Both the position numbers and the translations under genes were made by a program. A stretch of 43,881 nt of DNA. Origin: a virus. This document shows, one piece after another, positions 1 through 43,881 of this stretch (position 1 is its first letter; the number at the start of each line of letters is the position of its first letter). Where the stretch lies: IMG/VR virus record IMGVR_UViG_3300033149_002206; one strand, 5' to 3'. The notes under the pieces were generated by a model. That model worked only from the letters and a program-made list of their open reading frames with translations, ran no database searches and was not told the origin of the DNA.

Positions 1-114
1 AATCTGGTCGTTTTGTCATCGAGCTCGATAGTACCGAGGAAGTCGTAAGACTCATTCTCGCCTTCTATCCGCTCTTCTCTAACAAGGCCTTGATATAGAG
101 GTTTCTTCTCCTGG
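1..114. repeat. Terminal overlap, copy 1 (identical to 43768..43881); circular-assembly overlap
   Basis: Exact 114-bp identity between both window ends. It lies inside the capsid ORF, which reads through the junction in frame. Confidence 0.9.
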
Positions 115-203
115 AGGACTGCCTCATAACCAGCGGTAAAGGAGTTATAAAACGCCTCTGTATACCCGCTGGTATTATTGGTGTTTGTATTATAAGTCGC
201 CAT
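1..203 (-). CDS. Major capsid protein, N-terminal part (continues across the circular junction into 43011..43767)
   Basis: ATG at 203..201 preceded by GGAGAC. Translation MATYNTNTNNTSGYTEAFYNS... joins in frame (75 codons) to the ORF starting MTHNRRW at 43745. Confidence 0.8.
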   Translation of the reverse strand, partial: MATYNTNTNNTSGYTEAFYNSFTAGYEAVLQEKKPLYQGLVREERIEGENESYDFLGTIELDDKTTR

Positions 204-353
204 AATACTGTCTCCAATATAAGGTTAATAGAAATGCCGCTCCGGTTGCCTCCTCCTCTGGAGACCTTTGCTTATGACTTACGGCCATCAGTCGAATAGA
301 ATTACTATTATCAGCGGGGCGTTCGCTTATCCGCAACACTTTGTTAAGCTTCG

Positions 354-1178
354 CTATATTCTTGGCTGACTCAACTTACCTTCATTAGCTAATTGTTGCG
401 TTAAGGATAAATATTCAGCCATTATTTTTTTGTGGTCTGGGTGGAAACGTTTAGTAAACGCTTCACTCTTCTTGATTTCAGCAAGTCTTTCTTCGGGACT
501 CTTTTGTACTTCCTGCTGTGAGGCGGGGCGTGTTATAGTATCTTCAGCTATTTTGTTGGCTATTGCGTCTAACATTAAAATAATATCAGGGTCGCTTGCC
601 AGACCTTTCTTTTCTAATATGTCATAAATGCCGAGTTTATCGGCCGTTTGACGTGCCTGACGAACTTTAGTATCGTAATTGGCCTCTCCCCATTTTTCCT
701 TTAACTGTTTAACGGCAGCCTGCTTCTGCTCTTCAAGAGCCTTTAACTGACTATCTACTACATCAAGCTGAAAACTAACTATATCGTTAAATTGCTTCTG
801 GTTTAACCCGAGCCCGTGGGCATATTCTTTGAATTGACTAACAAGCTCATCACTAATCGGGACTTCACCCTCGTATTGAAGCTCGTATTTATCGGGTGAT
901 TCGGGACGGCCAAGAGCATTATATACATTAGCCCACGCATCAGGATTATCATCGTCTGGTATTACCAAATGTTTACCTGTACCAGTCAATTTCTCTAACT
1001 CCCTATAACCCTTAACTAACTGGTCAACACTATTCCACTTTTTAGCTTCAAGTAACCCTTTAATATCTTCAGGCACATTATCAGAAAATTTGCCGTCAGG
1101 AGTTATCCACCCGCCTTCAGTTGGAGTTTCTGTTGAAGTTTCGGTTTGGGTTCCTTCTACATCCAGTATATCTTCCAT
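354..1178 (-). CDS. Scaffolding protein (putative)
   Basis: 274-aa acidic, helical, coiled-coil-like protein between portal and capsid genes. This is the T7 gp9 position. Confidence 0.55.
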   Translation of the reverse strand: MEDILDVEGTQTETSTETPTEGGWITPDGKFSDNVPEDIKGLLEAKKWNSVDQLVKGYRELEKLTGTGKHLVIPDDDNPDAWANVYNALGRPESPDKYELQYEGEVPISDELVSQFKEYAHGLGLNQKQFNDIVSFQLDVVDSQLKALEEQKQAAVKQLKEKWGEANYDTKVRQARQTADKLGIYDILEKKGLASDPDIILMLDAIANKIAEDTITRPASQQEVQKSPEERLAEIKKSEAFTKRFHPDHKKIMAEYLSLTQQLANEGKLSQPRI

Positions 1179-1423
1179 TATTCGTTCTCCTTAACTATCA
1201 TTGATTCTATCCGAAGGAAAACCCTGCGTTTCCCTTCTGAAAAAAAGGTCTGTAATTCATTCGGCGCCTGCTCACAGACACTTGTACGATTCTGGCCACA
1301 AAAAACTTTCAAATCTTTTAAGACTATCTTTCCGTCATCAGTATTAAAAAGCCTTTTGTACGCTTGCCGAAGCTCACGCCTTTTTTTCTCATTCTCTAAC
1401 TGTATTTGCTCTGACTCTATCAT
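1178..1423 (-). CDS. Small conserved head-module protein (Bbp19-like, tentative)
   Basis: 81 aa, start/stop-coupled between portal and scaffold. The motif DDGKIVLKDL...CEQAPNELQTFFSEGKRRVFLRI resembles small proteins at this position in podoviruses. Confidence 0.5.
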   Translation of the reverse strand: MIESEQIQLENEKKRRELRQAYKRLFNTDDGKIVLKDLKVFCGQNRTSVCEQAPNELQTFFSEGKRRVFLRIESMIVKENE

Positions 1424-3030
1424 ATCCTTAATCCTTCCAGTGCCTCTGCGGGACTATTAGGTTCGGGCGTTTTACTCACGTTCCTGTATGCCTTCGAAGC
1501 GTTATCTGCAATCTGTGCCTGAGCGCTGGCAATTTGAAGCTGCTTAATCTGTTCACGCTCGGCGAGCATCTTATCGTAATCCTTCAATCCTTCCGCAGGT
1601 GCGCCCGCATTCAACCACGAAGTTCTAAATGCAGTATCAAAATCGACATTACTGAATATATCAGCGACTTGGGCATAAGGCGCCCATTTGGCTAAAGTTG
1701 CCTCAATAGCATTAGTCTGCATATTACTCATCGCTAACGCTAATCTGCCCTGATAGATTATCTCGAAGTCAGTCTCGATAGGAGGCGGTTCAATCTTGCC
1801 TGCACGAAGTAGTAAATTGTATATCCTTTTAATTAACGGACTGAATATCTCCTTCTGTAACGATGTAATAGCAGGGGCAAGATGAACAATCTTTTCCTCA
1901 ACCCGCTCGACAACTTCGGTAGCTGTCATATTACGATGCTGGGCAAGAGCCTGGAATAAGTCGTTGAAAAACGCTTCTTTAACGACCTCCTGCTGCTGGG
2001 CAATAATCTCGGCGTTTAACTGAACATTCATACCAGTATTAAGAGGCTTTGGCTCCATTGCGCCAGGTCGCACGTAAATCATACCGCCAGGCGAAGTTAC
2101 AGGCTGACCTACTACACCATCATCTTCAGCGATTAAAGGCGGATTTACAGCCTTCTCTGCCGACTCAATAAATGTTTTTTTCATTCTATTGAGCATTTTG
2201 ATTTCAGGTAAAATCTCAATAGCGGGGCCACGACCCATAATCTCCTGCGGGGCACGTGAAAATCTCGCTACGAAATAGGGTAGCTCATCAAAACCGCTCT
2301 CTTTAACGATTTCTCTGTCGTCTATACATATATATAAACTGCGTACCTTCTTGTTACTGGCATTCAGTTTAGATGAGTCGAAATTTTCGTTAGGCTCACA
2401 GGCGTGAACAAATTCAAACTTCTCATTTAGTTGGCCAGCATCAAGTGCTTTCTTGATACTCTTACTGACATTGTCGCCAAATTCCTGATAGGCCTGGCGG
2501 GCAGTATAGAAAATCTGCCGATATACCGTGTCAATCTCACCCCTGTTGTTATCATCGAAGAACATATACCCGATATGGTGAGACTTGAAGACTATGTCAT
2601 CACCAATCTTTTCTACGGATAAAACACCCGTCCCGAATACTATCATCGAGCGAATGGTAATAAACATCTCCCGCTGGAAATTAGAACGCCATATCTCCTG
2701 ATGAGTAATGGCGGTGGCAGTGGAAAGCCACTCCTGAACGGTCTTGTCGTTATTTAATTCATAGGGAGATGCTATAAATTCAAACCATTTAACGCCAACA
2801 GGCATAAGGTAAGAAAATATACCTGATGTCATTTTATACGCAGCCATAAGAGCAGTAGAGTCGTATAAATTTTCTGTCTGAAGTAACCCTTCCGACTGGA
2901 CGGCGCTTCTTACCTGCCTTTGGGCTGTTGGCCAAACGTATTTACCAGCTTCAGCCCGAAGCGAATTAGACTGCGCTTTGCGAGCCTTCGCCCGCTCGTA
3001 ACGTGAAAGTACCTTGTCTATTAACTTCAT
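1420..3030 (-). CDS. Portal (head-tail connector) protein, podovirus type
   Basis: 536 aa from ATG 3030 (SD GGGAGAG upstream; the ORF-track start at 3072 is upstream of this). Size and position upstream of scaffold and capsid fit. Confidence 0.75.
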   Translation of the reverse strand: MKLIDKVLSRYERAKARKAQSNSLRAEAGKYVWPTAQRQVRSAVQSEGLLQTENLYDSTALMAAYKMTSGIFSYLMPVGVKWFEFIASPYELNNDKTVQEWLSTATAITHQEIWRSNFQREMFITIRSMIVFGTGVLSVEKIGDDIVFKSHHIGYMFFDDNNRGEIDTVYRQIFYTARQAYQEFGDNVSKSIKKALDAGQLNEKFEFVHACEPNENFDSSKLNASNKKVRSLYICIDDREIVKESGFDELPYFVARFSRAPQEIMGRGPAIEILPEIKMLNRMKKTFIESAEKAVNPPLIAEDDGVVGQPVTSPGGMIYVRPGAMEPKPLNTGMNVQLNAEIIAQQQEVVKEAFFNDLFQALAQHRNMTATEVVERVEEKIVHLAPAITSLQKEIFSPLIKRIYNLLLRAGKIEPPPIETDFEIIYQGRLALAMSNMQTNAIEATLAKWAPYAQVADIFSNVDFDTAFRTSWLNAGAPAEGLKDYDKMLAEREQIKQLQIASAQAQIADNASKAYRNVSKTPEPNSPAEALEGLRI

Positions 3031-3031
3031 A

Positions 3032-3226
3032 CTACTCTCCCAGACGACGCTTAAGAGCCGTTGTAATACCACTTAAAATAGTACTCGGCCTTCCGCCACT
3101 TAATACTTTTTTCTTGCGCCTTCTTGCAGCTTCTGCGGCGTCCTCTTCTATATTAGTTACAGGTTCAGGTTCAGGCGGGGGCGGTGGTACTTTGGGCGTA
3201 GATGGCTTGCTAAATAAAAAGCTCAT
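3032..3226 (-). CDS. Proline-rich small virion-module protein
   Basis: 64 aa, MSFLFSKPSTPKVPPPPPEPEP...RRRKKK...STILSG. SD GGAGAT upstream; abuts the portal start. Confidence 0.5.
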   Translation of the reverse strand: MSFLFSKPSTPKVPPPPPEPEPVTNIEEDAAEAARRRKKKVLSGGRPSTILSGITTALKRRLGE

Positions 3227-3249
3227 TTCAATCTCCTACTTTCGTTAAG

Positions 3250-3435
3250 CTAAAGCTCTTTGTTAAGCCTTGCTTCTAATGCTCCGATTAAGGCATCAAG
3301 TAACATATCACCAAAATCGTCATCGGAATAGCCGACGTCAGGCTCTTTCGGTAGTTGACGGGGAGCCTGCTCTGTCAACTGTCTCTCTCTGTCAAGACGC
3401 TGTATATCACCAGCGTCAAAAAGTGTGGTAGACAT
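3250..3435 (-). CDS. Hypothetical protein
   Basis: 61-aa ORF packed between neighbours on the late strand. Confidence 0.45.
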   Translation of the reverse strand: MSTTLFDAGDIQRLDRERQLTEQAPRQLPKEPDVGYSDDDFGDMLLDALIGALEARLNKEL

Positions 3436-3445
3436 TTGCTACTCC

Positions 3446-3883
3446 TTACGATGATACCGTGATAGTTGGCTGTGCTGTTAAACCGTAACAGCCGAGAATT
3501 ATCCATCCAACAGTATCATCTACGTACATTAATGTTGCTGCATCACCAGCGTCAGCGAATACAATAGTAGCAAAACCACTTTTAGTGGTCGGCGTAAGTG
3601 TGCCATCGCCATTGCCGTCAGTTACCAGATTTATATTTATAATCTGGCCTGGCGTACCATTCGCAAGCGTTAAGTCTTCACCGTCGCTGCCGGTAGTCTT
3701 TTTGACTAATGTCGCTGTTACTGGAATTGTCGTGTCGTCTGCATCCACATCAACCGAACCACTACGAAATTCGGCAATACTCCACACATTACCACCTTTG
3801 GTTACCTGAAACTGGCCACTGGAGTTTATACTTGCTGTTCCAGTGCCGTCCTGTTGACGTAATTTTGCTGCATAAGTAGCCAT
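3446..3883 (-). CDS. Thr/Gly/Asp-rich beta-type protein, possible virion surface/decoration protein
   Basis: 145 aa with SD AGGAGA. It sits directly downstream of an intrinsic terminator, so it begins a new transcription unit. Confidence 0.45.
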   Translation of the reverse strand: MATYAAKLRQQDGTGTASINSSGQFQVTKGGNVWSIAEFRSGSVDVDADDTTIPVTATLVKKTTGSDGEDLTLANGTPGQIININLVTDGNGDGTLTPTTKSGFATIVFADAGDAATLMYVDDTVGWIILGCYGLTAQPTITVSS

Positions 3884-3944
3884 AATTTTTCTCCTAATCC
3901 TGCTCTTGCGAGCGAACGTTATTGTCCACGTGGGACGTTGATAT

Positions 3945-3982
3945 TAAAAAAGCCCTCGTCAGACCAAGTCTTCAGAGGGCTT
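3945..3982 (-). terminator. Rho-independent terminator inside the late arm
   Basis: Minus-strand RNA AAGCCCUC-loop-GAGGGCUUUUUU (7-bp GC-rich stem plus an inner AGAC/GUCU pair, U6 tail). Confidence 0.7.
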
Positions 3983-4014
3983 ACCAATTCGATATTATCC
4001 CGTATACTTAAGTA

Positions 4015-4524
4015 CTATTTACAAAAAAGTGCTTTTGTTTCCTTAATAAGATTTTGGCATTTCTCACAAATCAATCTTACTGGGACATCATCGTGAAAAT
4101 CTATTTGCAAAACAGAATGATAATCTCCGCAGATTTTGCACTTACCACGCTGCTCCGCCATCATCGGTCGAGTTATATCGTGTAATGAGGCAACTTTTTT
4201 GCGGTATTCTATGACTGCTTCTTCATTATAATGAGGAAGACCAAGCGTACCACCAAACAAAAGGCCTATAAATTTACTTTTCCAACCCGATAATCCCAGC
4301 AAATACGAGAACCGAAGCGTCTTTAACATTGGAGACGTACTCCATTTAGATGTAGATGGCCTCGACTCCGATACAACCAAAAGCTCATAAAATAAGGCAT
4401 CCTGCACCCGAGGAATTGCATAAAACTCTTCCTTGGATGTATATTTAATTTTTATGTGGGGGAAAAAATCAACAAACCATCCAACATCAGAATCATTGGG
4501 AGCTAGGTTTTCGTACTCTTCCAT
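4015..4524 (-). CDS. Endonuclease VII / HNH-like zinc-finger protein (degenerate)
   Basis: The C-terminus QRGKCKICGDYHSVLQIDFHDDVPVRLICEKCQNLI matches the pattern Q.G.C.IC...L.(V/I)DHDH...R.LLC..CN of Endonuclease_7/HNH. The likely start is ATG 4524 with SD AAGGAG. Confidence 0.45.
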   Translation of the reverse strand: MEEYENLAPNDSDVGWFVDFFPHIKIKYTSKEEFYAIPRVQDALFYELLVVSESRPSTSKWSTSPMLKTLRFSYLLGLSGWKSKFIGLLFGGTLGLPHYNEEAVIEYRKKVASLHDITRPMMAEQRGKCKICGDYHSVLQIDFHDDVPVRLICEKCQNLIKETKALFCK

Positions 4525-4625
4525 TTTCGGCTCCTTTATTAAGGTTATCCATTTTGAAGGTCTGCTCAACGTTCACATTAACGCAGCGACCATTAAAAAA
4601 GTTAAAAGTGATTTTACCATAAAAA

Positions 4626-5042
4626 TCAGGCAACGTCAACTCTCTGGCTATTTTCTGAATCTGCGTCTGCACTTTTTTCCTCTATCTCCTTTAATACTTC
4701 TTCCTTGGTTTTGTGAAACATTGATATACCTAACTCCTTCGCCTTCTTACGCCAGTCCTCATCTTTGGCTGTCTCAAGAGTAGACTCCACAGAAGACTTA
4801 TCAACAGAAGGCTTCTGAATGTACCAATTCTCTAATTCATCCTGAATAATCGTGCGTATCCAGTCTTCCTGCTCCTTGATAAGCTCAATTACCCGCTTTT
4901 CATCAGGCTTGACGTCAATGTAAGTAACATCCTTTTTAGGAATAGTTACTGGCTTGGAGTTGGGCGGATAACAATTCAAACATACCCAACAACCCCTCTT
5001 TTCATCTCTAGTTAGCTCACCATCACATCTTTTACATTTCAT
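4626..5042 (-). CDS. Zinc-ribbon protein with C-terminal HeH/SAP-like motif
   Basis: CKRCDG...CWVCLNC at the N-terminus; AKELGISMFHKTKEEVLKEI near the C-terminus. Confidence 0.5.
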   Translation of the reverse strand: MKCKRCDGELTRDEKRGCWVCLNCYPPNSKPVTIPKKDVTYIDVKPDEKRVIELIKEQEDWIRTIIQDELENWYIQKPSVDKSSVESTLETAKDEDWRKKAKELGISMFHKTKEEVLKEIEEKSADADSENSQRVDVA

Positions 5043-5218
5043 TGTTCTTCCTTTAAATGACAGTATTTATATTTCATCCCTGAACCACACGGACACTTCC
5101 AGTTGCGGCCTATCTTATGACCCCTTAACATCCGTGGATTTACACTATGACGATTTAGCCAATCTGCCGCTTTTCTTACTTTCGTTAAGCTTCGCTCCCT
5201 TTCTGAATATTCTGTCAT
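5039..5218 (-). CDS. SEC-C motif small protein
   Basis: The C-terminal CPCGSGMKYKYCH is a SEC-C metal-binding motif. Start ATG 5218 with SD GGAG. Confidence 0.55.
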   Translation of the reverse strand: MTEYSERERSLTKVRKAADWLNRHSVNPRMLRGHKIGRNWKCPCGSGMKYKYCHLKEEQ

Positions 5219-5313
5219 AATTTTCTCCGTACTTTTTAAGGTCAACAGGGCGATAGAAATCACCCTTGCCAGCAGTCCAGCGGTCTCTGGCCGACTCAAA
5301 ATCCCTTCTCGCC

Positions 5314-5514
5314 TTACTTTTTACCAATGCTCGGATACCTCCTGTGAACGGCAGCCCTAACCCGCTTCTTTTCGGCAGGAGTGCCAAATGCAGCAACTCT
5401 CGCCAATGCATTGCGGGCGTGTGCCTTATCGTGTATCGGATACTTCCTCGTAGAAGGATATACAAACGCCGACTTTGGTAACTTACTACGTCTTTTGTAT
5501 GTTAATTTACTCAT
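5314..5514 (-). CDS. Small basic protein (YPIHDKAHARNALAR motif)
   Basis: 66 aa from ATG 5514, one base after the stop of the upstream mini-ORF. Confidence 0.45.
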   Translation of the reverse strand: MSKLTYKRRSKLPKSAFVYPSTRKYPIHDKAHARNALARVAAFGTPAEKKRVRAAVHRRYPSIGKK

Positions 5515-5515
5515 C

Positions 5516-5599
5516 TTACAACCTGTCAATCAACTTCTTTAGTGCTTGGTAAAATACTATCGTTCCGAAAAATATCGCTAATGCCAATCCAATATCCAT
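5516..5599 (-). CDS. 27-aa single-TM peptide
   Basis: MDIGLALAIFFGTIVFYQALKKLIDRL, SD GGAGAC 4 nt upstream. Below the ORF-track length cutoff. Confidence 0.3.
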   Translation of the reverse strand: MDIGLALAIFFGTIVFYQALKKLIDRL

Positions 5600-5619
5600 T
5601 TTTGTCTCCTTTCTAAATT

Positions 5620-5766
5620 TTAACCTTTTCTGTAACGACCGTTTCCCCTGCCGCCGCCTCTACCATAGCCAGGACCACCTCTTGAGCAGCCACCAGTGTT
5701 TTTGTTTCTGCGTCCACCACCAGGCCGGCCACGACCACGTCCAGTTCCATCTCTTCTACCGTACAT
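5620..5766 (-). CDS. Arg/Gly-rich (RGG-type) 48-aa peptide
   Basis: MYGRRDGTGRGRGRPGGGRRNKNTGGCSRGGPGYGRGGGRGNGRYRKG. Its ATG directly abuts the upstream stop (TAAATG). It competes with the alternative-frame ORF 5613..5834. Confidence 0.4.
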   Translation of the reverse strand: MYGRRDGTGRGRGRPGGGRRNKNTGGCSRGGPGYGRGGGRGNGRYRKG

Positions 5767-5925
5767 TTATTTTTTCCCTTTCTTCTTTCTCTTCGGCAAT
5801 CCTTTCGGGGTCGGCTGCGAAGAAATGTATTCACAGGCCTGCCTCCTCGAAATAGACTTACCCTTGATTGTTCCTTGACAAATACCTTTCATCAGCTTCC
5901 ACTGAGCCTTTGATACTGCGGGCAT
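5767..5925 (-). CDS. DUF3008-like small protein
   Basis: MPAVSKAQWKLMKGICQGTIKGKSISRRQACEYISSQPTPKGLPKRKKKGKK; SD GGAG. The SKAQ...LP pattern is typical of DUF3008. Confidence 0.5.
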   Translation of the reverse strand: MPAVSKAQWKLMKGICQGTIKGKSISRRQACEYISSQPTPKGLPKRKKKGKK

Positions 5926-5929
5926 TGTA

Positions 5930-7501
5930 TTAACTCCATAAATTCAACGAATGAGTATAACGCTTAATAGGACGACCCCTCCTAATCGGGCTTGTTCTAT
6001 CCGCCGCTAATAAGAAATATAAAGTGGCGTGATAATAATGGTCTGCACCTAACTTAATCCACCTCGGACGAGTAAGACCTGTATCAGGGTTCTCAATAAT
6101 CGTCTTGGCAGTCTTGGTCATCTCCTTAGCATATTCGGAAATCTCGGCACTCCTGCGAGGTATCCTTATCTTATTAGAAATGAAGGTCGAATGAACCTTG
6201 TCCATCCACTCATTGCGATTACACTTAACTATTCCTTCCTTATTAAATTTGGGTCGGCCAGGCATCTGCTCGGAATACTGACATAAATATATCGTGTACG
6301 GCTCGGACTTCTGAAAATCAAGTACACCAAAATCGTGCGGACCAGAGTCAATTACACAAGAATGAACGTTCATCTTTAACGCTAAATCGTGTAAGGCATT
6401 CAAATCTGGTAAACGAGAGACATTTAATATGTCATAAGTATCCTTCGCCGTCCGTATACCAACAACGGCGTGTATTACCTTACCAATATCAACCCCCATA
6501 GCAGTCTCAGTAGAAGAAACCATCTGATTGGCATTCAAAGAACACCTCGATAAGACCGTAACCTCATCTAACTGATTTTCAGCCTCAACAGTGGCTACAC
6601 CAAGAGTACTACGCATAAATTCGGCCATCTGACGACCCTCTATATGCTCATACTGGTACATATATTCGTCCAAATCAGCATAAGGAGAAATTAACCCGTC
6701 TAACCAAAATCCAGCCTCCCTGCGGTCAGGATAATCAGCTACCCACTGACCATCCTTAACAAAAATCTCCTTACCACAATGTACACAACTACGACGCCAA
6801 CGACCGTCTATATACTTGATACTGTCAGGAAATGACTCTACCAAACAAGTATATTTGCCACAATGAGAACATTTAATTTGCCACTTACGCTGGTCACTAT
6901 TCTCGTACAATTGGTCGATACCATACCCAGGATACGTAGGACTACCAAAATTAACCTCAATACCAAAACGAGACCTCTTCAACCGCTGCTTGGACATATA
7001 TACCATATCCTCGTCCATCATATCTATCTCATCACGCATAATACAATCACAAGGAATAGAACGAAGATTGTCTGTGTCCTTTACACTCGAACCATATACC
7101 CGCTTCGGCTGCGCACCCACCATCACTATACTGCGACCATTAATCTCCTTGCACATCGTAGTATTCGTTGCACCCTTCTGTATTAACCACGGATTATACT
7201 GAAATATCGGGTCAAATAAGACCTTACTTAACTTCTCCACCGCAGTTACAGTGGGCATCATATACATCACATTCTGGTCATATAAACCATAATAACAAGA
7301 ATGAATGGCATCCAAATACTTCGTGGTAGTCATACATACCTGACTGCCCTTCTTACAGTTCATTACACGCTTGCCAGGCTTGACTAAATCCACCAAATAA
7401 GGCATACCCTTCAACGTAAAACGTATACCCGCACGTAACATCAACCTGTGATGATTAGCCCACGTCAAAGCATCAACTGCCATTAAACGCTCTATGTCCA
7501 T
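5930..7501 (-). CDS. terL: Terminase large subunit (GpA-like)
   Basis: 523 aa. Walker-like KKGSQVCMTT, PTVTAVEKLSKVLFDP, zinc ribbon CSHCGK...CVHCGK, and a C-terminal RNaseH-like nuclease with MGVDIGK. Confidence 0.85.
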   Translation of the reverse strand: MDIERLMAVDALTWANHHRLMLRAGIRFTLKGMPYLVDLVKPGKRVMNCKKGSQVCMTTTKYLDAIHSCYYGLYDQNVMYMMPTVTAVEKLSKVLFDPIFQYNPWLIQKGATNTTMCKEINGRSIVMVGAQPKRVYGSSVKDTDNLRSIPCDCIMRDEIDMMDEDMVYMSKQRLKRSRFGIEVNFGSPTYPGYGIDQLYENSDQRKWQIKCSHCGKYTCLVESFPDSIKYIDGRWRRSCVHCGKEIFVKDGQWVADYPDRREAGFWLDGLISPYADLDEYMYQYEHIEGRQMAEFMRSTLGVATVEAENQLDEVTVLSRCSLNANQMVSSTETAMGVDIGKVIHAVVGIRTAKDTYDILNVSRLPDLNALHDLALKMNVHSCVIDSGPHDFGVLDFQKSEPYTIYLCQYSEQMPGRPKFNKEGIVKCNRNEWMDKVHSTFISNKIRIPRRSAEISEYAKEMTKTAKTIIENPDTGLTRPRWIKLGADHYYHATLYFLLAADRTSPIRRGRPIKRYTHSLNLWS

Positions 7502-7587
7502 ATGTAAACCTTCTTAAATTACCTATCTTAACAGGGTCTTGGACTGTGAAATTTCAGAGATTGAAGGGTACTGATGCTCAGCTCCAG

Positions 7588-7609
7588 CCCCCCGTTCCCT
7601 GCCCCCCCC
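7588..7609 (-). other. G-rich tract (G6-N3-G3-N2-G8 on the minus strand), G-quadruplex-capable
   Basis: The plus strand reads CCCCCCGTTCCCTGCCCCCCCC, in the 189-bp intergenic region upstream of terL. Confidence 0.6.
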
Positions 7610-7690
7610 TGCCTAAAATAAGAATTCTTTCTTGAGCCGCAAAACACCGCTTCTTGATGAGTTTACAGCCTTCTTGGTCGTTCTGTGTGA

Positions 7691-8011
7691 TTATCTGATG
7701 AACATTACACGCTTTCTTTTGCCATTAACGGGCTTGTATCGGGTTTGTATCACCTTTTTAGCTTTTAATCGGGATATAAGTCGCTTGACTGTGCTTAAGC
7801 TGCAATTGCATATATCGGCAAAGTAGTCATTGGATAAGAAACAGTCCTTACCAGCATCGGTAAAGCCTTTGATAGTTGATACTATCATTTTCTCGTTCGA
7901 TGTAAACTTTTTATGGAATAGAAACTCTTTCGGTACCCAGAGGCCTTGACAGCTTTTGCCAACGTCTTTCCCTCTAATTAAGCGGTATTGAAATATCCCT
8001 TTTTTAGCCAT
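7691..8011 (-). CDS. Winged-helix/HTH DNA-binding protein
   Basis: 106 aa. The segment FADICNCSLSTVKRLISRLKAKKVI is HTH-like. Located between terS and terL. Confidence 0.5.
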   Translation of the reverse strand: MAKKGIFQYRLIRGKDVGKSCQGLWVPKEFLFHKKFTSNEKMIVSTIKGFTDAGKDCFLSNDYFADICNCSLSTVKRLISRLKAKKVIQTRYKPVNGKRKRVMFIR

Positions 8012-8030
8012 TTTCTTACGATGTCCCTAT

Positions 8031-8066
8031 GGCTCAAATTGACCCATCCCAAGGCTCAAATTGACC
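8031..8066. repeat. Two 14-bp direct repeats GGCTCAAATTGACC spaced 22 bp
   Basis: 8031-8044 and 8053-8066 are identical. They lie between terS and the wHTH gene. Confidence 0.85.
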
Positions 8067-8099
8067 TACTATAATATAAACTATAATACGGGCGCTCTA

Positions 8100-8615
8100 T
8101 CAAGCTCCAGCTAATTTCACATTATAGCTCCTGGCTATATCTGCCAGCGCCCTGCGCTCAGCTTCTGACATTTTAGGCGCAGAGATGTCTTTTGTCTTTA
8201 CAGTTTGAGTGTGAAGGCCGGTAATAGCGTTTTTCTCACGTATAGCGGCCGTTAAGGCCTGATTTGCCTGGACGTTGCCTTTATTAGCAAGCGGACGGAG
8301 ATTGTTAATCACCATATCGAGCTCGGCGATGGCCTTGTCATAGTTATAATCGGCTTTTTTACGTCTTAAGGCCTGTTTTTCGGCGATTTCGGCCATTATA
8401 TAAGGTTTGTTCAGGTTTTCATTCGCAATAACTCCAGCTGTTTTTTTAGAATACCCTGCCATAATTGCTGCTTGCAAGCCGTTATTATAGCCTTTACCTC
8501 CGACATCTGTATAATAATCTACAAATGCTTGTTGCTTTGCGGTTAGTTTATTTTTAGCAACATTTACCTTTTTGGTGTTGATATTTTGCAACGTATTGTC
8601 ATCTTGTTTGTTCAT
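8100..8615 (-). CDS. terS: Terminase small subunit (P27/Terminase_2-like)
   Basis: LTAKQQAFVDYY...NGLQAAIMAGYSKKTAGVIANENLNKPYI is the typical N-terminal HTH of this family. Confidence 0.75.
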   Translation of the reverse strand: MNKQDDNTLQNINTKKVNVAKNKLTAKQQAFVDYYTDVGGKGYNNGLQAAIMAGYSKKTAGVIANENLNKPYIMAEIAEKQALRRKKADYNYDKAIAELDMVINNLRPLANKGNVQANQALTAAIREKNAITGLHTQTVKTKDISAPKMSEAERRALADIARSYNVKLAGA

Positions 8616-8668
8616 AAGGATTTACGTAAATTTTACTATTCAATCTGTTTGTTAGGTGTTTATATTTA

Positions 8669-8697
8669 TTGACTTGTTGTTACAAATAGCCTATTTT
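8669..8697 (+). promoter_or_regulatory. Candidate sigma70-type early promoter
   Basis: TTGACT (8669-8674), 17-nt spacer, TATTTT (8692-8697), in the divergent region between the late and early arms. Confidence 0.4.
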
Positions 8698-8840
8698 ATC
8701 ATTTATTTGTTTTTCCTGATTTTTAGCCTATTATCAAGGTTTTTGAAGTTTTTTTTGTTTTTTTCTGGGTTTGGCCTAAAGGTTGCTCTTTATATTGCCG
8801 ATGGCAAAAATTATTAACTTTTAATTGAAAGGGTTTGAAA

Positions 8841-9053
8841 ATGAAGCTACTAAAAGCAACAAACAAGGATGGGTATCACAAACGTTTATATCTAACTTAT
8901 AACGACGATTACATCAAGCATCAAGTTCACACCTACATTAAAACTAATGATAACTGGTCGACCGTTTTTATCCAAACGTTCTATAACGGCAAGCCAACGC
9001 CACAAATAATTTTCGGCAAAGAAGCGTTGCGGTCGCTTATGGAATTTGTGTAA
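8841..9053 (+). CDS. Hypothetical early protein
   Basis: 70 aa from ATG 8841. The 20-bp upstream box TTGAAAGGGTTTGAAAATGA is shared with the next gene. Confidence 0.55.
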   Translation: MKLLKATNKDGYHKRLYLTYNDDYIKHQVHTYIKTNDNWSTVFIQTFYNGKPTPQIIFGKEALRSLMEFV

Positions 9054-9123
9054 TTTTTCAAGTCCTGAGCAAGACTATAAACTGCTCGACGCAATTATAG
9101 CTTTATTTTGAAAGGGTTTGAAA

Positions 9124-9429
9124 ATGACTTATACAGAACAATGTAAACTAAACCGAATCGTGGAGCAAGGTGAAATTGTGGCGGTGCTTCGCAATAATGG
9201 CAATGAGGCTCGCATTTATGCAGTGGAGGAAAGCCGAGGTTATCAAACACAATACCAACTTAAGAGGTTCTTTTACTTTGTGCCTTTGAACAATCTCGGT
9301 ATTCCGATTTATTATCAAGGCATCACAAAAGACTGTCGGCGGCACGACTTTGCAAACCGTTGCAAAACTCAAGGTACAACTGTTAAAATTGTCAATTCGA
9401 ATTTATTTAATGAGTGGCTAAAAAGATAA
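9124..9429 (+). CDS. Hypothetical early protein
   Basis: 101 aa from ATG 9124, with the same 20-bp translation-initiation box as 8841. Confidence 0.55.
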   Translation: MTYTEQCKLNRIVEQGEIVAVLRNNGNEARIYAVEESRGYQTQYQLKRFFYFVPLNNLGIPIYYQGITKDCRRHDFANRCKTQGTTVKIVNSNLFNEWLKR

Positions 9430-9562
9430 ACGACGGCACAAATACATAAAGAATCCTCAAAGCAGGATTAACAACTAAAACCTAAAGCCGTCAAGGGTTC
9501 AGCCAGCACCCAAAAGCTGGCAAGCAATTATAACTTTATTAACTTATTTAAGGAGAGTAACA

Positions 9563-9769
9563 ATGTGGCGCAAAACAAAAGATGCGGTATTCGGTGATAT
9601 TGTGTACTTGCTCGATGATACATCGTGGAGTATTCGCAAGAACGGACGAGCCGGACGAGAATACAGAGTAATTTATGCCGGCAACGCTATCCAAGACTTC
9701 CGCACACTAAAAGAAGCCAAAAAGACAGTAGAACACAATCAGCAAGAAAATTACTGTCCGCTGGTATAA
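9563..9769 (+). CDS. Hypothetical early protein
   Basis: 68 aa, SD AAGGAGAG. Confidence 0.55.
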   Translation: MWRKTKDAVFGDIVYLLDDTSWSIRKNGRAGREYRVIYAGNAIQDFRTLKEAKKTVEHNQQENYCPLV

Positions 9770-9800
9770 AACTACAAACTTTATTCAAGGAGAGTAAAAA

Positions 9801-10175
9801 ATGTTCACGCAAAATCAAAAAATAAACATTGTTTCCAAGTTACTAAAAGAGCTTGGGATGACCGCAGCCAGTAAAGACTGCAACAAAACAAACTATTTAA
9901 CTTATGCTAAATGGATTGTGCGGGATTTGTGCCAGCACTGTATACACGCAAAAGCGCTTGACCCAAAAGATAATCCAGAAATCGACATCAACTGCGACAA
10001 AATCGCATTAGTTACAAAGATATATGCAATGTTGGCCGCTCAAGGCCTGCTACCAGAAAATCCTGATTTGCTCTACAAATATCTTGGCATACAGTTAAAT
10101 CACTTTCGGGAAATGGGCTATAATGTCAAGGCTGAACATTACTTTTGGGATACCAAAGTAGCAGAGCTTATTTAG
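9801..10175 (+). CDS. Hypothetical early protein
   Basis: 124 aa, SD AAGGAGAG. Confidence 0.55.
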   Translation: MFTQNQKINIVSKLLKELGMTAASKDCNKTNYLTYAKWIVRDLCQHCIHAKALDPKDNPEIDINCDKIALVTKIYAMLAAQGLLPENPDLLYKYLGIQLNHFREMGYNVKAEHYFWDTKVAELI

Positions 10176-10312
10176 GCGTATAAAACTATGCCTGACAACG
10201 ATTTAGGCTCTTATATCGGCTCTGACAAAGCCGATTTTGAGCAAAACTGTCAAAAATTGATAAGATGAGGAAAATAATAGTGGAAACTTTTATCCAGAAA
10301 GCGAGGTAAAAA

Positions 10313-10879
10313 ATGATTGAAATAACACAAACAGAAGGCTGGTTTGAAACGTTTCATTTCCCTACTGCTGCAATATCAAAAGAAAAGCATAGACGCAACC
10401 TTCAATATCTTTTAGTTAAAGAAGACGCTGTTATTGCAACAGACGGCCGCAGATTGCATATTGCACACAGCCGACATCCTGTCGAACCAGGATTCTATGA
10501 AGTTGTCAAAAGAACCAAATCTAAAGTGATTATAGTCAAAAGCAACAGCGACATCTCATATCCCAAATATGAGAATGTAATTCCACACCATCAAAATATA
10601 ATTATTGACTATAATCGGGACTATTACATTGCCGAGTCTGTGATGTGCGTATTAGGCAAAGTCAATATAATGCTCGAATACGCCTTTTTGCAACCATTAG
10701 CCGAGATTGATACAAATTGGACGATTTACTATGGTAATCCAGACCAGCCAGTAAGGTTTATCACGCCCTACAACAGCTATACAAAACGATGGCTTGAGGC
10801 AGTGATAATGCCAATAGATAATAATTTAGCACAGGCACAATTTATTACGAAAGCACAACATAAACGGTCAATAGCATAA
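10313..10879 (+). CDS. DnaN (DNA polymerase III beta sliding clamp)-like protein, truncated to 188 aa
   Basis: VIATDGRRLHIA matches E. coli VATDGHRLAV. ISYPKYENVIPHH matches GRFPDYRRVLPKN. C-terminal EAVIMPI matches YVVMPMRL. Confidence 0.55.
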   Translation: MIEITQTEGWFETFHFPTAAISKEKHRRNLQYLLVKEDAVIATDGRRLHIAHSRHPVEPGFYEVVKRTKSKVIIVKSNSDISYPKYENVIPHHQNIIIDYNRDYYIAESVMCVLGKVNIMLEYAFLQPLAEIDTNWTIYYGNPDQPVRFITPYNSYTKRWLEAVIMPIDNNLAQAQFITKAQHKRSIA

Positions 10880-10895
10880 GAAAGCGAGGTTAATA

Positions 10896-11081
10896 ATGTT
10901 AGCCAAAGCAAAATCACGGCTTCTTGACGCAGAATTTCTCGTAAAATACTGGGAAAACGAGCTTAAGCAGGCCGAAACAAGAAGCAGAAACGAGAATTTA
11001 AGGGTCGCTCAAAGGCAGCTAAAGATTGCCAAGGGCGATGTTAAACTGTTAGAAGCAATACTTTTAGGAGCTGAACAATGA
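10896..11081 (+). CDS. Coiled-coil small protein
   Basis: 61 aa, SD GAGGT; ATGA overlap with the next ORF. Confidence 0.5.
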   Translation: MLAKAKSRLLDAEFLVKYWENELKQAETRSRNENLRVAQRQLKIAKGDVKLLEAILLGAEQ

Positions 11082-11236
11082 AAAATGTAGCTGAAAAAAT
11101 TGTTGTTATGGTGCTGGCTTTCTTGATTGTTATGACGTTTATGATAGCCCTGCAGGGCTGCTCGACAATCAGAGGAGCTTGCCAGGACGGCGCTTATCTG
11201 TTAAATACCGCTGCCGAGAACATCCAGACGCAATAA
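11078..11236 (+). CDS. Entericidin-like small lipoprotein (52 aa)
   Basis: MKNVAEKIVVMVLAFLIVMTFMIALQGCSTIRGACQDGAYLLNTAAENIQTQ: signal peptide, lipobox-like LQGC, and a mature part resembling EcnA/B (C-N/S-T-x-RG-x-G-x-D...). Below the ORF-track cutoff. Confidence 0.5.
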   Translation: MKNVAEKIVVMVLAFLIVMTFMIALQGCSTIRGACQDGAYLLNTAAENIQTQ

Positions 11237-11242
11237 GCACAC

Positions 11243-11266
11243 AGGGGTGGAAACACCCCTTTTTTC
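11243..11266 (+). terminator. Rho-independent terminator
   Basis: AGGGGTG-GAAA-CACCCCT followed by TTTTT. Confidence 0.8.
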
Positions 11267-11399
11267 AGCATATTTTAAGGTTATCGGACAAAGCAGGAGC
11301 TTAACGCAGTGTGGAAAATTGAAGTTACAGACAAATCTACCAGAGAAGAAATCGCTCAAGCTATTAGAGTATTAAGAAAACTTATAAAAGGACGTAAAA

Positions 11400-11612
11400 A
11401 TGACACAGGGAAAAATCATAAAACTACTTATTCAGGCGCTAAAGGACTGTCAAGAGATAATAACTGTTCAGTATGAACTACACGAAGTATACCAAGATGT
11501 TTTGGGCTGTATTTCAGCTACAAAGAAGATACCTTTACCACCTCCACCAAAACCACCAATTGATATGTTAGATAACTTCATACAAATAGCAGAAACTTGC
11601 GTTGAAAAGTAA
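11400..11612 (+). CDS. Hypothetical protein (PPPPKPP segment)
   Basis: 70-aa ORF with plausible composition. Confidence 0.5.
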   Translation: MTQGKIIKLLIQALKDCQEIITVQYELHEVYQDVLGCISATKKIPLPPPPKPPIDMLDNFIQIAETCVEK

Positions 11613-12098
11613 TTTTTGGGGTATTTTTTCTTTTGGCGCTAATACCTTATTTTCACTTACTTTTCTTAACTCTTACTGTGTCAAATACTTACTGCTTCGC
11701 AATAGATTTGAAGATACCTGCCCCCTGTAAAAGGGGACAGAAATTGTCAAAAACTGCTTACGCAATGAGTTCTCGACACCGCCCACGTATCGCTCGGCAT
11801 AATGTGCAAGATACGTTCCACGCCGGCAGTAAGCTGGGGGTCTGCGCTCTTGGCTTACTGACTTAAAATCTGGCTATACACCAGTGTGCCTCTTCGGCTT
11901 TGGCTTGCTTCACGCCCGTGGAGCCAACGCCACATCGGAATCAGTTGTCTTTATTTGTAAATTAACCGCTTTCAAAAAATAAGCAAGCGTAAAATTATTT
12001 TTTTTAAGAAAGCTCGGCGGGCGCCCGCCAAGCCTATATAAGTTAGCTGCGTCCCTACACTCGGCATTGCACCAAGCAGACTGGCCAGCTCGGTATGA

Positions 12099-12398
12099 TT
12101 AGAACTTGTGGCGTATTTCGTTATCGCAGGGATTAGAGCCGTCTTTTTCGGCGCTGTCGTAAGATGTAACCTCTAAATTTTCCCGTTTGCGCCGAGAAAA
12201 TGATACGTGATGGCGTAGGTGCGCACGTTCAGACTCGACGGGAAATAATTCAGGATGGAATTTATGCCAGAACTTGAGCGATTCTATCACCGTTTCGGGC
12301 GTAGATTCTTGTTCTTCAGCAACCTGTCGAATTCCTTTTCTCTTCTGAACGACTTCACCGAAGACTGTCCAATCCCACTCCGTTGGGATTTTTTCCAT
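12099..12398 (-). CDS. Hypothetical small regulator-like protein, lone minus-strand gene within the plus arm
   Basis: 99 aa, SD AGGAG 9 nt upstream. It is divergent from the 12701 promoter across a repeat-rich AT region. A possible HTH lies around GIRQVAEEQESTPETVIESL. Confidence 0.55.
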   Translation of the reverse strand: MEKIPTEWDWTVFGEVVQKRKGIRQVAEEQESTPETVIESLKFWHKFHPELFPVESERAHLRHHVSFSRRKRENLEVTSYDSAEKDGSNPCDNEIRHKF

Positions 12399-12430
12399 AA
12401 AAAAGAACTCCTACTACTATAGGGGTATGT

Positions 12431-12486
12431 TTTAGCACAAAATTGCTAAAAATAGCAAAAAAATTATAAAAAATAGCAAAAAAATT
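12431..12486. repeat. Phased TAGCA boxes / A-tract direct repeats (iteron- or operator-like)
   Basis: Inverted TTTAGCA-N6-TGCTAAA (12431-12450). It is followed by two perfect 18-bp direct repeats AAAAATAGCAAAAAAATT at 12448-12465 and 12469-12486 (21-bp period). Confidence 0.8.
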
Positions 12487-12700
12487 GTAAAAAAGTCAAA
12501 AATTTTTTACATTTATGGATAAAAATGTATACACTTGTTGATAAGTGTTGATGTTTTTGTACGATTTGAGGTCGCAATTTGAGACCTCATTTTGGGCGGG
12601 ATTTACGTTTGCGAGACGTATGTAGTAAATTTTACTGCAAAGATGTGTAATGTGGACTCCAAATTTTTTTAAAAAAATGGTCAATTGCAAGATTTTCTTC

Positions 12701-12729
12701 TTGACAAATGATTGAAAATATGTTATGGT
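12701..12729 (+). promoter_or_regulatory. Strong sigma70-type promoter
   Basis: TTGACA (12701-12706), 17-nt spacer, TATGGT (12724-12729). Upstream lies the 16-bp AT palindrome ATTTTTTTAAAAAAAT (12663-12678), which is UP-element-like. Confidence 0.65.
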
Positions 12730-12735
12730 GAGTAA

Positions 12736-13075
12736 AAGTTAAGGAGAACACAATATGAGCCGTACAGGAAAACAGAATAAAAGACCCCAGAGGACAGGAA
12801 AGCCCTTTCAAAAATCCTGTACGGCGACCTCTGGGGTTCTTGTTGCAATCATCAAACTCTCCTCCTCAATCGGGCAGGTCTCTCCACACTTTTGTATTCA
12901 AGACAGGACTGGACTTTGGTCTCCCCCAATAGCCTGCCCGAGGGCAACAGCCGCCAGGCGGTCTGGCGGACAACATATAGGGATGGCTGGCAAAAAATCT
13001 ATTTTTCAAATTACCGCCAGCCACGAAAAACGAAAGGGGGTCGATGGCGATATTTCGTCGGCCCCCTATTTTGAG
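12736..13075 (+). ncRNA. Candidate structured RNA (~340 nt), unknown class; alternatively a highly structured mRNA of ORF 12755..13108
   Basis: It has its own promoter and terminator and sampled 60-nt stretches are 53-65% G+C in an AT-rich region. Perfect helices: 12759-12769/12815-12825 (11 bp), 12784-12793/12828-12837 (10 bp), 12870-12878/12933-12941 (9 bp), 12951-12957/12963-12969 (7 bp), 12984-12991/13016-13023 (8 bp). Confidence 0.4.
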
Positions 13076-13108
13076 AAAGCGGAGCTTAACAAAGTATGGA
13101 AAACATAA
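12755..13108 (+). CDS. Hypothetical basic 117-aa protein (coding status doubtful)
   Basis: Good SD AAGGAG 8 nt from the ATG, and the frame stays open through the terminator. However, the composition is atypical (R/S/G/P/C-rich) and the DNA is dominated by long inverted repeats. Confidence 0.35.
   Translation: MSRTGKQNKRPQRTGKPFQKSCTATSGVLVAIIKLSSSIGQVSPHFCIQDRTGLWSPPIACPRATAARRSGGQHIGMAGKKSIFQITASHEKRKGVDGDISSAPYFEKAELNKVWKT
13035..13073 (+). terminator. Rho-independent terminator
   Basis: 12-bp stem 13035-13046/13056-13067 (two G-U pairs), 9-nt loop, then ATTTTG. Confidence 0.65.
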
Positions 13109-13371
13109 AACTTACAATTATTGGTGTAATTATTATTGTGGCTTTTGGTTTTGCCACGAAGCAAGTCTGCTCTTATTTTGGTCAGATTGAGAGTCTTCAG
13201 GCACAGTTAGAGGAAGCCCGAAACTACGTACCGACCATTGAGGAAATCCAGCAAAGATTGTGTAATGCTGGTTATGTTGTAAAGGTAGATGGTATCTGGG
13301 GTAATGAGACTAAAGCAGCCCTGAACCGCTACCATTGTGATAAATATGCAGAGAAATATTTTGGAGAGTAA
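13096..13371 (+). CDS. Membrane-anchored peptidoglycan-binding (PG_binding_1) protein without a catalytic domain
   Basis: N-terminal TM segment LTIIGVIIIVAFGFA. IQQRLCNAGYVVKVDGIWGNETKAALNRY matches the PG_binding_1 consensus. Confidence 0.6.
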   Translation: MENIKLTIIGVIIIVAFGFATKQVCSYFGQIESLQAQLEEARNYVPTIEEIQQRLCNAGYVVKVDGIWGNETKAALNRYHCDKYAEKYFGE

Positions 13372-13374
13372 AAA

Positions 13375-13737
13375 ATGAAACTTATCAGATATAAAGATAA
13401 CGGCGAAGACTGTTACGAAGAAGTGATGGAGGCCTACGAGGTGAAGTGTCAGAACTGCGGGATTATTGTCGATAGAGACGATGCTATCAGGTGTGATTTT
13501 TGCAACAAGGATTATTGTCCACAATGCTTTTATGATGAGGACTCCAAACAGCGGCACGGAGAGAATGTTTTGAATACAGGCTATAACGTTTGTTTTTCCT
13601 GTGCCGAAGAAAATATGGTACAGCTCGTTATATTAGAATTATGGGCTGCAAACGTATATGAAAAGTACAGCCCTAATAAAGACAGAGAATTGGCTGAGGC
13701 ATTTGACAGGGCAAGAAAGGTAGTAAAAAATGGCTAA
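13375..13737 (+). CDS. Cys-rich zinc-finger protein
   Basis: CQNCG...CDFCNKDYCPQC...CFSC. Confidence 0.55.
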   Translation: MKLIRYKDNGEDCYEEVMEAYEVKCQNCGIIVDRDDAIRCDFCNKDYCPQCFYDEDSKQRHGENVLNTGYNVCFSCAEENMVQLVILELWAANVYEKYSPNKDRELAEAFDRARKVVKNG

Positions 13738-13888
13738 AAAAAAGACTCCAACGACCATTCCTGATATGATAGCACTGAACGATAAACATATTAGCGAATT
13801 AATGGTTATAATAAAAAAACTGGCTGAAATAGTCAAAAGACACGATGATAGCATCAAAAAACTTTTAAAGGTGAAAAATGATAATTGA
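13730..13888 (+). CDS. Hypothetical 52-aa protein
   Basis: MAKKKTPTTIPDMIALNDKHISELMVIIKKLAEIVKRHDDSIKKLLKVKNDN. It fills an otherwise uncovered gap. Below the track cutoff. Confidence 0.35.
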   Translation: MAKKKTPTTIPDMIALNDKHISELMVIIKKLAEIVKRHDDSIKKLLKVKNDN

Positions 13889-14111
13889 AACACATAATGT
13901 AGACCGTAATCGTTCCGCCCCAGTCAAACTAATTCAACTGGGAATAGGAATAAACGAAAAAAATGCAATAGTTTTTTTTGTTATTGATAGCTTTGGTATT
14001 GAGGGCAGAATGATGTTAAAGCCAGACCATCTTGACGAGCTTATCTTAATGATAGAGGGGGCTAAAAGAGACTTCAAAGCATTAAAGGATGACGAAAATG
14101 ATAAAGTGTAA
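13878..14111 (+). CDS. Hypothetical protein
   Basis: 77 aa, SD AAAGGTGA. Confidence 0.5.
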   Translation: MIIETHNVDRNRSAPVKLIQLGIGINEKNAIVFFVIDSFGIEGRMMLKPDHLDELILMIEGAKRDFKALKDDENDKV

Positions 14112-14307
14112 AAGAACGTACGGTGCTTATTTATTGGGTCTTATCTTTGAGCGGTGTCGGAACGATTTCAGGATGTTATCGTCCAACTGGACGGCAAGGG
14201 GTGCAGAAGCGGTCATTGAGGACAGATGGGATGGTCAGAGGTATAAATTAACTATCGAGGGACTAAATGAAAGCGAACAAGAAAACACAAGCACACATAG
14301 TATATAA
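14098..14307 (+). CDS. Hypothetical protein
   Basis: 69 aa from ATG 14098 (SD AAGGATG). Overlaps the next gene by 41 nt. Confidence 0.4.
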   Translation: MIKCKRTYGAYLLGLIFERCRNDFRMLSSNWTARGAEAVIEDRWDGQRYKLTIEGLNESEQENTSTHSI

Positions 14308-14944
14308 GCTGTCAGACGGGACAAGAGTGCCTGGTGTAACGACTGTCGTTAATGTTTTAAATAAGCCTGCCCTAATAAACTGGGCAAACAAAATGGGTTT
14401 AGCTGGTATTGAGGTCGGTCGGTACGTAGATAATCTCGCTGATATAGGTACGTTAGCGCACGCTATGGTTGTAGCACACCTTAAAGATGAGACAGTTGAT
14501 ACAGACGATTATTCCAAGAACCAGATTGAACAGGCCGAATGGGCGTGTAAATCTTTCTTCGATTGGATGAAGAGCCACGAGATTGACTTATTATGGGCAG
14601 AACGACCTTTAGTCAGCGAAAACCGTAATTTCGGCGGCACGCCTGATATTTATGCTATTGTCGATGGCGTGAGAGAGTTGATAGATTTAAAGAGCGGTAG
14701 TGGTATTTATGATGAGCATAAAATTCAGGTAGCAGGCGGATACAGTCTGTTGTTAGAGGAACACGAACTATCTTTTGAGAAGGTCAGGATACTCAATATT
14801 CCCCGCACTAATAACGAGAACTGGGCGGAGGTGATTATTGCCAATACAGAATTATTTCAGGATATATTTTTAGCCTGTCTGGACGTTTATAACCTTCAGA
14901 AGAAACTTAAAGGTGAAGTAGTCTATCCGAGGAAACATAAATGA
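14267..14944 (+). CDS. PD-(D/E)XK family nuclease (recombination exonuclease candidate)
   Basis: GTPDIYAIV...ELIDLKSG (D...E-x-K) followed by KIQVAGGY (a QxxxY-like motif). Located upstream of erf. Confidence 0.6.
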   Translation: MKANKKTQAHIVYKLSDGTRVPGVTTVVNVLNKPALINWANKMGLAGIEVGRYVDNLADIGTLAHAMVVAHLKDETVDTDDYSKNQIEQAEWACKSFFDWMKSHEIDLLWAERPLVSENRNFGGTPDIYAIVDGVRELIDLKSGSGIYDEHKIQVAGGYSLLLEEHELSFEKVRILNIPRTNNENWAEVIIANTELFQDIFLACLDVYNLQKKLKGEVVYPRKHK

Positions 14945-15276
14945 AAGTTAGAAAACAAACAAAACTCTGGACAACACAAGATGGCAACAGGATAAGGCTT
15001 TGCGATATGTCAGATGAACATCTTTTGAATACTATTAAATTTTTACAGCGCAAAGCTAAAGAATTATATAAAGATGAATTGGCTGCAGGTTATAGTATAC
15101 TTAGCTCCTTAGGTGGTGAAGCTGCTATTGACCACTGTGAAGGAACTCTGCAGATGATTGAAGAGGAAGGCGCTGACTATTATTTACCTGACATTTATTA
15201 CAATATGCTTGATGAGAAAGAAAGGCGTGGTTTGATTGAAAATGAGAAGGGGAAGAAAATGAGGAAACATAAATAA
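14941..15276 (+). CDS. Hypothetical protein
   Basis: 111 aa, ATGA-coupled to the upstream gene. Confidence 0.55.
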   Translation: MKVRKQTKLWTTQDGNRIRLCDMSDEHLLNTIKFLQRKAKELYKDELAAGYSILSSLGGEAAIDHCEGTLQMIEEEGADYYLPDIYYNMLDEKERRGLIENEKGKKMRKHK

Positions 15277-15497
15277 TGGATATATGCCCTATATGTAAAA
15301 GAGAATTTCCTGATTGCGCTGAATCTGAATGCTGTTTAGATTTAGTTGTAGACGCCTTTATAGATGGTAAATATATAACAATGTGCCCCTTGTGTTATGC
15401 CAAGGATTTCAAACGAATACACGGAGTAAACTGGCAACCTGTTGGCGAAATGGCAAGTATGATGTATGAAGAAGCGAAAAGGTTATATTCCGAATGA
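15276..15497 (+). CDS. Zinc-ribbon small protein
   Basis: CPICK...CPLC. Confidence 0.5.
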   Translation: MDICPICKREFPDCAESECCLDLVVDAFIDGKYITMCPLCYAKDFKRIHGVNWQPVGEMASMMYEEAKRLYSE

Positions 15498-15576
15498 AAG
15501 CAATAATATATTTACAAATTCTCGGATTTTTCTGGTTTTTGTGGGTGGCTATTGGTACAATATTGAGGATGAGAAA

Positions 15577-15765
15577 ATGACCGAAGAAATGTATGAAATG
15601 TTAATAGTAGAACGAGAGAGGCTTATTTTAAGGGCAAGTCTAATCAATCAATGTAGAAAGGAAGAAAATGGAAAAAGAAACAATCGCAGAGAAGCTGTTT
15701 TACCTTCAGCAACACTTGAACGTACCGAAAAACCAGTACAACGAGTTTGGCAAATACAAGTATAG
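15577..15765 (+). CDS. Hypothetical small protein (uncertain)
   Basis: ATG 15577 with SD GAGGATG, but it overlaps the erf start by about 98 nt in another frame. Confidence 0.25.
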   Translation: MTEEMYEMLIVERERLILRASLINQCRKEENGKRNNRREAVLPSATLERTEKPVQRVWQIQV

Positions 15766-16309
15766 GTCGTTAGAGGATATAGTAGAAGCGCTCAAGCCGT
15801 TACTGAAAGAAAAGAAATGCACCCTGAAGATGTCTGACGAAATCGTCCAGTTTGACGGCCGTTATTATGTCAAGGCGACAGTATCACTTCTTGATGGCGA
15901 TGAGGAAATTAAAACTTCTGCCTATGCCCGTGAGCCTGAAAACCGCAAGGGTATGGACGAGAGCCAGATTACAGGTGCAGCGTCCAGTTATGCCCGCAAG
16001 TACGCCCTTAACGGACTATTAGCAATAGATGATACTCAAGACGCTGACGCCCTGCCACCAGCGAAAGAAGAGAAAAAGGTCGAGAAGCCCAAACCTGCCT
16101 CCAAACCCGTAGACACCGATAAATGGCTCGACCAGCAGTTTTTCAATATAACTTCTGATATGAAACTTGATGAAGGCTTTAAGTGGTCGATAGAGAAATT
16201 CAGGAAGGTTGTAGAGGCAGCGAAGCCGAAGACTCGTGGCGACGCCAAGAAGATTATCGAGAAGGTTAAACTAATGCCAGCAGTGATACAGGAGGCCATT
16301 GATGCCTAA
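15668..16309 (+). CDS. erf: Erf-family single-strand annealing protein
   Basis: FGKYKYRSLEDIVEALKPLL ... ITGAASSYARKYALNGLLAIDD are hallmark ERF motifs. Confidence 0.75.
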   Translation: MEKETIAEKLFYLQQHLNVPKNQYNEFGKYKYRSLEDIVEALKPLLKEKKCTLKMSDEIVQFDGRYYVKATVSLLDGDEEIKTSAYAREPENRKGMDESQITGAASSYARKYALNGLLAIDDTQDADALPPAKEEKKVEKPKPASKPVDTDKWLDQQFFNITSDMKLDEGFKWSIEKFRKVVEAAKPKTRGDAKKIIEKVKLMPAVIQEAIDA

Positions 16310-16712
16310 ATACTTTTTAGCCAAAAGAAACGAACCGCAGCCGTTAGCACAGTGGCCTGCTATCTATCACGAGATAAATAAGAGACCCGCATCTTATATC
16401 TTAATCCTCAATTCTGATGAGTATATTACCGATAGACAGAGGCGATGGTATCGAGGAGTCTGTTTGAAAGGTCTTTCCGATTGGAACGGCGATACCGTGG
16501 ATGTGTGGGATTATAGACTAAAGACAGAATGCGGAGCGGAGATTTTCAAGATGCTGAAATTTGAATATAACGGACAGGTTTATTATCGGCCAGAGAGTAT
16601 TACTGGCAAGACCAAGAACCAAATGACTCAATTCATAGAAAATATTTTAAGTTGGGCAATAAGCAAGGAATGGCCTGTATACCCGCCCGACCCTGATTTA
16701 AGGAGAATGTAA
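16299..16712 (+). CDS. ninB: NinB/Orf-like recombination mediator (tentative)
   Basis: 137 aa. DRQRRWYRGVCL...TGKTKNQMTQFIENILSWA parallels lambda NinB (LDQNRKLWACL...STSRMRVGEFAELLELIQAF). Located between erf and ssb. Confidence 0.35.
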   Translation: MMPKYFLAKRNEPQPLAQWPAIYHEINKRPASYILILNSDEYITDRQRRWYRGVCLKGLSDWNGDTVDVWDYRLKTECGAEIFKMLKFEYNGQVYYRPESITGKTKNQMTQFIENILSWAISKEWPVYPPDPDLRRM

Positions 16713-17167
16713 TGAATTATAACAAAATTTTACTAATGGGAAACTTAACCCGAAACCCTGAACTATCGTATCTGCCCAACCAGACGGCAGTAGTATCATT
16801 TGGCATAGCCGTCAATCGCAAATACAAGGATAAGGAAGAGACTTTATTTATCGACTGTACAGCCTTTGGTAATCAGGCAGAGAATATCAATAAATATATG
16901 CAGAAGGGAAATCCTATCTTTATCGAAGGACGTTTGACGAAAGACCAGTGGACACAGGATGATGGTGTGAAACGAGAAAAATATAAAGTAATAGTTGAGA
17001 GGTTTCAGTTTTTGGGAGTAGCCCAACCTGCACAGCGGAGCTTAACGATAGTATCGCCTCAAACAGAACCTAAAAACGACAGTTTCTCACCCCAAAACGA
17101 CAGTTTCTCGCCCAAAAACGACAGCCCACAACAATCGGTTTTTGAAGATGAGGATATACCATTCTGA
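16712..17167 (+). CDS. ssb: Single-stranded DNA-binding protein
   Basis: OB-fold N-terminus (ILLMGNLTRNPELSYLPNQTAVVSFGIAVNR...FIDCTAFGNQAENI...IEGRL) and an acidic tail DEDIPF. Confidence 0.9.
   Translation: MNYNKILLMGNLTRNPELSYLPNQTAVVSFGIAVNRKYKDKEETLFIDCTAFGNQAENINKYMQKGNPIFIEGRLTKDQWTQDDGVKREKYKVIVERFQFLGVAQPAQRSLTIVSPQTEPKNDSFSPQNDSFSPKNDSPQQSVFEDEDIPF
17072..17127 (+). repeat. 21-bp tandem repeat (about 2.6 units) in the SSB linker
   Basis: AACGACAGTTTCTC at 17075 and 17096, and AACGACAG at 17117. It encodes (K/Q)NDSFSP repeats. Confidence 0.85.
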
Positions 17168-17194
17168 AATAACGGACTGAACCCACAAGAAAGG
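17165..17194 (+). repeat. 30-bp intergenic direct repeat, copy 1
   Basis: TGAAATAACGGACTGAACCCACAAGAAAGG is identical to 17483-17512. It spans the stop codon of the upstream gene and the SD region of the next gene. Confidence 0.9.
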
Positions 17195-17202
17195 GCAACG
17201 CT

Positions 17203-17490
17203 ATGAAATCTAATGCGGATATTGCAAATTTCAGGCGGCACGAAAAGAGCTGCGTGAATTGCAGATATTACCGAGTAACTGGAGATTACACCAGTAGCTG
17301 CCTTCTTTTGGGCAGGACGTTAAGCATAACAGGAATGTATTATTATGCTGATGGCTGCCGTGTCTGTGATTTTTGGAAGAAACGGCCGTCAACGTGGAAC
17401 TGCTTCGTAAAAGCAAATCCTTTTTGGCACGACCCATACATTTCAAGGGAGAGCCAATTAAAAATAAGGAAACGGCACGGATTGAAATAA
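17203..17490 (+). CDS. Cys-rich small protein
   Basis: 95 aa; CVNCRYYR...C...CRVCDFW. Confidence 0.5.
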   Translation: MKSNADIANFRRHEKSCVNCRYYRVTGDYTSSCLLLGRTLSITGMYYYADGCRVCDFWKKRPSTWNCFVKANPFWHDPYISRESQLKIRKRHGLK

Positions 17491-17512
17491 CGGACTGAAC
17501 CCACAAGAAAGG
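17483..17512 (+). repeat. 30-bp intergenic direct repeat, copy 2
   Basis: Identical to 17165-17194. Confidence 0.9.
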
Positions 17513-17526
17513 AAAGGAAAAAGGAA

Positions 17527-17745
17527 ATGAGATTGGAAATGAAATATTTTGTAGTAAAACCACATCCCAAAACAGCAGACGATATTTTTGCAAGAGCATC
17601 ACAGCACGCAATGCTGGCTTATGCGGATTGCATTGAAGCACAAGAGCCAGAATTTGCAGCAGAAATTCGAGCGTGGGCAGAAAGGGAAAGCCTGAATCAG
17701 TATAAAGCTGGCAATAAAGGAAAAACAAATGGAACGAAAAAGTGA
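17527..17745 (+). CDS. Hypothetical protein
   Basis: 72 aa (alternative start at 17539). Confidence 0.5.
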   Translation: MRLEMKYFVVKPHPKTADDIFARASQHAMLAYADCIEAQEPEFAAEIRAWAERESLNQYKAGNKGKTNGTKK

Positions 17746-17938
17746 AACCCTGGGTATGACAAAAAGAGACATAATGAAATGTATTCGAGATGAAATGGAT
17801 TATTGGGATACTGTTGAAACAGAAGCTATGAGTATGCTGGAAGAATTAATGGACTTAAAGATGCGTATTTCGCACACAGAAACTGTTACAAAAGAACTAT
17901 TTGATGAATTTTGCCATCTTGTCCCAGCGAGAAATTAA
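17729..17938 (+). CDS. Hypothetical protein
   Basis: 69 aa, acidic and helical. Confidence 0.5.
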   Translation: MERKSETLGMTKRDIMKCIRDEMDYWDTVETEAMSMLEELMDLKMRISHTETVTKELFDEFCHLVPARN

Positions 17939-18105
17939 TTGGATTAACCCTTCAGGCAAGGAGGCTTATTATCCACGATATAGATTACATTTTATTCAAA
18001 ATCAAATTTGCAACACTCCCCCCGAAGTACAGGCCTAAAAGCGAATGCTTAACGAAGTGTGTTTTAGGAAGCAGGAAGTGCTCTAAGAAAGAAGGAGTCA
18101 AGAAA

Positions 18106-18750
18106 ATGATTACTAAATTACTTAAAGAAATAGATAAAATGCGGTTGATGGATGTAATGCCCGATTGGTTGGATGTGTACAAGGTTGTGAGCAATAAAAT
18201 TGGGGGAGGTTATGAAGCATTAAATCAATACTTCGTTTATGATGACAATGGGGGAATTGTCAAAAACGCACATCCCAAGAAAATTCTTGAATGCGCAAAC
18301 GGGGAGTATACAGCAGGGTTTCATTCATTCACAAGACCAGAAGCAGCCTTGAAGTATCTTTTTATGGTGCTTTCTGATATGCCAGAAAAAGCCGTTTTTT
18401 GGGCAAGAGAATTTATCTCTTATCTTGACAGCCCCTATGCGAAAGTCCCCGCACCGAATCTTGGGCGTACCTATATGGAATTCCCCATACCGATAAAGTG
18501 CATTATTAAAAAAGAGTGGATAGAAGCTATCGGTAGGGATGTGAGCGGAGAAATAGTCGTGGTAACTCAACAATTATTTGTTCCAAGATGTGGGGAATAT
18601 GAGCCTGCCCACAAAAAAATAATAGAAATGTCGCCGTTAAAAATTACAGAACCCGTAGATATTAACATAAAAGTAGAAGAAAAAGATTTAGCGTCCATAA
18701 GCACATCTATGCCAATTTCGATTCAGGAAGAAATAGAGGCGTTAGTATGA
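18106..18750 (+). CDS. Hypothetical protein
   Basis: 214 aa from ATG 18106 (SD GAAGGAG). The upstream part of track ORF 17911..18750 looks non-coding. Confidence 0.55.
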   Translation: MITKLLKEIDKMRLMDVMPDWLDVYKVVSNKIGGGYEALNQYFVYDDNGGIVKNAHPKKILECANGEYTAGFHSFTRPEAALKYLFMVLSDMPEKAVFWAREFISYLDSPYAKVPAPNLGRTYMEFPIPIKCIIKKEWIEAIGRDVSGEIVVVTQQLFVPRCGEYEPAHKKIIEMSPLKITEPVDINIKVEEKDLASISTSMPISIQEEIEALV

Positions 18751-19067
18751 GAGCAATGCAAATAACGGACGGCCAGAAATTTGCACTTATTAAACTAATG
18801 GGACGATTTGCCAAGAACCGTAACGCCCGACTATGGATGTTGTCTAAACTGCTTAATAAAACCGTGGAATCAACCAGCGAATTATCTGTAGACGACTGGC
18901 GCAAGATACGGGATATGGCCTATCCTGACTGGTCTGATGATAATTGGTATCCGTGTGAGGAATTTTTTGAATTGGGCTATAAATTATATCGTGAATACGA
19001 AGAAGATGTGGTGGGGCAGATGTCTTTATTTGGAAAGAAGGATGAGACGGAAGGCAAAAGTATGTAA
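18747..19067 (+). CDS. Hypothetical protein (Mu gp16/GemA, DUF1018-like, tentative)
   Basis: 106 aa; ITDGQKFALIKLM...SELSVDDWRKI pattern. Confidence 0.4.
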   Translation: MRAMQITDGQKFALIKLMGRFAKNRNARLWMLSKLLNKTVESTSELSVDDWRKIRDMAYPDWSDDNWYPCEEFFELGYKLYREYEEDVVGQMSLFGKKDETEGKSM

Positions 19068-19359
19068 AGTCTGCGGTAAGCCTGCGTTTCGGGGATGTTT
19101 GTGCCGAAAGCACCTGAACGAGTATATGATTAAGAAGCAGGCTGAATACAAGAAACGAACGCACTGGCACAGATTTGATGATTACGAAAACGAATTTGCC
19201 AACGACTGGATAGACACAGAAAAACAGGCCACGGCCGACAGGATACATTACGAGATAGAGATATTAAAAATGTCGGGCTATGATATAAGAGCCAAAGAGG
19301 GTAACCCTAAATACATAAGCGCAGCAGTAGCGGACGAGATACTGAATGGCACTATTTGA
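19042..19359 (+). CDS. Zinc-finger protein
   Basis: 105 aa from ATG 19042 (SD GGAAAGAAGG); CKVCGKPAFRGCLCRKH. Confidence 0.5.
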   Translation: MRRKAKVCKVCGKPAFRGCLCRKHLNEYMIKKQAEYKKRTHWHRFDDYENEFANDWIDTEKQATADRIHYEIEILKMSGYDIRAKEGNPKYISAAVADEILNGTI

Positions 19360-19367
19360 GGTTAAAA

Positions 19368-19793
19368 ATGAACGAATGCAAAAAACATCCTAATCTAATA
19401 GTGAAGTGGTTCAAGCCGTATCTGGAATGCCCAGTCTGTAAATTAGAGGCGGAAGTTGAAAGGCTTATGGCCAGTAAGAGGTTTAAGCCCCCGACCTTAC
19501 AAGAGGTTAGAGACTATATTGCCCAGAAGGATTATCCCGTTGACCCAGACCAATTCTTTAACTTCTACGAGGCCAAAGGCTGGATGATTGGCAAGAACAA
19601 GATGAAGAACTGGCACGCTGCGGTACGAACGTGGCTCTCGAAAAACAAGACGAAACTATATCCAATTACTGGTAAGATATGCAGTAAAGAGGGCTGTGGT
19701 CTGCCTGCGGTCTATAAAGATACTACTGGCAGTTACGACCATTATTACTGTGCCAAGCATTTACCAGAAAAGGTAAGGAAATTGTATCAATGA
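19368..19793 (+). CDS. Hypothetical protein with zinc-ribbon ends and a W-rich central motif
   Basis: FFNFYEAKGWMIGKNKMKNWHAAVRTW. This motif recurs in phage replication-organiser N-termini. Confidence 0.45.
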   Translation: MNECKKHPNLIVKWFKPYLECPVCKLEAEVERLMASKRFKPPTLQEVRDYIAQKDYPVDPDQFFNFYEAKGWMIGKNKMKNWHAAVRTWLSKNKTKLYPITGKICSKEGCGLPAVYKDTTGSYDHYYCAKHLPEKVRKLYQ

Positions 19794-19836
19794 ATTACTA
19801 ATGGCAGGAATGCTATTAAGAAAGGCGGTGAACGAG

Positions 19837-20049
19837 ATGGGGAAAAAAAGAAAGATGAAAAAACTACCTTATCCGTTTTGCGAGACCACAGAAAATTTAA
19901 TCAAGGTGGCAAACAGATTAAATGCAGAATTATCTTTTCCTGATTTGCCATTGCAACGCCAAAGAGAGTGTCAAGTGCTGTTGCGTGATATAAAAGTTGC
20001 CCTAAATTCCAGAATGCTTTTGAAGGGAAATAATAATGACGTGGCTTGA
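19837..20049 (+). CDS. Hypothetical protein (cassette gene 1, copy A)
   Basis: Start at ATG 19837 follows the box AAGAAAGGCGGTGAA. It is a distant paralog of 20765..21022. Confidence 0.45.
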   Translation: MGKKRKMKKLPYPFCETTENLIKVANRLNAELSFPDLPLQRQRECQVLLRDIKVALNSRMLLKGNNNDVA

Positions 20050-20184
20050 AGATAAATTGCATTTGTCAGAAATTCAAAAGCAAGTGCTTATGGACAATCT
20101 ACAAGAATTGCAGCTTGCTGCTGATAAGGCAGTAGAAGAAAACAGAAGCCCATCTGAAGCTATAATTGCAAAAAGTAAGGAAAT
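20036..20184 (+). repeat. 149-bp direct repeat, copy A (3 mismatches vs 21024..21172)
   Basis: Base-by-base comparison at offset 988. Mismatches at 20072, 20073 and 20179. Confidence 0.9.
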
Positions 20185-20200
20185 CTTATGTATAGAATAG
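20036..20200 (+). CDS. Hypothetical 54-aa protein (cassette gene 2, copy A)
   Basis: MTWLEDKLHLSEIQKQVLMDNLQELQLAADKAVEENRSPSEAIIAKSKEILCIE. Near-identical to 21024..21200. Below the track cutoff. Confidence 0.5.
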   Translation: MTWLEDKLHLSEIQKQVLMDNLQELQLAADKAVEENRSPSEAIIAKSKEILCIE

Positions 20201-20222
20201 AAAAATAAGAAAGGTGAGTAAA

Positions 20223-20432
20223 ATGGAAGATTTGCGTTTCAAAGATGGCCAAAAATTAAGGGCAATAATATGGTCTCATAAGGTAATTCGTGCCGAGGAT
20301 GGTGTTGAAATTCAAATTGTAATGGAGAATGGGCAAACGGCTTGTTGCGTGCCTTGGGCGTTAGTAACTTATCCAGATGGCTCGCAAGAAAAATGGAATT
20401 TGGCAAATAGCGATGTAGGAGTATTATTATGA
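20223..20432 (+). CDS. Hypothetical protein
   Basis: 69 aa from ATG 20223, SD AAAGGTGA. Confidence 0.5.
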   Translation: MEDLRFKDGQKLRAIIWSHKVIRAEDGVEIQIVMENGQTACCVPWALVTYPDGSQEKWNLANSDVGVLL

Positions 20433-20464
20433 GAAAAAATTTAAGACAAGAAAGGCGGTGAATA

Positions 20465-20668
20465 ATGGAAATTGTAATAAAATATCACCCACTATCAAAA
20501 GAAAAAGAATTTCCTTCATTAGTTGATATATTTAGAGCAGATAATCTATCTGAACCATATTTTACTGAACATATAGACTCCATCGGTGATTTGCTTGACC
20601 AGCGTTTTTATGAATTGCTTAAAATAACTGGGGAGGTTAAGTTAAGGTTAGAAATTATAGATGAATAG
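20465..20668 (+). CDS. Hypothetical protein
   Basis: 67 aa, preceded by AAGAAAGGCGGTGAATAATG. Confidence 0.5.
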   Translation: MEIVIKYHPLSKEKEFPSLVDIFRADNLSEPYFTEHIDSIGDLLDQRFYELLKITGEVKLRLEIIDE

Positions 20669-20764
20669 AACTGGCGGCGGCGTATAGAGATGAGCGCTAT
20701 ACATAATCAAAAGCCCTCGAAAGTAAGCCTATCCGCCAATTCTTTGAGAAAGGTAGTGAATATT

Positions 20765-21022
20765 ATGGAAAAGTATATAAATGCCAACAATGGTCGTTGT
20801 AAGCCGAATGATAGGCATCAGGTTATGACCCCCGAAAAATTTACAGATATTGACATAAGTTTAACTATTATTGGTTTGCAAAGCAAAATCGACGAATATC
20901 GGGTAATGATTGCCGAGCATAGCATTGATAATAATGAAAATGTTATAAGGGCTTGCGAAAACGCAATAGTGTCTTGTCAATGCTTACTTGAAGAGGCACA
21001 AGCCTTGAAAGGCGGTGAATGA
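20765..21022 (+). CDS. Hypothetical protein (cassette gene 1, copy B)
   Basis: ATG 20765 follows GAGAAAGGTAGTGAA. The track ORF starts at 20690. Confidence 0.45.
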   Translation: MEKYINANNGRCKPNDRHQVMTPEKFTDIDISLTIIGLQSKIDEYRVMIAEHSIDNNENVIRACENAIVSCQCLLEEAQALKGGE

Positions 21023-21023
21023 A

Positions 21024-21172
21024 ATGACGTGGCTTGAAGATAAATTGCATTTGTCAGAAGCTCAAAAGCAAGTGCTTATGGACAATCTACAAGAATTGCA
21101 GCTTGCTGCTGATAAGGCAGTAGAAGAAAACAGAAGCCCATCTGAAGCTATAATTGCAAAAAGTAAAGAAAT
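21024..21172 (+). repeat. 149-bp direct repeat, copy B
   Basis: See 20036..20184. Confidence 0.9.
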
Positions 21173-21200
21173 TCTGTCTGAAAAAGGAAAAGAAGAATGA
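21024..21200 (+). CDS. Hypothetical 58-aa protein (cassette gene 2, copy B)
   Basis: MTWLEDKLHLSEAQKQVLMDNLQELQLAADKAVEENRSPSEAIIAKSKEILSEKGKEE. Confidence 0.55.
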   Translation: MTWLEDKLHLSEAQKQVLMDNLQELQLAADKAVEENRSPSEAIIAKSKEILSEKGKEE

Positions 21201-21562
21201 GTACAGGAAATTCAAAGCTTGAACCAAAAACGAAAGTAGTTTGGATAATAAAAAACTGTTTAGAGTATTCTATGAGGTCTCATCAAAAATGGGTTGATTA
21301 TCTCAAGGGAGATATTGAACCAGAAGTAAGAAAGAATCAAGAAGAACTGGTAGGTAATGTTGCATTTCACGAGAATTGCATACAAAGATATGAAATGGCA
21401 TTACAGGCTTTAGGGCAACTCCAGGCCGAAAACGAGAGACTAAAAGCCGAGAAAAAAGAACTTGGCAAAATGCACAATACGTATGTCAAAAGGGTTATCA
21501 AAATGATGAAAGAGCAAGGTTTTGAGATAAATTATGAAGGTGGTGCAACCGTTTTTGATTAG
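21197..21562 (+). CDS. Hypothetical protein with C-terminal coiled coil
   Basis: 121 aa. Confidence 0.55.
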   Translation: MSTGNSKLEPKTKVVWIIKNCLEYSMRSHQKWVDYLKGDIEPEVRKNQEELVGNVAFHENCIQRYEMALQALGQLQAENERLKAEKKELGKMHNTYVKRVIKMMKEQGFEINYEGGATVFD

Positions 21563-21588
21563 GGCAAAGTTCTGAAAGGTAATGGATA

Positions 21589-21801
21589 ATGAAATCTTGT
21601 AGAGATTGTATTTATTGGAGAGAGCAAAGTGGGAGCTGCCACGTTTTGTGCCCTAAACGAATGGATTTTTCTTTTAGTTGGGGCTTGCCTGTTTGTGAGT
21701 TATATAAAGAGGGTGAGCCAGAGTCGAGGAAGGTTAATCAGTTTTTAGTGTGGTCAGGTGAAAAACCAGAAGGCTGGCCGGAACTTGAAGATGCCAAATA
21801 A
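21589..21801 (+). CDS. Cys-rich small protein
   Basis: CRDCIYWREQSGSCHVLC...C; similar Cys pattern to 17203..17490. Confidence 0.5.
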   Translation: MKSCRDCIYWREQSGSCHVLCPKRMDFSFSWGLPVCELYKEGEPESRKVNQFLVWSGEKPEGWPELEDAK

Positions 21802-21819
21802 ATAGAAAGGCGGTGAATA

Positions 21820-21984
21820 ATGAAGATTTTTTTAATAATTCTGGTTTTTGTTTTGGCTATATTTTTTAGTTGGTTATTACCAGATGCGATGTTAGGCGAA
21901 ATGAGCGAGGAATTAAGAGAGCGTTGGGATAAAAACTTCAAGGAGAGAAACGCAAAAAGCAAAACCAAGAAAGGCGGTAAATAA
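21820..21984 (+). CDS. 54-aa single-TM protein
   Basis: MKIFLIILVFVLAIFFSWLL..., preceded by AGAAAGGCGGTGAATAATG. Below the track cutoff. Confidence 0.45.
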   Translation: MKIFLIILVFVLAIFFSWLLPDAMLGEMSEELRERWDKNFKERNAKSKTKKGGK

Positions 21985-22229
21985 TGAATCGTTATTTTAC
22001 AGATGGTAGGCCACGCAAACATCCTGAAGGCAAATGGTGTAAGTGGGAAGATGTACAAAAACTCGAGGCTGAGAATAAAAAACTACGAGAAATCATAAAT
22101 CACGCAATTGGCAGCCTGCACGCTTTATTGGTAAATTTGGACATCCAAAACCAAAAAGATATTATTGAATTGGAGAGTATTAAAGAACTTTTACAAGGAG
22201 TCAAGGATGGCGACCAGAAAAACGACTAA
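21984..22229 (+). CDS. Hypothetical protein
   Basis: 81 aa, preceded by AAGAAAGGCGGTAAATAATG. Confidence 0.5.
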   Translation: MNRYFTDGRPRKHPEGKWCKWEDVQKLEAENKKLREIINHAIGSLHALLVNLDIQNQKDIIELESIKELLQGVKDGDQKND

Positions 22230-22653
22230 AAAGGCCAAGAAGCCAGGCATCAAGAAGCTTAAAAAGAAGCTCTGGAAAATTGTATCCGAGTATATAAGGC
22301 TTCGGGACGCATTAGAGACCACGGGAACGAGGGAATATTTGCGATGTTGTACGTGTGGCAAAGTTTATCCCGCCTTTGGTAAAGGTTGTGCGCAGGCAGG
22401 GCATTTTGTTCCAGGCAGGAGTAATGCTGTTCTCTTTGACGAAAGATGTATTCACGGACAATGTTATAATTGTAATATTAACCTGAAAGGCGCCCATATC
22501 CCGTATAGAAAATTTATGATAAAAAAATATGGACTTGCAATTACAGAAGAAATAGAGGATAATTATTATAAAACAGTAAAATACACCACGAGCGATTTGG
22601 AAGATATGATAGAAGAATATAAGATGAAACTGAAGGAATTGAAAGGAGAATGA
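22207..22653 (+). CDS. ninG: NinG/Rap-like recombination endonuclease
   Basis: Basic N-terminus, LWKIVSEYIRLRD, CCTCGK...AQAGHFVPGR...QCYNCN: the NinG family pattern. Confidence 0.65.
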   Translation: MATRKTTKKAKKPGIKKLKKKLWKIVSEYIRLRDALETTGTREYLRCCTCGKVYPAFGKGCAQAGHFVPGRSNAVLFDERCIHGQCYNCNINLKGAHIPYRKFMIKKYGLAITEEIEDNYYKTVKYTTSDLEDMIEEYKMKLKELKGE

Positions 22654-23216
22654 TGCAGTTAATAAATGATAATATATTGCGATGTATGGTAATTCTTTAT
22701 GTACTTCTCGTGGTAGTGTCAAGCGGCTGTCAGCAGGAACAGAGGGTAGATACATCGACGATGAGTGATGAGGCCAAGACGAAGGTTATTGAGACCAGAG
22801 AGGTAATCAGGAAAGTCTATGAGACTAACTGGGCAGCTACGGTATTTATCTTTATGGTGGCAGGTAGTATTATTGCTGTCGTAGCCAATCCTAAAATGGC
22901 AGTGGCTTGGGGAGGTATTGCAGCGGGAATAATAGGATTGGGGTTGGTCTTACTTCAGCAGAGTGCAGCGAAATCATTATCAGAAATTCCGTGGTGGGTT
23001 TATGCTATGGGATTTGGGGGTGGAGCGATATGTTTTGGGTACGGAGCTTATCGGCTCTTGAGATATAGGATAGGATTTAAGGAAATAGTAAGGGGTGGCG
23101 AAATGCTCAAGAAGGATTGTGCTGAAGTGGTAGCGCCATTTAAGCGCACCCAGAGAGTTAATCAATCTCCCCAAACCAAAAAGTTAGTTAAGGAAACTAT
23201 TAAGGAGCTATTATGA
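22650..23216 (+). CDS. Putative lipoprotein/polytopic membrane protein
   Basis: Signal peptide ending VVSSGC (lipobox-like), then three hydrophobic segments in the 70-140 aa region. Confidence 0.5.
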   Translation: MMQLINDNILRCMVILYVLLVVVSSGCQQEQRVDTSTMSDEAKTKVIETREVIRKVYETNWAATVFIFMVAGSIIAVVANPKMAVAWGGIAAGIIGLGLVLLQQSAAKSLSEIPWWVYAMGFGGGAICFGYGAYRLLRYRIGFKEIVRGGEMLKKDCAEVVAPFKRTQRVNQSPQTKKLVKETIKELL

Positions 23217-23386
23217 AAGCCTACGCACTCAAAAAAGGACGGAAATATTGGAGTGGCGAAGAATGGGGGGACGAGTATGTATCTTTAACTGGTGCTCATC
23301 TATTTAAGAACAAGAAAGATGCAGAATTTTTTACTAAGATAGGCGACAAGGTTGTCAAAGTAGAAATTCACGAGGTGAAAGAATGA
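23213..23386 (+). CDS. Hypothetical 57-aa protein
   Basis: SD AAGGAG. ATGA-coupled to both neighbouring genes. Below the track cutoff. Confidence 0.45.
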   Translation: MKAYALKKGRKYWSGEEWGDEYVSLTGAHLFKNKKDAEFFTKIGDKVVKVEIHEVKE

Positions 23387-23643
23387 TAGGCTGGATAGTA
23401 CTATTTTTCTGGATTGGCGTTGGGATTATAGACTTGATATTAGTCGTTTTACACGAAGAGACTATAAGCCAGCGGGTTCAGGCTCTAATGCCGACGTGGT
23501 TAGATATGATTATCTTTATCTCTGGCTGTATACTTATGTTTCATTTGTGGTCTGATGAAATGGTTACGGTAGATAAGATAATTACGTTAGTGGTATGGTC
23601 GCATTTGCTTTGGCCCCAAAGGGAAAGATACAAAACGGATTGA
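23383..23643 (+). CDS. Three-TM small membrane protein (holin-like topology)
   Basis: 86 aa with three hydrophobic helices. Confidence 0.45.
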   Translation: MIGWIVLFFWIGVGIIDLILVVLHEETISQRVQALMPTWLDMIIFISGCILMFHLWSDEMVTVDKIITLVVWSHLLWPQRERYKTD

Positions 23644-23710
23644 CTTTTATTAACGGCTCTGACCCCGCACGAACGGATGCGTTGCGGGGCAGGGCAATTA
23701 GGAGCGAATA

Positions 23711-23860
23711 ATGATTTATGTACTTGCCTGTTTTTGGATGGCTATCGTACAAATTCCGTTTCTCTTTTTTGGCCCCTGGTGGATAAGGGCGATAACTATT
23801 ATATCGATAGGAATCTGTACATTTTTAGGCGGATTGATTTTATACGAAAACCGCAGATAG
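23711..23860 (+). CDS. 49-aa two-TM membrane protein
   Basis: MIYVLACFWMAIVQIPFLFFGPWWIRAITIISIGICTFLGGLILYENRR; SD AGGAGCG. Preferred over track ORF 23677..23895. Confidence 0.4.
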   Translation: MIYVLACFWMAIVQIPFLFFGPWWIRAITIISIGICTFLGGLILYENRR

Positions 23861-23879
23861 CGACAATAAGGAGCGTAAA

Positions 23880-24005
23880 ATGGACATTCAAATAATAGCA
23901 GAAGACGAATACTACGAGGAACACAAAGACCCCGATTTGAGCAATAAAGTCAGAGATATAGAGATAAAGGGCTTTAATCGAGATGAGCAAGATAATAACG
24001 AATAG
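23880..24005 (+). CDS. 41-aa acidic peptide
   Basis: SD AAGGAGCG 6 nt upstream of the ATG. Confidence 0.3.
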   Translation: MDIQIIAEDEYYEEHKDPDLSNKVRDIEIKGFNRDEQDNNE

Positions 24006-24309
24006 TCGTGGCGGGAGGCAGTCTGAAATATCAGGCCGAATAACCGAAGTACCGCCGTTAGCCTTGATTGAAGTCTCGAAGATTATGGGCGAAGGCTCAC
24101 GGGTCTATCCAAGAGAGTCGGACGGCACACCTAACTGGCATAGAATAGGCTGTGTGGAGAATTTAGACCACGGCCTACTGCATGCATTTAACTTTCTGGC
24201 CGAGCGGAACAAACATACAAGAGACTCTAATTATATGCTTGAAGAATTAGCCCACCATACGGCACGGGCAATGATGGCGTTAGAACAGTTTTTAAGAGGT
24301 GATTTATAA
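23983..24309 (+). CDS. dATP/dGTP diphosphohydrolase N-terminal-like (DUF5664/MazZ-like) protein
   Basis: PPLALIEVSKIMGEGSRVYP...NWHRIG...LDHGLLHAFNFL...LEELAHHTARAMMALE matches the P..AL..VA.V...GA.KY..NW..G...RH...HLAH...L pattern. Confidence 0.45.
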   Translation: MSKIITNSRGGRQSEISGRITEVPPLALIEVSKIMGEGSRVYPRESDGTPNWHRIGCVENLDHGLLHAFNFLAERNKHTRDSNYMLEELAHHTARAMMALEQFLRGDL

Positions 24310-24310
24310 A

Positions 24311-24577
24311 ATGAAGGAAAGTCAAAAGAAATGGATTTCTAAAATACCGCAGTCTTATCAGGCTAATTACAGAACGGCTATGTCTGGTAAGAGTAGGGCA
24401 AGTGCTATTAAGGCCAAGTGCTTGGATTGTATGTGCTGGCAAAGGGTAGAAGTAGCTAATTGTACTAATGACGCCTGTCCATTACATCCTTATCGACCTT
24501 ACCAAAGCAAATCTGGCGCAAGAACTCCCCGAAAATCAAGGACTTTAGAAAATAAAACGGATAGGGGGGTATTATGA
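24311..24577 (+). CDS. Small zinc-binding protein (IKAKCLDC...C...CPLHPYRP motif)
   Basis: 88 aa from ATG 24311, SD GAGGTGA. Confidence 0.5.
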   Translation: MKESQKKWISKIPQSYQANYRTAMSGKSRASAIKAKCLDCMCWQRVEVANCTNDACPLHPYRPYQSKSGARTPRKSRTLENKTDRGVL

Positions 24578-25008
24578 TAGTCTCTGCATATTTAGCTGCG
24601 CCAGTCAGGGGTTTATTAGGCGATGCTGTCGACCCGCAGGCCAAGGCGGAAAACGTTCGAGAAGGCTGTATATTGGGAGCTAATATCAGACTTGCGTTCC
24701 CGTCTTTGGATTTATACGTACCGCACGAACACGAAGAGATTATAGATGGACTCTGGCATAACGGGGTATCGAGTAAGTCGATTGTTCAAGTAAGCTGTGA
24801 AATCGTTATTAGAAGAGATTTACTCTTATTTTATACTGGTCGTGGTATTAGCTGTGGTATGGACGCCGAATATGACGCTGCCGAAGAAGCTGGTATTCCT
24901 ATTGTAGAGTTTGTCCAGTGGAATGACTGGGCGAGAGAGAGAATAGCACGAGTAATGAGTGATATAATAGCACTTAAAACAAGCGATAGAAAGGAAGAAA
25001 ATGTTTGA
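24574..25008 (+). CDS. Nucleoside 2-deoxyribosyltransferase / dNMP N-hydrolase-like (DUF4406-type) protein
   Basis: N-terminal AYLAAPVRG (compare YLAGPIRG) and C-terminal GISCGMDAEYDAAEEAGIPIVEF (compare S.G...E.G.A...G.PV). Confidence 0.45.
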   Translation: MIVSAYLAAPVRGLLGDAVDPQAKAENVREGCILGANIRLAFPSLDLYVPHEHEEIIDGLWHNGVSSKSIVQVSCEIVIRRDLLLFYTGRGISCGMDAEYDAAEEAGIPIVEFVQWNDWARERIARVMSDIIALKTSDRKEENV

Positions 25009-25372
25009 TTTTTTAGAAATAAAGAAAATGTTTGATTTTTTAGAGATGAATGGTACTTGGGAAGAACGAAGTGTCGCCCGTTATGAGAATGGTGAGATTA
25101 CAGTAGATACGTGTGCTGTTACCGATAGCACCAAACCATTCGAAACAGGCATTCAACATCCTTCTTATAATGATGGTGAGTGGATTATTGTAGAGGAATA
25201 CGACACCAAGGAACAAGCAGAAAGAGGCCACAAAAAGTGGGTTAAAATACTAACCTCAGACGAATTGCCTCGTGTTATCGAAGATAAAAGCACATCAAAT
25301 ATTCTTTTGTTTTCACAAGAAATATGTCCCTGCAAACTTGTTTACGAAAGGGGGGAAAATGGACACGGTTAA
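25001..25372 (+). CDS. Hypothetical protein (start region duplicated)
   Basis: 123 aa. A 23-bp block containing the SD and ATG is repeated 27 bp downstream, so 25028 is an alternative start. Confidence 0.5.
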   Translation: MFDFLEIKKMFDFLEMNGTWEERSVARYENGEITVDTCAVTDSTKPFETGIQHPSYNDGEWIIVEEYDTKEQAERGHKKWVKILTSDELPRVIEDKSTSNILLFSQEICPCKLVYERGENGHG

Positions 25373-25526
25373 AATTAAAGATATAGACGACTTGAGGTTG
25401 GCTATTGAGAATTTAATGATAGGTGCTGTGGCGTGTCTGGCTGATGATAATACCGATGTGGATGTTGTGGCATCTCATTTAGCCGATGCAATCATTCGAT
25501 TGATTGAATATAATGAAGTGTCATAA
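25359..25526 (+). CDS. Hypothetical 55-aa protein
   Basis: ATG 25359 with SD AAGGGGGG. Confidence 0.4.
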   Translation: MDTVKIKDIDDLRLAIENLMIGAVACLADDNTDVDVVASHLADAIIRLIEYNEVS

Positions 25527-25650
25527 ATGCTGGCGTCCTGCTAAAGTCAGTGTTAACGGTGTAATGTACTGCTGGACGCATTATAGACGACTTCGGGGCA
25601 AAAGAGAATTTGATAAAGATGAAATACCGAAAGATGAGATAAAAACCTGA
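25513..25650 (+). CDS. 45-aa zinc-ribbon-like peptide
   Basis: MKCHKCWRPAKVSVNGVMYCWTHY...; below the track cutoff. Confidence 0.35.
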   Translation: MKCHKCWRPAKVSVNGVMYCWTHYRRLRGKREFDKDEIPKDEIKT

Positions 25651-25675
25651 AGGTTTAAGTACGAAAGGATTCGTT

Positions 25676-26374
25676 ATGATACCGAACATTAGGACGATGT
25701 TAAAAACCAAAGAGGGTAGGGAACATTTGTTATGGTTATCGGAACACTATTGCAAGCACGGGCATCCGTATCTGAAGCATCCGAATTGTTATGTTAAAGA
25801 GCATCCCAATGGTGTTATTAAAGAGAAAATAGGATTTCTTGATATTGAGGCGTCTAACCTGAAGGGGGATTATGGGATAATGTTCTGCTACTGTATAGCC
25901 TGCTCGTGGTCAGATTATATCTATGAGTCTGTGGTAACGGCCAGACAGTTAAAGAAATATCTCGATAGAAAGGTCGTAGAGAATTGCTTGAGGGATATTG
26001 ACAGGTTTGATAGGATAGTAACTTGGTACGGCGGGGATAGGCATTTTGATATACCATTTATCCGTACCAGAGCATTGGATTTGGGATTGGATACCAAAGT
26101 CTTGCAATATAAGCATATCTGGCAGACGGATGGATTTAATATCTCGAAACGAAAATTAGCAATGAGTAGTAACAGATTAAAATCTGTGAGTAAAGTAGTA
26201 CTTGGTAAGTCTCAAAAGACTGAATTAGAACGAAAATACTGGATACAGGCGTGGCAGGGTGATAAGAAAGCCCTGAATTATATTCTGGAACACTGCCGTT
26301 ATGACGTTAAAGACTTAAAAAGAGTCTATGAGAAATTATGTAAGTTTGCGCCAGTAAGTAGAACATCTATTTAG
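25676..26374 (+). CDS. RNase H-fold 3'-5' exonuclease (DnaQ/PolB-exo-like, YprB-type)
   Basis: GFLDIEASNL (ExoI DxE), VTWYGGDRHFDIPFIRTR (ExoII), HCRYDVKDL (ExoIII). Confidence 0.65.
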   Translation: MIPNIRTMLKTKEGREHLLWLSEHYCKHGHPYLKHPNCYVKEHPNGVIKEKIGFLDIEASNLKGDYGIMFCYCIACSWSDYIYESVVTARQLKKYLDRKVVENCLRDIDRFDRIVTWYGGDRHFDIPFIRTRALDLGLDTKVLQYKHIWQTDGFNISKRKLAMSSNRLKSVSKVVLGKSQKTELERKYWIQAWQGDKKALNYILEHCRYDVKDLKRVYEKLCKFAPVSRTSI

Positions 26375-26519
26375 ATAAATCCTCTCGGATATAATCCTGA
26401 AGAGTCTTTATCTCTTCTCTTAACCGCTCAATCTTGCGCTTCAATCGGGCTTTCTGCGCCTCTGATATATCTAAAAGATTCTGAAGTTTTTCTGCTTTTT
26501 TCTGCCAGTTGACTTTCAT
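26367..26519 (-). CDS. 50-aa coiled-coil peptide, last gene of the late operon
   Basis: MKVNWQKKAEKLQNLLDISEAQKARLKRKIERLREEIKTLQDYIREDLSK; ATGA-coupled to the upstream gene. Confidence 0.35.
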   Translation of the reverse strand: MKVNWQKKAEKLQNLLDISEAQKARLKRKIERLREEIKTLQDYIREDLSK

Positions 26520-26758
26520 AATCTATGTACCAGTTCAACAGACTTAATGCATCCTTTGGGTATTACGTGGCGGTCTCTTGTACCTTTTGATACTGACGTT
26601 GAGAACCACAATAACTCTTTGTCCTCTTTTAAGAAAATGCCTAACGAGATACAATCTATATCAGGTCTCTGTTTGGCCTTCTCTGTTTCCATCCAGTGCG
26701 GGTCGTCTTCTGCGTCAATCCATTTGATTAAGATTATATCACCTTCCTTGTACTTCAT
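26516..26758 (-). CDS. Hypothetical protein
   Basis: 80 aa from ATG 26758 (ATGA overlap with the upstream stop). Confidence 0.45.
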   Translation of the reverse strand: MKYKEGDIILIKWIDAEDDPHWMETEKAKQRPDIDCISLGIFLKEDKELLWFSTSVSKGTRDRHVIPKGCIKSVELVHRL

Positions 26759-26973
26759 TTGAATAATCCGTATACGATTTTCACTATCAAAGCAGTGATA
26801 ATTCCCACAGTCCACTTCCAATAACTTTTCAGGCGACCAATATCTTTCTCAATAATGGCGGTGCGGGTCAATAAACCGTTGCCACTTAATTTCCTGTCTA
26901 TCTGGTCGAGTTTTTCATCGATTTTGTCAAAACGGTCTTTACATATCAAGTCGTACATTTCTTGTTCTGGCAT
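26755..26973 (-). CDS. Coiled-coil protein with C-terminal TM anchor (lysis candidate, holin/spanin-like)
   Basis: 72 aa with C-terminal WKWTVGIITALIVKIVYGLF. It occupies the position of T7 gp17.5, after the tail fiber. Confidence 0.35.
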   Translation of the reverse strand: MPEQEMYDLICKDRFDKIDEKLDQIDRKLSGNGLLTRTAIIEKDIGRLKSYWKWTVGIITALIVKIVYGLFK

Positions 26974-27119
26974 TGTTGCTCCTTTGGCTCTTTCACTTCT
27001 TCAATACTACGTAAAATTTCTGCTATACTATTCTGTACGGGAATGCCCCGTAACATTGCTATCTCAAAACATAACTGCTGAATTACCGCTTTGCCTTCCT
27101 TGTCTACTCTGATAATCAT
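26946..27119 (-). CDS. Hypothetical 57-aa protein
   Basis: MIIRVDKEGKAVIQQLCFEIAMLRGIPVQNSIAEILRSIEEVKEPKEQQCQNKKCTT; below the track cutoff. Confidence 0.35.
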   Translation of the reverse strand: MIIRVDKEGKAVIQQLCFEIAMLRGIPVQNSIAEILRSIEEVKEPKEQQCQNKKCTT

Positions 27120-27128
27120 TTTAGCACC

Positions 27129-27344
27129 TTAAATTAGTTTTCTGACTTCCTCTATTTCGTTAAGAAGCTCTTCTTTTTTCGTAGTTAAGACATTTATTTC
27201 AGCCTCAAGCTCCCTGATTTGTTCTTTTAATTCAGCAATAGTAAAATCAATATCAGCGTCAAAGGTTTTGCGAATTAGTCTTTGTTCACTATCAGGGCTA
27301 TCTTTTATGATTTTATAAGTTACCACGACGCTAAAGTCCTCCAC
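27129..27344 (-). CDS. Coiled-coil small protein
   Basis: 71 aa with a GTG start (alternative GTG at 27326). Confidence 0.45.
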   Translation of the reverse strand: MEDFSVVVTYKIIKDSPDSEQRLIRKTFDADIDFTIAELKEQIRELEAEINVLTTKKEELLNEIEEVRKLI

Positions 27345-28858
27345 GCACCATCACAATACATTTTTATTACCTTATCAGTAGCATTACAATATAGCTGGCC
27401 TTCTATTCCAGACGGGTCGCCTGTACCATCAATTCTCACCCTAAAAGCCAATACATTCTGGTCAAAATCGCCGTATATCAAAGGTGTAGAAGTATTAGTG
27501 GGGTCTATATACAATTTATAGCTTTGGGTTGTAAGATTAGTCTCGCCAGCATAAGAACCAATACAGATATTATAAGAACCCGTAGTAATATCTTCTCCTG
27601 CGTATGCACCAATGCAGGTATTCTTTGTTCCAGTAGTGGTAGCATAGCCAGAGCGCATTCCGATAAAAGTATTTTGGGAGACCGTACGCAAATACGCCCC
27701 TGATTTATAACCTACGCATACACTTTCAGACGGAGAGTAGTTGCCTCCAGACAAACCGCCACAAGACCTTGTTCCTATTGCTACATTGTAACTTCCAGAC
27801 CTGTTGTTATACATAGCACTATGGCCAAACGCCATATTATAATTACCAGTATTATTATAGTGCAAGGCTATTGCCCCCAGCGCAAAATTGTAATCTCCCG
27901 TAGTATTATAGTAGAGAGTTCTATATCCTATGCCCACGTTATAAAAAGATTTGTTATTTAACCCAGAGGTATTACCGTACCCAGATTGGTAGCCTATATA
28001 GACATTCTTATACCCTTTGCTATCAGCGTCATCGTTATGGTAACCCGCTTGGTATCCGATGAACACATTATAAGTACCCTCGTCATCGTTTGCCGCGCCA
28101 AGGCCTAAAAATAAATTGGTGTTACTTGAAGAGCCTGTAAATGTAGGAATTGCGGTCGTTCTTAAATCTTGGTCAATGTAGGTGTGGTCAGTGCCATCAC
28201 TGTTTATATGCGTATAGGCAGCGTCCCAATTAGTATTAGTAGCACCTGTTATAGCCCCACCTGATATTGTTGCCACTCCATCTGACAGAGAATTAGCGGT
28301 TAAATCACCAGAAGCATTTACGGTAAAATTACCCTGTGCAAATGAGGCCGAACCGTCATAACAGTTTATCCACGCCTTACCAGCATCAGTTTCGGAAGCC
28401 TGTGTATCGGTATCAAAGACTAACTGTTTGTTTTTATTCAAATAAAGATGACTATAGATACCCTCGCTGCTATTAGCGCCATAGAATCTTATAAACCCTC
28501 CACGGGTATCTCCGTTGGGAATCGTTCCAGAACCATAGAGTAAAATACCATAACCACTTGCCTGTCCCAAATTGACAGTCAAGCCTGTTCCAACATTAAC
28601 ATCTTCACTGGTGTAAAAGACACTGGATGCATTCGTCCAATCGATATGTTCGTTGGCGACATAGTCAGAGAAGTTATTGTGTCCTGCGCCGCCATTAGTT
28701 AAATCATAACCGCCCAAATCCCAGTTACCGCCCAGTGGACGTGAACCATCGGCCAGTAAATACTGGGTGTGGTCATCATCCAAAAGACCTGATAATGAGC
28801 CGTGGTCGAGAAGACCATTAAAGTAGTCTATATTGAATAATCTGCCAAATCGCAGCAT
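27320..28858 (-). CDS. Tail fiber/spike with YadA-head-like beta-helix repeats
   Basis: The N-terminus LSGLLDDDHTQYLLADGSRPLGGNWDLGG is typical of tail fibers. It carries about 12 repeats of the form N(V/T)xIGYxxGYxNTTGxxN. Confidence 0.8.
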   Translation of the reverse strand: MLRFGRLFNIDYFNGLLDHGSLSGLLDDDHTQYLLADGSRPLGGNWDLGGYDLTNGGAGHNNFSDYVANEHIDWTNASSVFYTSEDVNVGTGLTVNLGQASGYGILLYGSGTIPNGDTRGGFIRFYGANSSEGIYSHLYLNKNKQLVFDTDTQASETDAGKAWINCYDGSASFAQGNFTVNASGDLTANSLSDGVATISGGAITGATNTNWDAAYTHINSDGTDHTYIDQDLRTTAIPTFTGSSSNTNLFLGLGAANDDEGTYNVFIGYQAGYHNDDADSKGYKNVYIGYQSGYGNTSGLNNKSFYNVGIGYRTLYYNTTGDYNFALGAIALHYNNTGNYNMAFGHSAMYNNRSGSYNVAIGTRSCGGLSGGNYSPSESVCVGYKSGAYLRTVSQNTFIGMRSGYATTTGTKNTCIGAYAGEDITTGSYNICIGSYAGETNLTTQSYKLYIDPTNTSTPLIYGDFDQNVLAFRVRIDGTGDPSGIEGQLYCNATDKVIKMYCDGAWRTLASW

Positions 28859-28865
28859 TGTTAAT

Positions 28866-31800
28866 TTATTCCTTTTGCTTTACGTCTTGAACAAAAGCCT
28901 TTTTCAAATTCTTTGATAACCTTACCCACTCTCGTTGTAACTGCGTAAATTCCCTGGCCTCTGTTCTATTCTTAATTCGTTCCAAGACAGATTCGCTGGT
29001 AATTGAGAATTCAGGATAAGTGGCCTGCCAATTTCTTGCCTGTCTTTGTATTTTACTTAAAATCTTCTTGGCTTCCGCTGGCCATTTTGTATAATCATCT
29101 GGCAAGTCAGCAATACTACCAAGCTCAATCAAAGATAAGGCCAGCGAATCACAAACATCATCATAGTCCATTTTAATTTCTATCATAGCCTCTATAATCA
29201 TTCGCTGCCTGCTCTCTTCAACTGGTCGAAAACCGAAAGCCTTTTTCCATAAATCTACTACTTCAAGTTTATATCTTTTGCGCTGCCGTGTATCATAGGT
29301 AGATGTATCTTTTTGTAACGCTTTTACCAAAAACTGAAATTGTTTAATAGTAGGCGATGTCTCTGCTATGGATTTAAGCGCTCTGTTTGCCAGACCAACT
29401 TCTTTGGCCACTTCATCGCTGGCCATATCGGTAAATAATCTGACAATCTGCTGACCACTTGCACCCAAAATAGTATTACCTATCTTTTCTGGAATATTGC
29501 GGCCATACGGCACGTCTAATGGTGTCAAAGAGCCGCTCATATCCACGCCAAGTAAAGCAGGTATACCGTAGGCAATTGTGTCCGCTACGTCCTCGCCGTA
29601 CTCTTTTTTAATATAATCATATATCTTTTTGGTAACATAAGCACCAGCGCCAATTAAGCTAAGAGACGAGGTCAGAAGTCGTACACCGCCAAGCAGACCC
29701 AAAGCTGCCACCCATCTTGCTGCGCCTCCATAATTGCCCTCTCTGATGAGTCGAGAAAATAATTCTAAATTCTTTACTTGAAACCGCTTAAACTGCAAAA
29801 CCACACCGCCAATGGGGCCTCTCATCGCTCTCGGCACATCGCCACCTGTATAAGTGAATTGTGTAAATAACTGCCCCCTTAATATACCATATCGAGCAGC
29901 ATCAGCATCAGTATAACCCAACTTCGTCTTGGCGTAGTCAAACAACGAAAGAAATGCCACACCTTGGTTGCGGATTTCCGATGCACCCGCAGGGGTATAT
30001 CGCTCAAATTTTCTCCCCTTAATAGCCAATGTTTCGTGCAATTTACCAGAAATACCAGAAACATTATACTTTTTTAATAATTCCTGTCCCTCTTTTGAGT
30101 AATATAACTTGAAACCTTTGTATAAACCTTTTTCACCAACAACTGGCCATAAGGTCTGTAAGGGCTGGAGTGAGTTTAGAACATAAAACCTGCCCGTTTG
30201 CAGTTTTGTCCAGTATTGAAACGACTTGATAAGGCCAGCCCATCTCTCAAGAGCGAATGGCTTGACATAATCACCCAACACTGGTATTCGTTCCAGAAGT
30301 TGGTCAAGGGCTTTACTTGCTACGGAGCGTCTTGTCCCCCATATAAAATTTTTGGTATCTTCTAAATAATTAGCCCAGCCAGTTAGACCTTGCGCCCGGA
30401 CTTTTTCTATTAACGGTTCTACATCTTTATTCATTTGATTAAGATGTTTCCATCTTACAAACTGAGTGGTTTGTGCACTCCAGACCTTCCAAAAATCAGT
30501 AGAGAATCCACTTTTACCCGTTCGGAACATAAGGGCACCCCACCATTTTTGCTTTCTGGCCTTTGTAGATATAACACCTTTAAGGGCATCTGATATTTCC
30601 TGCGATGTCATATCTGCTGCTTCTTTGAGTTGCTTTCTTAATACACCATATTGCCCTTTTGATAATCGCAATACATCCAAGGGGATATTTATTTCTGGCG
30701 AAGCTGTAAGCTGTATTGTGTTATAATCTTTATAACCAGCAGCCTTTCGTGCATTTTTCCAATCTAATAGCTTTTGATATGCTTCAGCTCTTGTTTCCGC
30801 ACGACCTATAAAATGTTTTTCTGGCCCTTTCTCTCCCATCAAAGTGTAGAATAACTCGTACTGACCAAAGAAAATATGCTGGATATGACTCCATTGCCTA
30901 CCCCATTCATTGCTGATTTCCTTGTTTGCCAATTCTTCAGATAGTTCGGCCTTGGTTCTGTTAATTCTTTTTGTTTTACCTTGTTTTGTGATGGCTATAT
31001 CATTTTCCACCGCCATCCGCTGAAGTTCAGTCAGAGTCTTGTTGCGATATGCGGCAGCAGCCAGTTTCCTTTTCTGCTTAATAATTTCTTGTCGCACATT
31101 TTCGTCTTGAAGCTTGAAGTGCTTCAATACAACCTTTACTTTATCTGGTATATCCTTGGCTTGGTCGATTTCTTCTGGAGAAAAATGCTTATCCATTAAC
31201 TCGAAAAACTTTTTACCATTGTCTTTTTTGTATCCCCTTGGCAGTGATTTATAGATAGCTTGGTCATCGTGTAAAACAGCCCTTATTTCGTTATTCATTT
31301 TTATACCAGCCAAAGCCATCGTTTGGGTTGCTTTAATAATATCGAGATTTCCCGTATGACTGGCTTGATTAACTGGTGTTAAGATATAATTTTGTAATAT
31401 ACCAATATCTTTTTGAGAATACGGTACGTCTATATTGGGATGTTCTGCACCAATCTCATTTACTACACTTACAGGTGGTAATAGTGCAAAGCCAGAGGCA
31501 AGGCCTTTCCCCTTCTTTGGTGATGTCAAAAATGTTTGCTGTCCAACCAAGTCATTTTCGGCAACAATTCTTTCTCGCTCTTTGAGTGTTTTGTATTGTT
31601 CTTTATCAAGAAACTCCTGCTGTTTACCTTTTGCGCCCCCCTTTAATTCAACTCTCCCCAACAAATCTACTGACCGCTTGGGCGCAGGAGGAGTTTCACT
31701 GGTTATACCTTCGAGAAAATCGCTTATGTCTGCTTCTGAAATCTTGCTTTCTTCTTGGATTGCTCTGCGTTCTTCCGCCTCATAGCTTGCAGTATCAATG

Positions 31801-33740
31801 TCTGTCGGCGTAGGAGCCTTAAGACTTTTTTCTTTTGCTTGCTTGTAAGCATCATATTCACCTTGAATATTATTGTAATATTCTTGTTCAGCAAAGTCAA
31901 TTTCTTCTTTTGATAAACCCTGTCGCAATAAATCCTTTTTTCTAACAAGCCATTCCAACTCTACGGCCATTGGATGATTACTGGCCAGCGCATTGTCGAG
32001 AGCAGAGCGACTTATTTTGCCTTCCATTCCTCCCCGCTTGGCAGCATAAGCAGCTTGTATTGCCTCTACAAATAAAGAAACATCGGGAACATTTTCTCTG
32101 CCAGGCAACTTATCAGAGTATTGCATAATTTCTTCAGGTGTATCACTTGCCCTAATGAAGTTTTCATTTGCCCATTCATCTATCTTGAAGTTGTGCTTTC
32201 TATCTCCAGGCTTTCCCTTCTTAAATATTTTCTTAAGATACGGATTATCCTGCACAACATCACGAATTTCACCCCAATCCTTTGGGTCGATATAATATGG
32301 TTGCTTGACATTAAGCGGTACTCTATCTGCCAAGCTGCCACCAGCTTGACTTTCTTCTCCCTGGACGAATTTATATGCTTCATTATTAAGTATTTGCTTA
32401 TTGACCTCACCAATAGCACGAGTATTTATCTTGGGTGTCTGCGGGGCTTTTGGCTTTATGGCGATTGGCGTCTTGGGGACGGGCTGCTGCGTTTTAACAA
32501 TAGGATATTTGCCAAAGTCTTTAACAGTAACATCACCAGACGGCGAGGGAGTAAGTTTGCCTTCTGACAATCCTGTATAATACGCTCTTACTCTATCCCA
32601 TTGAGTTTTATCGCCAGTTTCCCGAAATATTTTCCGTGCCTCAAGAACCTCTCGTTTGGCTTTCAGATGAGACTCTTGCACTTTACGCTGTTGTTCAGGC
32701 GTTAGAGATGTTTCACCTCTCGCTTCTCTTCTTTGTGCCTCTTTTATGATAGCCTTTTTATACTTATTGAAAAAATAATCATCTACCAATTTACCGAATT
32801 TAGGATGGTTCTTGAGAAATAATTTCCAGCCAGCTTTGACAAGAGATGCGCTCATACTGAATAGCCCAAAACCCCCAACAGTCCCAGCCGCAGTCCTAAT
32901 ACCGTTTTCTCCGTAATCAGTACCAGTGTCAACTTTACCAGCCAGAGATTTTACGATGTTTGATATAGATATGTAAATAGCACCAATTTGCTCGGCACGC
33001 AACGCTTTAGAGCCCCAATCAGTACCCTTTACTAAAAGATTAAATCTTGCCCCAATTTCGCCCGCCGTCTGTGCACCACCCAAGATTTCAGCAGTGCCTG
33101 CTATTAGCTTCGTAAATCCCGATGGATTGTAATTGGCAGCCCAACCCATAGCCTTTATTAAATCCATATTATAAACGTCTTCGGTTAAGGCATTCTCGGG
33201 GACAACTCTTTTAACAATAGCCCAACCTAACTGTGGTATTTCAAGGCAACGGCCTATTGTGCCTCGTAGCGATATGTACATTACTGGGCTTAACGCATCG
33301 TGAAACTTCTCATAACGGCCTTTTTTCGTCCAGCGAGCCTCTTCATTACCACCAATGAAAAAGCCCTTAATTTTCTCCCACGTGGTTCGTGGTCGTGGTA
33401 GCGTGAGATATTGCTGGTCGCCCTGCTCAACTAATTCAAATTGCGGAATATCTTTTCTCTGAAGACCAGTATAAGCGTCCCTAATAAATCCTAAATTTAG
33501 TGAAGGCACTGTTCCATAATCATCAAAAGCTGGCGGTTGAGAAGGGTCGTATATTTGCTCAACAGTGCCTATTGGCAGTTCTAATTCAGAAGCAATATCA
33601 ACAAATTGTCTGGGAGCGTCAGGCTTTAATACCCAATCAACAATTTCTTGTGAAGTATATCTTCGCCTTAATTCATCTATTTCTGGGGAACGACCATATC
33701 TTCGCTCTAACTCATTTATGTAATCCAATTTAGTAGGCAT
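28866..33740 (-). CDS. Giant internal virion/ejection protein (T7 gp16 position; tape-measure-like C-terminal region)
   Basis: 1624 aa, the largest gene, immediately upstream of the fiber gene. It has long helical/coiled regions and hydrophobic segments near the C-terminus. Confidence 0.65.
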   Translation of the reverse strand: MPTKLDYINELERRYGRSPEIDELRRRYTSQEIVDWVLKPDAPRQFVDIASELELPIGTVEQIYDPSQPPAFDDYGTVPSLNLGFIRDAYTGLQRKDIPQFELVEQGDQQYLTLPRPRTTWEKIKGFFIGGNEEARWTKKGRYEKFHDALSPVMYISLRGTIGRCLEIPQLGWAIVKRVVPENALTEDVYNMDLIKAMGWAANYNPSGFTKLIAGTAEILGGAQTAGEIGARFNLLVKGTDWGSKALRAEQIGAIYISISNIVKSLAGKVDTGTDYGENGIRTAAGTVGGFGLFSMSASLVKAGWKLFLKNHPKFGKLVDDYFFNKYKKAIIKEAQRREARGETSLTPEQQRKVQESHLKAKREVLEARKIFRETGDKTQWDRVRAYYTGLSEGKLTPSPSGDVTVKDFGKYPIVKTQQPVPKTPIAIKPKAPQTPKINTRAIGEVNKQILNNEAYKFVQGEESQAGGSLADRVPLNVKQPYYIDPKDWGEIRDVVQDNPYLKKIFKKGKPGDRKHNFKIDEWANENFIRASDTPEEIMQYSDKLPGRENVPDVSLFVEAIQAAYAAKRGGMEGKISRSALDNALASNHPMAVELEWLVRKKDLLRQGLSKEEIDFAEQEYYNNIQGEYDAYKQAKEKSLKAPTPTDIDTASYEAEERRAIQEESKISEADISDFLEGITSETPPAPKRSVDLLGRVELKGGAKGKQQEFLDKEQYKTLKERERIVAENDLVGQQTFLTSPKKGKGLASGFALLPPVSVVNEIGAEHPNIDVPYSQKDIGILQNYILTPVNQASHTGNLDIIKATQTMALAGIKMNNEIRAVLHDDQAIYKSLPRGYKKDNGKKFFELMDKHFSPEEIDQAKDIPDKVKVVLKHFKLQDENVRQEIIKQKRKLAAAAYRNKTLTELQRMAVENDIAITKQGKTKRINRTKAELSEELANKEISNEWGRQWSHIQHIFFGQYELFYTLMGEKGPEKHFIGRAETRAEAYQKLLDWKNARKAAGYKDYNTIQLTASPEINIPLDVLRLSKGQYGVLRKQLKEAADMTSQEISDALKGVISTKARKQKWWGALMFRTGKSGFSTDFWKVWSAQTTQFVRWKHLNQMNKDVEPLIEKVRAQGLTGWANYLEDTKNFIWGTRRSVASKALDQLLERIPVLGDYVKPFALERWAGLIKSFQYWTKLQTGRFYVLNSLQPLQTLWPVVGEKGLYKGFKLYYSKEGQELLKKYNVSGISGKLHETLAIKGRKFERYTPAGASEIRNQGVAFLSLFDYAKTKLGYTDADAARYGILRGQLFTQFTYTGGDVPRAMRGPIGGVVLQFKRFQVKNLELFSRLIREGNYGGAARWVAALGLLGGVRLLTSSLSLIGAGAYVTKKIYDYIKKEYGEDVADTIAYGIPALLGVDMSGSLTPLDVPYGRNIPEKIGNTILGASGQQIVRLFTDMASDEVAKEVGLANRALKSIAETSPTIKQFQFLVKALQKDTSTYDTRQRKRYKLEVVDLWKKAFGFRPVEESRQRMIIEAMIEIKMDYDDVCDSLALSLIELGSIADLPDDYTKWPAEAKKILSKIQRQARNWQATYPEFSITSESVLERIKNRTEAREFTQLQREWVRLSKNLKKAFVQDVKQKE

Positions 33741-35080
33741 TATTTTATTATTCTTCGCAATAATTCCTCATCGGATAATTTGGATAAGTCTTTTGTCGGC
33801 ACCTTTTCCTTGGGCAACCCCTTCATAATTGACTCTTCCGTTCGGGAACGGTAAAATGGTAATTTCCTGCGTGCTTCAATGTAATAATCACTTTCAACTG
33901 CATCAGGATGCTCAGCCCGCCAGTCTCGCATAGATTGATTGAACTGCGACAAATTTTCAAGCTCAATCTGCCTTTGGGTAAGAAGATGTTTTTTCTTCTT
34001 ATCTGGGAGTCGGCTAATCAAAGTTAGGAAATCTTGTTCGCTTGGTACACTAACTAATTGCCCTTTCGCATAAGCATAGGCATCAGCCAGGCCTTTGGCT
34101 TGAGACGACTTTAATTGTTTTGTCCCCAGTGTTCGCAGTTCATCATAAGCCTCATCATCTATTAACGGGCTATCACTTATAACATCACCAAAGACATATT
34201 TGACCTTATTCTTAATAACCTTACCATATCTGGCTTCGTAAAGCATTTTTTCGTAATCTTTTTCCTTTACTGTTCCCAGCGAGATTTGGTATGCTTTTTG
34301 CTCTAAATCACCCTTAACCAGTTGGTTGGTTTGTATCTCCTCTTTGCGGTTATATTCGACCTCCTGAATACGAATAAGTCTTCTTAAGGCGGTTTGTTCG
34401 GTTTCGGGTATTAAATCATTCTTGGCTAACTCTTTTGCTTTTGAAAAATCACCAGTAGTAGAAGCAGCCTCAACAGCGGCGTGAACTTCATTTATTGCAT
34501 TTTCGGCGGCTTGCTCTAATGCTTCTTGCTTAAGTTTTTCCTTGTATAATTTAGCTTCGGTCGGTGTCATTACCTTGGCTAAATGAGACGTAAGAGATAA
34601 TTCAGTTTCCTGTATTTTTATTGGATTGCCAGTGATTAGCGCATTCATATAATCATCGGACAATCTCATCGTTGTTTCTTTTTCAAGTTCTTTTATATCC
34701 TGAAGCGATGCTTTAGCGATGGAGGTCTCTGCCCAGATTTTTACTCTGTTCTCTGCCAGTTTTCGCATTTCTGGCGTAAGTCTCTGCTGGCCTAAAGCAG
34801 ACCACACAGTGTTTATATGTTTTCGCAGAACTTCAGGCCTCTTCTCTAATGGTGTGTTCTGAATATCTGCCTGATATGCTAATTCGGCGTTGGTCATTGC
34901 GGCATCGATATTAGAGAGTCCGAGTTTGTTCTGCATATCAATTTTTCGGCGAGCTAATTCGTCAAGAACCTTGCCAATAGTCTCAAGAGACTGTGCTTCC
35001 GCAGTACTAAACGGGAAATCGCCAGCCAGCACAGGTTTTTTAACAGGAACAGGTTCTCTTGATAAATATCTCGGTATCAC
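33740..35080 (-). CDS. Internal virion protein (T7 gp15 position)
   Basis: 446 aa from GTG 35080 (GTGA overlap; SD GGGAGG 8 nt upstream). Highly helical. Confidence 0.55.
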   Translation of the reverse strand: MIPRYLSREPVPVKKPVLAGDFPFSTAEAQSLETIGKVLDELARRKIDMQNKLGLSNIDAAMTNAELAYQADIQNTPLEKRPEVLRKHINTVWSALGQQRLTPEMRKLAENRVKIWAETSIAKASLQDIKELEKETTMRLSDDYMNALITGNPIKIQETELSLTSHLAKVMTPTEAKLYKEKLKQEALEQAAENAINEVHAAVEAASTTGDFSKAKELAKNDLIPETEQTALRRLIRIQEVEYNRKEEIQTNQLVKGDLEQKAYQISLGTVKEKDYEKMLYEARYGKVIKNKVKYVFGDVISDSPLIDDEAYDELRTLGTKQLKSSQAKGLADAYAYAKGQLVSVPSEQDFLTLISRLPDKKKKHLLTQRQIELENLSQFNQSMRDWRAEHPDAVESDYYIEARRKLPFYRSRTEESIMKGLPKEKVPTKDLSKLSDEELLRRIIK

Positions 35081-35652
35081 GCCCACGCCCTCCCACTATA
35101 AACAGGACTTGTAAAGTAACCCGACCTGATATTTGATGTGGTAGCTGATGTGGTAGTCGTTGTAGTTGTGCCAGAACTAAAAAGATTATTTTTGCCAATA
35201 GAGCCAAGAATAGACGAGCCAGCTTTAATATAAGAGGCTCTTTTGGCTTGTAACCCCAGTGTCTTTGCCCATTTACCACGTGCAAGCTCAAGCTGGGCAG
35301 CTTCCGAAAATGATTGAGCGTCAAATAACCCTTGTCTTAAAATTAAATTCCTATCGAGAGCAAACTGATATGCTGTATCGGCGAGAACACTTAAGGTAGA
35401 GCCTGCAATAGAAACGCCAGATTTACCAATGGCAGCCCTCTGTGCGCTCTGTATGAGTTTCTGCCTTTTACTAAGCCTCTGCTCTTCGATAAAAGACGCT
35501 TCCTGCCTTGCTTTAGCCTGTCTCCGCAGCGCCGCTGCATTGCGTTCTGCAATCTTTTCCTGAAATCTACCCTGTGCTTCAGCAATCTGGCCTTGCTTAA
35601 TGGCCGACGCAGCCGATAAAGCAGCAGCCGAAGTAACAAGTGTCGTTGACAT
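35077..35652 (-). CDS. Internal virion protein (T7 gp14 position)
   Basis: 191 aa, Ala/Gln-rich N-terminus MSTTLVTSAAALSAASAIKQGQIAEAQ. Confidence 0.5.
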   Translation of the reverse strand: MSTTLVTSAAALSAASAIKQGQIAEAQGRFQEKIAERNAAALRRQAKARQEASFIEEQRLSKRQKLIQSAQRAAIGKSGVSIAGSTLSVLADTAYQFALDRNLILRQGLFDAQSFSEAAQLELARGKWAKTLGLQAKRASYIKAGSSILGSIGKNNLFSSGTTTTTTTSATTSNIRSGYFTSPVYSGRAWA

Positions 35653-36056
35653 TATAACACCACGTATTTCATATATGTATGATGATTATATTCTTTTGTT
35701 TCGTTTGTTTTCTTGAAACCGACTAACTTTGCCAGTTTTTCACCTTTTTTGAAATTCTTGAGTACGTAAGTATAAATTGGTGTTTTTACCGTTTGAATTA
35801 AAAATTCCGCCGTCTCTATAATAACTTTCGCTAATTCTATGGACTGATACCCTTTGGCGACTTTTAGCCATAAAAAAGTATCGTCCAGAAAAACAATTCC
35901 CCCACAGGCAATTATCTTATCATCCTGAACGGCAGTTACAGCAGCACCATTCTTAACAGCATTGAGAAAATTATCGGTGGGGAAATCGGGACAAAACGGC
36001 TCGACAGCCTTAATATCAATCCAGTCCTGTAATTCGAATGGTCTGTATAATATCAC
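35652..36056 (-). CDS. GNAT-fold acetyltransferase-like protein (T7 gp13 position)
   Basis: 134 aa. AVTAVQDDKIIACGGIVFLDDTFLWLKVAKGYQ...LAKLVGFKKT resembles GNAT beta2-beta4/alpha3 and the C-terminal GF motif. There is no clean Q/RxxGxG/A motif. Confidence 0.4.
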   Translation of the reverse strand: MILYRPFELQDWIDIKAVEPFCPDFPTDNFLNAVKNGAAVTAVQDDKIIACGGIVFLDDTFLWLKVAKGYQSIELAKVIIETAEFLIQTVKTPIYTYVLKNFKKGEKLAKLVGFKKTNETKEYNHHTYMKYVVL

Positions 36057-36718
36057 CTTCGCTCTTCTACGTCAAATGATATAATAGTTGATAAAACCGT
36101 AAACGGGTACGGCTCTTCTGATAAAATAGTCGTATAGGCGTCTTCGGTAAAACCGCCCTTATTTAAGATAACAGCGTCCTGTGAGGACGTACTGAAGGTT
36201 GTATTTAAATCAGATAGATATTCAGTTCCGCCGTATTCCTGACCTGCCTTACCGCCTTTCGAGCGGATGTACCTTACTACTGTCTCGTAAACCTTCTTAA
36301 TTCTCGATTGCAAAGTACCTCCCTGCTGTGGCACGGCAAGACGCATCGTTCTAACCTTCATTGTGTACGGCAGTCCGACCTGATAAGTATAAACGTCTTG
36401 AGGAACGGTTATAGAGCCGTTAGAGACTGTATAAGAACCCACTACCGAACCGCCTGACGTTAAGGTAACAGTCTCGCCCTCTAAATGGTCAAGGCCTGAT
36501 ATGGTCGTTGTTCCCGAAGCATCATCGTATTCCCTTACGTAACCATCTGTAATGGTTGAGGTGAACTGGACATAATCAGAACTGCCTTTGGTAGCGGTTA
36601 GTTTGAAGGTATCTTCGTCTGCATCGCCAACGTAATAGTAGCCATCCAGCCACGATACATATATCGGGTCGTCATTGGAATATCCGTGATTTGGAATGTA
36701 GACTATAAGGTCAGCCAT
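36053..36718 (-). CDS. Tail/nozzle-associated protein sharing an insertion domain with the nozzle protein
   Basis: NHGYSNDDPIYVSWL...DTFKLT parallels AHGYSNGDWIKIESV...DTFELT in 37189..39570. HLEGETVTL...SNGSITV...GLPYTMKVRTMRL is a beta-rich tail motif. Confidence 0.5.
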   Translation of the reverse strand: MADLIVYIPNHGYSNDDPIYVSWLDGYYYVGDADEDTFKLTATKGSSDYVQFTSTITDGYVREYDDASGTTTISGLDHLEGETVTLTSGGSVVGSYTVSNGSITVPQDVYTYQVGLPYTMKVRTMRLAVPQQGGTLQSRIKKVYETVVRYIRSKGGKAGQEYGGTEYLSDLNTTFSTSSQDAVILNKGGFTEDAYTTILSEEPYPFTVLSTIISFDVEERR

Positions 36719-36721
36719 ATT

Positions 36722-37177
36722 TTATCCATTATTACTTCTTGATAGTTCAACCCAATTATTACCGACCTTTATCAATGTGAGTGCATCTGAACCTGAATCT
36801 AAAGAAAAATCAGTTCCAGCAAGAAAAATATTGTCTGTGCGATTTTTTATAACCACGGTTCTGGATTCGTTTGCAGCTCTTAAAATTAGAAGCACACCAT
36901 CTGTACCACCATTTATTGTGTCTAAATTATCAGTTGAGGCCTCCCCTTCCGTATCAATAACGTGATAGCTATGTGTTATTGTGATAGCGCCGGAAGAAAT
37001 AATCAGTTTATTTGCTGTCGGTAGAGATAAAAACGTTCCAACATCAATTTTGCCAGTTGTTTCAAGACTATCAGCAGTAATATCACTATGCGTACCATCA
37101 CTATTATGCTCTTCTTCTATAACTGCGTTTAGCGTAGCACCCCAATTTGTATCACCTTCACTTGGTAAAGTTGCCAT
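36722..37177 (-). CDS. Small tail fiber-like protein
   Basis: The N-terminus LPSEGDTNWGATLNAVIEE is a common tail-fiber N-terminal motif. Confidence 0.5.
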   Translation of the reverse strand: MATLPSEGDTNWGATLNAVIEEEHNSDGTHSDITADSLETTGKIDVGTFLSLPTANKLIISSGAITITHSYHVIDTEGEASTDNLDTINGGTDGVLLILRAANESRTVVIKNRTDNIFLAGTDFSLDSGSDALTLIKVGNNWVELSRSNNG

Positions 37178-37188
37178 TTTTATTCCTC

Positions 37189-39570
37189 TTAAAGTGTTCC
37201 ACCATATAAACTTGAGCCATACAGGCCACTACCATACCTAACTGTATCAGAAGCTAATGCTATCTCTTTGGATTCAAAGGATGATTCCACAACCACAGCA
37301 CTATCTAACATCATCGCCTCGTCAATCTGGTCGAAGTATCTGGTAGCAAAGCGCTCAATATATCTTACAGTCGTTCCGTTTATTACTCTTCTTACCGAAA
37401 CCCAGACCTCATCCTCTATATCACCGTGTATTACAGCCACAGACTCGAAATAACCACCAGCCGTATCTGCATCAACAGTGTTTTGTGTTAAATGCCTGCT
37501 CCAGCCTGCTACTTCCTCGTCAGGCTCGTAACAAAACGATAAAAGGACACCATCACTTCTAACTATCCAGACAAGAGAGTCAGGTATCCTTTGAATGGCC
37601 ATACAGGTCGGAGACGACTCCAATAAAGTATTGGCAAGCAAAGTAGCATCTGCAGCCCTGAAGTCTTCAGCAATCGCATCGTATCTCATCGCCCTCAATT
37701 TGCGACCCTGACGCTGAAAAAAGAATATAGCGTTATTCAAAATTAAAGGCTGGATATTATTACTACCAAAAGACGTTTGAGGCTTGGCCTTCCTGTCGTC
37801 TGGCGTTATGGGATTGTCGGGATTAGATGCACTTAAGCGATATTCTTTATTGGCAGAGCCTACCGCCATAACCTCACGTGCCATCATCCACTGGAGTTGA
37901 GAGACCTCATTGTCATTTATTGGCATTATTACAGCATCATCGTCAAGACCAGTATCGGTATATTCCATATTCTCGTAATCAGATGTCTTGGACGACCACA
38001 ATGTATCAGGATTATTCGTACTCGATAGCCACCATAATCTATCCTCGTAAAATCCTACCGAACGGGGATAACCTCTGTAATCACTCCACGCACCCTCCGC
38101 CCACATAGACTTATCAGGGTCAACCCCCACACCCTCCCAATATAATTGGTCAACCACTTCACAATCAACGTGCTGGGAGTCTGTATAGCCCGTAATTCTG
38201 ACAATACCACGGCTTACCTGATTTTTCGCCGTTAAAGTGCCATTTATCGTACCGACAGAACGTGTTATGGCATAATAGACGTTATCTTCATCTTCGGTAG
38301 CAGAATAATTAGTGGCAGCGCTGAAAGTCCTGTATTCCTGCCAATCGTAATTGCCGACTTTTCGCCATAATTTAGCTGAATCGCCAGAATTAAAAGTATC
38401 ACAAACAAATGTAAAATCACCCTTGATTTTGATAGCATTAAGTAAGTTTTCTGGTGCTGTATTATCATCGTTGGCAAAAGTAGAAGTGCTATTGTCTTTT
38501 CTTGTATGCTTGAGTAGCCATAAAGAACCTACGTGATTTTCATTAAACGGCTCGTGATTTTCGGCTACAAGCGTACCAGCACGTCCAGACTCAAAATAAT
38601 GGCTGTTATCGGCAATAGCATATTCATCACCAGTATCCCAGTCGTTCTCTTTACCGCCAGTTAAAGTAGCTGTAACCGTAGTAGCGGTATTGGCAGTAAT
38701 AATCCCGATAGAGCCGTCAGTAACATTATTAACAAAAAGCCCGACAAGTTCATTGGTATCCCAGCTTTGGCTACTGTCTGTCAGTGTATCCTGATTTTGT
38801 CCGCCATCGTGAGTACCATAACGGTCTTCGTCAGGTATAAATCTTATAGTATAATTTACATTAGTATTCTCATCAAGAAAAGGCCCACCTCTAAAAGGAA
38901 CATCTTCTATCGTCCAGTCGGTGTCGGAGTTTCGTGATAGTTTCTGCGGATGATGGTCTTCGTGTGCTATATACATCACATCGGCAGATTGGGTAGTGTG
39001 GATTTCAAAGGCTTCTTCGGAAGTGTAAGGCGAGGTTATTTCATAAACTCTTTTGCACGTACCGCCTGAGTCATAATCGTCATAATCAGTGCCGTCTACG
39101 TTATTGCCTTCGGTATCGGTTAATTCGAATGTATCGGTAGTTACATTGGCAACGATGTACTCTTTGTCGTTAAGCTCGGTCATTCCCTGAACCGACTCTA
39201 TTTTTATCCAATCGCCATTTGAGTATCCGTGTGCCGTGGACGTGATAACTACTGGGTCGGCTTTTGTTGCACCGCTAATGTTTTTAGCTGTCTCATATAT
39301 CCTGTCGCCGTTTTTATAGAACCGTATTTTAAGATTGCTGAACTCTAAAATTAAGGCATCATCAACGGAAAACTCGAATGATTTAAGGTTACATTTATTG
39401 GGAGCTTTGGCGATATATTGAGTACCCGACCGCTTTACCACTCCGCCGTGCGGCAAAACAGTGGCGTTGATTAGCTTCGAGCAGCCATTATAATACTTAT
39501 TATAGTCGGTGCGACCCGAAACGTATTCGGATAATTCACCAGCGTTATAGGATGTTTTTATTATCTTCAT
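37189..39570 (-). CDS. Tail tubular protein B / nozzle (T7 gp12-like)
   Basis: 793 aa (T7 gp12 is 794). The N-terminus YNAGELSEYVSGRTDYNKYYNGCSKLINATVLPHGGVVKRSGTQY fits the gp12-type pattern. Confidence 0.7.
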   Translation of the reverse strand: MKIIKTSYNAGELSEYVSGRTDYNKYYNGCSKLINATVLPHGGVVKRSGTQYIAKAPNKCNLKSFEFSVDDALILEFSNLKIRFYKNGDRIYETAKNISGATKADPVVITSTAHGYSNGDWIKIESVQGMTELNDKEYIVANVTTDTFELTDTEGNNVDGTDYDDYDSGGTCKRVYEITSPYTSEEAFEIHTTQSADVMYIAHEDHHPQKLSRNSDTDWTIEDVPFRGGPFLDENTNVNYTIRFIPDEDRYGTHDGGQNQDTLTDSSQSWDTNELVGLFVNNVTDGSIGIITANTATTVTATLTGGKENDWDTGDEYAIADNSHYFESGRAGTLVAENHEPFNENHVGSLWLLKHTRKDNSTSTFANDDNTAPENLLNAIKIKGDFTFVCDTFNSGDSAKLWRKVGNYDWQEYRTFSAATNYSATEDEDNVYYAITRSVGTINGTLTAKNQVSRGIVRITGYTDSQHVDCEVVDQLYWEGVGVDPDKSMWAEGAWSDYRGYPRSVGFYEDRLWWLSSTNNPDTLWSSKTSDYENMEYTDTGLDDDAVIMPINDNEVSQLQWMMAREVMAVGSANKEYRLSASNPDNPITPDDRKAKPQTSFGSNNIQPLILNNAIFFFQRQGRKLRAMRYDAIAEDFRAADATLLANTLLESSPTCMAIQRIPDSLVWIVRSDGVLLSFCYEPDEEVAGWSRHLTQNTVDADTAGGYFESVAVIHGDIEDEVWVSVRRVINGTTVRYIERFATRYFDQIDEAMMLDSAVVVESSFESKEIALASDTVRYGSGLYGSSLYGGTL

Positions 39571-39938
39571 TCGCCAATAAATGTTAAATCAAACGTACCG
39601 CCACTTGTGCCAGGGTCTCCAGACGGCGTTATAGTTACCTTACTGCCAGGGGGAAGAAGAACTTTTGTGTCTGCTGTTAATGTTACTACTTCGGTTGCAT
39701 TTTCCGCCCAGTCGGCCTTGGTATACAATTCGTATGAGTCTTCATCGTATATTGTTGTGGTATAAGTAATTGCATTGGTAGAATTGTTGGTTTTGCCTAT
39801 AATGACACCCACCTTACCATTTATTAGTATATCTTTTGTTAAGGCACCAGTCTCACCATTTGCCCACGTGAATTGGTCAAATTCCACCCGCCAGACTGGA
39901 TTTTTATCAGACTCTGGCCTGAAATCCGTAATTTTCAT
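39567..39938 (-). CDS. Hypothetical virion-module protein
   Basis: 123 aa, beta-rich, translationally coupled. Confidence 0.5.
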   Translation of the reverse strand: MKITDFRPESDKNPVWRVEFDQFTWANGETGALTKDILINGKVGVIIGKTNNSTNAITYTTTIYDEDSYELYTKADWAENATEVVTLTADTKVLLPPGSKVTITPSGDPGTSGGTFDLTFIGE

Positions 39939-39947
39939 TTTTGCACC

Positions 39948-40436
39948 TCAAAAATATCTTGCGTAAATTTTGATACTCGTAACCGAAGAAAAAGACTTCG
40001 TATAAAACTTGATATATTGATAACCGATAGCATCAAAGGCAAACTTGGCAGGATGACCATTACCGCTATCAGCAGCGGATATTCCACAAGACGCCAAATG
40101 ATATGAAGTCATCTCAATGGTATCACACCAAATATCAGTGCCACTTTCACTAACCGTGCTAAATGTCAGCGCTAAAGATGCTATGTATTCTTCGGGGCCA
40201 CCCTGCGATGCGCCTGTAATAACGACAGTACCAATACCAGCTTGGTCTGCAAGAAATAACATCTCAAGCCTGTTAGCTTTAGTCTCTTTGCCCGCAGCGC
40301 CGTAATTAGCCGACAGAAGATTTATATCACCTGACGTTACACCGAGCGGGAACGAAGAAGGCTCTGTATCCGTACCATCACCCGTATAGACAAGACTGTA
40401 ACTATCAATAACAGTTTGTTCGGCGTTATTTATCAT
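39948..40436 (-). CDS. Hypothetical virion-module protein
   Basis: 162 aa from ATG 40436 (ATGA overlap with the upstream stop). Confidence 0.5.
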   Translation of the reverse strand: MINNAEQTVIDSYSLVYTGDGTDTEPSSFPLGVTSGDINLLSANYGAAGKETKANRLEMLFLADQAGIGTVVITGASQGGPEEYIASLALTFSTVSESGTDIWCDTIEMTSYHLASCGISAADSGNGHPAKFAFDAIGYQYIKFYTKSFSSVTSIKIYARYF

Positions 40437-41221
40437 ACCACGTACCAGCCACCACTTGAGCCCTGACGTGCTCTTAACCATTCGGAATTGAATATTCTTC
40501 TGGGCTTGCCCTGCATAGCGTCAACAGACCTCGCTTTCGGCATAGTCAATCGCTCGAATTCGTTAATTAAATCTATCTTGCCTTTGGTATCGTTGGTGAG
40601 TAAGGTGATAATTTTAATTGCTAATTTAACAGCAATGGCCTGCTTTAGTCTGGGACTGAATTTGGTGGTGTCTGTTAATTGTGTGATATATTCCACGTAA
40701 ATTACCTTGTAATCGCCACCAGTAGATGAGATGTAGCCTGAACTTAAATCATCAGCAACAGTCGTTGAAGTGTGCGGTATTAAAACCTCATAAGTTGTAG
40801 AGTTGAACGAGAAGAACTCGCCATCTATATAATCCGTACCAGTTGACCACGTTTGCGGTGTCGTACCAGCGTCGGAAAGAATATAATCACCTTCTACTTC
40901 CCACGCATCGATGTTTTCTTGATGATTACTGACATCCGCACCAATGGAGTCATTTACCGATAATACTCTTAAACAGTCCGAAGGAATGGCGTACCGTTCA
41001 TCATAACCAAATATAGGGTCATCGGCCTCCTGTGCTATGATAACTCTTCTCTTTGCTTCGTTCCACGGATGTGATACTAAAACTTCATCTCTTGCCTGTT
41101 CATAATATCTGTTACAGGCGATATATTGCTGGGTAGTAGTAGAAGAGTCATCATCCACGTAATACTCGCCAATATATCCAAGCGCAAGATTATATATCAG
41201 TCTTTCATTTGTTATAGCCAT
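40433..41221 (-). CDS. Head-tail adaptor / tail tubular protein A-like (T7 gp11 position)
   Basis: 262 aa from ATG 41221 (SD GCGGAG). LALGYIG...CNRYYEQARDEVLVSHPWNEAKRR...YAIPSDCLRV fits the adaptor pattern. Confidence 0.5.
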   Translation of the reverse strand: MAITNERLIYNLALGYIGEYYVDDDSSTTTQQYIACNRYYEQARDEVLVSHPWNEAKRRVIIAQEADDPIFGYDERYAIPSDCLRVLSVNDSIGADVSNHQENIDAWEVEGDYILSDAGTTPQTWSTGTDYIDGEFFSFNSTTYEVLIPHTSTTVADDLSSGYISSTGGDYKVIYVEYITQLTDTTKFSPRLKQAIAVKLAIKIITLLTNDTKGKIDLINEFERLTMPKARSVDAMQGKPRRIFNSEWLRARQGSSGGWYVV

Positions 41222-41237
41222 ACATAAGCTCCGCTGT

Positions 41238-41849
41238 TTAATGAGTGGGCACAAAACCCAGCATCATACTTTTGTCTTTATATTTTTCGTAAAGCCTTTT
41301 TTTGTCATCCTCATAACTCTGCTGGCCTATTTTGTATATCTCGTCTAATGGCTCTTTGGTTTTAAGTGGATGGCGATGGTCGAAGGCGATATTGAAACAT
41401 TTAACCATTTGACCCGCTTGAGATGCGCTAATAAATAAATCGGTATCACAAAAATTATGCCTGAACCGCTCATCGAAAATAGTACCATTAAACCATTTGC
41501 GGGTAATTACAGGATGAGTAGGTTGTGAATTAAATAAGCCATCACGTACCCACAAAACTTTACCCTGATATAAATCAATCATCGCAGGCAATTCAGATAT
41601 GTCGTCAGGATACAAATCATCAGCACCACAAATGTATCCATCCCAGTCAGTTTGATTAGCAAGAAAATTCTGCAAAACAGGAAACGGCTTCATCTCGCCA
41701 GTATAAAGATGGTCGGCGTCTAAAGTACCGTTCCAAGAATATACTAATGTCTCTATATTACCGTTAAGCTTCGCTCCTGCGTTGCGCCAAGCAGCGATTG
41801 TATCAATCGCTTTCTTTCTGCCCGTTGGTATTCCTATTGCTATCTTCAA
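41238..41849 (-). CDS. Glycosyltransferase-like protein (GT-A type, second of a pair)
   Basis: TTG start with SD GAGGAAG. N-terminal KIAIGIPTGRK, ICGADDLYPDD (DxD-like), and FDHRHP. Confidence 0.45.
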   Translation of the reverse strand: MKIAIGIPTGRKKAIDTIAAWRNAGAKLNGNIETLVYSWNGTLDADHLYTGEMKPFPVLQNFLANQTDWDGYICGADDLYPDDISELPAMIDLYQGKVLWVRDGLFNSQPTHPVITRKWFNGTIFDERFRHNFCDTDLFISASQAGQMVKCFNIAFDHRHPLKTKEPLDEIYKIGQQSYEDDKKRLYEKYKDKSMMLGFVPTH

Positions 41850-42522
41850 TCTGCTTCCTCACTATCATAAAATAGTCAAGCAAATCTACTTGATTAAAGT
41901 GATGACATTTGACATCGGGGCAAGCTACAACCTTGTATCCCTTTTCGAGTGTTTTCCTTATAAAATATACATCCTCGCCCGTCTTTACACCCTTGCCTTT
42001 GTTCTTAAAGGCTTCCTGATATTCAGTTTGGAACCAGGGATAGCCTATGTCAACAAGAACCTCTCGCCTGATTAACAGACATCCTGCACCAGCACTGCTA
42101 ACCTCAAAAGGCTCTTCGGGTAATGGTGTGGTCATTGGTATCCAAGAGGCCTTGTTATCAATCTGGACATTCCATACAGCCCTTTTATCAGCATAAATAG
42201 GACACAGCCCCACCGCAACATCAGCCCCCACTTGCAAGAGCAAAGCCAATGCATTAGCAGGCGGGGCTATATCCGAGTCAAGGAAGAACGTATGAGTCCA
42301 GCAAGGGTCTCTGTGAAAGTGATGCTCCAGCAGCGAATTCCGTGATAATTCGGCGCTTGCGGTATTTGTGTAACCCCAAACGACCGATGGATATTGGTTT
42401 AAGGTAGCACAAAACCGAGCTGTTTCTGCGTGGAGCAGTGCATTCTTTGCTAATGGAGTAGCAATAAATACATTTGGACTTTCCACTTTTGGTAATTTGC
42501 TAAACTCAGACATTTTTTCCAT
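41803..42522 (-). CDS. Family-2-like glycosyltransferase (GT-A fold)
   Basis: VFIATP..., FFLDSDI (DxD), GAGCLLIRREVL, GEDVYFIRKTLEKGYKV. An alternative start at 42513 has a better SD. Confidence 0.65.
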   Translation of the reverse strand: MEKMSEFSKLPKVESPNVFIATPLAKNALLHAETARFCATLNQYPSVVWGYTNTASAELSRNSLLEHHFHRDPCWTHTFFLDSDIAPPANALALLLQVGADVAVGLCPIYADKRAVWNVQIDNKASWIPMTTPLPEEPFEVSSAGAGCLLIRREVLVDIGYPWFQTEYQEAFKNKGKGVKTGEDVYFIRKTLEKGYKVVACPDVKCHHFNQVDLLDYFMIVRKQIEDSNRNTNGQKESD

Positions 42523-42550
42523 CCTTGTGTTTTTTATGCTGTCAGGTTAA

Positions 42551-42997
42551 TTAACCGCCCTGCACATACAGGACTGTCGTAGTAATACTGTCGCTTGAAA
42601 CAATCGCTGCGTCCGCAGTTGTAATGTAAACGTCTTGGTCTTGAGTAGTCGGCGAAGCAGCAACAGTTGCAGCGGGGCCAGTAATCTTACTGCCCGCAGC
42701 CGTAAATGTCGTGAAATCGCCAAGGGCGTCTACATCACCAGACCAACCTATCGTTCCAGACCAACTCATCGCCGCTGGGGAAGAGATTACGCAAGCAAGC
42801 GGTATCGAATTCTTGGGTAGTTTACCTACATAAATAACCGAACCAGCAGTGCCAGTATCAGTTGCACCAGCAGTAAAAGTGTCGGTAATCGCTTTTACAT
42901 TACCGCCCCATTCAGTTGCAGCTACGAAAGAAGCAACAGCAGGAGTATTATCTACAACGGTATAATTTGCACCGTAATATGAACTTGTAGTAGCCAT
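42551..42997 (-). CDS. Thr/Ser/Ala-rich small structural protein immediately after the capsid gene (decoration-type candidate)
   Basis: 148 aa, SD GGAGGTG. Beta-rich, low-complexity T/S/A composition. Confidence 0.45.
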   Translation of the reverse strand: MATTSSYYGANYTVVDNTPAVASFVAATEWGGNVKAITDTFTAGATDTGTAGSVIYVGKLPKNSIPLACVISSPAAMSWSGTIGWSGDVDALGDFTTFTAAGSKITGPAATVAASPTTQDQDVYITTADAAIVSSDSITTTVLYVQGG

Positions 42998-43010
42998 TTA
43001 ATTCACCTCC

Positions 43011-43881
43011 TTATATGCATTCAATGCACAAAACTTTGCTTTCGTCCATACGGATAGCATTCATTCCGACACGTGCCGAAATCTGCCATATCTGCTTGCG
43101 GGGCAGCCAGTCAACGTTGAAAATAGGGGATTCGTGGCGTGCAAACAACATACCATCTTTTACCCAGACAGGACACCTGTAAACATTGGTGTCGCTGTCC
43201 ATATCGTTGCTTGAACCAACAGCAATCTGGTTGGTTTGTACAAACCTGAATCCCATATACTCATTAACCACACCTGCTACCAGCGAACGAATGATATTGG
43301 TGTCAATGGACTGGGTTTCAGCTTCACGAAGAAGGTCTGACATCTGCTTAGGGTTGCAGGCAATATAAAACATATCATCGGGGTCATTATAGAGAGTAAT
43401 CAATGCCTGACGGGCAAGAATTAACTTCTCAATAGTCAAACCCGAAGATGTACCGCCAACAGAATAATCACTCTGAACATCGTGAACAATTACTCTACCA
43501 TCGTTAGAACCAAAGACCTGCGTAAGGTCAATGGTGTAAGTGTTATCGCCAGGATTCTTACCGCCACTAACGTCAGCAAAAAACGCAGATGTAATAACGG
43601 TATTTTCCTTTCGGATAACACCTTTTGCCAGAGCTTGTATATAGTCGCTGGTCGGGTCGGTATGAAGGGCAATATCATCCTCTTTGTCAACGAAGATACC
43701 CTTCCTTGCCCATTTCGGTGTAATCCACCGACGGTTGTGAGTCATATCCTCAACGGGAATATCCTCAAATCTGGTCGTTTTGTCATCGAGCTCGATAGTA
43801 CCGAGGAAGTCGTAAGACTCATTCTCGCCTTCTATCCGCTCTTCTCTAACAAGGCCTTGATATAGAGGTTTCTTCTCCTGG
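43011..43881 (-). CDS. Major capsid protein (HK97 fold, T7 gp10-like), C-terminal 290 codons; 5' end continues at 1..203
   Basis: The frame is open to the window end. FYIACNPKQMSDLL and VNEYMGFRFVQTNQI parallel T7 gp10 VFYCDPDSYSAIL and IRNVMGFEVVEVPHL. The full protein is 319 aa. Confidence 0.8.
   Translation of the reverse strand, partial: QEKKPLYQGLVREERIEGENESYDFLGTIELDDKTTRFEDIPVEDMTHNRRWITPKWARKGIFVDKEDDIALHTDPTSDYIQALAKGVIRKENTVITSAFFADVSGGKNPGDNTYTIDLTQVFGSNDGRVIVHDVQSDYSVGGTSSGLTIEKLILARQALITLYNDPDDMFYIACNPKQMSDLLREAETQSIDTNIIRSLVAGVVNEYMGFRFVQTNQIAVGSSNDMDSDTNVYRCPVWVKDGMLFARHESPIFNVDWLPRKQIWQISARVGMNAIRMDESKVLCIECI
43768..43881. repeat. Terminal overlap, copy 2 (identical to 1..114)
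   Basis: Exact identity with the window start. Confidence 0.9.

Follow-up and report, generated by a model that had tools for sequence, protein, structure and literature searches.

A heavily paired RNA segment behind an early phage promoter, and its possible role as a translation-gated operon leader

What is the function of about 340 nt of heavily paired sequence, richer in G+C than its surroundings, placed directly behind a near-consensus promoter in the genome of an uncultivated phage? The segment lies in a stretch of 43,881 nucleotides (hereafter the window). A first-pass annotation, made from the letters only, described it as a self-contained promoter-to-terminator unit for an RNA with mutually exclusive helices, crossed by a reading frame with a product of unusual composition. 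The answer depends on whether the pairing is real and acts in the RNA, on what happens to transcripts at the terminator-like hairpin that closes the segment, and on whether the reading frame is a gene in its own right.

Promoter, composition and folding of the segment

The promoter is of the sigma-70 type, TTGACA-17-TATGGT with a TG extension, at 12701-12729 (plus strand); transcription is predicted to start at about 12736. Only two plus-strand sites in the window match under strict scoring, and this one is the sole match outside minus-strand genes. The perfect 16-bp A/T palindrome reported upstream of it is indeed present (12663-12678, ATTTTTTTAAAAAAAT), 22 bp ahead of the -35 box; its function might be that of an UP element or of an operator. 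The A/T-rich region adjoining the element also contains three phased 21-bp repeats and palindromes. As to composition, the G+C content of 53-65% given previously was an overstatement, since the values per 60 nt range from 0.43 to 0.65 with a mean of 0.496 (genome, 0.412), but the flanks are A/T-rich as described (0.27-0.28 in the immediate vicinity).

All five helices of the first-pass annotation, A to E, were found exactly where it had placed them. Helices A (11 bp, 12759-69/12815-25) and B (10 bp, 12784-93/12828-37) are both perfect inverted repeats, and each excludes the other topologically. Helix C (9 bp, 12870-78/12933-41, pairing probability 0.98) closes a three-way junction. It is followed by hairpin D, with 7 bp of CCGCCAG/CUGGCGG and a 5-nt loop (12951-57/12963-69, probability 0.965), and by hairpin E, with 8 bp of UGGCUGGC/GCCAGCCA and an A/U-rich loop of 24 nt (12984-91/13016-23, probability 0.976). 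The duplicated motifs, CCGCCAG at 12951 and 13014 and ACAGGAAA at 12764 and 12794, are present as well. In the predicted fold of the plus strand there are two closed domains: domain 1 (12742-12863), closed by pairing of the Shine-Dalgarno (SD) region with an anti-SD segment (12742-47/12858-63), and domain 2 (12870-12941), made of helix C and the three-way junction. In the interior of domain 1, helix B is stacked on a further helix, B2, formed by ACAGGA/UCCUGU (12794-99/12815-20), with pair probabilities of 0.96-0.97.

The segment contains three perfect stems of at least 9 bp, against 0.10 expected, a number reached in none of 2000 dinucleotide shuffles, and four of at least 8 bp, against 0.40 expected (2/2000 shuffles). 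The minimum free energy of the plus strand is -119.7 kcal/mol, with a z-score of -4.26 as compared to -2.56 for the minus strand. When the whole genome was scanned in pieces of 240 nt, the two that cover the element ranked about 6th and 11th of 728, which makes it an outlier, not the top of the distribution. The heavy pairing of the plus strand downstream of the near-consensus promoter is thus a genuine departure from randomness. It is highly improbable that the inverted repeats are a chance cluster, which the shuffles rule out, or that they serve at the DNA level, as a replication origin or a recombination site. One could invoke, for the DNA-level explanation, the neighbouring A/T-rich region with its phased 21-bp repeats and the integrase that related loci carry at the equivalent place. 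However, the plus strand is the more stable of the two, the G.U pairs can form on the plus strand only, and the window contains neither an integrase nor an integrase remnant. An attP or decayed integrase at 11613-12098 was also considered and rejected, this region having no similarity to the integrases of the relatives.

The idea of mutually exclusive helices has to be qualified. Helices A and B are exclusive in topology, but at equilibrium B dominates and A has a probability of 0.013: forcing helix A gives -31.8 kcal/mol versus -38.1 kcal/mol, so that the combination of B and ACAGGA/UCCUGU is favoured by 6.3 kcal/mol. Helix A belongs to the minimum free energy fold of a transcript ending at 12830, and is predicted to exist as a transient co-transcriptional intermediate only. 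A pseudoknot combining A and B was rejected on geometric grounds, because the 2-nt linker is too short to span an 11-bp stem. Pairing of CTGGCGG with the copy of CCGCCAG at 13014, another suggestion of the first-pass annotation, has a probability of 0.000 in the ensemble. Its proposal that a CU-rich run sequesters the SD fared better: the SD is predicted to pair with 12858-63 (probability 0.62-0.88), and the AUG with 12849-52 (0.8-0.92). This predicted sequestration could equally well be a property of a leader whose reading frame is never translated.

Hairpin T and the early operon

The terminal hairpin, T (13035-13072, plus strand), lies inside the leader reading frame. Its stem, at 13035-13067 as previously described, has 12-13 bp including two G.U pairs, both of which are possible on the plus strand alone; the tail is UAUUUUG and the stability -23.5 kcal/mol. 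With four consecutive U residues, T is absent from the output of a consensus terminator scan; the canonical terminator at 11243-11260, with six, has the stronger U-tract. No antiterminator pairing with T is predicted, the pair probability of T itself being 0.97. From its place between the promoter and the first structural gene, which is that of the hairpin in intrinsic-terminator attenuator leaders, we infer that T acts as a leaky attenuator, although it may be merely a stabilising stem-loop.

The first clearly real early gene, at 13096-13371 (plus strand), encodes a 91-aa protein with an N-terminal hydrophobic segment and a PG_binding_1 domain, and scores 0.251 bit/codon. It starts 28 nt 3' of T, and there is no promoter-like site in between (13068-13095). 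Downstream of it there are about 13 kb of early genes on the same strand, among them those for a Cas4-like exonuclease, Erf, SSB, NinG and a DnaQ-like exonuclease. Since gene 13096 has no promoter of its own and is located so close behind T, the polymerase has to pass through the hairpin to reach it, and this makes the element the 5' leader of the early operon. The notion of a self-contained unit cannot be maintained, because a gene that is real by its codon statistics and its domain depends on read-through of T. Our preferred reading, to which we give a probability of about 0.45, is that the element is a structured 5' leader of the early recombination/replication operon and works as a translation-gated attenuator, not as an autonomous unit. 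The gate would possibly be the translation of the leader ORF, which runs through T.

The proposed sequence of events is as follows. Transcription would start at about 12736, and the nascent RNA would fold into the two closed domains and hairpins D and E. It would then reach T with its short U-tract, a strong hairpin functioning as a leaky or regulated attenuator ahead of gene 13096. Whether T is read through would most likely depend on translation of the leader ORF, the SD and AUG being accessible only before the anti-SD segment (12858-63) has been made. A ribosome loaded during this early interval would trail the polymerase through T, block formation of the hairpin and bring coupled translation to gene 13096. 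If no ribosome has loaded, the SD and AUG would be sequestered, T would form and an RNA of about 335 nt would be released. Ribosomes that follow the polymerase closely have been described to suppress intrinsic terminators (PMC4824070, PMC5021804).

The same released RNA could instead be the purpose of the locus. This was the view of the first-pass annotation, in which a stand-alone, trans-acting non-coding RNA of about 335 nt, released at T, could serve in immunity, as a decoy or against host defences. The promoter, the strong and well-defined structure, the terminal hairpin with its U-run and the weak coding signal of the ORF are all consistent with it, as is the failure to match any known family. 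Indeed, a comparison of the whole window with the families of Rfam 15 gave no match at the gathering thresholds. With E up to 10, region 12400-13300 gave two chance-level matches only, of 21.7 and 12.4 bits for cut-offs of 50 and 88. No tRNA or tmRNA gene was detected in the window by ARAGORN, and no reverse transcriptase, TnpB/IscB, recombinase or nuclease domain was found in the ORFs next to the element, as would be looked for in a retron-type or guided RNA; on these points the first-pass annotation was correct. Nevertheless, we consider a stand-alone RNA quite unlikely. T cannot be efficient, because the downstream gene has no promoter, and the rest of the phage sequence offers no complementary target of at least 14 nt; matches reach 13 nt at most, and these are at chance level and involve shared ribosome-binding motifs. 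In addition, there is no adjacent partner protein and the element is conserved in none of 84 related loci.

The leader reading frame

The leader ORF (12755-13108, plus strand, 117 codons) is open as reported and spans the whole leader. It is preceded by the SD AAGGAG (12741-46) at a spacing of 8 nt from its AUG (12755-57), and its stop codon and the start of the gene behind it overlap (ATGGAAAACATAA). The 13 nt of SD context, AGTTAAGGAGAAC, recur without change in the ribosome-binding region of a structural gene on the minus strand (354-1178). Across the leader, the three frames contain 0, 3 and 3 stops. That the frame passes through the terminator had been noted as a point in the coding question; the layout is real, but it is no argument against translation, because a frame running through T is precisely what would be expected if translation were to gate the terminator.

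These features raise the possibility that the ORF is a normal early gene of the ORFan type. Its product, which would be small, strongly basic and probably disordered, might serve in host takeover, for instance in the manner of lambda N, in which case the RNA structure is incidental or does no more than tune the translation of the ORF and the stability of its mRNA. Besides the strong SD at an ideal distance, the phage-typical ribosome-binding context and the stop overlapping the next start, this explanation can draw on the fact that metagenome gene callers annotate the ORF as a gene, and that a frame of this length is open in just 3.2% of the shuffles. The product would have a pI of 10.5, with 7 K/R among its first 20 residues. 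The position, first behind an early promoter and ahead of a terminator-like hairpin, is also that of lambda N, and phage early genes are frequently ORFans.

The coding signal itself lies between that of genuine genes and that of spurious ORFs. At -0.018 bit/codon, the ORF scores below all 36 reference genes used for training (0.185 +/- 0.069), and G+C is flat over the codon positions (0.48/0.53/0.48). The score does exceed that of 95% of spurious ORFs (-0.175 +/- 0.108), in the upper tail of which it falls. No homologue was found: a word-indexed search of 5.8 billion protein clusters and a full phmmer search of 1.84 billion representatives returned self-matches alone, Pfam and PHROG gave nothing even at E up to 10, and back-translated patterns recovered nothing but the ORF itself from viral, genome and metagenome contigs. 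The earlier doubts about the coding status of the frame are thus borne out. The AF2 model of the product has a pLDDT of 38 and no helices, which is uninformative in itself, versus 74-84 in the helix-turn-helix (HTH) part of the neighbouring 99-aa protein described below. Moreover, coding selection alone would not be expected to give three perfect stems of 9-11 bp, and the leader has no boxA-like motif. On balance we regard an ordinary ORFan protein as somewhat unlikely, although it and the trans-acting RNA are still serious competitors of the attenuator. A few small early genes of the phage also have low scores, of 0.001-0.06 bit/codon, near that of the leader ORF.

Relatives and known systems

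Related loci were collected by means of the exonuclease family, which gave 9 metagenome and 80 IMG/VR loci. Searches of these by nhmmer, blastn and tblastn recovered the element only in an identical contig of 2.7 kb, and comparison of its DNA with GenBank phages and PLSDB plasmids, in modes for near and for distant similarity, gave no match. Two covariance models, R1 for domain 1 and R2 for domain 2 with hairpins D and E, had no match in 1.13 Mb of related phage loci, nor did two structure-aware DNA patterns in IMG/VR.

Several known arrangements resemble the locus in part. A phage moron consists of a promoter, a gene and a terminator of deviant G+C. The segment shares with morons a promoter of its own, a deviant composition and a terminal hairpin; however, its hairpin lies within the ORF, and it is not an insulated insertion because no second promoter serves the operon behind it. 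The lambda pL-nutL-N-tL1 region is similar in its position, first after the early promoter and ahead of exonuclease and annealing genes, in its small, very basic ORF product and in the terminator-like hairpin that follows. Unlike there, the hairpin is inside the ORF, not after it, the product has no similarity to N, and neither boxA nor boxB is present, the GCTCTTTA motif of boxA being absent in and near the leader. The P4 CI and P1 C4 immunity RNAs are also early-operon leaders in which duplicated short motifs can each pair with one segment, whereas the present leader does not match the C4 family of Rfam and its alternative pairings are negligible in prediction.

A close parallel is the leader of the E. 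coli pyrBI operon, where attenuation at an intrinsic terminator is coupled to translation. In both cases a promoter-proximal leader precedes the structural genes, its ORF reaches through the terminator hairpin, and the outcome is set, here by prediction, by the presence of a ribosome behind the polymerase. The general suppression of intrinsic terminators by a ribosome that trails the polymerase closely (PMC4824070, PMC5021804) shares this last feature. The differences are that the leader ORF has 117 codons as compared to about 44 in pyrBI, that five extra stable helices and a sequestered SD and AUG are predicted here, and that a U-rich pause region and an obvious metabolite logic are missing; the phage leader, moreover, is known from its sequence alone.

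A cis-acting RNA that modifies RNA polymerase for processive antitermination in the early operon is another candidate. The conAn2 RNAs of Gram-positive conjugative plasmids are of 260-600 nt, a range that includes the 340 nt found here, and are poorly conserved in sequence, with an essential GC-rich segment and stem-loops (PMC8191782). The element is likewise a large, structured and sequence-divergent RNA with a G+C content above that of its surroundings, at the start of a long operon of a mobile element; it stands directly behind the early promoter of some 13 kb of genes. However, conAn2 follows the conAn1 gene in one transcript and overrides downstream terminators (PMC8191782), whereas no ConAn1-like gene can be upstream in the present transcript, because the RNA begins at the promoter. 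The sole partner candidate is a divergently encoded HTH-like protein, and the sole terminator-like element is inside the leader. Apart from T, no convincing intrinsic terminator was found on the plus strand of the early operon (13100-26400), so that there is nothing obvious to override. The put element of phage HK022, an antitermination element of about 70 nt with two stem-loops, bears little likeness to a leader of 340 nt. An antitermination RNA of either kind is therefore very unlikely.

The divergent protein (12099-12398, minus strand) is of 99 aa, with a three-helix HTH-like N-terminus modelled by AF2 from the single sequence at a pLDDT of 74-84, and has its own promoter, TTTACA-17-TATAAT, at 12491-12463. 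Its only homologue, with 51% identity, is encoded in the phage contig L010, and it is the sole protein that links the two loci. The layout in L010 matches: a promoter, TTGACA-16-TATAAT, is followed by a leader of 227 nt (z -3.8 to -4.5) with two perfect stems of at least 10 bp (2/2000 shuffles). In this leader the SD is paired throughout, a stem precedes UUUUG, and an ORF extends across the entire length; this ORF, open in 10% of the shuffles, is not significant alone. The two leaders are unrelated in sequence and cannot be aligned, and any 'class' therefore rests on the architecture of two loci. It is decidedly unlikely that they represent a new class of large regulatory RNAs of phages whose members have diverged in sequence. 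Each would then be tied to the shared small HTH regulator and would gate the early programme by sensing whether translation is still coupled to transcription in the infected cell, or else would be a put/conAn2-like polymerase modifier, or would also be released as a trans-acting RNA. In practice the element is a singleton, found in one phage and accompanied by one architecturally similar leader, and not a new RNA family; its value is that of a candidate for reporter experiments.

Should the translation-gated attenuator be real, a long leader of this kind would stand behind the chief early promoter of a phage lineage not yet cultivated, phages would have an added way to time early expression or to tie it to the state of the host, and the ORFan 'hypothetical protein' labels that gene callers put on such leaders would be explained. 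When the sequences behind 92 consensus promoters in the 84 related loci are ranked by structure, the leaders of the window and of L010 come 2nd and 3rd. L010 also has an A7T6 near-palindrome (985-999 of the contig), 18 bp upstream of its -35 hexamer.

Folding and transcription context of the leader

The structured element between the promoter at 12701-12729 and the terminator-like hairpin T (13035-13067) is real, statistically robust and of no recognised family. Helices A (12759-12769/12815-12825), B (12784-12793/12828-12837), C (12870-12878/12933-12941), D (12951-12957/12963-12969) and E (12984-12991/13016-13023) are all present as first annotated, and they are not due to chance: three perfect stems of at least 9 bp were observed versus 0.10 expected, and none of 2000 dinucleotide-preserving shuffles reached three. 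The fold z-score is -4.26 on the plus strand and -2.56 on the minus strand, pair probabilities of B, C, D, E and T all exceed 0.96, and the two windows over the element come about 6th and 11th among 728 in the genome-wide fold scan. The element had been described as 53-65% G+C; it does lie above the genome (mean 0.496 versus 0.412), but per 60 nt the actual values range from 0.43 to 0.65.

At predicted equilibrium, domain 1 (12742-12863) is closed by pairing of the Shine-Dalgarno (SD) sequence with the CU-rich anti-SD run, as anticipated (12742-12747/12858-12863, p 0.62-0.88); the start region AUGA pairs with UCAU (predicted p 0.8-0.92), and inside the domain helix B stacks on ACAGGA/UCCUGU. 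For helix A the equilibrium probability is 0.013, at a cost of 6.3 kcal/mol, but it is the minimum free energy structure of a transcript ending at 12830, and thus would be a co-transcriptional intermediate displaced when the 3′ strand of B emerges. An A-B pseudoknot is ruled out, because the 2-nt linker would need to span an 11-bp stem. CCGCCAG and ACAGGAAA are each duplicated, but the second CCGCCAG, proposed as a competing partner, has a predicted p of 0.000 and does not compete.

The first-pass annotation correctly spotted the element; its framing as a self-contained unit was wrong. Hairpin T contains two G.U pairs and a UAUUUUG tail, it has a weaker U-tract than the canonical phage terminator at 11243-11260, and it is absent from the output of a consensus terminator scan. 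The gene at 13096-13371 starts 28 nt beyond it, with no promoter-like site between. With 0.251 bit/codon and a PG_binding_1 match, this is clearly a real gene, the first such in the early operon. (Its 91-aa product, with a hydrophobic N-terminal segment ahead of the PG_binding_1 domain, is not what would usually be expected at the start of a recombination/replication operon.) On the plus strand, no unburied consensus promoter reaches the strict score except the one at 12701-12729 (TTGACA-17-TATGGT, as noted, carrying a TG extension), so that T must be read through. This makes the element the 5′ leader of the early operon and leaves T as a leaky or regulated attenuator at most.

Coding status of the leader ORF and a ribosome-gated model

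The SD AAGGAG at 12741 and the open 117-codon frame (ORF117, 12755-13108, plus strand) were as annotated. Against coding, no ORF117 homolog was found among 5.8 billion clusters, among 1.84 billion representatives (full phmmer) or in viral, genome and metagenome contigs, and neither Pfam nor PHROGs gave a match; G+C is flat across codon positions; AlphaFold pLDDT is 38, as compared with 74-84 for the helical N-terminus of the adjacent 99-aa protein; and the codon-usage log-odds is -0.018 bit/codon, compared with 0.185 ± 0.069 for 36 reference genes and -0.175 ± 0.108 for 40 spurious ORFs. For coding, or at least translation, count the absence of stops in the SD-AUG frame (three in each of the other two; 3.2% of shuffles have as long an open run), a 13-nt ribosome-binding context that a structural gene shares exactly, and a stop codon overlapping the start of gene 13096. 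An ORFan basic early protein remains a rival, one whose position and charge would be lambda-N-like, but no similarity to N and no boxA accompany it. Whether ORF117 codes or not, the perfect stems are an argument for selection on RNA structure. Recurrent ribosome-binding contexts (12737-12749 with 1184-1196 on the minus strand, AGTTAAGGAGAAC; 13078-13090 with 17034-17046 and 11295-11305, GGAGCTTAAC) explain every one of the longest 'repeats' that the element has in the rest of the phage genome.

We propose an attenuator-type leader in which a ribosome would gate read-through, every functional step being inferred. SD and AUG would be reachable only during the next 120 nt or so of transcription, before the anti-SD has been made; a ribosome loading within that span would trail the polymerase along the 117-codon frame, mask hairpin T (40 nt ahead of the ORF117 stop), and pass to gene 13096 at the overlapping stop/start. 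If no ribosome loads, SD and AUG would be sequestered, T would form and an RNA of ~335 nt would be released. The classical example of an attenuator with an ORF passing through it is the pyrBI leader. Ribosomes close behind the polymerase are documented to suppress intrinsic terminators (PMC4824070, PMC5021804). The element fits best among the structured 5′ leaders/attenuators of phage early operons, a known kind within which it is an orphan. A released trans-acting RNA remains an alternative, but no target above chance was found within the phage.

Known RNA classes and a second leader of the same architecture

The element had not been recognised as any known class, and the searches agree: Rfam 15 gave no match over the whole window at gathering thresholds and only two chance-level matches at E up to 10, ARAGORN found no tRNA or tmRNA, and no reverse transcriptase, recombinase or guide-RNA nuclease gene is encoded nearby. 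A put/conAn2-like processive antitermination RNA also remains a rival: conAn2 elements (260-600 nt) are poorly conserved and exceed their surroundings in G+C (PMC8191782), features which the leader shares, size included, but no internal terminators are predicted here and the ConAn1-like arrangement is not present. The suggested collection of homologous loci yielded none containing the element: nhmmer, blastn, tblastn and two covariance models failed to find it in 9 metagenome and 80 IMG/VR loci, which were reached via neighbouring proteins and encode homologs of the phage exonuclease (31-68% identity).

One metagenome locus, L010, carries the only homolog (449-736, minus strand; 51% identity) of the 99-aa protein encoded divergently at 12099-12398 (minus strand). 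Additional searches for members of this family were empty, and Pfam and PHROG gave no family match. A three-helix HTH is predicted at the N-terminus (single-sequence pLDDT 74-84), and the Foldseek matches, although weak (E about 1), are without exception to HTH DNA-binding domains (Lrp, DeoR, SpoIIID). Adjoining this regulator homolog, L010 shows the same architecture as the leader locus: an A/T-rich intergenic region with an A/T near-palindrome upstream of TTGACA-16-TATAAT, then a structured region (1018-1279) whose 227-nt leader has 41% G+C versus 25% upstream, a fold z of -3.8 to -4.5, two perfect stems (11 bp, 1073-1083/1145-1155, then UUUUG; 10 bp, 1170-1179/1254-1263; 2 of 2000 shuffles), a fully paired SD and a 58-codon ORF across it (1088-1264). 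The two leaders are not alignable and are non-homologous in sequence. When downstream structure was ranked after 92 consensus promoters from 84 related loci, they came 2nd and 3rd, most others having z between -2 and +1.5. That they form a new divergent regulatory RNA class, or act as a polymerase modifier or released trans-RNA, we consider quite improbable.

Control region and phage genome

The A/T-rich control region just upstream of the element holds the top window of the genome-wide fold scan (12361-12600, 240 nt, z -8.3), and the annotated 16-bp A/T palindrome occupies 12663-12678. Between the divergent promoters, a 21-bp A-tract repeat occurs three times in tandem (AAAATTGCTAAAAATAGCAAA and variants, 12439-12501); these copies probably represent phased bent DNA or operators, possibly an origin. 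Farther on, two weak plus-strand promoter-like sites (12506-12535 and 12538-12565) precede a plus-strand hairpin at 12567-12589 (TGAGGTC...GACCTCA, then TTTTGGG), which could give a tiny transcript or serve as an insulator. Canonical plus-strand terminators, each a 7-bp stem then 5-6 T, lie at 11243-11266 and at 12371-12396; the latter, inside the 5′ end of the 99-aa gene, would shield the control region from plus-strand transcription arriving from upstream. Downstream of that gene, about 490 bp (11613-12098; 46-50% G+C) contain no ORF above 77 aa, are structured on both strands (z about -3.7) and include a GC palindrome (12012-12033). A tyrosine integrase occupies the equivalent position in related phages; no integrase remnant was found here or near the element.

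The window comprises one whole phage contig (43,881 bp) from a JGI metagenome, of which the only further recorded copy is an identical 2.7-kb contig. Its minus strand carries the packaging and structural modules (small terminase, 8100-8615; large terminase, 5930-7501; long tail gene, 28866-33740), and its plus strand the early module, with a Cas4-like PD-(D/E)XK exonuclease (14267), Erf (15668), SSB (16712), NinG (22165) and a DnaQ-like exonuclease (25676). GenBank phages are all very distant (exonuclease at most 27%, TerL at most 26%), with no DNA-level match found. The exonuclease-sharing phages are extremely mosaic and, beyond the exonuclease, have almost no neighbour gene in common with the window; many of them have promoters of the textbook form TTGACA-17-TATAAT plus a TG extension.
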